From NCBI GenBank assembly GCA_965208905.1, contig OZ242365.1, positions 1,357,902 to 1,389,901 on the forward strand: DNA of 32,000 nucleotides. Direction: 5' to 3'. Each line of letters starts with the position of its first letter. Positions within the stretch are counted from its first letter, which is position 1. The DNA comes from Nitrosopumilaceae archaeon (GTDB lineage Archaea; Thermoproteota; Nitrososphaeria; Nitrososphaerales; Nitrosopumilaceae). The position numbers and the translations under genes are program-made. The notes beneath the pieces are model-generated. The model did no database searches. It was not told where the DNA came from and saw only the letters and a list, made by a program, of their open reading frames with translations. Of the stretch, positions 1-32,000 are shown piece by piece.

Positions 1-67
1 TATGATTTGTAGAGTCTATGACTATGTGTTCGCTGGTGCCTTTCGGCTCTACTGCTTTGTCATCCAA
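1..67 (-). CDS. rpl13: 50S ribosomal protein L13, 5' end only (runs off the window)
   Basis: Minus-strand frame reads (TTG)DDKAVEPKGTSEHIVIDSTNH. The VIDxxNH motif is typical of the L13 N-terminus, and the gene follows L18e as in the conserved archaeal rpoD-L18e-L13 cluster. The only in-frame start is TTG at 67-65, overlapping the L18e stop. Confidence 0.45.
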   Translation of the reverse strand, partial: MDDKAVEPKGTSEHIVIDSTNH

Positions 68-407
68 GAAGAATCACTCCGGTACCTGTTGGTCTTTCGT
101 TGGTCAGTGTCTTATAATCTAATATACGGCCACCAGCATTTGTGACCTTTGATACGGCAGTCTTAGATATGTCAAAGCAGAACAGCGATATGTTGTGTGT
201 TATGTCTCCGGTACCCAACACCTTACCTGGAAATATCACAACATCGCCATCTTTAGTCAACTTTTCAATACCATTAACATTTATGACTCTCTTGGAGATT
301 GCAGTCTTTAGTGCAAACTCTGAAACCCTCTTCCAGATGGGCGCCTTGTGCGTTACAGACATTCGTCTCAAATCTCGAGCCATGCGCACAATATGCTCAT
401 TTACCAT
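60..407 (-). CDS. rpl18e: 50S ribosomal protein L18e
   Basis: 115-aa ORF with ATG start. The sequence (KAPIWKRV...VIFPGKVLGTG...) and its size fit archaeal L18e, and it lies directly downstream of rpoD as in the conserved archaeal cluster. Confidence 0.85.
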   Translation of the reverse strand: MVNEHIVRMARDLRRMSVTHKAPIWKRVSEFALKTAISKRVINVNGIEKLTKDGDVVIFPGKVLGTGDITHNISLFCFDISKTAVSKVTNAGGRILDYKTLTNERPTGTGVILLG

Positions 408-434
408 GTCGTCATTGTCCCTAAAGTGCCCATA

Positions 435-1055
435 TTAATCTATGACTTGTTTGAACTCTTCTAGCCTGCCCGATAACTCTTGCATACCAGCCATTATGAT
501 ATCTGCAGGATCTCGAGATCCCGTAGTCTCTACCTTTAATTCAAACCCATCCTCTTCTGTGCCGGTCAATACGGAGATGTTTGCCGAGTTCCACTTTGCA
601 TGTTCGGACCCACGTCCTAATTTAGCATGACATTCCATGACTACTTTTTGCATGGGGGCCAATGTGGCTATTGGAATGTCATCGTTTACCGGCCTCACCT
701 CCGGGTCCTCAGAGGAGAGTCGTGCTGTTGTTACATCTGTAGTTTGATCAGTCTTACCCGAGTCTAGTACCAGCATGACAGTACTGTTGGAACCCTCATC
801 CTCCCCTTGATAGTCGCGCTGATCAGACATGTACTTCCCTGATGGTGTTGTGAGTGGCACCAATGCCAAGCGATGCGCCAGATACTCGTCGGCAAATACG
901 GTGGTGTTCTCTATTACATCTACTGTCTCTATGGCAAATGTGGGTACACCGTTTAGACATATTCGTCGGAGGGCATTGGCGTATTGTATGGGAAACCCAT
1001 TCATCTTTATGGTTATACTGGTATCACTTCTGTCTATTACCTCAACTGAATACAA
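435..1055 (-). CDS. rpoD: DNA-directed RNA polymerase subunit D (Rpo3)
   Basis: 206-aa ORF. The N-terminus (ITIKMNGFPIQYANALRRICLNGVPTFAIETVDVIENT...EYLAHRLALVPL) is the classic RpoD/Rpo3/RPB3 signature. Only a TTG start is available, because a TGA lies 4 codons upstream. Confidence 0.9.
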   Translation of the reverse strand: MYSVEVIDRSDTSITIKMNGFPIQYANALRRICLNGVPTFAIETVDVIENTTVFADEYLAHRLALVPLTTPSGKYMSDQRDYQGEDEGSNSTVMLVLDSGKTDQTTDVTTARLSSEDPEVRPVNDDIPIATLAPMQKVVMECHAKLGRGSEHAKWNSANISVLTGTEEDGFELKVETTGSRDPADIIMAGMQELSGRLEEFKQVID

Positions 1056-1168
1056 TCTAGTCTGTCAACTAATTTTACAAATATGAATGTAACTTTTTAC
1101 AGACACGTATGTATTTGCCCCTACCTCGCAACTGTATGCGGCCCACACAAGCTGGCAATAAACGGAAT

Positions 1169-1213
1169 TGTAACATCTATGTAACCGGAGCTGGGGCGTA
1201 ACACGCGTAACCC
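1169..1213 (-). promoter_or_regulatory. GTTAC-box bipartite intergenic element, copy a (points toward rpoD)
   Basis: Minus strand reads gggttacgcgtgttacg ccccagctcc ggttacatagatgttaca. Ungapped alignment with copy c matches 33 of 45 positions, with conserved boxes and a variable spacer. Confidence 0.45.
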
Positions 1214-1316
1214 AGCTGGCCTGTGTAGATGTGACAATTCTATGAGCGGGAAGAGGTTATCAAGATTATCGAAGGTTATTCGTCCACTTGGTGTGTATCC
1301 AACCCAATTCTATCTT

Positions 1317-1796
1317 CTAGGGCCAGTAACACCTGTGAATCAAACTGATAGAGCCTTCGCCATCGGGCCACTCATCGTATTCAATGCTATAATGACATCT
1401 GTTGAACTTCTTACTGAACTCGAAGTCGGTCGGGTCAACCCGGTGTAAAGTCTCACCATCCCCAACCATTCTAGGTATCTCCACACCACACTCCGCGACA
1501 AGAGTAGTGTTTGTAAACGTCAAACGATTACCCTCTTTGGTGACAGTTATGAGGCAATCATTTTGGCTGGTAGCATAGAGCGCTACACTTCCTAGGCTTT
1601 CTGTAATCGCTACACTCCACTCCTCAGGAATGCCTTCCAAGTCATGTGGCTGGTTATTGGTTGGCGGCACCCACCACCAACTCGGCACCACCATGTCAAA
1701 GATAAATCCTCCTACGATCACCAGCAGTCCGATGGTGGCATACTTATAGGTGTTGCGGGTCATGGTAGCTCCAACGTAGTGCACCGTTATAAGCAT
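1317..1796 (-). CDS. hypothetical membrane-anchored or secreted protein
   Basis: 159-aa ORF with one N-terminal hydrophobic helix (YATIGLLVIVGGFIFDMVV). No recognisable family. The real start may be the internal MTRNTYKY. Confidence 0.5.
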   Translation of the reverse strand: MLITVHYVGATMTRNTYKYATIGLLVIVGGFIFDMVVPSWWWVPPTNNQPHDLEGIPEEWSVAITESLGSVALYATSQNDCLITVTKEGNRLTFTNTTLVAECGVEIPRMVGDGETLHRVDPTDFEFSKKFNRCHYSIEYDEWPDGEGSISLIHRCYWP

Positions 1797-1814
1797 TAAG
1801 ATGATTCTGCCAGT

Positions 1815-1859
1815 CTGACTATGCGTGTTACACCACGATCAGATTACGTGGATGTTACA
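1815..1859 (+). promoter_or_regulatory. GTTAC-box bipartite intergenic element, copy b (upstream of the 81-aa ORF)
   Basis: Contains cgtgttaca, a spacer, then gattacgtggatgttaca. Box 2 ends 58 nt before the ATG at 1918. The spacer is one nt shorter than in copies a and c. Confidence 0.4.
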
Positions 1860-1917
1860 ACTCCACAGAATAGATAGATATCTAAGGTCGGTGTTTGCAT
1901 GTAACTGGTGAAGTGTA

Positions 1918-2163
1918 ATGTATGAAGACCGAATATTACGTCTATTAGAACAAAACCCAACAGCCTTATACACAGAGGAAGATATCCAATTAACACTCAT
2001 TGGTAAAAATTCGGACTTATTTCAACGACATAATCCGCTCATGATTAGTCCAGAACGCCATAACCTCACTAAGGCTTTGGCAAATTTGGTACAGCGGGGC
2101 AAAGTATACAAAAACAAAACCGAAAATAAAGTACTATGTGGTGTCCAACAATGGTTCTATTAG
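1918..2163 (+). CDS. small hypothetical protein (possibly winged-helix-like)
   Basis: 81-aa ORF with ATG start, preceded by GTTAC-box copy b. The helical N-terminus and LTKALANLVQRGKVYK segment recall a wHTH recognition helix and wing. This is a weak inference. Confidence 0.4.
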   Translation: MYEDRILRLLEQNPTALYTEEDIQLTLIGKNSDLFQRHNPLMISPERHNLTKALANLVQRGKVYKNKTENKVLCGVQQWFY

Positions 2164-2196
2164 CTTAACATAAGGCATTGTTGGGAAGTATGTTTT

Positions 2197-2241
2197 AGGT
2201 TACTCGTGTTATACTATACACCAGGTTACGTAGATGTTACA
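2197..2241 (+). promoter_or_regulatory. GTTAC-box bipartite intergenic element, copy c
   Basis: Reads aggttactcgtgttata ctatacacca ggttacgtagatgttaca. The ATG that opens the tracked ORF at 2234 lies inside box 2 (gtagATGttaca), which is non-coding in the other two copies. Confidence 0.45.
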
Positions 2242-2458
2242 GAATCCAATAAACACAACATTTAACAAAAGATATGCTTTATGCGCGGGGCGCCTGCTAG
2301 GAGCCTGCACAAGGCCATGCCGCGCAGTACCTGACAGGATAGTCCGCTGTCACCCGGAAGTGGGAATGCCCACTATCTACCAGAACAAGAATCTTTCCGT
2401 ACTTGCGGTACAGCCCAACCAAGCGCAGAACGAATGTTACAGAGTCGATTCTATTTAT

Positions 2459-3112
2459 ATGCGAACAATGAGAATACGGCGGATGAGCCGCCCCGTTGAC
2501 GTACTGTACAAGATAGTGTCCAGAAGAGGCTTGAGCAGGATGCTCACGTTCGACACACCCCATCTGTTCAAGGCTATCCACACGATGTTCCACCAGACGT
2601 ATACCAGCCGCCAAACACTATGCGACAGTCTACGTATAGGGGAGGGGGCAGCAAAGACTCTGGTGTTGCGCCTAAAGCAGTCCGGCCTGGCAGACACCAT
2701 ACGGGCAGGCATGTTTTTGACCGGCGATGGTAGGCGTTTTGCTGAGGAGATGTTCCGGACAATACCGTCTCAGTGCCCCGTGGGGCCATGTAGCGTAGCA
2801 AACCAGAGACACAATCACGCGATTCTCGTGAGAGGTTACGCATCGGGAATAGGCAGCGGCATAGACCAGCGCGACTATGCAATAATGTACGGAGCCAAAG
2901 GCGCGACCACCCTGGCCTTCAAAGGCGGCAGGTTCGTATTTCCCAATGAGGTGGTGGACTGCCTGGGCGAGGATCATGAGGCAAGGACCGCCCTGCTTGA
3001 TGGTCTGAGGCCCATGGATGGCGATCTGGTCATCACTGCGTCCGCTGACGATCCCCTCGTAGCTGAAATCTCTGCGATCAACTCCGCACTACGGACGCTA
3101 TACTCAGATTAG
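2459..3112 (+). CDS. conserved archaeal hypothetical protein (possibly DUF4443 family)
   Basis: This is the C-terminal 217 codons of the 2234..3112 ORF. I favour the start at ATG 2459 (or 2468/2483) because 2234 sits in a repeated non-coding element and a tttatat box lies at 2453. The GEGAAKTLVLRLKQSGL HTH-like segment and a glycine-rich C-terminal domain resemble small archaeal DUF4443-type proteins, judged from memory without a search. Confidence 0.6.
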   Translation: MRTMRIRRMSRPVDVLYKIVSRRGLSRMLTFDTPHLFKAIHTMFHQTYTSRQTLCDSLRIGEGAAKTLVLRLKQSGLADTIRAGMFLTGDGRRFAEEMFRTIPSQCPVGPCSVANQRHNHAILVRGYASGIGSGIDQRDYAIMYGAKGATTLAFKGGRFVFPNEVVDCLGEDHEARTALLDGLRPMDGDLVITASADDPLVAEISAINSALRTLYSD

Positions 3113-3189
3113 GCATCACCGATGATGCAGATGCCGTGTGTGGCGGCGCCTTTTCGCGCCCCTGTTGCCGTAAATGTGATGTACGCATG

Positions 3190-3921
3190 TCAGTGTTGCT
3201 CCAACTTTGTTTCGGAGTCTGGCCTAAACCTCTGCCACAGGGTACCCAGGATTATGGCTAACGCGGTCCAGAATATGGTGACGCCGACGGCCGACATAAT
3301 CCTGAATCCGTCCAGCAACTCTGCCTGAATTGTTACCTCGTCCAGGTTGGGCGGCATCAGCGCAAACGCAACAGCCACCAGCGCAGCATATCCGGCAAAG
3401 GCCACAAACCTTCTGTTCTTCGCCACCCGCCGGTACACCTGGTAAAAGCCCACGACACCAAATCCTGTGATGGCAATAAACGAGAGGTAGAGTACCGCGC
3501 GCAGTACGACTGTCTCGCCATCCCCCACCGTGGGTGGGTTCGCCGGGTACTTGAGGAACGGGACCAAGTATACAGAGAACCACATGATTGCAGCCAGTAC
3601 TGAGGCCCTCTTCAGATCACCCCCCTTTGGTAGGGCATCCCTGGACAGCGCATACACTATACCAAAGAGCGCCCCCATAGACGTTCCCAATATGGCGCTG
3701 GCCAAAACCTGCCCCTCTTTCTGCCAGATCCTGTACGACTCGTACTCCGTCCAGAACTCCGGGGTGTCTTCCGCCTGACCAGACGCAAACAAGGCCTGGT
3801 TCTCTATCATGATGGCACCATCCAAGTACGGCTCCACCAAGGCCAAGTTGGCTAGGCCATGAATGGTTCCCGCCGTTGCGCCTGCAACCAGCACTACTGC
3901 AATAAAAAGAATAGTCTTCAA
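3190..3921 (-). CDS. cbtA: putative cobalt transporter subunit CbtA
   Basis: 243-aa polytopic membrane protein with a signal/TM start. Its layout matches the CbtA family, and it lies immediately downstream of a clear cbtB. Confidence 0.75.
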   Translation of the reverse strand: MKTILFIAVVLVAGATAGTIHGLANLALVEPYLDGAIMIENQALFASGQAEDTPEFWTEYESYRIWQKEGQVLASAILGTSMGALFGIVYALSRDALPKGGDLKRASVLAAIMWFSVYLVPFLKYPANPPTVGDGETVVLRAVLYLSFIAITGFGVVGFYQVYRRVAKNRRFVAFAGYAALVAVAFALMPPNLDEVTIQAELLDGFRIMSAVGVTIFWTALAIILGTLWQRFRPDSETKLEQH

Positions 3922-3937
3922 GGCTACCTCTCAGAAT

Positions 3938-4156
3938 CTAGTGGCACGGAAATCCCGCTGCATGCCTCATGTCATGGGTCAACTCGTGAAGGTACATATC
4001 CTCAAACGCCTGTTCACCGAATGCTATACTAAAGATATGTCCCTGATCAAAGCCAACTATAAACAGGCCAACCGCAAATACCAGCCCCAGAACCACGATC
4101 GCAGCCACCGGTACCTTCCCAGGAGATATGGTAACTTGCATTAATGAATTTGTCAT
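3938..4156 (-). CDS. cbtB: putative cobalt transporter subunit CbtB
   Basis: 72-aa protein with one TM helix and the C-terminal HDMRHAAGFPCH signature of CbtB. A TATA-like tttatata lies about 25 nt upstream of the ATG. Confidence 0.8.
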   Translation of the reverse strand: MTNSLMQVTISPGKVPVAAIVVLGLVFAVGLFIVGFDQGHIFSIAFGEQAFEDMYLHELTHDMRHAAGFPCH

Positions 4157-4166
4157 ACCATTAGGC

Positions 4167-4481
4167 CTAACTCTTTGCTATATAAACCCTTGGATGATTT
4201 GTCCAATTTATAAATAAACCGTGTGGAAGACAATATTTCATAGTTTTCATGTCTTTCGGCTGCGGATCTGCATCGTAGACTCCTAGCCTGCCCGGAAAGC
4301 GCGGAACGTAGACGGATCCCGTCTCCCTAAACTCGGCCCGCAACCTCCGAATGTACCTTGGCGTTACTTCTGGCTCGGGTATCACGACCGACACCCTCTT
4401 GCCCTTCGCAAGTTGGTTCATGGCGTACCGGATGGCCTTAGATGCCAGGCGCTTTGTCATCTTTCTTCTTGATCGATACAA
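4167..4481 (-). pseudogene. N-terminal HTH fragment of an rve-type (IS481-like) integrase/transposase
   Basis: The segment AIRYAMNQLAKGKRVS...VTPRYIRRLRAEFRETG...PGR is the usual HTH N-terminus of archaeal rve integrases. No catalytic domain follows. The last codons of the ORF overlap the cbtB TATA box, so the tail is fortuitous. Confidence 0.4.
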
Positions 4482-4603
4482 TGTATAATACTCCTTTACG
4501 GTTTACTTGATATTAGTGGGACCTAATTGTCGTACAGTAGACCCGCTCCTTACCATGCATAAAATATATATACGATCCGGCGGTTGAATTCTCGTTGAAT
4601 AAA

Positions 4604-4759
4604 ATGCTATGCGGGCTAACTGTGATAACAGTGGCCTTATTGGCACGTGTAATACCAAATTTTGCCGCTGCAGAAGAACAGATACAAGCATCCTTCTTCC
4701 CATACTATGAATTTACCGAGAATTTTGATGTGCCAGAGGTGGCTCTAAATTGCAACTAG
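4604..4759 (+). pseudogene. remnant of a ZnuA/TroA-type metal-binding lipoprotein (signal peptide plus first strand only)
   Basis: 51-codon ORF below the track cutoff: MLCGLTVITVALLARVIPNFAAAEEQIQASFFPYYEFTENFDVPEVALNCN*. A signal peptide followed by (V)xxSFxPxYEF is the conserved start of cluster-9 solute-binding proteins. The ORF stops after about 25 mature residues and overlaps the ABC ATPase start. Confidence 0.4.
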
Positions 4760-5535
4760 ACACAATACTGAGTGTAAACGATCTTTGGGTTAATTATGGG
4801 ACGAAGATTGCTGTAGAGAGTGTAAGTTATGATGTACAAGAGGGTGATCTGGTAGGTGTGGTAGGTGCTAACGGATCTGGCAAGAGCTCTATGTTCAAAG
4901 CAATACTTGGATTATTACCTCATAGAGGTACTGTGAGCCTCTTTGGACGTGCATTTCATAGAGATCTGTTACGTTCAGTGGGATATGTTCCCCAAAAAAT
5001 CTCATTTGAACCTATGTTTCCGGCTACAGTATTTGATGTGGTCGCCATGGCATTGACGCGCGCTACCTTGACTCCAACCGATCGCCGGCACGGGATTGTA
5101 GATTCTGACATGTCCAACTCTGAGAAGGTAATGAAGTGCTTAAATACTGTTCGTATGTGGGGTCTACGTCACCGTAGAATAGGTGCACTCTCTGGAGGCG
5201 AGCTTCAAAGGGTCTTTATAGCGCAATCATTGGTGCGTAACCCATCATTACTAATAATGGACGAACCTGCAGTTGGCCTTGATGTAAAATCACAAAAACT
5301 GTTCTATTCCATAATGCAGGAGGCTAATAGTGAATATGGGATAACAATGATAGTGTCATTACACAACATGGACGTGGTTAAGGAGTACAGCAATAAGGTA
5401 GTTTGTATGAATCGTACATTAGCTTTTCATGGAAAAACATCTGACTTCTTTGCAGATGAAAAGTTATTGGGGCTGTGCACAGAATACAAACTACAAGATC
5501 GTCCTCATCCTCACGAACATTCACACGAGGCGTGA
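4750..5535 (+). CDS. metal (Zn/Mn-type) ABC transporter ATP-binding protein, ZnuC-like
   Basis: Walker A GANGSGKSS, ABC signature LSGGELQRV, Walker B LLIMDEP, and a His-rich tail HPHEHSHEA. The tracked start is TTG. Confidence 0.85.
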   Translation: MQLDTILSVNDLWVNYGTKIAVESVSYDVQEGDLVGVVGANGSGKSSMFKAILGLLPHRGTVSLFGRAFHRDLLRSVGYVPQKISFEPMFPATVFDVVAMALTRATLTPTDRRHGIVDSDMSNSEKVMKCLNTVRMWGLRHRRIGALSGGELQRVFIAQSLVRNPSLLIMDEPAVGLDVKSQKLFYSIMQEANSEYGITMIVSLHNMDVVKEYSNKVVCMNRTLAFHGKTSDFFADEKLLGLCTEYKLQDRPHPHEHSHEA

Positions 5536-5594
5536 TGTTGTATGTTACACTGAATATATGAGAGTTTTTGGTGCTATGAGTATGGAGATGCATA

Positions 5595-6407
5595 ATGTTA
5601 GAAATTCTTGAGTATGGTTTTATACAGAGGGCACTGATTTCTGGGATAGCCATTTCCGCTATATGTTCCATGGTGGGGTGCTTTTTGGTTATGCGTCGAT
5701 ATGCTCTCTTTGGGGATGGTATAGCCCATGTGGCATTTGGAGGTGTAGCTGTTGGACTGTTTATGGGAATAATCCCTTTCTGGTCGGCATTTGTTGTATC
5801 TATTCTGGGTAGTCTAGGGCTACAAAAGATGCAGAACTCTAAGGTTTCTGGAGAGGTGGCGGTTGCGGTCACTTTGGTCTCTGGCCTGTCGGTGGGTGTC
5901 ATACTAACTAGTATAGCTGGTGGCTTTACTTTAGACCTCTTTAGCTTTTTGTTTGGTAGTATTATACTGGTGAGTACCAATGACATGATTACAATACTAT
6001 CCATTAGTGGTGTGGTGGCTTTGGTAATAATTCTACTGTACAGAAGACTGTTATTCATTACATTTAATGCGGAATTGGCACGTGTATCTGGCATTCGGGT
6101 AACGCTTTTGAACTATCTGTTTGCAGTATTGGCGGCGATTACTGTTGTGGTTGCAATGAGACTTACTGGCATATTACTAATAACTGCCCTAATCGTTCTA
6201 CCCACGTTATCTGCCTCTAAATTTAATCGTGGATTCAAGGGTACAATGATAATATCTGCGGCGATATCATCCTCATCGGTGATTAGTGGAATATTCATCT
6301 CTTATCTGTTGGACTGGGCCCCCTCAGGTACTATAGTGGCGCTTTTAGTACTGTCTATGGTAGGAGTATACACTTCATATATGATAATGGGGCGCCTCTT
6401 CCGCTAA
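5595..6407 (+). CDS. metal ABC transporter permease (ABC-3 / ZnuB-like)
   Basis: 270-aa polytopic membrane protein with an MLEILEYGFIQRALI start and the overall pattern of the ABC-3 family. It lies directly downstream of the ATPase. Confidence 0.85.
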   Translation: MLEILEYGFIQRALISGIAISAICSMVGCFLVMRRYALFGDGIAHVAFGGVAVGLFMGIIPFWSAFVVSILGSLGLQKMQNSKVSGEVAVAVTLVSGLSVGVILTSIAGGFTLDLFSFLFGSIILVSTNDMITILSISGVVALVIILLYRRLLFITFNAELARVSGIRVTLLNYLFAVLAAITVVVAMRLTGILLITALIVLPTLSASKFNRGFKGTMIISAAISSSSVISGIFISYLLDWAPSGTIVALLVLSMVGVYTSYMIMGRLFR

Positions 6408-6415
6408 CATCCGTA

Positions 6416-7180
6416 TCAATAATGATTCTTTATGTGTTTACCGCAGTAGTGGGATCCAGCTATGGGTTTCTCTTTGCACACTATGAGTCGCCTGTGTTGG
6501 CAGTCTTCGGATTTAGGTAAAGACTTTGTAGCTATATCTTTAACGTAACGCGCCTCTACATGATCTGGTTCTATCCTTAATGCTGCATCACAACACTCTA
6601 TGGCCTCGGCGTATCGGCCCAGACGATCCATGGAAATGCCTTTGAGGTAGTATGCTTCCGCATTATTCAAGTCCATACCTAGTGCCTCATCAAAACATTT
6701 TATGGCCTCATCATATCTCTCTAAATTATTCATCGAGTCACCTTTGAATATGCGCGCTTGTACATTATTCGAGTCTATCTCTAGTGCCTTGTCATAACAC
6801 TCTATGGCCTCCTCATAGCGTCCCAAATTATAGATGGCATCGCCCTTGAAGACATGCATGTTCGTGTCATCTGGGTCTATCTGTAATGCTGCATCATAAC
6901 ACAACATGGCATCTTTGTACTGTTCTACGCGATACATGATATCGCCCTTTAACCTGTAAGCTTGTGCATTATTCGAGTCCATCTCTAGTGCTTTGTCACA
7001 ATACTCTATGGCCTTTGAATATTGCTTTAGATGATACAGAGCATCACCCTTGAACATGTAGGCCTCGCTATCGTTTGGGTCTGCCTTTATGGCTTCACTA
7101 TAACATTTTATTGCTTCATTGTAGTCTCCCACACTATGAAATTGATTCCCTTTAATTGTGAATTTATATTCCATGCTCAC
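6416..7180 (-). CDS. tetratricopeptide (TPR) repeat protein with a Cys/His-rich tail
   Basis: About six consecutive 34-aa repeats (xYxxAIECYDKALEIDxNNxxAxxxKGxxLxxLxR). The C-terminus is CQHRRLIVCKEKPIAGSHYCGKH. Confidence 0.85.
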   Translation of the reverse strand: MSMEYKFTIKGNQFHSVGDYNEAIKCYSEAIKADPNDSEAYMFKGDALYHLKQYSKAIEYCDKALEMDSNNAQAYRLKGDIMYRVEQYKDAMLCYDAALQIDPDDTNMHVFKGDAIYNLGRYEEAIECYDKALEIDSNNVQARIFKGDSMNNLERYDEAIKCFDEALGMDLNNAEAYYLKGISMDRLGRYAEAIECCDAALRIEPDHVEARYVKDIATKSLPKSEDCQHRRLIVCKEKPIAGSHYCGKHIKNHY

Positions 7181-7380
7181 CTATTACCTCCTCGTCTATT
7201 AAATATTTGAGATTCATGAACTTTAAACTACTAATATCTGATTCATAAAACACCCATAAGTTACCTACAAACATTTTGCACTCATATTATAATATAGAAT
7301 ACTAATTAAATATGTACTGAATAGGGAATTTATTGTGTAACTTTTTAATTATAGCAATTTTATCTCCAAACATATCGTAT

Positions 7381-7458
7381 GGAAGTATTTTGGTAACACA
7401 AAACAGATGTAAGATTTAGCGCATCAGCCACAACCAATATTTTGCAAATATGGACAGG
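7381..7458. repeat. 78-nt direct repeat, copy 1 (left border of the GC-rich cassette)
   Basis: Manual alignment matches 10065-10142 at 74 of 78 positions (mismatches at 7385, 7427, 7432, 7456). Confidence 0.9.
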
Positions 7459-7830
7459 GCTATCGGGATGATCCGGACGATGCCAATCCTCAAGACCTCC
7501 CGGGCCAGACTGACATACTTTATCGAGAGGCACGCCGCCACTGGTACCAAGATCTACACCGACGACAACGCGGCCTGCCGCAACCTGCTCAACCACGGGC
7601 CGTCGACTACTCGACAGGCGAGTACGTCCGGGGATGGGTCCATATCAACGGGATGGAGTCGTTCTGGGCCTTGCTACGGCGCGGCTATGACGGGGCGTTT
7701 CACCACTTGTCCAAGAAGCGCCTGCACCGGTACGCCAACAAGTTCACGGGGAGACTGCACGCCAGGGTCCTAGATATGATGGTCAGGAGTGTGGTCGGGA
7801 AGAGGCTGACGTATAGTCAACTGGTACAAG
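7456..7830 (+). pseudogene. IS1595-family transposase, C-terminal fragment with a frameshift
   Basis: Frame 1 reads LTYFIERHAATGTKIYTDDNAACRNLLNH. Frame 3 continues AVDYSTGEYVRGWVHINGMESFWALLRRGYDGAFHHLSKKRLHRYANKFTGR, the conserved ISXO2-like/IS1595 C-terminus. The shift is near 7595 in a G run, and the N-terminal half is absent. Confidence 0.6.
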
Positions 7831-7866
7831 TCTACCTTTATAACCAATTGTGTGTTACACTTAAAA

Positions 7867-9570
7867 ATGAAAGTAAGTTTAATTATGCTCTTGCTGGCAG
7901 CGGTTGTTGCCACAGGAGCTACGATGACTAGCGCATACGCCCAACAGAACGGAGAGTCGATGGAAGCAATGGAGTCGATGGAAGCAATGGAAGCCCCAAT
8001 GCCCCCATCACCGTTTGCTCCCGGACAGTCAGTCTACTTCCCTCACGCTATGATCGGTCAGATAACCTCTAATCTTCCGCTGCCACCCTTCGACATGGCC
8101 AACGGCAACGCAGTCTTTGGGGTAATAATCCCAAACTTGGGTACTTGGATTCACCAAGAGGTATCCCCACACTTTGCGGACCCGTCGCTGTCGTTCAGAT
8201 ATGTTACGCTGATTCTTAATGCCGGCTACGACGCGACGGCGCCTTATCACGAGACGGCCGTCGGCGTATACTCACGTATTGACAACCGCCCGGCAAGTGA
8301 ATCTGCCGACAGCTACAACATCAACGTTGCATCCATCTATTCGGGATACCGGATGGGGATGGCGTTCGACCCAGACCGTGAACCGCAATGGCGGGCTATG
8401 ATGACTAACAATGGCTTGGACCCTGACGATGACACCGGATTGGACCTAGACTGCTCCCAGACGCACCAACTAGACTCGCCCATCGCCATAGGTAACTTGG
8501 CGAGCAAGTGTGTACTGGAGGCGCGGTGGTCTGATGGTTTCAACCACTTTGGGGATGAAACACCAGGACAACCATTCCGGGACACCACAGGCTATTCACC
8601 CGTCAACTCGGCCAACGAGCTGGTTGATCCGTCCAGGTGGCAACCTCTGATAAAACAACTCAGAGAGGGCACTTGGGTATCTCAACAGTTCACCACGCCA
8701 CAGTGGGCCGTGACCGAGCCATACTCGGACATCGATCCGAGAGAGTTCAGAGCACCACCCCCGTTCGCCAGTGACCACGCCTTTATGGACGACTACAAGG
8801 CACAGGCTGACGAGGTACTGGCTGCAGTAGCAGGCCTGACGGACGAACAGAAGATGCTGGTGGAATACTTCGACAACAAGGCACGTGAGACACTGTTCTT
8901 CCCGGCTGTAGAGGCGCTCCCAAACACAATGGACTTTTGGCAACTGGACTTTATGTTGCACATAGCCCAGTTTGATGCAGGAATTGTTGCTTGGCAAGAG
9001 AAGGCCAGATACGATGCCGTGCGCCCTGTTACCGCAATAAACTATCTGTATAGTGATGAGATCGTTCAGACCTATGGAATAGGCGGAGACGGTCCGAGAT
9101 CCATCGCAGGCAGCGAGTGGTACAGCTACGCTAACACTGGAGATCATCCAGAGTACCCATCCGCTACTGCATGCTTCTGCGCGGCGCAAGCTCAAGCTTG
9201 GAGGAATTATCTAGGTGGAGATGAAATCCCAGACGTTACCCTACCCAACGGGGAGGTTGTCGACGGATTCGTCGGAATATTGCCCGCAGGATCGTCCATA
9301 CACGAACCAGGAGTGACCCCTGCCAATGACGTAGTAGTAACCTATGACACTTGGACAGAATATGAGCAAGATTGCGCGGAAAGTAGGATATGGGCTGGTC
9401 TGCACTTTAGAGCGGCAGTAGAAGAGTCGCTCAATACGTGTAGCGATATAGGCAATGCGGCTTGGGACTACTTCTCAACACTGCTGGACGGGACAGCCCC
9501 GCTCAGACAGCCTGCTGAGAAACAAGACCAGGATCCGTTGCTGAACAGACCACACTTCACCGGACGATAA
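7867..9570 (+). CDS. secreted PAP2-superfamily / vanadium-haloperoxidase-like protein
   Basis: Signal peptide MKVSLIMLLLAAVVATGATMTSAYAQ. PAP2/VHPO motifs are KARYDAVRP (KX6RP), HPEYPSAT (a degenerate PSGH) and SRIWAGLHFRAAVE (SRX5HX3-like). ATG 7867 is preferred over GTG 7852. Confidence 0.7.
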   Translation: MKVSLIMLLLAAVVATGATMTSAYAQQNGESMEAMESMEAMEAPMPPSPFAPGQSVYFPHAMIGQITSNLPLPPFDMANGNAVFGVIIPNLGTWIHQEVSPHFADPSLSFRYVTLILNAGYDATAPYHETAVGVYSRIDNRPASESADSYNINVASIYSGYRMGMAFDPDREPQWRAMMTNNGLDPDDDTGLDLDCSQTHQLDSPIAIGNLASKCVLEARWSDGFNHFGDETPGQPFRDTTGYSPVNSANELVDPSRWQPLIKQLREGTWVSQQFTTPQWAVTEPYSDIDPREFRAPPPFASDHAFMDDYKAQADEVLAAVAGLTDEQKMLVEYFDNKARETLFFPAVEALPNTMDFWQLDFMLHIAQFDAGIVAWQEKARYDAVRPVTAINYLYSDEIVQTYGIGGDGPRSIAGSEWYSYANTGDHPEYPSATACFCAAQAQAWRNYLGGDEIPDVTLPNGEVVDGFVGILPAGSSIHEPGVTPANDVVVTYDTWTEYEQDCAESRIWAGLHFRAAVEESLNTCSDIGNAAWDYFSTLLDGTAPLRQPAEKQDQDPLLNRPHFTGR

Positions 9571-9578
9571 GACTAACA

Positions 9579-9602
9579 TTTCTTTTTTCTTTTTTTATTT
9601 AT
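9579..9602 (+). terminator. oligo-T tract (archaeal-type terminator candidate)
   Basis: tttcttttttctttttttatttat begins 9 nt after the stop at 9570. Confidence 0.35.
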
Positions 9603-9658
9603 TCATCTGGTATTGTATTTACAAGAGTCATGCCGCGCCCCATCCTTGCCGTCAACCA

Positions 9659-10060
9659 TTGAACCTCCATCCGGTTCGGGCTGGCGAATTCGTGCTGAGT
9701 ATGAGTGTGGCACGCGTTCATGCTGCCCCAGCCGAATATGGGTGGGGGATGTCCACTGAATTTGAGGCTGAGCTTCTTGATCGTGTAATCGAATTGATAA
9801 ACTCAAGACCGTACCACCCACAAATCAACTGCAAATTGGAGAGGTTCCACCGTAGTGTAGAAGAGGAGATGGAGCATTGGGATACTCTGTCCGAATACGT
9901 GACATCCTACAACGAGCGCAGACTTAGCGTCTCACTGGACATCAACAATCACCAGACATCGTTGAAGGTATTTTCAAACAAAAGATCTCTCGAAACAATA
10001 AAGCCGCCCCAACTGAATGGCGGAGGACGTAAACAATGGGGCGCAATGATTTCAATATAA
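9659..10060 (+). pseudogene. rve (IS481-like) integrase, C-terminal fragment
   Basis: SRPYHPQINCKLERFHRSVEEE...YVTSYNERRLSVSLD matches the HPQTNGKxERFHR...YNxxRxHxSL tail of DDE rve integrases. The upstream catalytic D residues are missing. Confidence 0.6.
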
Positions 10061-10064
10061 TACA

Positions 10065-10142
10065 GGAAATATTTTGGTAACACAAAACAGATGTAAGATT
10101 TAGCGCATCAACCACGACCAATATTTTGCAAATATGGACCGG
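10065..10142. repeat. 78-nt direct repeat, copy 2 (right border of the GC-rich cassette)
   Basis: Partner of 7381-7458. It starts 5 nt after the rve fragment stop and contains the last 14 codons and the stop of the 118-aa minus-strand ORF. Confidence 0.9.
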
Positions 10143-10456
10143 TCTCCTTGTTGTTTTATGACCACAGTACTGTCTTTGGATTTGAGATGTGCTTGGATAG
10201 TTTCAAGAATTGTACCCTCATCTTTTACCTTTGAGTTTTGCTTATGTAGATGAGTCACCAATTTTTTAATGAAATCCTCCTTAACACGTATAGTAAAAAA
10301 CCACCAACCCATAGCAAACTCTGCATCATCATCGAATCTATATGATACAGTATCGTGTACTATCATGCTTTGTAGGTGATCAAATATTTCTCTTAATATG
10401 AGTGCATCTGAATCTAGATTCCTTGTTGCTACACTGTATAACGGAATCCATGACAT
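10100..10456 (-). CDS. hypothetical protein
   Basis: 118-aa ORF with ATG start. No recognisable motif. Its 3' end lies inside repeat copy 2. Confidence 0.45.
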   Translation of the reverse strand: MSWIPLYSVATRNLDSDALILREIFDHLQSMIVHDTVSYRFDDDAEFAMGWWFFTIRVKEDFIKKLVTHLHKQNSKVKDEGTILETIQAHLKSKDSTVVIKQQGDRSIFAKYWSWLMR

Positions 10457-10502
10457 ACAACGCTATGCTTTCCTTTTATGTATAAAAGCACCTACTGTGC
10501 AT

Positions 10503-10552
10503 GCTTCTGGTAAGTTAACGTGAGATAGATCATCTTGGAAAGTGAGTGAGAT
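10503..10552. repeat. 50-nt inverted repeat, arm A (left border of the AT-rich island)
   Basis: gcttctggtaagttaacgtgagatagatcatcttggaaagtgagtgagat equals the reverse complement of 16894-16943 at 46 of 50 positions, including a 27-nt perfect run. Confidence 0.9.
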
Positions 10553-10695
10553 ACTTCGAATCTGTCAAAAAGGGTACATGAAACGGGACGGTTAAGAACT
10601 AAGTACCTCAACACACCTGTTAAGTGGTGGTACCTGAGGGGTTCTGGGATATATTAGGTACATAGAGTGTAGTGTAACAGAAGATCATGAAATCA

Positions 10696-11181
10696 CTAGC
10701 CAGACAACTTATAGTTGGTGTTTTCCTTTAACCATTGTCGGATAGTAGAATGAAGACCCCTCAACTCTGGGTCCCAAAGATACCTTACTGTTTCCTTATG
10801 TGCGCCTAACTCATCCAATACCATTCCAAAATACGACATCACATGCTGTTTTGTGAGTACACTATCATAGTATAAAGAGGTGACTGTAGTTAGATGATTG
10901 AGGTATTTTACACGTATGAACTTTAAGTTGTCATCTGTCTCAAATGTTTCTTGGTGGGATATCATAGAACACGCTGTGTACAAGTCCTTATCATTATACA
11001 GCTTCTCCCACAATTTTAGTATGAGATGTGCTGAATCAATCCAGACTCGTTGGTTCAACATATCTTTTTGTTGTTGAACCTGATGTCGGTTTGAGCGCCA
11101 TATCGCAAATGCAACCACCGCACTACCGCAGAATGTAAGTGCCGCAATGATTACGGAGATTGCCAATCCGAGATCAAACAT
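10696..11181 (-). CDS. hypothetical protein with an N-terminal transmembrane anchor
   Basis: 161-aa ORF. One N-terminal TM helix (LAISVIIAALTFCGSAVVAFAIW) is followed by a helical soluble part. No family was recognised. Confidence 0.55.
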   Translation of the reverse strand: MFDLGLAISVIIAALTFCGSAVVAFAIWRSNRHQVQQQKDMLNQRVWIDSAHLILKLWEKLYNDKDLYTACSMISHQETFETDDNLKFIRVKYLNHLTTVTSLYYDSVLTKQHVMSYFGMVLDELGAHKETVRYLWDPELRGLHSTIRQWLKENTNYKLSG

Positions 11182-11565
11182 CTTTGATCAAATCGGTGCC
11201 TAACCATATAAGCATGATGCAGAATGTTTTTTACCCCTAATCGCCATATTATAGTGTGGAACACTTGGAACCCATTATACTTGATTTCTACCTTCATAGA
11301 CAGCACGTAGATTTATCTGAACCCAAACCAGGAGGCAGGCCGGAAAAAGCCATCATGGCAAAACGTACAAAACATATCTACAAGCCTGTTGTTGCCATAC
11401 CTAGTGTTCGCACATAGGTTCTGTAACATCTTGTTTTATCCGGAAATCATGTCGCGCTATATTCTGGTCGTCAGTCATGAATATCATCCTCCATCCATGT
11501 AGGGTTTTGACTTCTTGTTTCAACAGTTGCCTTCTTTTTTTGAAAGAAATTAGTTGATATGTACA

Positions 11566-11580
11566 TAAAAAATAAAAAAG
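11566..11580 (-). terminator. oligo-T tract after the transposase stop
   Basis: The minus strand reads cttttttatttttta immediately after the TAA at 11581-11583. Confidence 0.3.
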
Positions 11581-12840
11581 TTAGGATGTTGACTTTGCAG
11601 CTGCTTGAATCATGGTAAGCCACTTGTTGTCACCTTCAACGGTGATACCTGCAGCCTCGGCGGGGGTTATCTGGTTTGGGAGTCCAAGGTGTGGGCGTAC
11701 AAAGTTGTGATACAATCGCAATCCAGAGATTATGCTAGAGTCATCCTTCTTCAAACCACGGCACACTTTCTCACGGTGTCGTAGTGTTGCCCCGTTGAAG
11801 GATTCCATTTGGTTGTTATGATGTATGCCATCAAAGGCAACATCATGTATATGCTCGGTCTCTTTGTGCAGAAAGTTCTTTGCTTTATACTGTTGTTTCC
11901 AAGCATGGTGAAAGTTGGCTGCCTTGTCACTAATTAATGTGGTTGGAACTTTACCCGTTACCTTCTTGGCCTGTTTAAACATCGGTGCTACGTCGTCATT
12001 GCCTTTGTGTTCGGCTACCATCTTGGCTATCCAAAACCTAGTCTCTGAATCAAGCATTGCAAATAGATATTTGCGGTTACCCTTGATTTTCAGGTATAAT
12101 TCATCTGTACGCCACTGTTCACCGACTTGTGGTTTAATCTTGTCAACAAAGGTCTCCATAAGTTCACCATACTGTTTACCCCAATTTTGTATGGTAACAT
12201 GAGTAGTCTTAAGTCCAGTCATTTCAAGGCTGCGGGCAACCTTCCTACTAGATAAGCCGCTAAACAGTAAATCTACAGCCTGTGTAATCTGTTCAGGTGT
12301 GGCTCTCTTGCGAGTGAACCCGACATTATGAGTGAACCGCTTAAGGCAGTCTATACACTTGAACTGCTGAACTGGACCTTTCTTGAACTTTCGTATACCA
12401 CATTTCACTACATTGGTTGACTCACAAAATTTACACTTGGTAAGGTCAACCTGCTTGATAATGATTTTAGGTACTTCCTGTTGTACCGCTTTTCTTATTC
12501 GGCGGCTTATCTCGACTGCATGAATATGCTTGCATATTACACCACGATACATATGATCCGGGCATGAACAAATCCAGCCATGCTCGGTGGATAATACCTC
12601 GTATACTTTATCGGATGATTGGGAACGTACCGTGTATGTCAGGTCGTCTATTCTCGTGATTTGGTTAGATTTACTGACTATTTGAGCGCCCCGTGTTATG
12701 CGGTCATTGGTGGTCTGTCCAGTCACATTGCCAACTGATATATTGTATAATGGTGTAATATGCTCAGAGTGCAATTCGCTCGTCATTGGGGTTGCTGCCC
12801 CTCTGGCTTTTGTTTTCATCATCGCATTTGTTATTGTCAT
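11581..12840 (-). CDS. DDE transposase, IS6-like (IS240-type) with N-terminal SWIM and zinc-ribbon fingers
   Basis: 419-aa ORF. SWIM finger is CSCPDHMYRGVICKHIHA and Zn ribbon is CKFCES...CIDC. Candidate DDE triad residues sit in WRTDELYLKIKG, LISDKAANF and NNQMESFNG. The tail is YHNFVRPHLGLPNQITPAEAAGI. Element ends were not identified. Confidence 0.8.
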   Translation of the reverse strand: MTITNAMMKTKARGAATPMTSELHSEHITPLYNISVGNVTGQTTNDRITRGAQIVSKSNQITRIDDLTYTVRSQSSDKVYEVLSTEHGWICSCPDHMYRGVICKHIHAVEISRRIRKAVQQEVPKIIIKQVDLTKCKFCESTNVVKCGIRKFKKGPVQQFKCIDCLKRFTHNVGFTRKRATPEQITQAVDLLFSGLSSRKVARSLEMTGLKTTHVTIQNWGKQYGELMETFVDKIKPQVGEQWRTDELYLKIKGNRKYLFAMLDSETRFWIAKMVAEHKGNDDVAPMFKQAKKVTGKVPTTLISDKAANFHHAWKQQYKAKNFLHKETEHIHDVAFDGIHHNNQMESFNGATLRHREKVCRGLKKDDSSIISGLRLYHNFVRPHLGLPNQITPAEAAGITVEGDNKWLTMIQAAAKSTS

Positions 12841-12915
12841 TAACTACCCTATGGTATAACGATAATATATAGTTATCCCATAGAAGGGTTAAAATAACTG
12901 ACATGTGGGTTAAGT

Positions 12916-13146
12916 GTGTTGGGAATTACTAAAAAAACAATCAAGGGTCTGGAATACATCTATTTTGCCTATTATGACGAGACATCAAAATCTAAACAAT
13001 ACAAATCGTGTGGGTCTGCTACCAATAAGGAATCTATGATCAAAGCTATATCACTTGAGCGCGAGTATCTGAAGCGACGTAAGAATAAACTAAACGAGGA
13101 AATTACACAGATACAGGAGAAAATAGATGGACTTGCAAAGTTATAA
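12916..13146 (+). CDS. small hypothetical protein: Arm/AP2-like N-terminal hairpin plus coiled coil
   Basis: 76-aa ORF with GTG start. KKTIKGLEYIYFAYYDETSKSKQYKSCGSATNKES resembles the Arm-type DNA-binding domain at the N-terminus of tyrosine integrases, and the C-terminal half is heptad-like. Its stop codon abuts the first 19-nt repeat. Confidence 0.35.
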   Translation: MLGITKKTIKGLEYIYFAYYDETSKSKQYKSCGSATNKESMIKAISLEREYLKRRKNKLNEEITQIQEKIDGLAKL

Positions 13147-13259
13147 TACGAGGCCTACGGCCAAATACGAGGCCTACGGCCAAATACGAGGCCTACGGCC
13201 AAATACGAGGCCTACGGCCAAATACGAGGCCTACGGCCAAATACGAGGCCTACGGCCAA
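13146..13259. repeat. perfect tandem repeat, 6 x 19 nt (atacgaggcctacggccaa)
   Basis: Six head-to-tail identical units were counted directly (13146, 13165, 13184, 13203, 13222, 13241). Each unit holds AGGCCT and a GGCC-tac-GGCC mini-palindrome. Confidence 0.97.
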
Positions 13260-13330
13260 ATTATACAAGCGGCGCCATACTATACAATACATACAACGCC
13301 TTATCAATTCATCGGAGGCTGTATATGTGA

Positions 13331-14779
13331 ATGTCTGGCATCAAGAACCGGACAATATTCACAGGCGACAACCTAGAGATATTACGTGGCTTTCCAGATG
13401 AATTTGTTGATTTAATATATCTAGACCCGCCATTTAACTCAAAACATAACTATGCTGCCCCCATAGGTTCTAAGGCGGCTGGGGCTGCCTTCAAGGATAC
13501 GTGGACTTTACAAGATGTGGATGTATCATGGTGGGGGGAGATTGCCGAGACAAACACTGCCCTGTATAAGGCACTAGAGGCAGCCAAACATACAGCAGGC
13601 AAGAGTGCCATGTCCTATCTAATCTACATGGCAATACGCATACTAGAGATGTATCGTATACTAAAGAGTACAGGTTCTATATACTTGCATTGCGACCCAA
13701 CCATGTCTCATTATTTGAAGATGGTGTTGGATTCGATTTTTGGAGTAGTGAATTTTAAGAACGAGATTGTATGGAAACGATCAAAGGGACATCCACTATC
13801 CATTAAAAAATTTGAAGCAGTAGCAGACTATATCTTAGTTTATCAAAAATCAGGTAACAGTGTTTTCTACCCAGTAAAATTACCAATGGATGAACAAACA
13901 ATAAAAAGAGATTATAGATATAAAGATGAACATGGGCGTTACAGTACATGTTCATTAACAGGTGGCAAGGCTGGCGGTGAATCTGCGTACTTACCATTTA
14001 ACGGTGCATTACCATCTTCAGGACGTGGATGGGCGCCACCTACTAGGCAAAAGATACCACAATGGGCAGCAAAAATATTACCTTCAGATTATGAAAAGAT
14101 GAATCAACTTGAAAAATGCCACGCTTTAGATGCTATTGGAATGATAGTATGGTCTGCTAATAACGTGCCTAGATACAAACACTATCTAAAAGACGTTCCA
14201 TACAAACTTGCTAATAGTGTATGGTATGACATAAAATTACTAACCTCCCATTCCAAAGAAAAACTCGGCTACCCCACCCAAAAACCCATAGCCTTGTTAG
14301 AACGTATAATACAAGCCTCTACAAACGAGGGAGATATTGTACTAGATCCGTTTTGTGGATGTGCGACCGCCTGTTCAGCAGCTGAACGGCTAAACCGAGA
14401 GTGGATTGGTATAGACATATCACCAAAGGCGGTTGAGTTGATGAACGCCAGAATGGTCAGCGAGGCAGGGATTGAAAAGTGGACAAAGGGCGCAGGAATG
14501 GTAATTCAAAGGACGGACATACCAATACGCAAAGGCAATAGATCAAAGAACATAAAACATCAACTATTCGGTATGCAGGAAGGCAGATGTAATCTATGCA
14601 GACATGAAATTGAATTTCGACATATGGAAGTCGACCATGTAATACCAAGGGCCAAGGGTGGACCTGATGATGATGGCAACCTCCAACTATTATGCGGTCA
14701 TTGCAATCGTGTTAAAGGTAAGGGGACAATGGCAGAAGCAAAGGTGAGACTGATCAAGCTGGGAATAGTAGCCCGTTAG
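13331..14779 (+). CDS. beta-class N6A/N4C DNA methyltransferase fused to a C-terminal HNH endonuclease domain
   Basis: Motif IV IYLDPPFN lies near the N-terminus. GYPTQKPIALLERII and motif I VLDPFCGCATA...IGIDISP come late, giving the beta order. The C-terminus CNLCRHEIEFRHMEVDHVIPRAKGGPDDDGNLQLLCGHCNRVKG is a canonical CxxC...DH...N...CxxC HNH domain. Confidence 0.85.
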   Translation: MSGIKNRTIFTGDNLEILRGFPDEFVDLIYLDPPFNSKHNYAAPIGSKAAGAAFKDTWTLQDVDVSWWGEIAETNTALYKALEAAKHTAGKSAMSYLIYMAIRILEMYRILKSTGSIYLHCDPTMSHYLKMVLDSIFGVVNFKNEIVWKRSKGHPLSIKKFEAVADYILVYQKSGNSVFYPVKLPMDEQTIKRDYRYKDEHGRYSTCSLTGGKAGGESAYLPFNGALPSSGRGWAPPTRQKIPQWAAKILPSDYEKMNQLEKCHALDAIGMIVWSANNVPRYKHYLKDVPYKLANSVWYDIKLLTSHSKEKLGYPTQKPIALLERIIQASTNEGDIVLDPFCGCATACSAAERLNREWIGIDISPKAVELMNARMVSEAGIEKWTKGAGMVIQRTDIPIRKGNRSKNIKHQLFGMQEGRCNLCRHEIEFRHMEVDHVIPRAKGGPDDDGNLQLLCGHCNRVKGKGTMAEAKVRLIKLGIVAR

Positions 14780-15080
14780 GTCATCGATTTTACACCATCA
14801 CACAGATCACTTTACAAAACCACCATCACACAAATTTGACAGCATATATCACTACACACGTTCTTGACAGTTCCCAAAACGAATTAGGGAATCTATACAA
14901 GGTGCATCTTGGTGATTTGATGTGTAGTGATGTATTGGTGATCTGAACAAGCATGTAAAGGTGACTTCTTACAGAATTTTGACTACTTACTGAATATAAT
15001 TAGTGTGGATGGTTGCGTGTAACTCCCCGACCTATATTCTGACGTAGTGCATGTCCTAAATGGCCTACCCATTTTTTCAT

Positions 15081-15482
15081 TTACCGTATATCTACGGTAG
15101 TTGTAGAATCTGGATTTGAAGAGAAAAGCCAGCCACGGGTTTGAGCTACTACTCTGAGATTCTTAGATATTCTCTTAATTTGACTTTTTGTAGAATTCCC
15201 AAACTCAATGAATGCATGTTCCTCGTATGGTATATGATCATCCACAACATCCAGATTCATGCGTGTACATTCGTTCACGGTCACAGCCATAACCCCGCTT
15301 GATTCTTTGTGTAATGTAGATGTATAATGTTGCCATGCTTTTTTAGCTGTTATTTGATCTCCATCGTAAACTGATAGACGGCACGGATCTCTTGATGAAG
15401 GACGAAATGCTCTAGATCCAGCACGACCTTCTCTAACGAAATTAGGATGAATCTGCCGGTATAGTTGGGTCTCACCATTCAT
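15081..15482 (-). CDS. hypothetical 133-aa protein, downstream member of a two-gene operon (candidate toxin/effector)
   Basis: ATG overlaps the upstream stop as ATGA. Motifs in order are LYRQIHP, RAFRPSSRD, RLSVYDG and PYEEHAFIEF. This aromatic-Arg ... Ser ... acidic pattern loosely recalls R-S-E ADP-ribosyltransferases. The family is unassigned. Confidence 0.6.
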   Translation of the reverse strand: MNGETQLYRQIHPNFVREGRAGSRAFRPSSRDPCRLSVYDGDQITAKKAWQHYTSTLHKESSGVMAVTVNECTRMNLDVVDDHIPYEEHAFIEFGNSTKSQIKRISKNLRVVAQTRGWLFSSNPDSTTTVDIR

Positions 15483-16606
15483 TTCAACATCTCTTTCATG
15501 GAGCGTATTTGGTTAGCCACCCATTCCCAACTATCCTGCTTGTTAAGATCTAATACCGTCTCATCACTGGAATTAGTACTAACATCATACCAACTCCATT
15601 CGCCACTATGCTTTACAAGATCTACCTCTAGGCTAATTTCCCGTTTACCTATACTCCATTCTAAATCAAGATCACCCTTGGGAGTGGGGTATATGTGAGG
15701 AAGCACAACATTGTTGGGATAATATTGCTTGAAGATGTCAGATAGCCAATCCAAGCCATCATGACTAGGAGCAACACCTTCACCATTTAACCAACCAGTT
15801 TTCATGGTACGCAGCTCATCTAACTGTACCAATACATCCAGTTTATCCAGTAAATGGATGTGAGTTATTGATTCAATAGAGATACGTCCATCTCGACTGT
15901 GCTGAACAGTACCCTGTATCTGTACTCTTGCATTGTCCTTATATCTGTCGAATGCTTTCATAATGATGTCATAGTAAGGGTCCGGCAGATGGCCTGTAAC
16001 TAACGGACCATAGACCTGTTGTAGACTAAATGTCATGTTTTTTTGATCTATCTTATGCACGGAGCCACGTAGAACTACCTCACTCGCACGCCTAATTGTG
16101 GATGTAAGAGATAGTACCTTATCGCGTATTTTTTTGGTTAGCCTAGCCGGAGTTTGATGCGTGGAGGCAGTCAACTCTAATGTCTCATCATCACGAAGAT
16201 TATGTCCTATATGCTTAAGGTGTTCTAACATGTCATACGATGGAACCTCGTCTGGTGGTAGTTGTTCATCCTGTGCCAGATGCTTAATAGTCTCTACTAT
16301 ATACTCTTTCGCACTCTCAAAATATTTTTGGTGTAGTATCTGCCCATCCAATGTCTGTTGTGTTGTGGTGAGTTTGAATACTGGTACGGTGCTTCCACTT
16401 TCAATACTAACTAATTCCAAATCAACTTTACTAAAGTCAGGTGAAGAACGTCTACGATTTGGATTATCTTTTAAATACTGCCATCGCGCTACTTCTATCA
16501 CCATCTCTTGCAGGGCATGCAAGTTGGGAAGAACGTCTTTCGGTATCCCCCCGTTCTTAAATCGCGCTCCATCCAACCGAGGTCGTAAAAAATCTACGCT
16601 TGGCAT
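15479..16606 (-). CDS. hypothetical 375-aa protein, upstream member of the two-gene operon
   Basis: Long ORF with ATG start and no nuclease or NTPase motif seen by eye. The C-terminal roughly 100 aa (GWLNGEGVAP...LPHIYPTPKGDLDLEWSIGKREISLEVDL) look like an independent beta-rich domain. Confidence 0.6.
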   Translation of the reverse strand: MPSVDFLRPRLDGARFKNGGIPKDVLPNLHALQEMVIEVARWQYLKDNPNRRRSSPDFSKVDLELVSIESGSTVPVFKLTTTQQTLDGQILHQKYFESAKEYIVETIKHLAQDEQLPPDEVPSYDMLEHLKHIGHNLRDDETLELTASTHQTPARLTKKIRDKVLSLTSTIRRASEVVLRGSVHKIDQKNMTFSLQQVYGPLVTGHLPDPYYDIIMKAFDRYKDNARVQIQGTVQHSRDGRISIESITHIHLLDKLDVLVQLDELRTMKTGWLNGEGVAPSHDGLDWLSDIFKQYYPNNVVLPHIYPTPKGDLDLEWSIGKREISLEVDLVKHSGEWSWYDVSTNSSDETVLDLNKQDSWEWVANQIRSMKEMLK

Positions 16607-16893
16607 AAGATCACCAAAACAGGACAGACTTGGTGCGTACTACACAAAAACTTAAACTCGGCTTTCATCTACCCCTCAACACTATATCTACTATAATAAT
16701 CCATACCCGCTTAATCCAATTCAGATTTACCCTTCAATCCTGATGCTGAAAATACAAGAAGAGAACAAAAGATGTGACAGGCCTTGCAGGAAGAGTTCTG
16801 CTACAAAGCAGGAGATTATGTATGTAATAGTTGAAGTTAATTTTTCAAATTTGTATTTTTTAAACATTGTATTTCTCAGATCACTATACTATC

Positions 16894-16943
16894 ATCTCAC
16901 CCACTTTCCAACATATTCTATCTCACGTTAACTTACCAGAAGC
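16894..16943. repeat. 50-nt inverted repeat, arm B (right border of the AT-rich island)
   Basis: Reverse complement of 10503-10552 (46 of 50). It ends 1-2 nt before the first hairpin of the IS110 leader. Confidence 0.9.
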
Positions 16944-16944
16944 T

Positions 16945-17127
16945 ATGTGTCGTTGTTATATCGGCGACACATGTACTCTTCCTGTTGGACCTGAGAGTCG
17001 ACAGGAACTGGCCCCTCCGAGGGCGCTTACCAGAATGGCTCAAGGTACGTGAAAAGCTTCAGCCCCTCCGAGGGCGGATGGAAGTTTACCATGGTCAGGT
17101 CCGACTATCCACTAAAAAGGAGGTGAA
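16945..17127 (+). ncRNA. candidate IS110 bridge-RNA-like structured leader
   Basis: 183 nt between IR arm B and the transposase ATG. Pairings seen: 8-bp hairpin 16945-16952/16965-16972; 7-bp hairpin 16979-16985/17001-17007; long-range 8-nt pairing 16987-16994/17095-17102. The 15-nt gcccctccgagggcg occurs twice (17011, 17062). No expression or covariance evidence. Confidence 0.25.
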
Positions 17128-18155
17128 ATGAAAAAAAGAATTGCATTACATCGGAATTGACGTACACATGAGAAGATGTGTGGCCACCACCAAGGGAAGA
17201 TCCAAAAAGGTGTTAGACCAGTTTGAGTTCAACAACGACCTGCACGGGATACGTGCGTTCGCCAGCAGAATGCTGCGCCGCGAGTACACGCCGGCGGTAG
17301 CCGTCTTTGAGTCCACCGGTAACTATTGGAAGGTACTCCACAACGAGCTAGAGGAGACAGACATCAAGCCGGTCCTGGTCAACCCGTACGACCTCAAGAT
17401 CATCACTCAGGCAAAGTTTAAGGACGACCGGGTTGACTCTGAGAGGTTGTCCGACCTAGCCAGGGGAGACCTGTATAGACCATCCTACGTTCCCACCCAG
17501 AAAGAGATGGACCTGCGCGAGCTTACCCGCACCCGCCTGGATTTGCGGTACGACGCCACCGAACACAAGAACCACGTGCACGCTATCCTGACCAAATATC
17601 CGCTCAAGAGGCCCCCGAATATCTACACGGCCAAGGGTATGGAATGGCTGCAGACCGCACCCGTCCGGAACTACGACCGAATGGCGCTTGACTCCCACCT
17701 GTATATCCTTAATGCTACCGAGAGACGCATATCCCTGCTGGAAAAGGAGATCTGCAGGATAGCCATCTTTGACCCGCGGGCCCGTCTTATGATGACCATG
17801 CCCGGGGTGGGACCGGTCACCGCGGTGACCGTCCTGGCGGAGATAGGGGACACAGGCCGGTTCGCCAGGCCTGAGCAGCTGACCGCCTACGCGGGTCTGG
17901 TGCCGTCCCACAGGAACAGCGCAGACACAGTCCGGACCGGCGGCATCACCAAAGTCCGGATCCCGCTGGCTCAGGAACGCGGCCGTAGAGGCGGCGTTCG
18001 TGGCTGTCCGGCACGACCCATACCGCAAGGGTAGATACGAGCGACTGGCCGCCAGGAGAGGCCCGCAGAAGGCTCGGGTCGCCGCGGCTCGGGAGATGCT
18101 AGAGGACATGTGGTACATGCTGACCAGGAACGAACCATATAACCATCCCAACTAA
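17128..18155 (+). pseudogene. IS110-family (DEDD) transposase/recombinase, interrupted by two single-A frameshifts
   Basis: YIGIDVH N-terminal motif and the MPGVGPVTAVTVLAEIGDTGRF...LTAYAGLVPSHRNS IS116/IS110/IS902 domain. After 17955 the protein continues in the +1 frame (KSGSRWLRNAAVEAAFVAVRHDPY...NHPN*, stop at 18153-18155). ATG 17128 has a perfect aaggaggtga SD but is out of frame unless the A7 run is read as A6. Confidence 0.8.
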
Positions 18156-19103
18156 ACCATGACCAACCGCAAGATGACCAACGCCAGGCGCGTGGCCAAC
18201 CGGGATATTGCCTAGGGTATACCGGTTCGGGGGCGTTTCGCCGCCCCCTGCCCAGCGAGGGGCGGCTCAACGCCCTTTGTACCTCCCCGCCGTCTGGTTG
18301 CTCAAAAATAATGCAGTAGAAAGCCAACCATCTGCAACTTCACGGGGTTAACACCTGCCCTTTTCCCCGGGGACGCGTGGGGGATTCTGCGCACCATAAT
18401 TTCCTATACGCCCGCAATCCACTTGGAACATACACTCAAACCACTTTGGATGGGGTTTACATACTGTATAATGCCGTATTGGTGCCCCCATCTTGCAAAA
18501 AGATACTCTAATACTTAAAAATCAGACAGACCCATACCATTTGGACCGGATCAAATGTATTACCAACACATAACATCAATGGGTTTTAGCAACCCAAACA
18601 CATGGAAGTTCCCTGTGCATATAGCGTGTGATGCAAAAATTTGCTTCGGAAGGCTCAAGCCAAGGCTCACAGGGGTTCATAACCGACGATACAGCAAGAT
18701 ATGCTATATAATCCAAGCAGCCCCACAGACTTTATGGAGGGTTAGAACAAAAACCAGATGTAAAGTAGGCCCGCTGAAGTATATTCGCCGGCGCGTTGGA
18801 ATCGGCGCAGTCGCCCACATGATATGCATGAACACAATTCGTTATTTTGACTCTTCCTGCCTATACACGTAGCATGTCTGGCTGGCCGTTCAACGACTCA
18901 GTTATACACAAAGCGCTGTACATGCCATATATCGCCGATACGGCGTGCTTGCGAATCATACGGAATCCGATGTAGTACATGGCATTGTATCACTCTTAAA
19001 AATGTGGAGTTTTGGTTTTCGATATGTCCGGTTAAGTATGTTATTTCCGCAATCTTGCACGCGCAGATTATATACGGTATGCGTGTTGGAGTATGTACAT
19101 AAC

Positions 19104-19481
19104 ATGGTGACCTCCACAACTCAACAGGGGGAAAGACATCTGGAGTATACTAAAAACCAAACCATCATGGTGTCCGGTTGTACAGGATTTATTGGATCCC
19201 ATCTTACAACAAGACTCTCTTCAATGGGATACTCTGTGCGCGGCTTGACAAGAAAGGACATGAATGATCATGACAATATCACATATGTGAAAGCAGATGT
19301 CTTTGATCTTCCAAGTCTGACTAGTGTCATGAAAGGGGTGGATGTGGCATATTACCTACTTCATTCCATGGAGGGTGGCAAAGGTGACTGGCAAGACTTT
19401 GCCAAGAGGGAGAAGGAACAAGCTATGAACTTTCTTCAGGCCGCAAATACATCAAATGTCAAGAGAATCATATATCTTGGA
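19104..19481 (+). pseudogene. NAD(P)-binding atypical SDR (NmrA/YbjT-like) gene, 5' part, interrupted by the IS3 element
   Basis: Rossmann motif TIMVSGCTGFIGSHL. The frame reads ...KRIIYLG and then runs into the IS end. Confidence 0.7.
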
Positions 19482-19538
19482 TGGAGTGGACCCCATAGAA
19501 TGTTACTGTTTTCGGCATGATTTTACATACATCTTCCA

Positions 19539-20573
19539 TCATTTATTTGTCATCTCCAACTGTTCGGCAAATTCTACTGGTGTCATGTATCCGATAGAGG
19601 AATGAATCCTCTCGGTGTTGTAATCTACAAAGGCCTTTGCAATGATCGTCTCTGCCTCCTGATAGTTCGCAAACTCGTGCGGCCAGATGTATTCCTTTTT
19701 CAGCGTCTTGTGAAATGATTCGACATGTCCGTTCTGCTCCGGCGTATTCTTGTAGATGAATTCATGTTTGCCGATGCCAAGGGCCTGAACCGCATGTCTA
19801 AAGTCGCGGCTCGTATACTGGTTGCCGTTGTCCGTACGCAATCGTAATTGTGAGCAGTCAGGTTTCTCTGCGGCAACCGCGTTGGTGATTGAGGTGATTG
19901 CAATGTCTCGTGTGGCATTGACATCAAACGCGTAGGCGATCCACTTGCGCGTAAAGCAGTCAATTACGTTGAAGCAGTAGCACCAGCCGTCTATACCGCA
20001 CCAGATGTATGTGATGTCCGTCTCCCACAACTGGTGTGGGGCTTTGGGTTTGAAGAGCTTTTGACCCGCTCGAATGATGTCGTTTTTGGTATTTTGTGGC
20101 TGGATGTAGCCCATTTTGCGATATATCCGCTGTATCTGCTTGCGGTTCACCACAATTCCCGTATCGCGCGTTATCTGGGCCGCCATGCGCCGTGTGCCGT
20201 ACGTGGGCCTCTTTCTGCTCGTATCTAGCACAGTGCTCAATATATCCGGATTCAATCCCATGTCTCTGGGCTTGGGTTTGTAGTACCATTGGCGCCTGGA
20301 TACGCCCGCATACCCTAGCGACTTGCGCAGGCTCAAATGTTGTTCCTGCATGATTTTTACCGCGTTCAATCGTTGCTTGCCTCCAAGGTTTTTTTTAAAG
20401 CGTCGTTTGCGATTGTCAGATCCCCTATGATTCGCTTTAGGTCGCCGTTCTCCTTTTTGATGGCCTTTATCGGATCCTTCTTTCCGTGATGGGTCAGTCC
20501 GGACTTGCCTGCGTCCATGAACTTTTGCCGCCAGGCTTGAAACGTTTGGGGATGAACGTTGTGCTTGCGGCAC
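19539..20573 (-). CDS. IS3-family transposase OrfB (DDE/rve domain), expressed as OrfAB by -1 frameshift
   Basis: Candidate DDE triad residues sit in WETDITYIW, RTDNGNQYTS and HVESFHKTLKKE. The -1 frame after TTA AAA AAA A (plus-strand T8 at 20389-20396) reads NLGGKQRLNAVKIM, which matches this ORF. Confidence 0.85.
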   Translation of the reverse strand: MPQAQRSSPNVSSLAAKVHGRRQVRTDPSRKEGSDKGHQKGERRPKANHRGSDNRKRRFKKNLGGKQRLNAVKIMQEQHLSLRKSLGYAGVSRRQWYYKPKPRDMGLNPDILSTVLDTSRKRPTYGTRRMAAQITRDTGIVVNRKQIQRIYRKMGYIQPQNTKNDIIRAGQKLFKPKAPHQLWETDITYIWCGIDGWCYCFNVIDCFTRKWIAYAFDVNATRDIAITSITNAVAAEKPDCSQLRLRTDNGNQYTSRDFRHAVQALGIGKHEFIYKNTPEQNGHVESFHKTLKKEYIWPHEFANYQEAETIIAKAFVDYNTERIHSSIGYMTPVEFAEQLEMTNK

Positions 20574-20656
20574 AGCTCGGCCGTGCCAATATTGGTCTTG
20601 ATTGATTCCAAAACGATCTGGATCTTTTGGTCTGGAGTAAACTTTGTTCTTACCAT
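20366..20656 (-). CDS. IS3-family transposase OrfA (HTH plus leucine zipper)
   Basis: 96 aa. FTPDQKIQIVLES...GTAELCRKHNVHPQTFQAWRQKF is the IS3 OrfA HTH. The slippery A8 lies 9 codons before its stop. Confidence 0.85.
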   Translation of the reverse strand: MVRTKFTPDQKIQIVLESIKTNIGTAELCRKHNVHPQTFQAWRQKFMDAGKSGLTHHGKKDPIKAIKKENGDLKRIIGDLTIANDALKKTLEASND

Positions 20657-20728
20657 GGCATCATCCCTCCCATTACGACTTTAAGCTGTATGAACGTGAG
20701 TGTTCTCATTCTAGCGGGGTCCCCACCA

Positions 20729-21728
20729 TGGAGGGCTGGTCAGTAGTGATGGCTCTGAACTCTCACCTCACATGGAGAGTAGAATAAAGGTAGGTCAAAT
20801 TCTTGCATCGGGAAGTATTCCTGTTACAGAACTGCGTGCGTCCATAATAATCGGTGCTCGCGGAGGATCCTTTATGATGTTGAGGTACTTGGTTGAGAGG
20901 CTTAGGTTTATGGTCTGTCCATCGTGGGTGGGCTCATATACCCAACCAATTGCGGTTGATGATGTGGTGGCGTACCTTGTGGGATGCCTTGAGAAGAAGG
21001 AGTCAACTGGTCGAATTTTTGAGATTGGTGGTCCGGACAAGATGACATATGAGCAGCTTATGCGCACGTATTCTACATATTTAGATCGTACATTATTTAT
21101 ACTAAATGTACCATTTCTGACTACTCGCCTGTCATCCTTGTGGGTTGATCTGATAACTCCCGTCAAGGCGGCGCTTGCAAGGCCTTTGATAGACAGTCTA
21201 GTACACGACTCGGTTGTCACAGATTCATCGATTGACAAGATAATGCCGATGAAACTAAAGACGGTCACCGAGTCCATTGACATTGCCATTAAAGAAGCAG
21301 ACTCCAACTCTGATAGTGCTGTTATTAGACGCAATGCGAAGACCGGGTTTGGACTAAACCAAAAGATTGTACTATTTTCGCTGATTGCCTTGGGGATATG
21401 CGGTACGTCATATTACTGGTTGGATGATCGGCCTGTTGTGTATGAACCACTTTGGCTGTCTGTCTCTTCTGTATGGTATGTCATTATTGCCTTTGCAGTA
21501 ATTATGGTTCGCAACGAGACGAGATTAGGTTATATGGTTGCAGGGGTCCTGGCCTGGGTGACACTGTCGTTTTGGCTGTTTGACAACTTTTATGTTGTGT
21601 TTGACGCATCGATCATCTCTACTGAACCAAACTTTATGATGACTATCCGTAATTTTGTGGGAGTTGTTGTTGCCGCCACGGCAATTATTGCTTCCCATAA
21701 CCTATTCCACAAGAGCGTTTATACGTGA
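20729..21728 (+). pseudogene. atypical SDR gene, 3' part (catalytic C-terminal half plus a multi-TM tail)
   Basis: In frame from 20730 it reads GGLVSSDGSELSPHMESRIKVGQIL...TELRASIIIGARGGSFMMLRYLVERL. Removing the IS and one TGGA restores ...IIYLGGLV.... The last roughly 120 aa form hydrophobic helices. Confidence 0.7.
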
Positions 21729-21755
21729 TCAGGAGCTGTCAAATCTTAGAGGGAT

Positions 21756-21982
21756 ATGACAGCCTGCCGTACGGCAGATGTTGGCGAGTTGCCATCCAGA
21801 GGAGATTCCATGAGATGTTCCTTGTTGGTCAGGCTTTGATGCCCGTCCTTTGGACAGCCTGTACCGGCCATCACGTCACCAACGACACTGGGTATAGTGA
21901 GTGTCGCAAGATGTATCTTCCCTCTCAAGACCATTCCGGCCTTGGCTTGCAGTGAATAAACGGCCTGCGCGCGTTTACTCCA
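21756..21982 (-). ncRNA. candidate omega/reRNA region downstream of tnpB
   Basis: Non-coding flank between the tnpB stop and the left TIR. It holds a 7-bp hairpin (21883-21889/21900-21906) and a perfect 14-nt palindrome ctgccgtacggcag (21764-21777). Only position and structure support the call. Confidence 0.25.
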
Positions 21983-23044
21983 CTACACTGTATAAAAAGT
22001 GAATAATATGTTGAACGCGGCATTGACATCCGCGTGCTGTACAACGCCGCACTCACGGCACCTGAACCGGCTGCCGTCGCGCCACGTGTTTGTGCTGCCG
22101 TATACACAGCACTGCTGTGATGTGTATTTCGGGTCAATCTCGGCATACTCGGTGTTGTGTTGCAAAGCCTGTTGTGCCAACAAAGCCCGCGCCTCACCGC
22201 ACTTGAACTGCCGCATTAGACGGTTCTTGTTCTTCTGGCCTGGGCCCTTGGTCGTCATTGTACGGAGGTTCATGCCCTCCATGATTATTTTGTCGCATTG
22301 CGCAAATAGTTTTTTGGCAAACTTGCGCAGCTTGTCTGTTTGCCGGTTTCCCATCTTGCGGTATATGCTTTGCAGCTGCGCGTGCAGTGTCCACCACTTG
22401 TGGGAGTGAAGTTTGCAATGAGACATCTTCTTTTGAATACGCGCGATGTTCCGTATAGTGTCCTTCTCGCGCAGTGTAGTCATCTCTATTCTGCCGTCCG
22501 ATTTTGCCACCACAAGCGTTTGTTTGCCGCCCATGTCAATTCCCGCATGTACGCCGGTACATACACGGTCCGGAACGTGTTCACGTATAGTAACATGCAG
22601 CTCAAACTGTCTTTCCCTGTCCGCATTATTCGTCACATCCACAATTTTGTACGACTGCAATGTGTCGGGCAGGCGTCCTTTCTGGAGTTTGAAAGGTTTG
22701 TCGCACTTTGGGCAATACACTGTATTACCCTTGGACTTTTTGCCAAGCGGCATATTACTATACAGTGGGTAAACCTTCTTGCCATACTTTACGTGAGTGC
22801 ACCCCCCCATCTTGTGGCCTTCCTTGATGGCTCCGTGAACCCAAGACTGTGGTATGCCCTGGCATATGGTGGCTATTTTGTTGGTGTCAAACACCGACAG
22901 CCCGGCCCGGCGCGCCTTTATCCCCGCATTGAGCCACACATGACTCTCCGAGTACATGGAGTCAAAATATCTGGTCAGCCTGGCAGATGTCTTTAAACGG
23001 TATTGGACAGTCTTTATGACGTACTTTCCACCATTATACTTCAT
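21983..23044 (-). CDS. tnpB: TnpB-like RNA-guided endonuclease (IS200/IS605-IS1341 group OrfB), compact at 353 aa
   Basis: RuvC motifs GIDMGG (D), IIMEGMN (E) and HADVNAAFNI (D). A zinc finger CCVYGS...FRCRECG lies between them. The N-terminus VQYRLKTSARLTRYFDSM is typical of OrfB. Confidence 0.85.
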   Translation of the reverse strand: MKYNGGKYVIKTVQYRLKTSARLTRYFDSMYSESHVWLNAGIKARRAGLSVFDTNKIATICQGIPQSWVHGAIKEGHKMGGCTHVKYGKKVYPLYSNMPLGKKSKGNTVYCPKCDKPFKLQKGRLPDTLQSYKIVDVTNNADRERQFELHVTIREHVPDRVCTGVHAGIDMGGKQTLVVAKSDGRIEMTTLREKDTIRNIARIQKKMSHCKLHSHKWWTLHAQLQSIYRKMGNRQTDKLRKFAKKLFAQCDKIIMEGMNLRTMTTKGPGQKNKNRLMRQFKCGEARALLAQQALQHNTEYAEIDPKYTSQQCCVYGSTNTWRDGSRFRCRECGVVQHADVNAAFNILFTFYTV

Positions 23045-23314
23045 GTGTGGTTTATAACTTGGTGCTATTTAAGCGGTATCCCCCTAAGATTTGACAGTAC
23101 CCGTGATCAATATAATTTAGTAGGGCATTATATGTTTGGGTAGGTATACGTGGTATGCGCATATGTTACCCGTATGTGACTCTACCATAACAAATCTCCC
23201 AAATACTTTACGTTGTAATTGTAGAGGTGATGCTGTTTGACATTAGCTCTATTGTATACCTACTGCGTCTGTATGCATTCAAGGATGTTACCAACTACAA
23301 TATCAATAGTACGA

Positions 23315-23626
23315 TTATGCTTTCTGAACTAGGTATATGGTCTGCTTACCTCTACTGAATATCGATATGTGTACTTTGTCGGCGCCCTGATCCAACCACG
23401 GAGTGTATGCTTTTTTGTCTTGTGTAAGCAGATCACAATCGTTATCTAGACAGTATGATGCTATTACGTGGTCCGAACTGTCGGATGGCAGATTAGGTGA
23501 TTCTCCGACATATTTGACATCCGTGTATGCTTGTCTGATCTGCTCCTCGTTGTCCGTTCCCCACCCTTTTGTCTGAGCGTCTACAAGTACACTGGTGCCC
23601 ATAATGCTTGGTTTGATTCCAAACAT
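23315..23626 (-). CDS. hypothetical protein with a weak PIN-like acidic-residue pattern
   Basis: 103-aa ORF. SVLVDAQ near the N-terminus and DCDLLTQDKK near the C-terminus resemble the first and last acidic PIN motifs. It is short for a PIN domain and no antitoxin ORF lies upstream. Confidence 0.3.
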   Translation of the reverse strand: MFGIKPSIMGTSVLVDAQTKGWGTDNEEQIRQAYTDVKYVGESPNLPSDSSDHVIASYCLDNDCDLLTQDKKAYTPWLDQGADKVHISIFSRGKQTIYLVQKA

Positions 23627-23830
23627 AATAATCTATGGGAATCATACATGATAGTTCACAGAACGCACTGTATACTCCGAGCTATATGGTGGGTATGTGT
23701 GGTCGCCGCACTTTATACGAAATTATTTGCTTTTAATTCTGGTTTTGGTGTGAGATTGTACGCATTGTGGCGTGCTTACTCAGCGATACTATTCCCGATC
23801 TGATGCAGGTGACACATATATAATTGACTT

Positions 23831-23851
23831 AAAAAGGTTTTTAATTTATAA
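23831..23851 (+). promoter_or_regulatory. BRE/TATA-like promoter of tfb
   Basis: aaaaaggtttttaatttataa is centred about 30 nt upstream of ATG 23875, consistent with a short or absent leader. Confidence 0.4.
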
Positions 23852-23874
23852 GTGAGTACTATACTTGACATATT

Positions 23875-24783
23875 ATGACGAGTAATAGCTTGGGAAACGT
23901 CTGCGAACGATGTAGTAAAGGCTCACTGATAACAGACAATGAGTCAGGTGAGATATACTGTGGCAGTTGTGGATACGTGGTACCTGAAAAACTACAAGAG
24001 TCTGGACCAGAATGGAGATCATTTACACAAGACGAACGCGGCGATAGGGCTCGCGCTGGTGCGCCCACATCACTAAGTATGCATGACATGGGACTGGCGA
24101 CTGTGATAAACTCACAAAACAAAGATGCCTCTGGCAGACCTTTGGCTTCATCCATGAAGAGTACAATCGAGCGTCTTAGAACATGGGATAATAGAAGTCA
24201 GGTACACGAACCCATGGACCGAAACTTCCGGCAAGCATTTGGCGAACTAAACAGACTAAAAGACAAACTAGCACTATCCGATACTGTAGTCGAAAAAGCT
24301 GCATACATATACCGCAAAGCCTTGGACAAGGGTCTTGTAAGGGGTCGTTCTATATCCGCCCTGATGGCATCCGCCCTGTTTGCTGCGTGCAGAGACACTG
24401 AAACGGCGCGCAATATCAAAGATGTTGAGGCTGCATCCAATATAAAAAAGAAGGATATTGCCCGTTGTTATAGACTGTTGCTCAAGGAGCTTGATCTTCG
24501 AATGCCTGTACCAGACCCCATACACTGCGTATCGAGAATTGCCAGCCAGATAGGTATAGCTGAGAAGACAAAGCGGTATGCGATACAAGCGTTAAAGGAG
24601 GCACAAGAGAAAGAAGTGTCTGCAGGAAAAGATCCAATGGGTCTAGCCGCCGCAGCTTTGTACTTGGCATGTGTCAAGAATGGTGAAAGCAAGACTCAGC
24701 GAGATATTGCAGTGGCTGCCAACGTAACTGAAGTTACCATCAGGAATCGTTACAAAGGACTCAAAGACTCCCTAAATATCTAA
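23875..24783 (+). CDS. tfb: transcription initiation factor TFB (TFIIB homologue)
   Basis: N-terminal Zn ribbon CERCSKGSLITDNESGEIYCGSCGYV, a B-finger/linker, and two cyclin-fold repeats (RGRSISALMASALFAACR..., GKDPMGLAAAALYLAC...). Confidence 0.92.
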   Translation: MTSNSLGNVCERCSKGSLITDNESGEIYCGSCGYVVPEKLQESGPEWRSFTQDERGDRARAGAPTSLSMHDMGLATVINSQNKDASGRPLASSMKSTIERLRTWDNRSQVHEPMDRNFRQAFGELNRLKDKLALSDTVVEKAAYIYRKALDKGLVRGRSISALMASALFAACRDTETARNIKDVEAASNIKKKDIARCYRLLLKELDLRMPVPDPIHCVSRIASQIGIAEKTKRYAIQALKEAQEKEVSAGKDPMGLAAAALYLACVKNGESKTQRDIAVAANVTEVTIRNRYKGLKDSLNI

Positions 24784-25191
24784 ACATATTTTTGCATTTT
24801 TATTATATGTTATATCGTGTTTATAATTCGCCGCACAACTAGAATCCACGCATGTTGGCCCAAAAATTCGATGGTTGATACGTGCCATTTTGAACAAATT
24901 TTGCGCAAGTTGTACTGTTTATGATCTGAATTTATGTCAGCTTTATAGTACAGATTTGTGAGAATCTTGATTATTCTGTATAAGTCCGAGATGTTTAATA
25001 CCAAAACAAGAGATCTTGTATTTTTTTAATTAAACTAATAGTAATGACACTGAAAATATCAAATCTTTCTATACTTGACTATACGCTGAACTACAAATAC
25101 ACTAATTCGAATAAATCTTGAAGTATATCGTGTCTTTGTAGGAGTCACTAAGTAGTAAATTTTAAAGGGAGCTGTAATCCTATGTTCAGTA

Positions 25192-25356
25192 ATGACTACA
25201 AAAGTATATTGTGAACGATGCAACGAAGTTTTTTCATCACAAGAAAAATACCGCAAGCATCTTGATACGGTTCATTCTGGCATGTCGTGTGATACATGCA
25301 TTATCGATTTGGCCATAAGCAAGATATGTGGACTGTTTAAGAGAGCCTCCCAATAA
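25192..25356 (+). CDS. small C2H2 zinc-finger protein (54 aa, below the ORF-track cutoff)
   Basis: MTTKVYCERCNEVFSSQEKYRKHLDTVHSGMSCDTCIIDLAISKICGLFKRASQ* contains a classical C-X2-C-X12-H-X4-H finger. A TATA-like aaattttaaag lies about 30 nt upstream. The tracked minus-strand ORFs here are antisense shadows. Confidence 0.5.
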   Translation: MTTKVYCERCNEVFSSQEKYRKHLDTVHSGMSCDTCIIDLAISKICGLFKRASQ

Positions 25357-25610
25357 AAATAATCCAAAATTATAACTTGTATATCTAACATATATGTAAT
25401 AGGAATCAAAAACTGCATAACCTCATTCCCGTAGCACACTGCCATAGTAAAACATGACGTTTTTATCAATTATTACATATGTGGTAACAGGTACAATCTT
25501 TATACTTTAATAACTCGCGGAATAACCCCATCAATTTATCAAAAAAAAAACACTTTACTAAAACCATGTTTTGATGTAATGTTGAAGATAACTTTACACG
25601 TGTAGTCGAG

Positions 25611-25859
25611 ATGCACGCGCAGAACGAGTTTAGTTATAGCAGCGTGCAGGAGCGACTACACGGAAATATTAAACTGTTGCTTTGTAAGCATGGTGGTTTT
25701 ATGGTAAGGAATTTTGCTTTAATTGTAATAACCATACTGGAGTACAATTTTTTTATACCACAAACGGCACTGGATGGTGAGACTCCGGCTGAGACAGCTA
25801 GTATGTTAATTGAAGAAGACGGTAAAGTTTTGATACTACTTGCAACCTCGACAGTCTAG
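25611..25859 (+). pseudogene. decayed 3' remnant of an IS6-like transposase (same type as 11581-12840)
   Basis: QERLHGNIK...ILEYNFFIPQTALDGETPAETASMLIEEDGKVLILLATSTV* parallels MESFNGATLR...LYHNFVRPHLGLPNQITPAEAAGITVEGDNKWLTMIQAAAKSTS* residue for residue. Confidence 0.4.
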
Positions 25860-26188
25860 ACCTTTATATCTTGACGGCACATACACAAGACATTATTTGT
25901 GGTCGTGTAAAAAACCCTATTTTTGTGTTTTATATGGGGGTTCAGTTGACTGTGTATAAATAATATCTATGGTATGCCTGAAATACCGGCTACTCTTATT
26001 TGGCACAGTATAGTTTACAATATATGATTGTTTAAAGTTGAATATAATGTAATTTTCATACGTGCTGGTTACGTGCCAAATGGCTTATTTTGGACCACTT
26101 TACCAATCAGTCGTAAATTCAACAGTATTTTGTCAGCACAAAGATTAATGTAAAACATTATATTTTTTGACTTATTTTTTATATAATA

Positions 26189-26536
26189 TTATGCTGGTAG
26201 TATGACCCTACCGGTATATTCTTTTATGTTGTCTGCACGAAGCCTAGATTCTATCTGCTCTCGTTGTTCAGTAAGTATACCTGTGGCTACCGCCTTTGAG
26301 TATCCCCGCGAATCTACAAGCGCTAGTATGTATCCACTCTGGTCTGTAAGGACAAATCCTGATGATTCATCAACAAAGGCATATAGGATCTCTTCTCCGA
26401 CAGGATTCCATGAACTGTTTACAGAGTCTGCAAGTGCCATGGCTGGCATACCGCGACCATCTGTTATCTCGTTTAGATACATGTGGGCAGCATCGACACG
26501 TTTGCGTCCCACATTTAATGCCTTAAAGTATTGCAT
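26189..26536 (-). CDS. hypothetical protein
   Basis: 115-aa ORF with ATG start, co-oriented with and 29 nt downstream of the 240-aa ORF. No family was recognised with confidence. Confidence 0.5.
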   Translation of the reverse strand: MQYFKALNVGRKRVDAAHMYLNEITDGRGMPAMALADSVNSSWNPVGEEILYAFVDESSGFVLTDQSGYILALVDSRGYSKAVATGILTEQREQIESRLRADNIKEYTGRVILPA

Positions 26537-26565
26537 ATGTTATCAACTTTTATACTGTATAAAAG

Positions 26566-27288
26566 TTATTGGATCGTACTACCAGACTTTGGATCCTTTA
26601 ACAAAATAAGGATCTCTTTTAAGGTCTCCAAAATGTAGGTATTCTGCTCTTTGATCTCTTGTATGCTGTATAGACTGTCTTGCGCATTGCGGAAGAGTAA
26701 CCACCTGTACCATCCTCTCTCCAGTAGCATTATAGAGTGTAGCATTGTGTTGGCCTTTGATTTGGACAGTCCGTTCTCCAATAGTATTTGACGAATCTGC
26801 GACTCTGTACTATCTCCACGCATTATATCCTGCATGTAATGGCTGGTCAAGTCTATTATGCAGTTCAACTGTTCCTTGTCGATACCAAACCTCTCAACAA
26901 CTGAATCGTTATTTATCTTGTCCATCCATAGCGAGTCTATTATTTTGGAGAATGATTCATCGAATCTTTTATCATCAATCTTATTTATCTGGCTTATCTG
27001 GTATCGTATGGTAGGTGCATGCTTCTTCATGTTAGACACTATCAGACGGGCCCATGTCTCCTCTAGGCCTAACTCCATCAGACGATTACCAATCTTTATT
27101 CCGTCATGTTTGGTGATGTCCATCTGTACACGAGATAGTAGTGGAACCAAGTCATCATAATATTGTGGTATCTTAAAGGTGTCCGGATTTAGGTCTGAGA
27201 CTATAAGGGCGCGCTCCTCATCGTTCAGTAAATTGAAAAAGTTGATTGAAACTCGTATGTCGTGACTTTCAGCATCAAAGAGACTCAT
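26566..27288 (-). CDS. hypothetical protein (helical)
   Basis: 240-aa ORF with ATG start, downstream of argS on the same strand. No motif recognised. Confidence 0.55.
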   Translation of the reverse strand: MSLFDAESHDIRVSINFFNLLNDEERALIVSDLNPDTFKIPQYYDDLVPLLSRVQMDITKHDGIKIGNRLMELGLEETWARLIVSNMKKHAPTIRYQISQINKIDDKRFDESFSKIIDSLWMDKINNDSVVERFGIDKEQLNCIIDLTSHYMQDIMRGDSTESQIRQILLENGLSKSKANTMLHSIMLLERGWYRWLLFRNAQDSLYSIQEIKEQNTYILETLKEILILLKDPKSGSTIQ

Positions 27289-27470
27289 TGCGTTAACACC
27301 CAGTCTATACGGGCTATAAGCAAGTCTATTCTCTCCTTAAATATGTCATTATACCTTAACCCATAACGTCCTGGAGTAACATTTCTGGGGACTCTCTTTT
27401 TACCCCACAATGAATAGTAATGTCTCTTATTTTGCAATACACTTTCAAGATGTTTGTCTGTATTTATTAT

Positions 27471-29303
27471 TTACATTTTGTGTGGCGCATCAATACCCAG
27501 TACACTTAGAGCATTATACATTACAATATTAAATGCCTCTGTTAGGTATAGTCGTCCACTCTCATATTTGCCAGATCCTATTATTGTACATGACTCATAA
27601 AATGCATTAAATGCAACGGCCAAGTCATGACAGTATCGAGCAACCACCTTTGGAGAGAGATTCGACGTTGCATCACGTATTACTAAAGGATACATACTCA
27701 ATAAACGCAGAAGCTCACGCTCTTTCTGCTCGTTTAGATTTGGCGTACAATTATGATCAAAATTCGGTACTCTCTCTAATATACGGCAGGCCCGCGCATA
27801 CGAGTATAGTATGTAGGGTGCAGTATCTCCATCCAGACGAGTGGATGTATCCATATCAAATGTTATGGCGCGCCCTAAATCCTGACGGATCATCTCATAG
27901 CGCAGTGTGGCTACAGATAGTGCATGTGATATCAAATGTAGTGCGTGTGAGTCTAACTTTGGATTCCTCTTGGAGGTCTCATGATGTGCATTATCGTATA
28001 GTGCTTTGTAGACTGCATCGACTCCTACGTATATGCCCCGGCGGCCCGACATCTGCGCCTGCCCATCGGTGTCTATACCCATACCAGTAGCCGTCTTTCT
28101 ACTTAGTGTTACTGCCTCGTATCCTAGATGTATGTACTTTTTACTGCCCATATCTGCGAGTATATTTGTTATTATATTCTGTAGATTTGATTGACGACTG
28201 TCGATGACAGTTATCACCATATCGACATTAAATGACATGTCTGCACCATCTTGTAGAGTGGTCTGATACAGAGTACTGCCAGGCTGACCTTCATACTCTA
28301 CATACTTGAAGGGGTCTGGTATGATGCCTACCTTCCAGGCTGCATAAGGTATGTCCTTTGCCATATATGTGGCGGTACCATTGCTACGTACCAAGACTTT
28401 GTCGTTTATGACCCAGCATCCTGTATTTTCACCTTTGGTTTCGAATTTTGTTATCTTCATACTTTTTAGTCTATCAAATATTTCATGCCACATTCCAGAC
28501 AGCACTATGTGGGACTCAAAGTTTAGTATGTCATACGATACACCAAGATTCCAGCATGTCTCAAGCTGAGCGGCCAGCACCTGCCGGGTTATCTGTTCTG
28601 CCATGCGGGCATCATCTGTGTCACCCTGCTCTATATTGTATAGTATCCTGTTTCGTATATCTAACAGTTCCGGGTGTGTTTCATATTGTATGTTGGTGTT
28701 TACGTATACTGTATCACCACAATATGCATCAAACTTTACCCCCAATGGAGACTCCATATCATACTTGAGATGTTTGAAACCCAGTACTATGTCGGCCACC
28801 TGTAGCCCTAAATCGTCTATATAATTTAGTACTTTGACTGTGTATCCTGCCTTCTTTAGTATGCGAGAGATAACATCTCCAACTATTACGTTTCGCGCAT
28901 GGCCTATATGTAGTGCCTTGTTGGGATTTACACTGGTATGCTCTACTATACAAGACTGATCTGATGTCATACTACCGTATCCGTCCTGCGTGGATGCGGT
29001 TAATATGATCTGGGTCAGCTTATCCCAGTCTGCATATGCATTGATATATCCCGAAGGGTGGGCCTGTATGGACTTTATCAAACCTTCGGATGATGTGTGG
29101 CAACCATCAACTATACGGGATGCTATCTGCGCAGGGCTTTGGCGTAATCTTTTGGATAACAGAAATGCCACGTTACTACTTACATCACCATAACCTCTCT
29201 GGGCAGGCTCTACTACAAACTCTACTTGTTCTTGCATTATGTTATTGTGTATGGAGTGCTGTATTACATCCTGAACCTGTTGTAGTAGTGTGTTGTACAC
29301 CAT
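27471..29303 (-). CDS. argS: arginine--tRNA ligase
   Basis: 610 aa. Class I HIGH motif NPNKALHIGHARN, the MSGRRG equivalent of KMSKS, and a C-terminal DALR-type anticodon-binding helix bundle. Confidence 0.92.
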   Translation of the reverse strand: MVYNTLLQQVQDVIQHSIHNNIMQEQVEFVVEPAQRGYGDVSSNVAFLLSKRLRQSPAQIASRIVDGCHTSSEGLIKSIQAHPSGYINAYADWDKLTQIILTASTQDGYGSMTSDQSCIVEHTSVNPNKALHIGHARNVIVGDVISRILKKAGYTVKVLNYIDDLGLQVADIVLGFKHLKYDMESPLGVKFDAYCGDTVYVNTNIQYETHPELLDIRNRILYNIEQGDTDDARMAEQITRQVLAAQLETCWNLGVSYDILNFESHIVLSGMWHEIFDRLKSMKITKFETKGENTGCWVINDKVLVRSNGTATYMAKDIPYAAWKVGIIPDPFKYVEYEGQPGSTLYQTTLQDGADMSFNVDMVITVIDSRQSNLQNIITNILADMGSKKYIHLGYEAVTLSRKTATGMGIDTDGQAQMSGRRGIYVGVDAVYKALYDNAHHETSKRNPKLDSHALHLISHALSVATLRYEMIRQDLGRAITFDMDTSTRLDGDTAPYILYSYARACRILERVPNFDHNCTPNLNEQKERELLRLLSMYPLVIRDATSNLSPKVVARYCHDLAVAFNAFYESCTIIGSGKYESGRLYLTEAFNIVMYNALSVLGIDAPHKM

Positions 29304-29306
29304 TGT

Positions 29307-29993
29307 CTATACCATCCTGGGAGCCAATATCTGAAGAGCCTCCACAACGCCATCCCCTTTGGGGGATGATGTCACTATGTCTGCACACTCTTTTACGTCT
29401 GGTACTGCATTTGATACAGTTACGCTGATTCCTGCCTCCTTGAACATGGGTATATCTGTAATGCTATCTCCTATGGCTATGATGTTCTCAGAAGATATAT
29501 CGTATAATGACATAATCTCACGCACGCCACGACCCTTATCTATACCTGTTGAATTGATGTGATATGCATATCCACTATCTGACAGTTCGACATCTAAATT
29601 GACATCACGTATTACATCTTGACCTTCTTTGATGTCGAATGTGCGGTTCAATACAACCTCGGTCATTCGTGGAAATACAGGCTTTTGCTGTACATTTGGT
29701 ATATGGGATTGTAGTACTTTTAGCGCCTGCTGGCATTTGGTGATGTCGCCCAGCATAGTATGTGATGATGCCTCATGAGTGATACATCCTCCGTTTTCAC
29801 CCACCGCCACATCGCCAGTTCCACCAAATATGGATAGTATGTATGCCTCTATCGAAGATCTTCCGGTCACATATATGACGCGATGGCCTGATGCAGCAGC
29901 ACTTCGTAGTGAGCTGAGCGCCCCTAGATGTATGATCCCATTACCATTCTCGGTTATGGTGCCATCGATATCTACCGTTAATACCCATGTCAA
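29307..29993 (-). CDS. HAD-superfamily phosphatase (archaeal phosphoglycolate phosphatase / Cof-like, HAD-IIB)
   Basis: Motif I VDIDGTIT, motif II VTGRS, motif III/IV K...GDSITDIPMF. 228 aa. Confidence 0.8.
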   Translation of the reverse strand: MTWVLTVDIDGTITENGNGIIHLGALSSLRSAAASGHRVIYVTGRSSIEAYILSIFGGTGDVAVGENGGCITHEASSHTMLGDITKCQQALKVLQSHIPNVQQKPVFPRMTEVVLNRTFDIKEGQDVIRDVNLDVELSDSGYAYHINSTGIDKGRGVREIMSLYDISSENIIAIGDSITDIPMFKEAGISVTVSNAVPDVKECADIVTSSPKGDGVVEALQILAPRMV

Positions 29994-30000
29994 TTGTACA

Positions 30001-32000
30001 CTATTCCTTGTCGATAAACTCTGAAGCTGCAGGTGGTTCTGGTGATATACCTTTTCGTTTTCGTATGGTGCTTATTGATTCGGCGAGGAGGGACTTTGGA
30101 ACTTCAGACCATGCTTTAAAGTGAGTGTTCCACATGGCTTTGCCGGCCGTCTGTCCCCGCATCTCCTCAGATAATGTAAATGTCTCTGATGCAGGAATCT
30201 CGCCTATCACTATACTGGCAGGCCCTTTCTGTTGCATGTCAAGTACGCGACCACGCTTGCCGGACAGCACGGTGGCGACATTTCCCACCAAATCTGTGGG
30301 AACCCTCACCTCTATTGCCAGCATGGGCTCTAACAGTTTGGTTCCGGCAGTTATCAAGGCTCCCATACAGGCACGTCTTGACGCAGGCCCAAGTTGAGAT
30401 AGTCCGCGGTGAGCCGTATCTTCATGAGGCACAAAGTGTGTAAATATGAATTTGCAGTCACGCATCTGCTCCCTGCATAGGGGGCCCTCCCTCATGACCT
30501 CCTCAAAGCCCGAGTTTATCGAGTCGGTGGACTCTTGTACAAATTGGACACCCTTTGTACCATTTATCAGGACATTTCCTCTGGAATCAAACTTCATAAC
30601 TCTCTTTATGGTGTCGGTATCCCAGCCCTGAGCTTTTAATAGTGCTGCAACCTCCGCCTTGTCCTTCAGGTCACTGATCTCGCCGGTCCTAAGCATATCT
30701 GCAATAGCTGGCTCAAGAGGTTCTACACGCATAAATATTTTATTGTGTCGGTTGGGCGACTTTGACATTACTGCTTCACATTCCCCTTTTACCGCCTCAC
30801 GGTAGTTGATGAGTGGTTCAGATGTTACAATATCGACCTTGGCATCCTGTATGCGATGCGTAGCCACATCTAGGTGTAGTACGCCCATACCTGCAACTAT
30901 GGTCTCACCACTCTCCTCATCTATCTTTACGACTAGATTGGGATCTTCGATGGTCAGCTGTTTGAGTACATCCACTAGTTTGGGTAGGTCCTTGGGATGT
31001 TTGGGCTCCACGGCAACCTGCACGACAGGTTCGGAGACGTACTTTATTCCCTCAAAGACATGTATGTCCTTAATTGTCGATAATGTGTTTCCGGCACGTG
31101 CTTCTGTCATGCCCAAGAGGGCAGGTATATTTCCTGCTCCCAACTCGCCCACCTGCTCGCGCTGATTCCCCATGAAAAAGTTGACTGATTGTATACGACC
31201 CGGTTTGCGAGCATCAATGATGTTCACCGTCTGACCGTCTTGTATTGTACCCGAGAATAGCCGCCCTATGGCTACTGGCCCAGCGGCCCTGTCTAGTACC
31301 ATGTTCACCACCATCATTATGGTGGGACCATCATCTCTGCACTCCAACAATGACTTCCCTATATCTGAGTCTAAATCTCCATGCCAAATCTTTGGTATAC
31401 GATACTTTTGAGCAATGTCTGGGGGCGGATGATGCTTTACCACCATTCCCAAGACTGCTTCAGCCAAAGGCGCCCTTGTAACTAATTCGTCCACACTCCC
31501 TGTTGTGTATGCTTCCATGACATCCTTGAATGTTATACCCTTCTCTTTCATGGCATCTACGTTGATGGCCCAACGATCTTTGGCCGAACCAAAGGTTACG
31601 CTGGCATCCTGTATGGATACCTTCCAGGCTTGCCTGTACTCATCCTCGGCATATGTGTCGATTAACTGATTAAAGTTTGATACCACATTGGCTAGTGACT
31701 CTTGCATCTTTTCAGGAGTGAGACGTAGTTCCTTGATGAGCCTGTCCACCTTGTTTATGAATAGAACCGGCTTTACGCGCTCTTCAAGTGCCATACGTGT
31801 AACCGTCTCTGTCTGAGTCATTATTCCCTCTACCGCATCACAGACCACCACGGCACCATCAATGGCCCGCAGACTACGTATGACCCTCCCACTAAAGTCG
31901 ACGTGGCCTGGCGTGTCTATCATGTTTATTACGTACTCTTTGTCTTTTTGCGTAAAGTGTAATGTCACATTCGCCTGGTATATTGTAATACCCCGTTCCT
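30001..32000 (-). CDS. fusA: translation elongation factor 2 (aEF-2), N-terminus beyond the window
   Basis: DTPGHVDF (G3), NKVDR (G4) and domains II-V are conserved. The frame stays open to the window edge (ERGITIYQANVTLHF), so the tracked Met at 31968 is internal. Confidence 0.92.
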   Translation of the reverse strand, partial: ERGITIYQANVTLHFTQKDKEYVINMIDTPGHVDFSGRVIRSLRAIDGAVVVCDAVEGIMTQTETVTRMALEERVKPVLFINKVDRLIKELRLTPEKMQESLANVVSNFNQLIDTYAEDEYRQAWKVSIQDASVTFGSAKDRWAINVDAMKEKGITFKDVMEAYTTGSVDELVTRAPLAEAVLGMVVKHHPPPDIAQKYRIPKIWHGDLDSDIGKSLLECRDDGPTIMMVVNMVLDRAAGPVAIGRLFSGTIQDGQTVNIIDARKPGRIQSVNFFMGNQREQVGELGAGNIPALLGMTEARAGNTLSTIKDIHVFEGIKYVSEPVVQVAVEPKHPKDLPKLVDVLKQLTIEDPNLVVKIDEESGETIVAGMGVLHLDVATHRIQDAKVDIVTSEPLINYREAVKGECEAVMSKSPNRHNKIFMRVEPLEPAIADMLRTGEISDLKDKAEVAALLKAQGWDTDTIKRVMKFDSRGNVLINGTKGVQFVQESTDSINSGFEEVMREGPLCREQMRDCKFIFTHFVPHEDTAHRGLSQLGPASRRACMGALITAGTKLLEPMLAIEVRVPTDLVGNVATVLSGKRGRVLDMQQKGPASIVIGEIPASETFTLSEEMRGQTAGKAMWNTHFKAWSEVPKSLLAESISTIRKRKGISPEPPAASEFIDKE

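Follow-up and report, generated by a model that had tools for sequence, protein, structure and literature searches.

A probable 6,441-bp unit transposon encoding a distant relative of IS6-family transposases in a Nitrosopumilaceae archaeon

The 32,000-nt stretch of DNA analysed here (the window) comes from a Nitrosopumilaceae archaeon and contains a pair of inverted 50-nt repeats, arms A and B, that enclose six genes and are followed on one side by an IS110-family element. The features of the locus are given below with position and strand; TIR stands for terminal inverted repeat, TSD for target-site duplication, and L numbers denote related loci.

10495-10502, no strand: left 8-bp TSD copy, CTGTGCAT, read from the sequence
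10503-10552, plus: left TIR (arm A), sub-repeats CTGGTAA-N7-GTGAGAT and TTGGAAA-N4-GTGAGAT; family TIR profile E 6.6e-8
10558-10571, plus: GAATCTGTCAAAAA, tentatively either a third, sub-terminal repeat or what is left of an inner TIR adjoining arm A (compare L004 at 9961/9962 and the tandem TIRs in L004 and L049)
10696-11181, minus: 161-aa ORF with hydrophobic N-terminus, in a variable slot downstream of the transposase
11581-12840, minus: 419-aa DDE transposase with SWIM-type CxC..CxH motif, IS1-type zinc ribbon and IS6/IS240-type catalytic domain (Pfam, NCBIfam)
12916-13146, plus: 76-aa methyltransferase partner protein, assigned from the context of its homologues
13145-13261, no strand: 6.2 tandem copies of an identical 19-nt unit (AATACGAGGCCTACGGCCA), with GGCC/AGGCCT sites, lying between the genes for the 76-aa protein and the methyltransferase (repeat finder)
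13331-14779, plus: 482-aa fusion of an N6_N4 DNA methyltransferase and a C-terminal HNH nuclease (Pfam N6_N4_Mtase E 2e-44, HNH E 5e-12; PADLOC MTase_II)
14824-14874, minus: internal third TIR of the GTCAA/GTGTGAT type (E 5.8e-6), orthologous to L004:5984-6034, with GTGTGAT sub-repeats at 14825 and 14797
15081-15482, minus: PDC-M32B, 133 aa (PADLOC E 5.3e-47)
15479-16606, minus: PDC-M32A, 375 aa (PADLOC E 2.3e-111)
16894-16943, minus: right TIR (arm B); family TIR profile E 2.9e-7
16944-18612, plus: 1669-bp IS110-family element at the outer tip of arm B, a later insertion and not part of the transposon (Pfam PF01548 DEDD_Tnp_IS110, PF02371 Transposase_20)
18613-18620, no strand: right 8-bp TSD copy, CTGTGCAT, directly after the IS110 right end

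The surrounding region is rich in insertion sequences. A preliminary description of this DNA had called the segment AT-rich, which is an overstatement, as its GC content is 0.412 as compared to 0.446 in the background (the window outside 7328-20656); the visual contrast arises because the neighbours, i.e. the IS110 element (0.558) and a cassette at 7462-10064 (0.527), are GC-rich. The same description's list of contents is otherwise accurate, except that the 375-aa/133-aa operon, which it held to be unassignable, matches PDC-M32A and PDC-M32B.

The arms are complementary at 46 of 50 positions (92%) with 6341 nt between them, and according to the repeat finder they form the sole long, high-identity inverted repeat of the window. 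Their 27-nt core occurs exactly twice, once on each strand, versus no occurrence in 100 shuffles, and each arm contains exactly two copies of the heptamer GTGAGAT. The similarity ends at the outer edge on both sides and, towards the inside, after 50 nt, so that the extent, the match, the core and the abrupt outer stop reported earlier are all borne out. Searches of the window for tRNAs and Rfam families were negative, so that the arms do not represent att sites from a tRNA gene or any other known RNA gene. A 21-nt core of the arms has no occurrence in public genome-contig or metagenome-contig collections. The one match of a 20-mer common to the arm and L004 lies in the GC-rich unrelated contig L054 and was rejected, being close to chance expectation. 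Weak TIR-like matches around a TnpB gene (21732, 23101) were lost under an iterated profile and were dropped.

The catalytic domain of the transposase is recognized by Pfam as DDE_Tnp_IS240 (PF13610; E 2.3e-14, 54.1 bits with a gathering score of 27). The NCBIfam profile transpos_IS6 (NF033587) is covered over its full length (1-202/202) with 99.2 bits, which is below the cutoff of 125. The search found 1525 homologues, several of them encoded in the same 2.21-Mb source contig, and the matches include a 100% identical protein (P0001) as well as a paralogue (P0002).

Judging from its domains, the methyltransferase-HNH fusion is restriction-modification-type cargo, with a putative restriction of unmethylated DNA by the HNH part; its orthologue in L004 is 71% identical. 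Homologues of the 76-aa protein are encoded directly upstream of N6_N4 methyltransferases in L004, L011, L023, L028 and L047, and in L025 the homologue shares one reading frame with the methyltransferase, i.e. the two are fused. The orthologous element L004/L005 contains the identical 19-nt unit, its assemblies being interrupted within the array, and other relatives lack the unit. Thus, the idea that ORF and array represent an Arm protein with its iterons was given up, as the 76-aa protein is a methyltransferase partner and the array is confined to one lineage. The 161-aa ORF has no Pfam, PADLOC or NCBIfam match and no tblastn match in any related locus.

Beside MTase_II, the PADLOC-type scan that had been proposed for these proteins identified the PDC-M32 operon, whose two genes match their profiles over the full length, lie adjacent in the expected order and overlap by 4 nt. 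Four other loci in three contexts (L040, L051/L052, L053) have PDC-M32AB beside or inside elements of this transposase family. PDC systems are PADLOC predictions from defence-island context; a literature search found no functional study of PDC-M32, and the sole paper naming it lists it among prophage genes. For PDC-M32B an AlphaFold2 model was obtained (pLDDT 92.6), but Foldseek returned nothing significant from the PDB and BFVD (best PDB E ~0.3, including the type III effector AvrPphF ORF2), and a guess from sequence that it is an ADP-ribosyltransferase-like effector was dropped as unsupported. The single-sequence model of PDC-M32A (pLDDT 40) was unusable, and PDB sequence searches with both proteins were empty. 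With the methyltransferase-HNH fusion and a PADLOC candidate operon as cargo, and with restriction-modification pairs in relatives, the designation mobile defence island is appropriate, and the cargo may act in defence.

The IS110 neighbour encodes a DEDD transposase with a Transposase_20 domain, frameshifted near 17952, and has no terminal inverted repeats and a sequence-specific target. Its ends are fixed by a 92%-identical copy in L049, a copy without the guide-candidate segment described below: the left junction, ...CAGAAGC followed directly by TATGTGTCG, is shared, and on the right L049 diverges after ...GGAAGT(T/A)CC, which corresponds to 18612 in the window. The element thus starts at 16944, right after the last base of arm B, and not 1-2 nt outside it as previously stated. 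With respect to a GCTTCTG... TIR tip, all three IS110 copies (window, L049, L050) are located identically, and the target would read ...CTTACCAGAAGC^CTG. The 10-mer at 17026-17035 may act as a guide. Members of the IS110/IS1111 family are known to use terminal repeats of other transposons as insertion sites, e.g. IS4321/IS5075 in Tn21-family TIRs. The copies described here resemble them in their fixed position on a transposon TIR tip, but differ in that insertion is at the outermost base rather than within the repeat and in that the host element is archaeal and IS6-like.

Once the 1669-bp IS110 element is taken out, and only then, the segment is seen to be flanked by the 8-bp repeat CTGTGCAT (10495-10502 = 18613-18620). 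The probability of such a match by chance within the plausible range of the IS110 end is about 0.01; the right end is uncertain by 1-3 nt, and a shift by 1 nt would shorten the flanking repeat to 7 bp. The site before insertion would read ...AAAGCACCTA-CTGTGCAT-ATAGCGTGTG..., also written ...GTATAAAAGCACCTA-CTGTGCAT-ATAGCGTGTGATGC....

A TIR profile made from the arms and the L004 repeats detects ~50-nt two-part repeats beside transposase homologues at many independent Nitrosopumilaceae loci, their design being GG..CTG(G/T)NAA with a lineage-specific heptamer, twice. An example of a heptamer from another lineage is GTGACCT. Thirteen TIR pairs in relatives are flanked by perfect 8-bp TSDs (L004 outer, L008, L010, L011, L013, L014, L015, L016, L019, L024, L026, L027 and L042) and delimit elements of 2.8-11.4 kb. 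L008 and L010 are one 10.26-kb element at two sites of a single genome, each with its own TSD, and in another case a repeated element has its edge precisely at position 1 of the TIR profile (L001-L003 at 9325; one genome). For 94% of TIRs, the second sub-repeat of the same element contains the first sub-repeat's 8-mer with at least 7 of 8 positions matching; in comparisons against other elements the figure is 8%. The relatives nearly always carry a restriction-modification pair beside the transposase. The genes are of unrelated types (L004, L011, L013, L014, L018, L021, L023, L024, L026, L027, L038, L042, L047) and include classical pairs such as MunI, HinP1I and MvaI/BcnI. In sponge-associated and other Nitrosopumilaceae the family cargo comprises at least six unrelated kinds of restriction-modification system, and it can also include genes for large surface proteins or a candidate defence operon.

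Taken together, the family-wide TIR design, the 8-bp TSDs in relatives and the TSD that appears in the window without IS110 argue strongly for the first of three options considered previously, namely that the arms are the terminal inverted repeats of a large cargo element: 10503-16943 is very probably a 6,441-bp unit transposon, and its transposase a distant, enlarged relative of IS6-family DDE enzymes. We infer that the transposase binds both tandem sub-repeats of each 50-nt TIR, each sub-repeat being composed of the conserved CTG(G/T)NAA box and the lineage-specific heptamer, here GTGAGAT. It would cut at the G-tip and join the ends to the target with an 8-bp stagger, resulting in CTGTGCAT on both sides, and all DNA between the ends, i.e. 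the methyltransferase-HNH gene with its 76-aa partner, placed beside the transposase where the family usually has restriction-modification genes, the 161-aa gene and the PDC-M32 operon, would move along. Transposition may proceed either by a replicative route with a cointegrate, as in IS26, or by cut-and-paste. Once the transposon was in place, the IS110-family element would have arrived precisely at arm B's outer tip.

The internal TIR (14824-14874) marks a right end that is nested or alternative, and it shows that the history of the element is nested or modular. Because of its presence, arm A and arm B may differ in origin. The core of restriction-modification genes and transposase would have its own, older right end, with the PDC-M32 genes lying between that end and arm B. 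Along these lines it is conceivable, although we consider it rather unlikely, that only an inner module (~10553-14874, comprising the genes for the 161-aa protein, the transposase, the 76-aa protein and the methyltransferase-HNH fusion) is autonomous, and that arms A and B are the ends of an older non-autonomous PDC-M32 element in which the module inserted beside arm A. In L004 the same gene module is indeed bounded by a pair of TIRs of the internal type (5984-6034 and 9911-9961), and the tip of one TIR directly adjoins the inner edge of a second in L004 (9961/9962) and L049 (630/631), possibly also at 10558 in the window. However, the inner left TIR of the window is down to ~14 nt, which leaves the inner module unable to move by two ends of its own, and no TSD surrounds this module, whereas the outer arms have one. 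This alternative is about the element's past and does not conflict with the outer unit as the last to transpose.

Clearly less probable is an independent origin of the two arms, as copies of a small dispersed repeat or as solo TIRs of different elements, in which case the DNA between them would not be a unit. The 50-mer does occur as a single, solo copy in the orthologous element L004, the region is crowded with insertion sequences and IS110 relatives target such tips, but the arms form an inverted pair with 92% identity, one and the same 8-mer borders them on both outer sides when IS110 is removed, and 13 relatives show the same arrangement with TSDs. A repeat targeted by mobile elements, the third of the earlier options, therefore applies in a secondary sense only, as an IS110 lineage inserts precisely at such TIR tips, and fails as an account of the arms as dispersed repeats. 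For inversion of the 6.4-kb segment as a phase-variation switch, the remaining option, no support was found and we judge it very improbable: 50-nt inverted repeats could allow an occasional homologous inversion, but no segment ORF contains a serine or tyrosine invertase or any recombinase domain, no gene or promoter extends across an arm such that inversion would switch it, and the repeats are built like transposon ends and come with a TSD. An integrated plasmid- or virus-like element, with the 19-nt repeats as replication iterons bound by the 76-aa protein, is hardly credible, since the array of identical 19-mers adjoins a small basic protein but is restricted to one lineage, the protein goes with N6_N4 methyltransferases up to fusion in L025, and profile searches revealed no replication initiator, integrase, capsid or conjugation gene.

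The unit transposon apparently belongs to an undescribed archaeal transposon family that is IS6-related but far larger than IS6 elements. IS6 hallmarks are the tip consensus GGTTCTGTTGCAAA and 8-bp repeats, and known members are 0.7-1.8 kb long, have 14-20 bp TIRs and one gene, with a passenger gene in a single member (PMC7986276, PMC6807381). The likeness consists in the IS240/IS6-type DDE domain, the 8-bp TSD and the tips, which begin with GG (here GG or GC) and have CTG at positions 5-7, cf. GGTTCTGTTGCAAA. Tip and CTG box are conserved (GGAACTGTCAA, GCTTCTGGTAA), yet the repeat is two-part and ~50 nt long, as opposed to 14-20 bp with a cTGTt/caaa motif in IS6; it contains two or three sub-repeats with the lineage-specific heptamer. 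Moreover, the elements here measure 2.8-11.4 kb (6,441 bp with six genes in the window) with cargo as the rule, and their transposases, with ~400 aa, have extra SWIM and IS1-type zinc modules and score below the NCBIfam IS6 cutoff. Restriction-modification units inside 26-65 bp inverted repeats with an 8-bp target duplication were described by Furuta, Abe and Kobayashi in 2010, no transposase being named (PMC2853133). Those units (Xanthomonas oryzae, Neisseria gonorrhoeae) are bacterial, without transposase and isolated cases, whereas the vehicle here is autonomous, archaeal and a diversified family. The main survey of thaumarchaeal mobile elements gives 1-2 genes as typical of IS-like transposons, and a term search of its text found no description of a cargo transposon of this kind (PMC6563490).

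A joint reading of these observations, which we put forward tentatively, as a possible rather than a probable account, is that of an undescribed, diversified archaeal group distantly related to IS6, in which a restriction-modification module would be the near-obligate partner of the transposase, the heptamer would serve as an 'address' that the transposase recognises, end modules would be added in the form of further defence operons, e.g. PDC-M32, and a dedicated IS110 lineage would parasitise the tips via an RNA guide.

By what route restriction-modification and other defence genes pass from one genome to another has long been asked, and here an autonomous vehicle is visible. The known IS6 lineage, with its insertion sequences of 1 kb, would thereby be widened to cargo transposons as long as ~11 kb, with ends that may be regarded as a readable specificity code, and IS110 at the TIR tip would be a natural archaeal case for the study of target choice in the IS110 family. 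For ammonia-oxidising archaea, such transposons may provide a mechanism for the turnover of defence genes.

The segment at 10503-16943 of the window is very probably a transposon. Its 50-nt arms (arm A, 10503-10552; arm B, 16894-16943) are 92% complementary, lie 6341 nt apart and, in the repeat finder, form the sole long, high-identity inverted repeat of the 32-kb window. The 27-nt arm core occurs once per strand of the window and in none of 100 shuffles, and the likeness of the arms stops abruptly at both outer edges and, on the inner side, after 50 nt. Thus, the inverted repeats of the preliminary description are borne out, and all ORFs listed there were found. Genes for TFIIB and arginyl-tRNA synthetase, together with the names given to homologues of the transposase, assign the window to a Nitrosopumilaceae (thaumarchaeal) genome. 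The AT-rich character noted there holds only to a small degree: the segment is slightly AT-richer than its host (GC 0.412 versus 0.446 in the window once the IS-rich stretch 7328-20656 is left out), and the contrast seen owes to GC-rich neighbours, i.e. an IS110 element (0.558) and the 7462-10064 cassette (0.527). The segment and its edge contain:

11581-12840, minus strand, transposase of 419 aa (Pfam DDE_Tnp_IS240)
13145-13261, 19-nt tandem array, unit AATACGAGGCCTACGGCCA (also L004:7518-7591 and L005:7553-7696)
13331-14779, methyltransferase-HNH fusion of 482 aa (Pfam N6_N4_Mtase and HNH)
14824-14874, leftward-pointing third terminal inverted repeat (TIR), GTCAA/GTGTGAT type, orthologous to L004:5984-6034
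16944-18612, IS110-family element

The nature of the arms was worked out from loci of relatives. Cenarchaeum sp. SB0669_bin_11 (L004/L005) has the same module of methyltransferase-HNH fusion, 19-nt array, 76-aa gene and transposase; in L004 it is enclosed by 51-nt inverted repeats (5984-6034 and 9911-9961), with a copy of the window 50-mer immediately outside (9962-10011) and an additional inverted pair at 4161-4211 and 10343-10393. Window arms and L004 repeats align column by column (MAFFT) and have a common plan, GG(A/T)(A/T)CTG(G/T)NAA followed by a short spacer and a heptamer, which is present twice. A profile made of these eight sequences was iterated on 41 loci that the transposase alignment had retrieved; it places the ~50-nt TIR structure next to transposase homologues across Nitrosopumilaceae, and an element present three times in one genome has its right edge exactly at profile position 1. 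The heptamer varies by lineage (GTGAGAT, GTGTGAT, GTGACCT, GGGACAT, GTGAGTC, GGGAGCT and others) and is identical in both sub-repeats of an element: 94% of TIRs match their own second sub-repeat at at least 7 of 8 positions, versus 8% when compared with other elements. Each window arm contains GTGAGAT exactly twice.

Target-site duplications (TSDs) outside the arms of other copies, named as informative in the preliminary description, were found as perfect 8-bp direct repeats around 13 TIR pairs of relatives enclosing 2.8-11.4 kb (L004 outer pair, L008, L010, L011, L013, L014, L015, L016, L019, L024, L026, L027 and L042). L008 and L010 are one 10.26-kb element at two sites of a single genome, each with a separate TSD. 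As an 8-bp duplication and ends with GG and then a CTG box are published IS6 hallmarks (PMC7986276, PMC6807381), the relatives identify the window arms as transposon ends. In the window, CTGTGCAT directly precedes arm A; the 8 nt right of arm B differ because the IS110 element starts there, and CTGTGCAT recurs immediately after the right end of that element (after 18612). The chance of an exact 8-mer match is ~0.01 over the few hundred positions where IS110 could end, and if its end were shifted by the 1 nt of uncertainty, the flanking repeat would still be 7 bp. With CTGTGCAT on both sides once IS110 is removed, all 6,441 bp of the segment inserted together, and IS110 came later.

A nested origin, with inner module and outer arms of different age, is a possible rival reading that is compatible with this transposon. 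The internal TIR (14824-14874) implies that the restriction-modification genes and the transposase have their own, older right end, the PDC-M32 operon lying between it and arm B, and GAATCTGTCAAAAA (10558-10571), just inside arm A, looks like the tip of the partner TIR, which in L004 directly adjoins the 50-mer. However, a third sub-terminal repeat, as present in many relatives, would explain GAATCTGTCAAAAA equally well. At L004:9961/9962 and L049:630/631, the tip of one TIR touches the inner edge (~nt 48-50) of a second TIR in the same orientation, window 10552-10571 being a possible third case (two or three independent loci); no target duplication surrounds the inner element at these loci. 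In L004, two elements stand tip to tip and have the 8-mer TTTTGGAA (10394-10401) in common. Such abutting TIRs suggest end-directed insertion or end exchange.

The limits of IS110 were fixed by a copy in the unrelated metagenome contig L049. Both copies have the left junction ...CAGAAGC followed by TATGTGTCG, and their right ends are the same through ...ACACATGGAAGT(T/A)CC except for that one base and then diverge, so that IS110 starts directly after arm B rather than 1-2 nt outside it as described before. Three copies of this lineage (window; L049:679-2296, 92% identical; L050:2263 onwards, 75% identical) directly follow ...CAGAAGC, where a GCTTCTG... TIR belonging to the IS6-like family has its outer tip; as the L049 flank is a different TIR, the copies inserted independently, each time into this kind of target. 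In the 5' non-coding end (17011-17076), GCCCCTCCGAGGGCG occurs twice and flanks a segment CTTACCAGAA TGGCTCAAGG..., whose initial 10 nt reproduce the TIR-tip target 16930-16939 exactly (chance ~0.01). In the L050 copy, the scaffold is retained with ATACACAGAT at this position; the L049 copy no longer has this segment. Judged by sequence, it looks like a candidate bridge-RNA-type target guide.

The transposase covers the full NCBIfam IS6 model, yet scores 99 bits versus a cutoff of 125, and an IS1-type zinc ribbon precedes its catalytic domain. The 2,214,775-bp source-genome contig encodes the identical protein P0001 and several paralogues (68-80% identity). The 375-aa/133-aa operon, previously considered unassignable, matches PADLOC PDC-M32A (E 2e-111) and PDC-M32B (E 5e-47) at full length; PDC-M32 as a defence system remains a prediction. 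The PDC-M32B structure model is confident (pLDDT 92.6), and its fold search gave nothing significant. Neither the 161-aa nor the 76-aa ORF matches a family in Pfam, PADLOC or NCBIfam. Homologues of the latter lie directly upstream of N6_N4 methyltransferases (L004, L011, L023, L028, L047) or, in L025, in one reading frame with the methyltransferase; the 76-aa protein is part of the methyltransferase module and not of the transposition machinery. Among the loci compared, the 19-nt array is restricted to the window and the L004/L005 lineage. All AATACGAGGCCTACGGCCA copies are identical, also between the two genomes, whose flanking genes share just 73-90% identity; in both public assemblies of the relative, N runs lie within or next to the array. 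Each unit includes GGCC and AGGCCT sites, and the array might serve as an operator or as clustered target sites for the methyltransferase. Window 16621-16680 and L004:9305-9363 are 83% identical over a 60-nt stretch, which lies 5' of PDC-M32A in the former and of an unrelated 146-aa gene in the latter, is oriented alike with respect to the gene that follows, and may act as a transferable promoter or leader.

The window is a mobile-element hotspot from 7.3 to 23 kb, which also contains:

7852-9570, GC-rich gene resembling vanadium chloroperoxidase
19539-20656, IS3-type element (rve, HTH_21; two ORFs)
21983-23044, TnpB gene (OrfB_IS605/Cas12f-like)

Window 7328-7720 is 95% identical to L011:10320-10714, DNA beginning right at an IS6-like TIR tip, and an 81-nt piece of it recurs at 10065-10145 (94%). 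Both bracket IS1595-type transposase fragments, the chloroperoxidase-like gene and an rve_3 fragment; 7328-10145 may be another TIR-tip-landing element or a composite cassette. The IS3-type element seemingly splits a gene into an NmrA/epimerase-like N-terminal fragment (18945-19520) and a remainder (20772-21728) without Pfam match.

Beyond the observed end design, duplications, boundaries and cargo identities, analogy to DDE transposases and IS6 suggests that the transposase would bind the TIR sub-repeats with the heptamer as lineage address, cut at the TIR tip and insert with an 8-bp stagger, either replicatively via cointegrates, as IS26, or by cut-and-paste. The family shares the 8-bp duplication and the GG and CTG-box ends with IS6, but whereas ISfinder IS6 members measure 0.7-1.8 kb, have TIRs of 14-20 bp and, in only one case, a passenger gene (PMC7986276), it spans 2.8-11.4 kb with ~50-nt TIRs and cargo. 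Among open-access papers, which the literature comparison covered, the main survey of mobile elements in Thaumarchaeota describes IS-like transposons as typically having 1-2 genes, and term searches of its text gave no cargo transposon of the present kind (PMC6563490). The restriction-modification units of Furuta et al. are bounded by inverted repeats of 26-65 bp and by 8-bp duplications (PMC2853133) but have no transposase, in contrast to the window element and its relatives.

Pfam scans of related loci, including TSD-bounded relatives, in which restriction-modification genes directly adjoin the transposase, gave the following cargo, in addition to nested insertion sequences:

L011, L047: N6_N4 methyltransferase and MvaI/BcnI nuclease
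L024: MT-A70 and MunI
L026: Dam-type methyltransferase and HinP1I
L014, L042: EcoRI-type methylase and GmrSD_N-HNH protein
L027: GmrSD_N-HNH protein, sole cargo gene scanned there
L018: N6_N4 methyltransferase and PD-(D/E)XK nuclease
L013, L021, L023: N6_N4 methyltransferase and unassigned ORF
L004, L038, window: methyltransferase-HNH fusion
L019: matrixin-like peptidase
L008/L010 (L008:32-10292, L010:28-10292), L023 (3-10159): large Ig-like, HYR and laminin-G surface proteins

The PDC-M32 operon accompanies the same transposase family in three other contexts at four loci, i.e. after a TIR (L040), convergent with the transposase at 45 nt without a TIR between them in two sponge metagenomes (L051, L052; 83-88% nucleotide identity to the window), and just inside a TIR alongside a type IIG enzyme (L053). 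The earlier proposal of a mobile cargo element with defence genes is thus supported and sharpened by TIR design, TSDs, boundaries and cargo. Restriction-modification systems are known for post-segregational killing, and this cargo plausibly serves both defence and element retention. Moreover, as large surface proteins of the Ig-like, HYR and laminin-G class would be expected in host-associated microbes, such transposons may also spread symbiosis-related traits.

Follow-up and report, generated by a model that had tools for sequence, protein, structure and literature searches.

A perfect minisatellite of 19-nt units occupies the untranslated intercistronic spacer between a small gene and a gene encoding a DNA methylase fused to an HNH nuclease (methylase-HNH) in the window analyzed here, by which we mean the entire stretch of DNA under study at its full length of 32,000 nucleotides. 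The array is carried by an IS6-type cargo transposon of ~6.4 kb, which lies on a 2.2-Mb contig of a Cenarchaeum-like thaumarchaeon. Our preferred reading, a tentative one, is that the array may serve as a slippage-prone leader that acts in cis on the expression of the transposon-borne methylase-HNH. The argument draws on the following features.

10503–10552, no strand: left 50-nt terminal inverted repeat, 92% complementary to the right end, with a homologous end in locus L001 at 7912–7961
11581–12840, minus strand: IS6-type DDE transposase of 419 aa with an N-terminal zinc-finger region (Pfam DDE_Tnp_IS240, NCBIfam IS6)
12845–12897, no strand: putative divergent promoter/operator block, ~51 nt of it 100% identical to the relative
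12919–13146, plus strand: small protein gene, 75 aa (76 aa if read from GTG 12916), based on dN/dS, 38 relatives and AlphaFold2
13127–13330, plus strand: upstream ORF, 67 codons at six repeat copies, which starts in the end of the small gene and crosses the array
13146–13259, plus strand: 19-nt direct repeat array, unit ATACGAGGCCTACGGCCAA, six perfect copies (TRF, exact search)
13260–13330, plus strand: 71-nt spacer between array and methylase (alignment to the relative)
13331–14779, plus strand: beta-class N6/N4 DNA methyltransferase (DPPF) with a C-terminal HNH nuclease, 482 aa (Pfam, PADLOC)
15081–16606, minus strand: PDC-M32B (133 aa) and PDC-M32A (375 aa), a candidate phage-defence pair (PADLOC 5.3e-47 and 2.3e-111)
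16894–16943, no strand: right 50-nt terminal inverted repeat, 92% complementary to the left end

The array was called by TRF at 13145–13261 with a period of 19, 6.2 copies, 100% matches and zero indels, and an exact search of the 32-kb window returned six head-to-tail copies of ATACGAGGCCTACGGCCAA. Its first unit begins on the final base of the stop codon of the small ORF (TAA, 13144–13146), and its last unit ends 71 nt before the methylase ATG at 13331, just as the initial annotation had placed it. Every unit contains AGGCCT and GGCC-TAC-GGCC, which had likewise been pointed out before, giving 12 GGCC sites per 114 nt. Allowing three mismatches brought no further copy of ATACGAGGCCTACGGCCAA to light in the window (shuffle expectation 0.01 matches). 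Elsewhere in the transposon, there were no 12-mers of the unit, whether exact or with one mismatch, and no single unit copies in promoters, and a two-unit pattern gave zero matches in collections of genome, viral and metagenome contigs. The array is flanked by ATAC micro-repeats and a degenerate relic unit.

The carrier element is delimited by the two 50-nt inverted repeats; a target-site duplication, which has 8 bp in the IS6 family, was not seen beside either end. Its transposase matches Pfam DDE_Tnp_IS240 (PF13610) with an E-value of 2.3e-14 and 54 bits, above the cut-off of 27, and NCBIfam IS6 with 2.5e-28 and 99 bits, under the cut-off of 125. The transposase reads divergently from the small gene, and an IS6-type transposase recurs as a neighbour in the loci L001, L006, L008, L013 and L031. 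Besides the transposase, the small gene, the array and the methylase-HNH, the element contains the PDC-M32 pair and a 161-aa ORF on the minus strand. Whatever the role of the array, a methylase-nuclease and a PDC-M32 defence candidate travel together on the IS6-type transposon that this locus defines.

The closest relative with a name is encoded, as far as the small protein is concerned, in a metagenome-assembled genome of Cenarchaeum sp., SB0669_bin_11. Cenarchaeum (Nitrososphaerota) is a thaumarchaeon known as a sponge symbiont. A search for the same pairing of ORF and repeats elsewhere, which the initial annotation had suggested, was successful in this genome, where ORF, array and methylase occur together. 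Its unit is identical to that of the window and occupies the same place after the small gene, in at least seven copies around an assembly gap (Ns) versus six here. Three short-read contigs end inside the array. Synonymous differences per site between the two loci amount to 0.33 in the small gene and 0.28 in the N-terminus of the methylase. When the array is counted as one homogenised 19-nt locus, zero changes among 19 positions at ~30% neutral divergence correspond to a P of ~0.002 or less. The position of the array and its 71-nt distance to the ATG are also kept in the relative without indels. A third lineage (L005), with 97% identical flanks and the same protein, carries the variant ATACAAGG..., a G5A change present in both visible copies; therefore, the array evolves in concert (homogenisation), and position 5 is free. 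These comparisons support the view that the unit is under constraint or homogenisation, as it would appear from the alignments. Perfect identity had previously been read as a sign of strong constraint or recent expansion, and the identical unit at 0.28–0.33 synonymous differences per site supports constraint or homogenisation.

A coding repeat was considered and rejected. The minus strand of the array is closed by a TAG, and the peptide of the plus-strand ORF is not conserved, since eight of the nine changed codons after the array, in the spacer, are non-synonymous with respect to the relative. The array is non-coding, as had been proposed from its period.

In the reading we prefer, the small gene and the methylase-HNH gene would form a two-gene unit, in which a small regulator of DNA-binding type comes first, the methylase-HNH follows and the array lies in the leader or spacer. 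The array would be transcribed together with the small gene; no oligo-T terminator or run of T was found between the small gene and the methylase, so read-through transcription is likely. Replication slippage would alter the length of the array, and perfect arrays of these symbionts do differ in copy number between samples, as a 13-nt array described below shows. The length of the 19-nt array could act by one or both of two routes. Either it determines how far the methylase start lies from the upstream promoter/operator, or the copy number modulo three sets where the upstream ORF ends relative to the methylase ATG. The distance route is the simpler version. As in phase-variable loci, the tract is perfect, lies just upstream of a gene and has a period not divisible by three. 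Models of length and frame alone leave the conservation of the unit sequence unexplained.

That the array has no function at all is doubtful but a serious possibility. It would then be a local duplication in the spacer, kept perfect by slippage or unequal exchange and harmless to its carrier. Such arrays do occur in related sponge symbionts: the locus L008 contains a perfect 16-nt array of at least 15.6 copies in non-coding DNA, and a 13-nt array in related symbiont genomes has four copies in one sample and two in another, between identical flanks. Minisatellites generated by slippage thus belong to the make-up of these symbiont genomes, which keeps the functionless alternative alive. The degenerate relic unit and the ATAC micro-repeats beside the array are in line with it, as is the L005 variant, which shows that the unit can change. 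Moreover, the majority of the small-protein relatives and the closest methylase-HNH homologues have no array. Viral loci that encode distant methylases (98 kb, 0/19 loci) and soil loci yielded no perfect array either; a general tendency of methylase genes to carry arrays upstream was rejected on these viral loci. On the other hand, a functionless tract fits poorly with a unit that is unchanged at this level of neutral divergence, with the preserved position and ATG distance, and with a hairpin potential (see below) that is unusual among the arrays examined.

Next to the array, the spacer divides into two parts of different conservation. Its first 36 nt, which hold the relic unit, show 72% identity to the relative, whereas its last 35 nt show 91% identity and contain ATGTGAATG, a GGAGG (13314–13318) and an ATG-TGA (13325–13330) abutting the methylase ATG. 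The upstream ORF, which starts at ATG 13127, stops at the TGA directly before the methylase ATG and is in the methylase frame. In simulated copy numbers, it ends on the methylase ATG for n = 3, 6 and 9, whereas any other n carries its end 46 or 71 nt into the methylase ORF, and the outcome is identical in the relative. All three forward frames are open from the small-gene stop to the TGA over 181 nt, a state found for 0.15% of such windows in the sequence. The 68-nt spacer alone is without a stop triplet in three frames, with a shuffle P of 0.004 and an empirical frequency of 0.05, so that the open-frame statistics are modest once the repeat is counted a single time.

The frame route, taken by itself, would make the minisatellite an archaeal contingency locus with ON/OFF translational gating of the methylase-HNH, as a single-chain restriction-modification gene, by copy number modulo three, which we consider unlikely. 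When n is a multiple of three, the upstream ORF would hand terminating ribosomes to the methylase start, with re-initiation favoured at the TGA-ATG junction; in the other two phases, the upstream ORF would overrun and occlude this start. Such gating assumes the use of Shine-Dalgarno sequences and of termination-reinitiation in Thaumarchaeota. If true, it would represent a phasevarion-like epigenetic switch in a sponge-symbiotic thaumarchaeon, with a repeat length and a mechanism undescribed for bacterial phase variation.

The gene preceding the array is genuine and founds an undescribed family with three beta-strands and a long helix. Compared to the Cenarchaeum relative, it shows 83% identity, a dN/dS of 0.19 and a dS of 0.43. 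It had been introduced as an ORF of 76 aa, and while its status as a gene stands, its length probably needs correction. The relative has GTA at the position of the window's GTG 12916 and its annotated protein begins at TTG; therefore, TTG 12919 is the probable start, which gives 75 aa. A full HMMER scan of 1.84 billion representatives yielded 38 relatives with E < 1e-3, most of them 70–100 aa long. They share the consensus K.(I/V)KG..Y(L/V)YF.YYD....K...YCG....ES..KA..LE.EYL, followed by a heptad-like tail.

In the AlphaFold2 model of the 75-aa protein (pLDDT 94.7), the strands span residues 3–9, 12–21 and 26–34 and the helix residues 38–75. The three predicted strands are antiparallel, and a trimmed model from a 16-sequence alignment agrees. 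The structure prediction that had been recommended for this protein thus returned an N-terminal three-stranded sheet with a long C-terminal helix. With respect to the proposed resemblance to Arm-type or AP2-like domains, the predicted order of elements fits, but membership in these families is not supported. The protein has no match in Pfam, NCBIfam or PADLOC, and 3/37 relatives reach only E ~0.011 to Arm-DNA-bind_5 (PF17293), below threshold. Foldseek searches of the full and trimmed models against the PDB gave a best E of 0.18–0.29 (the CarD N-terminus, over 29 residues), with no AP2 or integrase arm-domain among the top 50 matches. With BFVD included, nothing better than E 0.03 and nothing significant emerged; one uncharacterised phage ‘Integrase’ entry is among the matches (E 0.4, TMq 0.44). 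A profile search of PDB sequences with the family retrieved coiled coils only. No helix-turn-helix family was recognised in the protein, whose predicted fold is a sheet plus a helix.

The genomic company of the family repeatedly includes DNA methylases. In two relatives, the family domain is fused N-terminally to an N6_N4 methylase (P0136 with DPPF, P0137 with SPPY), and others bear wHTH domains or HARE-HTH together with MazE/AbrB domains. Free-standing members are located directly before N6_N4 methylases in L010/L011 and L013/L014, directly before a type III Mod-Res pair in L012 and beside ParB_N/Dnd genes in L030. Three family lineages (the window with L001; L013/L014; L031) have a divergent upstream IS6-type transposase. 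Since one soil clade adjoins proteasome genes without a methylase, the link to methylases, though frequent, does not extend to the whole family. In the closest methylase-HNH homologues (L006, L008/L009), transposase, small ORF and methylase-HNH follow one another as they do here, without the array. In L006 and L008, this small ORF has 56 aa and is unrelated to the 75-aa family: homology between the two was rejected at an hhalign probability of 0.05, and an AbrB-likeness of the 56-aa ORF received no confirmation from Pfam.

The window and the relative show 100% identity over a block of ~51 nt ahead of the small gene, with diverged sequence on either side. This block contains a palindrome composed of GGTATAAC (12853–12860), an 11-nt spacer and GTTATCCC (12872–12879). 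This spacer, GATAATATATA, is 26 nt away from the transposase ATG, and TTAAAATAA (12889–12897) lies 26 nt before TTG 12919. Archaeal promoters usually have a TATA box ~26 nt before the transcription start, and their messages are often leaderless. Based on this geometry, we infer that GATAATATATA is the TATA box of the transposase and TTAAAATAA that of the small gene. The motif GG[GT]ATAAC occurs 24 times in 130 kb from 15 loci, and 19/24 occurrences are within 210 nt upstream of a family member. The motif is enriched ~150-fold in front of family members from four lineages, between which protein identity is only 30–40%, and loci with the unrelated 56-aa ORF bear another palindrome. From this distribution, the small protein probably recognises the GGTATAAC palindrome and regulates both its own expression and that of the transposase, rather than acting via the array.

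These observations bear on the idea that the array is a row of operators for the 75-aa protein, which would control the methylase-HNH in the manner of a restriction-modification controller protein. We regard this idea as fairly improbable. It agrees with the conserved gene order and the conserved unit, with the fusion or placement of family members before N6_N4 methylases and with their co-occurrence with wHTH, HARE-HTH and MazE/AbrB domains. However, the cis-motif of the family in four lineages is unrelated to the 19-nt unit, so the small protein is probably not the reader of the array, and no promoter of the transposon carries a single unit. Placing the small protein on the palindrome takes it away from the array as a reader, which lowers the operator idea and weakens the earlier suggestion that this protein binds the repeats.

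A second array following another family member also speaks for operators at first sight. In L010/L011, 41 nt separate the stop codon of a member with 33–34% identity from a perfect array of 24-nt units, which is broken by an assembly gap and precedes an N6_N4 methylase. Here, a GTG located 12 nt before the array is the sole start codon that the L010 methylase frame offers ahead of motif I; therefore, the 24-nt array is probably translated as an N-terminal repeat. Together with the prevalence of members without arrays, this argues against an operator function. The L010/L011 array supports the theme of repeat tracts 5' of methylase genes, not a shared operator, and it may be a different phenomenon from the 19-nt array.

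Folding of the repeat RNA revealed a further property of the unit. Two adjacent units can pair via CGAGGCCT/ACG to form a hairpin of ~10 bp. The fold of four 19-nt units has a z-score of −4.1 and that of the L005 variant unit one of −4.8, within an overall range of −3.3 to −4.8. Three other perfect arrays of related genomes fold poorly (z −0.7, +1.5 and −0.85). The 24-nt L010 array lacks hairpin potential. This self-complementarity may explain part of the constraint on the unit. A purely RNA-based role, in which tandem hairpins in the intercistronic mRNA would serve to stabilise, process or insulate the methylase-HNH message, with no part played by changes in copy number, is nevertheless quite improbable. 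The retention of the fold in the variant unit, the lack of a terminator between the genes and the constraint that palindromic pairing would place on roughly half of the unit are consistent with such a role. Against it stand the conservation of loop positions as well, the zero Rfam families matched by the array at E <= 1 and the unstructured state of the other methylase-adjacent array.

The downstream protein is indeed a methyltransferase-HNH, as had been annotated: PF01555 (N6_N4_Mtase, 2.1e-44) and PF01844 (HNH, 4.8e-12) were found in one polypeptide, together with PADLOC MTase_II at 2.7e-60. More than 8000 homologues were retrieved with E <= 1e-20, and nearly all of the best 120 are PF01555+HNH fusions. 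The same genome encodes a paralogous methylase-HNH (P0036). Compared to the methylase of the Cenarchaeum relative (P0010), the window protein shows 97% identity over residues 1–150 and 93% over residues 300–481. The central target-recognition region has only ~30% identity and a 27-aa indel, which indicates a domain swap. As a consequence, the specificities of the two enzymes probably differ.

This swap disfavours the proposal that the methylase-HNH recognises or methylates clustered sites (GGCC, AGGCCT or other) in the array, with expression coupled to the methylation state. The accumulation of 12 GGCC sites in 114 nt beside a methylase gene is suggestive, but the relative has replaced its target-recognition domain between flanks of 93–97% identity and left the unit unchanged. 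In addition, the DPPF motif suggests an adenine enzyme, and GGCC is not avoided in the window, as might mark a GGCC restriction system (observed/expected 0.85). We therefore consider coupling through methylation sites very improbable.

Replication iterons or a parC-type partition site are barely credible, since the resemblance ends with the 19-nt unit in direct tandem order (six repeats within the 17–22 bp range), as far as the earlier comparison with iterons and centromeres holds, whereas Pfam and NCBIfam searches of the ORFs of 10100–18034 found no Rep, ParA/ParM or ParR/ParB genes in the transposon or the surrounding region, no autonomous replicon is apparent, the array is bounded by transposon ends on a 2.2-Mb contig and no relatives of the small protein were found on plasmids, phages or viral contigs.

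Some results of this analysis hold regardless of the function of the array. The locus defines an undescribed family of ~75-aa proteins with a sheet and a coiled coil, a recognisable candidate operator motif, GGTATAAC, and, in Thaumarchaeota, an association with DNA methylases and mobile defence modules. Even as a mere minisatellite, the array would be useful for typing strains, and it marks a place where short-read assemblies of these symbionts are known to break.

Compared to known systems, the locus resembles plasmid iterons and parC sites in having direct tandem repeats of ~20 nt beside a gene for a small protein with a coiled-coil tail; unlike those, it has no initiator or partition ATPase and no replicon, and its array is inside a transposon. 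The small protein shares the beta-beta-beta-alpha order of elements with AP2 domains and the Arm-type domains of tyrosine integrases, but there is no significant sequence or structure match, and no integrase is present. IS6-family (IS26-like) cargo transposons likewise have a DDE_Tnp_IS240 transposase and long terminal inverted repeats bracketing cargo. The present element differs in having one transposase copy and 50-nt ends around 6.4 kb instead of two flanking IS copies, no visible 8-bp target duplication and a transposase with an N-terminal zinc-finger extension.

Controller (C) proteins of restriction-modification systems are Xre-type helix-turn-helix proteins, and methylases like M.SsoII carry N-terminal regulatory domains. 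In common with these systems, the small gene lies immediately before a modification/restriction gene, and the palindrome upstream of it, conserved across family lineages, may be an operator in its own promoter; homologous domains of the 75-aa family are fused to methylase N-termini, similar to the regulatory domains of the M.SsoII type. In contrast to C proteins, the 75-aa protein has no helix-turn-helix but three predicted strands and a long helix, its candidate operator motif reads GGTATAAC, and C-box systems have nothing that corresponds to the tandem array.

A further comparison is with phasevarions, which are based on phase-variable DNA methyltransferase genes of host-adapted bacteria (PMC2667262, PMC3311624), and with switches by promoter tracts such as nadA/NadR (PMC2791445). 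As in phasevarions, a perfect tract whose period is not divisible by three is located 5' of a methylase gene in a host-associated organism, the methylase has a recombining central target-recognition domain, and copy number would set the reading frame of translation across the tract. The locus differs from them in its unit of 19 nt, compared to 1–7 nt, and in belonging to an archaeon. Furthermore, its tract lies outside the methylase ORF and would act through the upstream ORF or through spacing. If copy number controls the methylase-HNH, the array would offer a candidate example of DNA modification that varies in phase through repeats in a host-associated lineage of Archaea, a counterpart to the phasevarions of bacterial pathogens with a different construction.

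The methylase-HNH gene lies within a larger mobile element, whose extent, PDC-M32 cargo and neighbouring genes in the window are as follows:

10503-16943, element of ~6.4 kb with a 50-nt inverted repeat at each end, the two being 92% complementary
15081-16606, minus strand, overlapping PDC-M32B and PDC-M32A genes (133 and 375 aa; PADLOC matches)
17141-18034, IS110-family transposase gene, just beyond the right inverted repeat
9659-10060, short ORF with a weak rve_3 integrase-core match
7852-9570, 572-aa secreted-looking protein with DUF6851 and a vanadium-chloroperoxidase-like helical domain

Besides an IS6-type transposase, this element carries a small regulator-like gene, the methylase-HNH gene and the PDC-M32 pair. 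Its left end has a homologous counterpart in the related Cenarchaeum MAG (L001, 7912-7961), and no target-site duplication was seen. The PADLOC matches of the pair are very strong (5e-47 for PDC-M32B and 2e-111 for PDC-M32A), and neither the 133-aa nor the 375-aa protein contains a Pfam domain. The pair is a phage-defence candidate carried by an archaeal transposon.

Outside the element, the ORF just beyond its left end is probably a transposase remnant, and the 3' end of the IS110-family transposase gene may carry a truncation or a frameshift. Ahead of the latter gene, the sequence GCCCCTCCGAGGGCG occurs twice without mismatch at a distance of 51 nt (17011-17076). The DUF6851 protein has an 18-nt tandem duplication near its N-terminus (7954-7991) encoding ESMEAM repeats, and a minus-strand ORF (6416-7180) contains a 102-nt tandem duplication at 6661-6850 (1.9 copies, 76% identity).

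Comparison of the methylase-HNH with the methylase P0010 revealed that the central target-recognition region (13781-14230, residues ~150-300) is replaced between the two lineages, being about 30% identical with an indel of 27 aa, while both of its flanks are 93-97% identical. Synonymous divergence was 0.28 in the N-terminal and 0.60 in the C-terminal part. Taken together, the swapped centre and the unequal divergence of the two ends indicate mosaic recombination.

A palindromic motif, GGTATAAC/GTTAT[AC]CC, is conserved 5' of the small-protein family genes in four lineages, at the following sites:

window, 12845-12897
L013, locus of another family member, 1585-1640
L015, 701-795
L017, 3925

Across 130 kb scanned, 19 of the 24 matches fall no more than 210 nt upstream of a family gene. 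The palindrome is probably the operator of this family; in the window, it overlaps the predicted TATA box of the transposase.

Tandem arrays also occur in related loci, and further perfect minisatellites were found in related sponge-symbiont genomes:

L010, 5258-5460 (and L011), perfect 24-nt array with an assembly gap and no fewer than 3.3 copies of the unit GGACCACGCGGGGATCGGCCAGAG
L010, 9037-9090, versus L011, 9037-9064, 13-nt minisatellite with four versus two copies in two samples, flanks identical
L008, locus of a close methylase-HNH homologue, 11573-11821, 16-nt minisatellite within non-coding DNA that is GC-rich, at least 15.6 copies

The GGACCACGCGGGGATCGGCCAGAG array follows the gene of a distant member of the small-protein family and, counting from a GTG 12 nt upstream, shares its frame with the downstream SPPY methylase, which argues that it is probably translated, with (PRGDRPEG)n as the predicted N-terminal repeat.

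Finally, relatives of the module adjoin DNA phosphorothioation-type genes in two loci, namely L006 (7791-13452; cysteine desulfurase, DUF4007 and PAPS reductase) and L030 (800-5656; ParB_N and DndE). Thus, more than one kind of DNA-modification system accompanies the small-protein family.

Follow-up and report, generated by a model that had tools for sequence, protein, structure and literature searches.

Two overlapping genes of a Nitrosopumilaceae archaeon, encoding proteins of 375 aa (A) and 133 aa (B), are an intact, full-length copy of PDC-M32, which is listed in PADLOC as a candidate defence system. They lie within a stretch of 32,000 nucleotides, referred to below as the window, and are carried there as cargo of a 6.4-kb element bounded by inverted repeats. 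On balance, we favour the view that the pair is a toxin-antitoxin (TA)-like defence cassette of the abortive-infection type, in which B would be the effector and A its neutraliser and sensor. No new mechanism is established here, and the family is already catalogued, so that the surprise is limited. The genes and their junction are as follows:

15479..16606, minus strand: gene A (375 aa), PADLOC PDC-M32A, the proposed neutraliser/sensor partner.
15081..15482, minus strand: gene B (133 aa), PADLOC PDC-M32B, the proposed effector or toxin.
15479..15482, minus strand: ATGA start/stop overlap at the A/B junction, read directly in the sequence.

The stop codon TGA of A and the start codon ATG of B share bases within the ATGA at 15479-15482; both minus-strand open reading frames and the 4-nt overlap are thus seen in the sequence as they had been described in an earlier note on this DNA. 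Protein A matches the PDC-M32A HMM (PDLC04574) with an E-value of 2.3e-111, its residues 3-371 aligning with positions 4-372 of the 376 in the profile, and protein B matches the PDC-M32B HMM (PDLC04579) with an E-value of 5.3e-47, residues 1-121 aligning with positions 1-121 of 123. Besides these full-length matches, the window pair shares with PDC-M32 the order of A followed by B, the common strand and the overlap. In PHROGs, A corresponds to phrog_30544 (1e-51) and B to phrog_31579 (4e-35). The earlier opinion that both proteins lie outside known families therefore holds for Pfam and NCBIfam and fails for PADLOC and PHROGs, in which the pair had already been catalogued. Structure and profile searches, of the kind recommended earlier, returned the PDC-M32 and PHROGs matches for both proteins and an OB fold for A, but no fold match for B.

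PDC-M32 is cassette CAS_00128 of Payne, Hughes, Fineran and Jackson (bioRxiv 10.1101/2024.01.29.577857), one of 145 untested candidates predicted by their embedding in restriction-modification (RM), BREX or DISARM operons. No domain annotation for PDC-M32 was found in the tables of that preprint, and a full-text literature search retrieved no experimental report on it; membership in the family therefore says little about function. Embedding in an RM, BREX or DISARM operon was the basis of the original prediction and is not required by the PADLOC model. Homologues of the pair are often embedded in type I RM operons, which is the route by which the candidate was first found, whereas the window copy is transposon cargo beside a methyltransferase-HNH gene, outside any RM, BREX or DISARM operon seen; no hsdM, hsdS or hsdR gene is present among the open reading frames at 7.8-21.7 kb of the window. 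The carrier comprises the following features:

10503..10552, no strand assigned: left terminal inverted repeat (50 nt) of the 6.4-kb element; its complementarity to the right arm is 92%.
16894..16943, no strand assigned: right terminal inverted repeat (50 nt), lying upstream of gene A at ~290 nt from its start.
11581..12840, minus strand: DDE transposase inside the element bounded by the inverted repeats (Pfam DDE_Tnp_IS240, 2.3e-14; rve, 1.7e-9).
13331..14779, plus strand: fusion of an N6_N4 DNA methyltransferase with an HNH nuclease, the convergent neighbour of the pair (Pfam N6_N4_Mtase, 2e-44, and HNH, 5e-12; PADLOC MTase_II, 3e-60).

The A-B pair is cargo of this element together with the DDE transposase and the methyltransferase-HNH fusion. 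The two ends of the element agree exactly over their first 26 nt, where 0 matches are expected by chance. No clean target-site duplication was seen beside the inverted repeats, and the sequence of the repeats was not found in the metagenome contigs searched for it. The earlier note had placed the pair in an island bounded by inverted repeats, convergent with a methyltransferase-HNH gene and close to insertion sequences, and each part of this description is matched by the 50-nt repeats, the N6_N4 methyltransferase-HNH fusion and the flanking transposases. As for the fusion being a third component of the system, it was rejected in this capacity because just one of the 80 homologous loci (L058) has a close homologue of it nearby.

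The cassette is self-contained and moves horizontally between genomes. In an exhaustive HMM search that covered 1.84 billion representatives, the B family amounted to 1359 clusters at 50% identity, and its members occur in at least 136 of 185,579 species-representative genomes. The cassette ranges over Archaea, CPR bacteria and most major bacterial phyla with a patchy distribution, and it is found on plasmids, in prophages and, rarely, in phages, with 4 loci among 2.9 million viral contigs. The closest relatives of the window copy come from MAGs of Cenarchaeum sp. and Nitrosopumilus, which by themselves make a thaumarchaeal origin probable. Hundreds of homologues exist for A and for B alike; these and the recurrent gene order and overlap described below mark the two genes as far more than a chance pair of open reading frames.

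Neighbourhoods were compared in a sample of 80 homologous loci. This analysis of co-occurrence, which the earlier note had proposed, found an A-like gene directly upstream of B in 78 of the 80 loci, across many phyla, and the 4-nt overlap is conserved in 66 of them, in unrelated phyla, as ATGA, as GTGA or, in a single locus, as TTGA. Plasmid-borne and phage-borne relatives of only 28-33% identity have the same layout. Adjacent small genes with coupled translation are a feature of type II TA modules, and the overlap provides for the coupling both here and in those 66 loci; the upstream partner, for its part, is small (107-200 aa) in a minority of loci only. Clustering of the neighbours disclosed no third conserved gene.

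Type I RM genes lie within 6 kb of the pair in 32 of the 80 loci (40%), and in 18 of the 80 the genes are arranged on one strand in the precise order hsdM-[A-B]-hsdR. Further defence genes, namely DISARM, mad, Rmr and RT genes, adjoin other homologous loci, and a TIR-like gene adjoins the pair in the Cenarchaeum MAG. Together with the full-length PDC-M32 matches and the linkage of the two genes, the 40% of loci beside type I RM genes and the TA and TIR-like neighbours uphold the general reading of the earlier note, namely a co-regulated pair with a TA, abortive-infection or defence role.

The same neighbourhoods bear on the strongest alternative, according to which the pair is a purely selfish addiction module that stabilises its host elements by post-segregational killing, its position among RM genes reflecting a permissive insertion site or joint mobility. 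We regard this as unlikely. The window pair is carried on a transposon, a plasmid copy sits among RelE/ParE and VapBC modules, and the distribution is very wide and patchy, all of which an addiction module would explain; a BrnT-like toxin gene and an integrase gene adjoin one further copy in a prophage-type region. Moreover, RM genes are absent from the vicinity of the remaining 48 loci (60%), the window, plasmid and phage copies included, and most neighbours of these loci are housekeeping genes among which no family recurs, so that a selfish addiction cassette fits these loci as well as a defence system does. The absence of RM genes from 60% of the loci and the position of the window copy outside a type I RM operon count directly against the defence model, too. 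On the other hand, proximity to type I RM genes in 32 of 80 loci, and above all the 18 same-strand insertions between hsdM and hsdR, is far more specific than random insertion would produce, and the other defence neighbours point in the same direction. Many TA modules found in such contexts have proved to be defence systems, and the defence and addiction roles are not mutually exclusive.

Protein A is modular. Its AlphaFold model (pLDDT 91.3) shows three parts, an N-terminal domain followed by an OB fold and then a highly acidic C-terminal domain:

16097..16606, minus strand: N-terminal alpha+beta domain of A, residues ~1-170, delimited by the secondary structure of the model; begins with the conserved N-terminal motif FLRPRLxGARF.
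15848..16084, minus strand: central OB-fold domain of A, residues ~175-253, recognised by the topology b1-b2-b3-helix-b4-b5 and by Foldseek.
15482..15835, minus strand: C-terminal acidic domain of A, residues ~258-375, the sole part of A that no partner lacks, proposed to bind B.

Scans of A against Pfam and NCBIfam assigned it to no family, and its profile found only noise at E~0.4 among the PDB sequences (VPS4 MIT domain). The N-terminal domain has no family or fold match and is absent from the partners of 107-200 aa; its conserved charged residues include R15, E38, R51, R53 and E141. The central domain is matched by Foldseek, with probabilities of 0.98-1.0, to the OB folds of SilF (8bbz, TMt 0.66), Ten1 (8d0b and 4joi), RPA14 (3kdf) and the N-domain of AsnRS, and with probabilities of 0.4-0.9 to the N-domain of LysRS; the E-values of the OB-fold matches are only 2e-3 to 1e-1, and the placement of the fold on residues ~175-253 is suggested by its topology. 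About two thirds of the loci have the N-terminal and OB domains, which are absent or replaced in the rest, and in about 20 loci tblastn matched residues ~266-375 of A alone. The minimal partners, of 107 aa, correspond to the acidic C-terminal domain by itself. Residues 258-375 of the AlphaFold model fold as two helices, then five strands and a last helix, in agreement with the separate beta-rich C-terminal module that had been claimed earlier. This domain has a median net charge of -14 (-14 to -20 in ~105 aa) and a pI of 4.3; it is rich in Trp, and its invariants are mostly W, G, P and L, that is, structural rather than catalytic residues. Pfam detected no DNA-binding domain (HTH, RHH, AbrB or Phd) in A or in nine variant partners. 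The sole Pfam match among the variants is an AF2212-like domain fused to the acidic domain in one partner (L039), a domain that we take to be antitoxin-associated.

Such acidic charge density is typical of DNA-mimic anti-restriction proteins (Ocr, ArdA), and this, along with the 18 loci in which the pair lies on the same strand between hsdM and hsdS or hsdR, could be accommodated by an RM accessory or guard comparable to PrrC with EcoprrI. In that arrangement, which we judge distinctly improbable, A would dock on the type I RM enzyme, perhaps via its acidic DNA-mimic-like domain, and B would be freed when a phage anti-restriction protein disables RM. PrrC is a precedent for an effector whose gene lies within a type I RM operon (bioRxiv 10.1101/2024.01.29.577857). 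PDC-M32 would share with PrrC/EcoprrI and with RloC a latent effector encoded between hsd genes of such an operon (18 of 80 loci in the case of PDC-M32) and a presumed role in back-up defence. However, PrrC is a single protein that combines an ABC-ATPase with a HEPN nuclease, and neither A nor B resembles either part in Pfam, NCBIfam or PADLOC; the A-B pair differs also in occurring in many places without RM genes. As 60% of the loci, the window, plasmid and phage copies among them, have no type I RM genes, the cassette must be able to work alone. The DNA mimicry is suggested by charge alone, and binding of B by A is a simpler explanation of why the acidic domain always accompanies B.

Protein B, which has ~125 aa across the family, is the best-conserved component: the median identity to the window copy is 51% for B, 44% for the C-terminal domain of A and 39% for its N-terminal and OB domains. 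The four blocks singled out in the earlier note, LYRQIHP (7-13), RAFRPSSRD (24-32), RLSVYDG (35-41) and PYEEHAFIEF (85-94), are present and conserved in the family. R9, F26, S37 and H89 are the family invariants, with R9 conserved in 98%, S37 in 100% and H89 in 99% of 332 members. R9 and S37, both proposed for mutation before, had been numbered correctly and are among these invariants; the third target, E96/E97, falls on N and S, the glutamates of PYEEH being E87 and E88. In the model of B (pLDDT 92.8), a strand bearing the Arg is followed by a strand bearing the Ser, a helix, two strands, a loop rich in Pro and aromatic residues, and a strand that starts from E88-H89.

Beyond PDC-M32B and its PHROGs family, no known fold or family was recovered for B. 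Foldseek against the PDB and the BFVD viral library gave nothing at E<=1e-3 (best PDB match, E=0.2), the B profile had 0 matches at E<=10 among all PDB sequences, and Pfam and NCBIfam scans of 66 family members at E<=10 returned noise only. None of the known toxin superfamilies sought (RelE/ParE, MazF, PIN, HEPN, Fic/Doc, GNAT, Zeta, HipA, ART, RES) was recognised in Pfam, NCBIfam or PADLOC. A further deep search, which started from divergent members found in phages and on plasmids, added only more unnamed proteins of ~125 aa, and the few longer members carry extensions without a Pfam domain.

Several individual leads were followed and rejected. A faint match to AbiGI (12.5 bits against a cut-off of 300, E 0.07) was dismissed as chance because it recurs in only 2 of 66 members. 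The trehalose-phosphatase family T6PP is matched by 12 of 66 members (best E 0.003), probably, to judge by the motifs, owing to the resemblance of YDGD to HAD motif I (DxDGT); the registers differ, the position of the HAD nucleophile falls on V38, and B is too small for the HAD fold. A Cys-His protease or a Zn site is unlikely because C72 (89%) and H52 (86%) are imperfectly conserved and are replaced by hydrophobic residues. A relationship to cytidine deaminases was discarded, as B has neither HxE nor PCxxC and no deaminase appears among the Foldseek matches listed, and PIN and HEPN nucleases were set aside for want of both motifs and matches.

The earlier note had also drawn attention to a resemblance of B to R-S-E ADP-ribosyltransferases (ARTs). 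Under this proposal, B would be a minimal NAD+-dependent toxin that modifies a protein or nucleic acid by means of R9, S37 and an acidic residue before strand 5, with A as its antitoxin; we consider it very unlikely. The invariant R9 and S37 do lie on strands 1 and 2 of the model, as the Arg and Ser do in R-S-E ARTs (cholera/C3-type, ParT) and in Arr, the serine standing in L-S-V-Y rather than S-T-S, and the order of strands, helix and loop in B mimics that of these enzymes. The size of B is near that of Arr, which has ~140 aa, so that small size alone excludes nothing. However, the catalytic glutamate of these enzymes has no conserved counterpart: among the 332 members E88 is conserved in 63% (most of the others have A, G or S, with A in 15% and G in 13%) and E87 in 4%, and the residue that is invariant there is H89. 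The earlier remark that B has no clean ExE proved accurate for the whole family, which has neither ExE nor QxE. The weak tail of the Foldseek matches does contain AvrPphF/HopF (1s21, rank 3) and the rifampin ART Arr (2hw2 and 9iaf, ranks 13 and 26), but at E-values of 0.24-1.1, TM-scores of 0.20-0.35 and rmsd of 11-16 A these are on a par with the aminotransferase and ribosomal-protein noise. Nor do the profiles of ART, RES, DarT, Arr, Tpt1, ADPrib_exo_Tox or PTS_2-RNA match any of the 66 members at E<=10, and NCBIfam likewise gives none; the search of all PDB sequences with the B profile, empty at the same threshold, speaks against an ART as well. The suggested R-S-E core accordingly does not stand: it has no profile match, no superposable fold (TM <=0.35) and no conserved catalytic Glu.

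The pattern of conservation in B instead suggests that it is probably an enzyme acting on nucleic acid or a nucleotide, and its Arg/Ser/His set would suit metal-independent RNase-type chemistry. As the fold and chemistry of B are unmatched, the word enzyme rests here on the pattern of conservation alone. A bolder version, which we think very doubtful, would make B the founder of a toxin fold new to science, an enzyme with an Arg-Ser-His active site, and the acidic domain of A a nucleic-acid-mimic plug that both silences B and docks the module on type I RM complexes; the resulting guard would be fired by an attack of phage anti-restriction proteins, such as mimics of the Ocr/ArdA type, on the RM enzyme or by the sensing of phage single-stranded nucleic acid at the OB fold. 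If true, it would be a second RM back-up after PrrC, mechanistically distinct from it and present also in archaea. That the roles are reversed or non-toxic, with A as the enzyme or effector and B as a small regulator or adaptor, or that the pair is a mobile anti-restriction module, is hardly credible: the conserved charged residues of the N-terminal domain of A and its OB fold, the occurrence in prophages, plasmids and transposons and the likeness in charge to anti-restriction DNA mimics could be cited in favour, but about a third of the loci dispense with the N-terminal and OB domains, B is always kept and best conserved, the universal part of A has no catalytic-looking invariants, co-orientation inside host RM operons is hard to reconcile with anti-restriction, and viral contigs seldom carry the cassette (4 loci among 2.9 million).

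In the TA-like defence cassette that we favour, A would be translated first and B only by coupled translation via the ATGA overlap. The acidic, Trp-rich C-terminal domain of A may bind and neutralise B, while the OB fold and the N-terminal domain would constitute an accessory sensor or regulator, possibly one that binds single-stranded nucleic acid; this sensor module may then release or activate B upon infection or upon failure of a neighbouring RM system. Such a scheme would resemble type II TA systems with anti-phage function (RnlAB, DarTG, the fused CapRel), with which PDC-M32 shares a compact bicistron, a proposed neutraliser encoded first, coupled translation, a better-conserved downstream protein and horizontal spread on plasmids, prophages and islands. 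It differs from them in that the partner is unusually large and modular and has no DNA-binding domain, and in that the putative toxin B lies outside the known toxin superfamilies. Two properties speak against a TA model: A has no DNA-binding domain of the kind used in canonical type II antitoxin autoregulation, and B is near neutral (pI 6.8) rather than basic like many toxins that target nucleic acids.

The cassette is widespread and yet has neither a Pfam family nor a solved relative. The residues of interest in B are R9, S37 and H89, and not the glutamates, and the 107-aa acidic domain defines the minimal partner. If PDC-M32 is a defence system, which its embedding in type I RM operons suggests, prokaryotic immunity would gain in B an effector of new fold and chemistry, and the modular A, whose acidic clamp may or may not be joined to an OB-fold sensor, would serve well as a model for the acquisition of sensing domains by minimal TA cores. 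The window copy adds to the family a thaumarchaeal instance and a clear case of the cassette as transposon cargo together with a methyltransferase-HNH gene.

Two minus-strand open reading frames (ORFs) encoding proteins of 375 and 133 aa (hereafter A and B) are present as claimed from the bare sequence in an earlier note, and A ends and B begins within an ATGA overlap at 15479–15482, where the stop and start codons have bases in common:

16606..15479, minus strand, gene A, ORF of 375 aa
15482..15081, minus strand, gene B, ORF of 133 aa

Scans of Pfam and NCBIfam matched neither protein to a family, and each is also found in PHROG families of unknown function. Both match over their full length the components of a candidate defence system in PADLOC, A with PDC-M32A (E 2e-111) and B with PDC-M32B (E 5e-47), and the pair qualifies as a PDC-M32 member on all the sequence criteria applied. 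The abbreviation PDC means "phage defence candidate", and 145 such candidates have been predicted from genes embedded in BREX, DISARM and type I restriction-modification (RM) operons (Payne, Hughes, Fineran and Jackson, bioRxiv 10.1101/2024.01.29.577857). In the entries of their supplementary table, the cassette CAS_00128 (FAM_01821>>FAM_00608) is marked "Assign as candidate PDC-M32" next to the number 98, taken here as the instance count, and bears no functional annotation. The only other mention of PDC-M32 returned by a literature search is in a Sinorhizobium prophage survey. The pair is thus already catalogued, and the copy in the window is new as a transposon-borne, probably thaumarchaeal member of PDC-M32. 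No RM operon was found around it among the ORFs scanned between 7.8 and 21.7 kb of the window, and the PADLOC model does not require one.

In a collection clustered at 90% identity, close relatives form 72 clusters for B and 69 for A. For B, an exhaustive profile search recovered 1,359 clusters at the 50% identity level; the best 150 of these are nearly all stand-alone proteins of about 125 aa. A scan of one genome per species identified 136 relatives with the core motif LSVYDGDQ in Nitrosopumilus, Chloroflexota, Acidobacteriota, Planctomycetota, Gammaproteobacteria, Desulfobacterota, a CPR bacterium and others; viral contigs seldom carry the core family (4 loci in 2.9 million). An A-like gene lies directly upstream of B in 78 of 80 retrieved loci, B being truncated in the other two, and the 4-nt start/stop overlap is retained in 66. 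The two-gene layout is also found in relatives at only 28–33% identity on plasmids and in a phage: divergent plasmid copies occur in Rhodococcus, Rhizobium and Limnohabitans, the last amid RelE/ParE and VapBC modules, and the copy in Gordonia phage MagicMan adjoins a BrnT-like toxin and an integrase.

The closest named relative of A belongs to a Cenarchaeum MAG. In Cenarchaeum sp. MAG GCA_009837245.1, from a sponge-associated related thaumarchaeon, a CAP12/PCTIR TIR-domain gene lies directly upstream of the pair (L089/L090:76–726), an arrangement suggestive of a small defence cluster in archaea. In a Nitrosopumilus sp. MAG (locus L001, 5500–6378), B has its closest genomic relative, which is 60% identical and intact; the A gene of this locus looks fragmented, with tblastn matching residues 215–316 only and an adjacent ORF of 53 aa, reflecting either a decaying cassette or assembly frameshift errors.

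Type I RM genes are located within 6 kb of the pair in 32 of the 80 loci, the order hsdM, A-B, hsdR on one strand is observed in 18, and an hsdS-like gene also lies downstream of B in two of the 32 (L055 and L073). In the 48 remaining loci, the neighbours are mostly housekeeping genes, no neighbour family occurs more than three times, and defence genes are sparse (mad2, RmrA, DISARM DrmD/DrmMI, a type III methyltransferase, a reverse transcriptase, MzaA and other PDC candidates). Neighbour clustering revealed no conserved third gene. From these neighbourhoods, the cassette emerges as self-contained and mobile, an intact two-gene unit with coupled translation that is strongly, though not exclusively, associated with RM operons, and also with other defence or toxin-antitoxin (TA) loci.

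The convergent methyltransferase-HNH gene (MTase-HNH), the nearby IS elements and the island bounded by inverted repeats that had been described around the pair were all confirmed:

10503–16943, element of 6.4 kb flanked by 50-nt terminal inverted repeats
11581–12840, DDE transposase of the IS240/rve type, inside the element
13331–14779, MTase-HNH, fusion of an N6_N4 DNA methyltransferase with an HNH nuclease, convergent with the pair
17141–18034, IS110-family transposase (DEDD_Tnp_IS110 and Transposase_20), just beyond the right inverted repeat
19539–20573, IS3-like integrase, near the pair

The repeats (10503–10552 and 16894–16943) are 92% complementary, and the first 26 nt agree exactly between the two ends (chance expectation, 0 matches). 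The element also contains an ORF at 10696–11181 on the minus strand and a 76-aa ORF. Because the repeats bound the DDE transposase, the MTase-HNH gene and the pair together, the pair is cargo of a transposon-like element, and the segment looks like a transposon carrying defence genes. At 38–42% G+C, it is the lowest sustained stretch of the window, where G+C varies between 34% and 58%. A clean target-site duplication was not seen around the repeats, and a search of metagenome contigs did not find their end sequence.

The HNH nuclease occupies residues 420–464, at the C-terminus of the same polypeptide as the methyltransferase, and this protein may be an RM-like or methylation-linked nuclease in a single chain; a close homologue (48–56% identical) is found near the pair in only one other locus (L058, Dehalococcoidia), at a distance of about 4.5 kb. 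The 19-nt unit AATACGAGGCCTACGGCCA is repeated in tandem about 6–7 times (13126–13277) directly before the MTase-HNH start codon (13331); the array overlaps a mechanically called 67-aa ORF (13127–13330) and could be a regulatory or phase-variation repeat. The IS110-transposase stretch (17141–18155) has 57% G+C, against about 41% for the island, and a frameshift apparently interrupts the transposase ORF close to its C-terminus, the ORF at 18000–18155 being its continuation. Just outside the mobile-element cluster, in a higher-G+C stretch, a 572-aa ORF (7852–9570) encodes DUF6851 and vanadium-chloroperoxidase-like (VCPO_2nd) domains.

The AlphaFold model of A (pLDDT 91.3) consists of three parts, and the beta-rich module previously noticed at the C-terminus is present:

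about 1–170, N-terminal alpha+beta domain with no fold or family assignment
about 175–253, five-stranded barrel of predicted OB-fold topology (b1-b2-b3-helix-b4-b5)
about 258–375, C-terminal domain of two helices, five strands and a final helix

Foldseek aligned part of A to the OB folds of SilF, Ten1, RPA14 and the AsnRS N-domain with probabilities of 0.98–1.0 and modest E-values (2e-3 to 1e-1), and to the LysRS N-domain at lower probability; judging from the topology of the modelled barrel, these matches probably belong to it. The C-terminal domain is the sole universal part of A: tblastn matches residues ~266–375 alone in about 20 loci, partners of B are shorter than 330 aa in 24, and in three the partner has just 107 aa, with no room for anything else (ORF starts were set mechanically, and intermediate lengths are approximate). 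This domain is consistently very acidic (median net charge -14, pI 4.3; -19 to -20 in the minimal partners), and W, G, P and L predominate among its invariant positions, suggesting that it serves for binding rather than catalysis. In a Planctomycetaceae MAG (L039, 3125–3613), the 162-aa partner joins a Pfam AF2212-like domain (25.1 bits versus a cut-off of 21.6) to the acidic domain. The AF2212-like domain is an antitoxin partner of PIN toxins, and this single case is consistent with an antitoxin role for A. Other partners of B, from Chloroflexota, carry unrelated, unannotated N-terminal extensions of 100–200 aa.

B is the more conserved protein of the two, with a median identity to the window copy of 51%, compared with 44% for the C-terminal domain of A and 39% for its other domains; A is modular, the acidic domain being its one constant part.

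Conservation of B residues in an alignment of 332 sequences, distant phage and plasmid members included
F26, S37: 100%
H89: 99%
R9, G63: 98%
P28: 96%
S61: 95%
Q10, R116: 94%
D32: 92%
C72, D82: 89%
H52: 86%
E88: 63%, with A, G or S in most remaining sequences
E87: 4%

The four sequence blocks quoted earlier for B all occur in it, and the glutamates of PYEEH, misnumbered E96/E97, are E87 and E88. The predicted structure is confident (pLDDT 92.8), in the order strand, short helix, strand, helix, strand, helix, two strands, long helix. Fold searches with this model against 350,542 PDB chains and the BFVD viral library gave no match at E<=1e-3, a search of PDB sequences with the B profile found nothing, all B members compared with Pfam and NCBIfam yielded no family, and two deep homology searches reached no named family. 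The polar invariants of B are Arg, Ser and His, and such a set would be compatible with phosphoryl transfer that needs no metal, the chemistry of many RNase toxins.

The balance tips slightly towards a TA-like cassette of the abortive-infection (Abi) type, in which B would act as an effector enzyme, held silent by the binding of A's acidic C-terminal domain, and the OB fold and N-terminal domain would form an optional sensor or regulator that frees B upon infection. Its likeness to type II TA/Abi modules would lie in this mode of working; canonical type II TA modules, however, have a DNA-binding antitoxin and a toxin of a known superfamily, whereas no DNA-binding domain for autoregulation was found in A and B matches no such superfamily. 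Two further points against the TA-like reading are that B is not basic and that 60% of the loci lack RM context. Membership of the pair in the AbiG, PrrC or ART families was rejected by the tests run.

A purely selfish addiction cassette, itself compatible with a defence role, is rather unlikely, and still more doubtful is a guard that, in the manner of PrrC, is physically tied to the type I RM complex. That B is an ADP-ribosyltransferase (ART) toxin, as its supposed R-S-E core had led the earlier note to consider, now appears very improbable: strands 1 and 2 of the model carry the invariant R9 and S37, the order of elements resembles such a core, and the weak tail of the Foldseek results includes AvrPphF/HopF and Arr, but these matches are at noise level (E 0.24–1.1, TM 0.20–0.35, rmsd 11–16 Å), no B family member matches an ART-clan profile, and the catalytic Glu that an ART needs is not conserved, with an invariant His in that place instead. 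Reversed or non-toxic roles of A and B, anti-restriction included, are the least credible.

PADLOC already flags the pair, and no new mechanism is demonstrated; added here are the domain dissection of A with the minimal two-domain core, the quantified co-occurrence and RM embedding of the PDC-M32 pair, and the R9/S37/H89 invariant set of B together with the negative ART test. As the family is widespread and its putative effector B has no recognised fold or chemistry, it makes a good experimental target.
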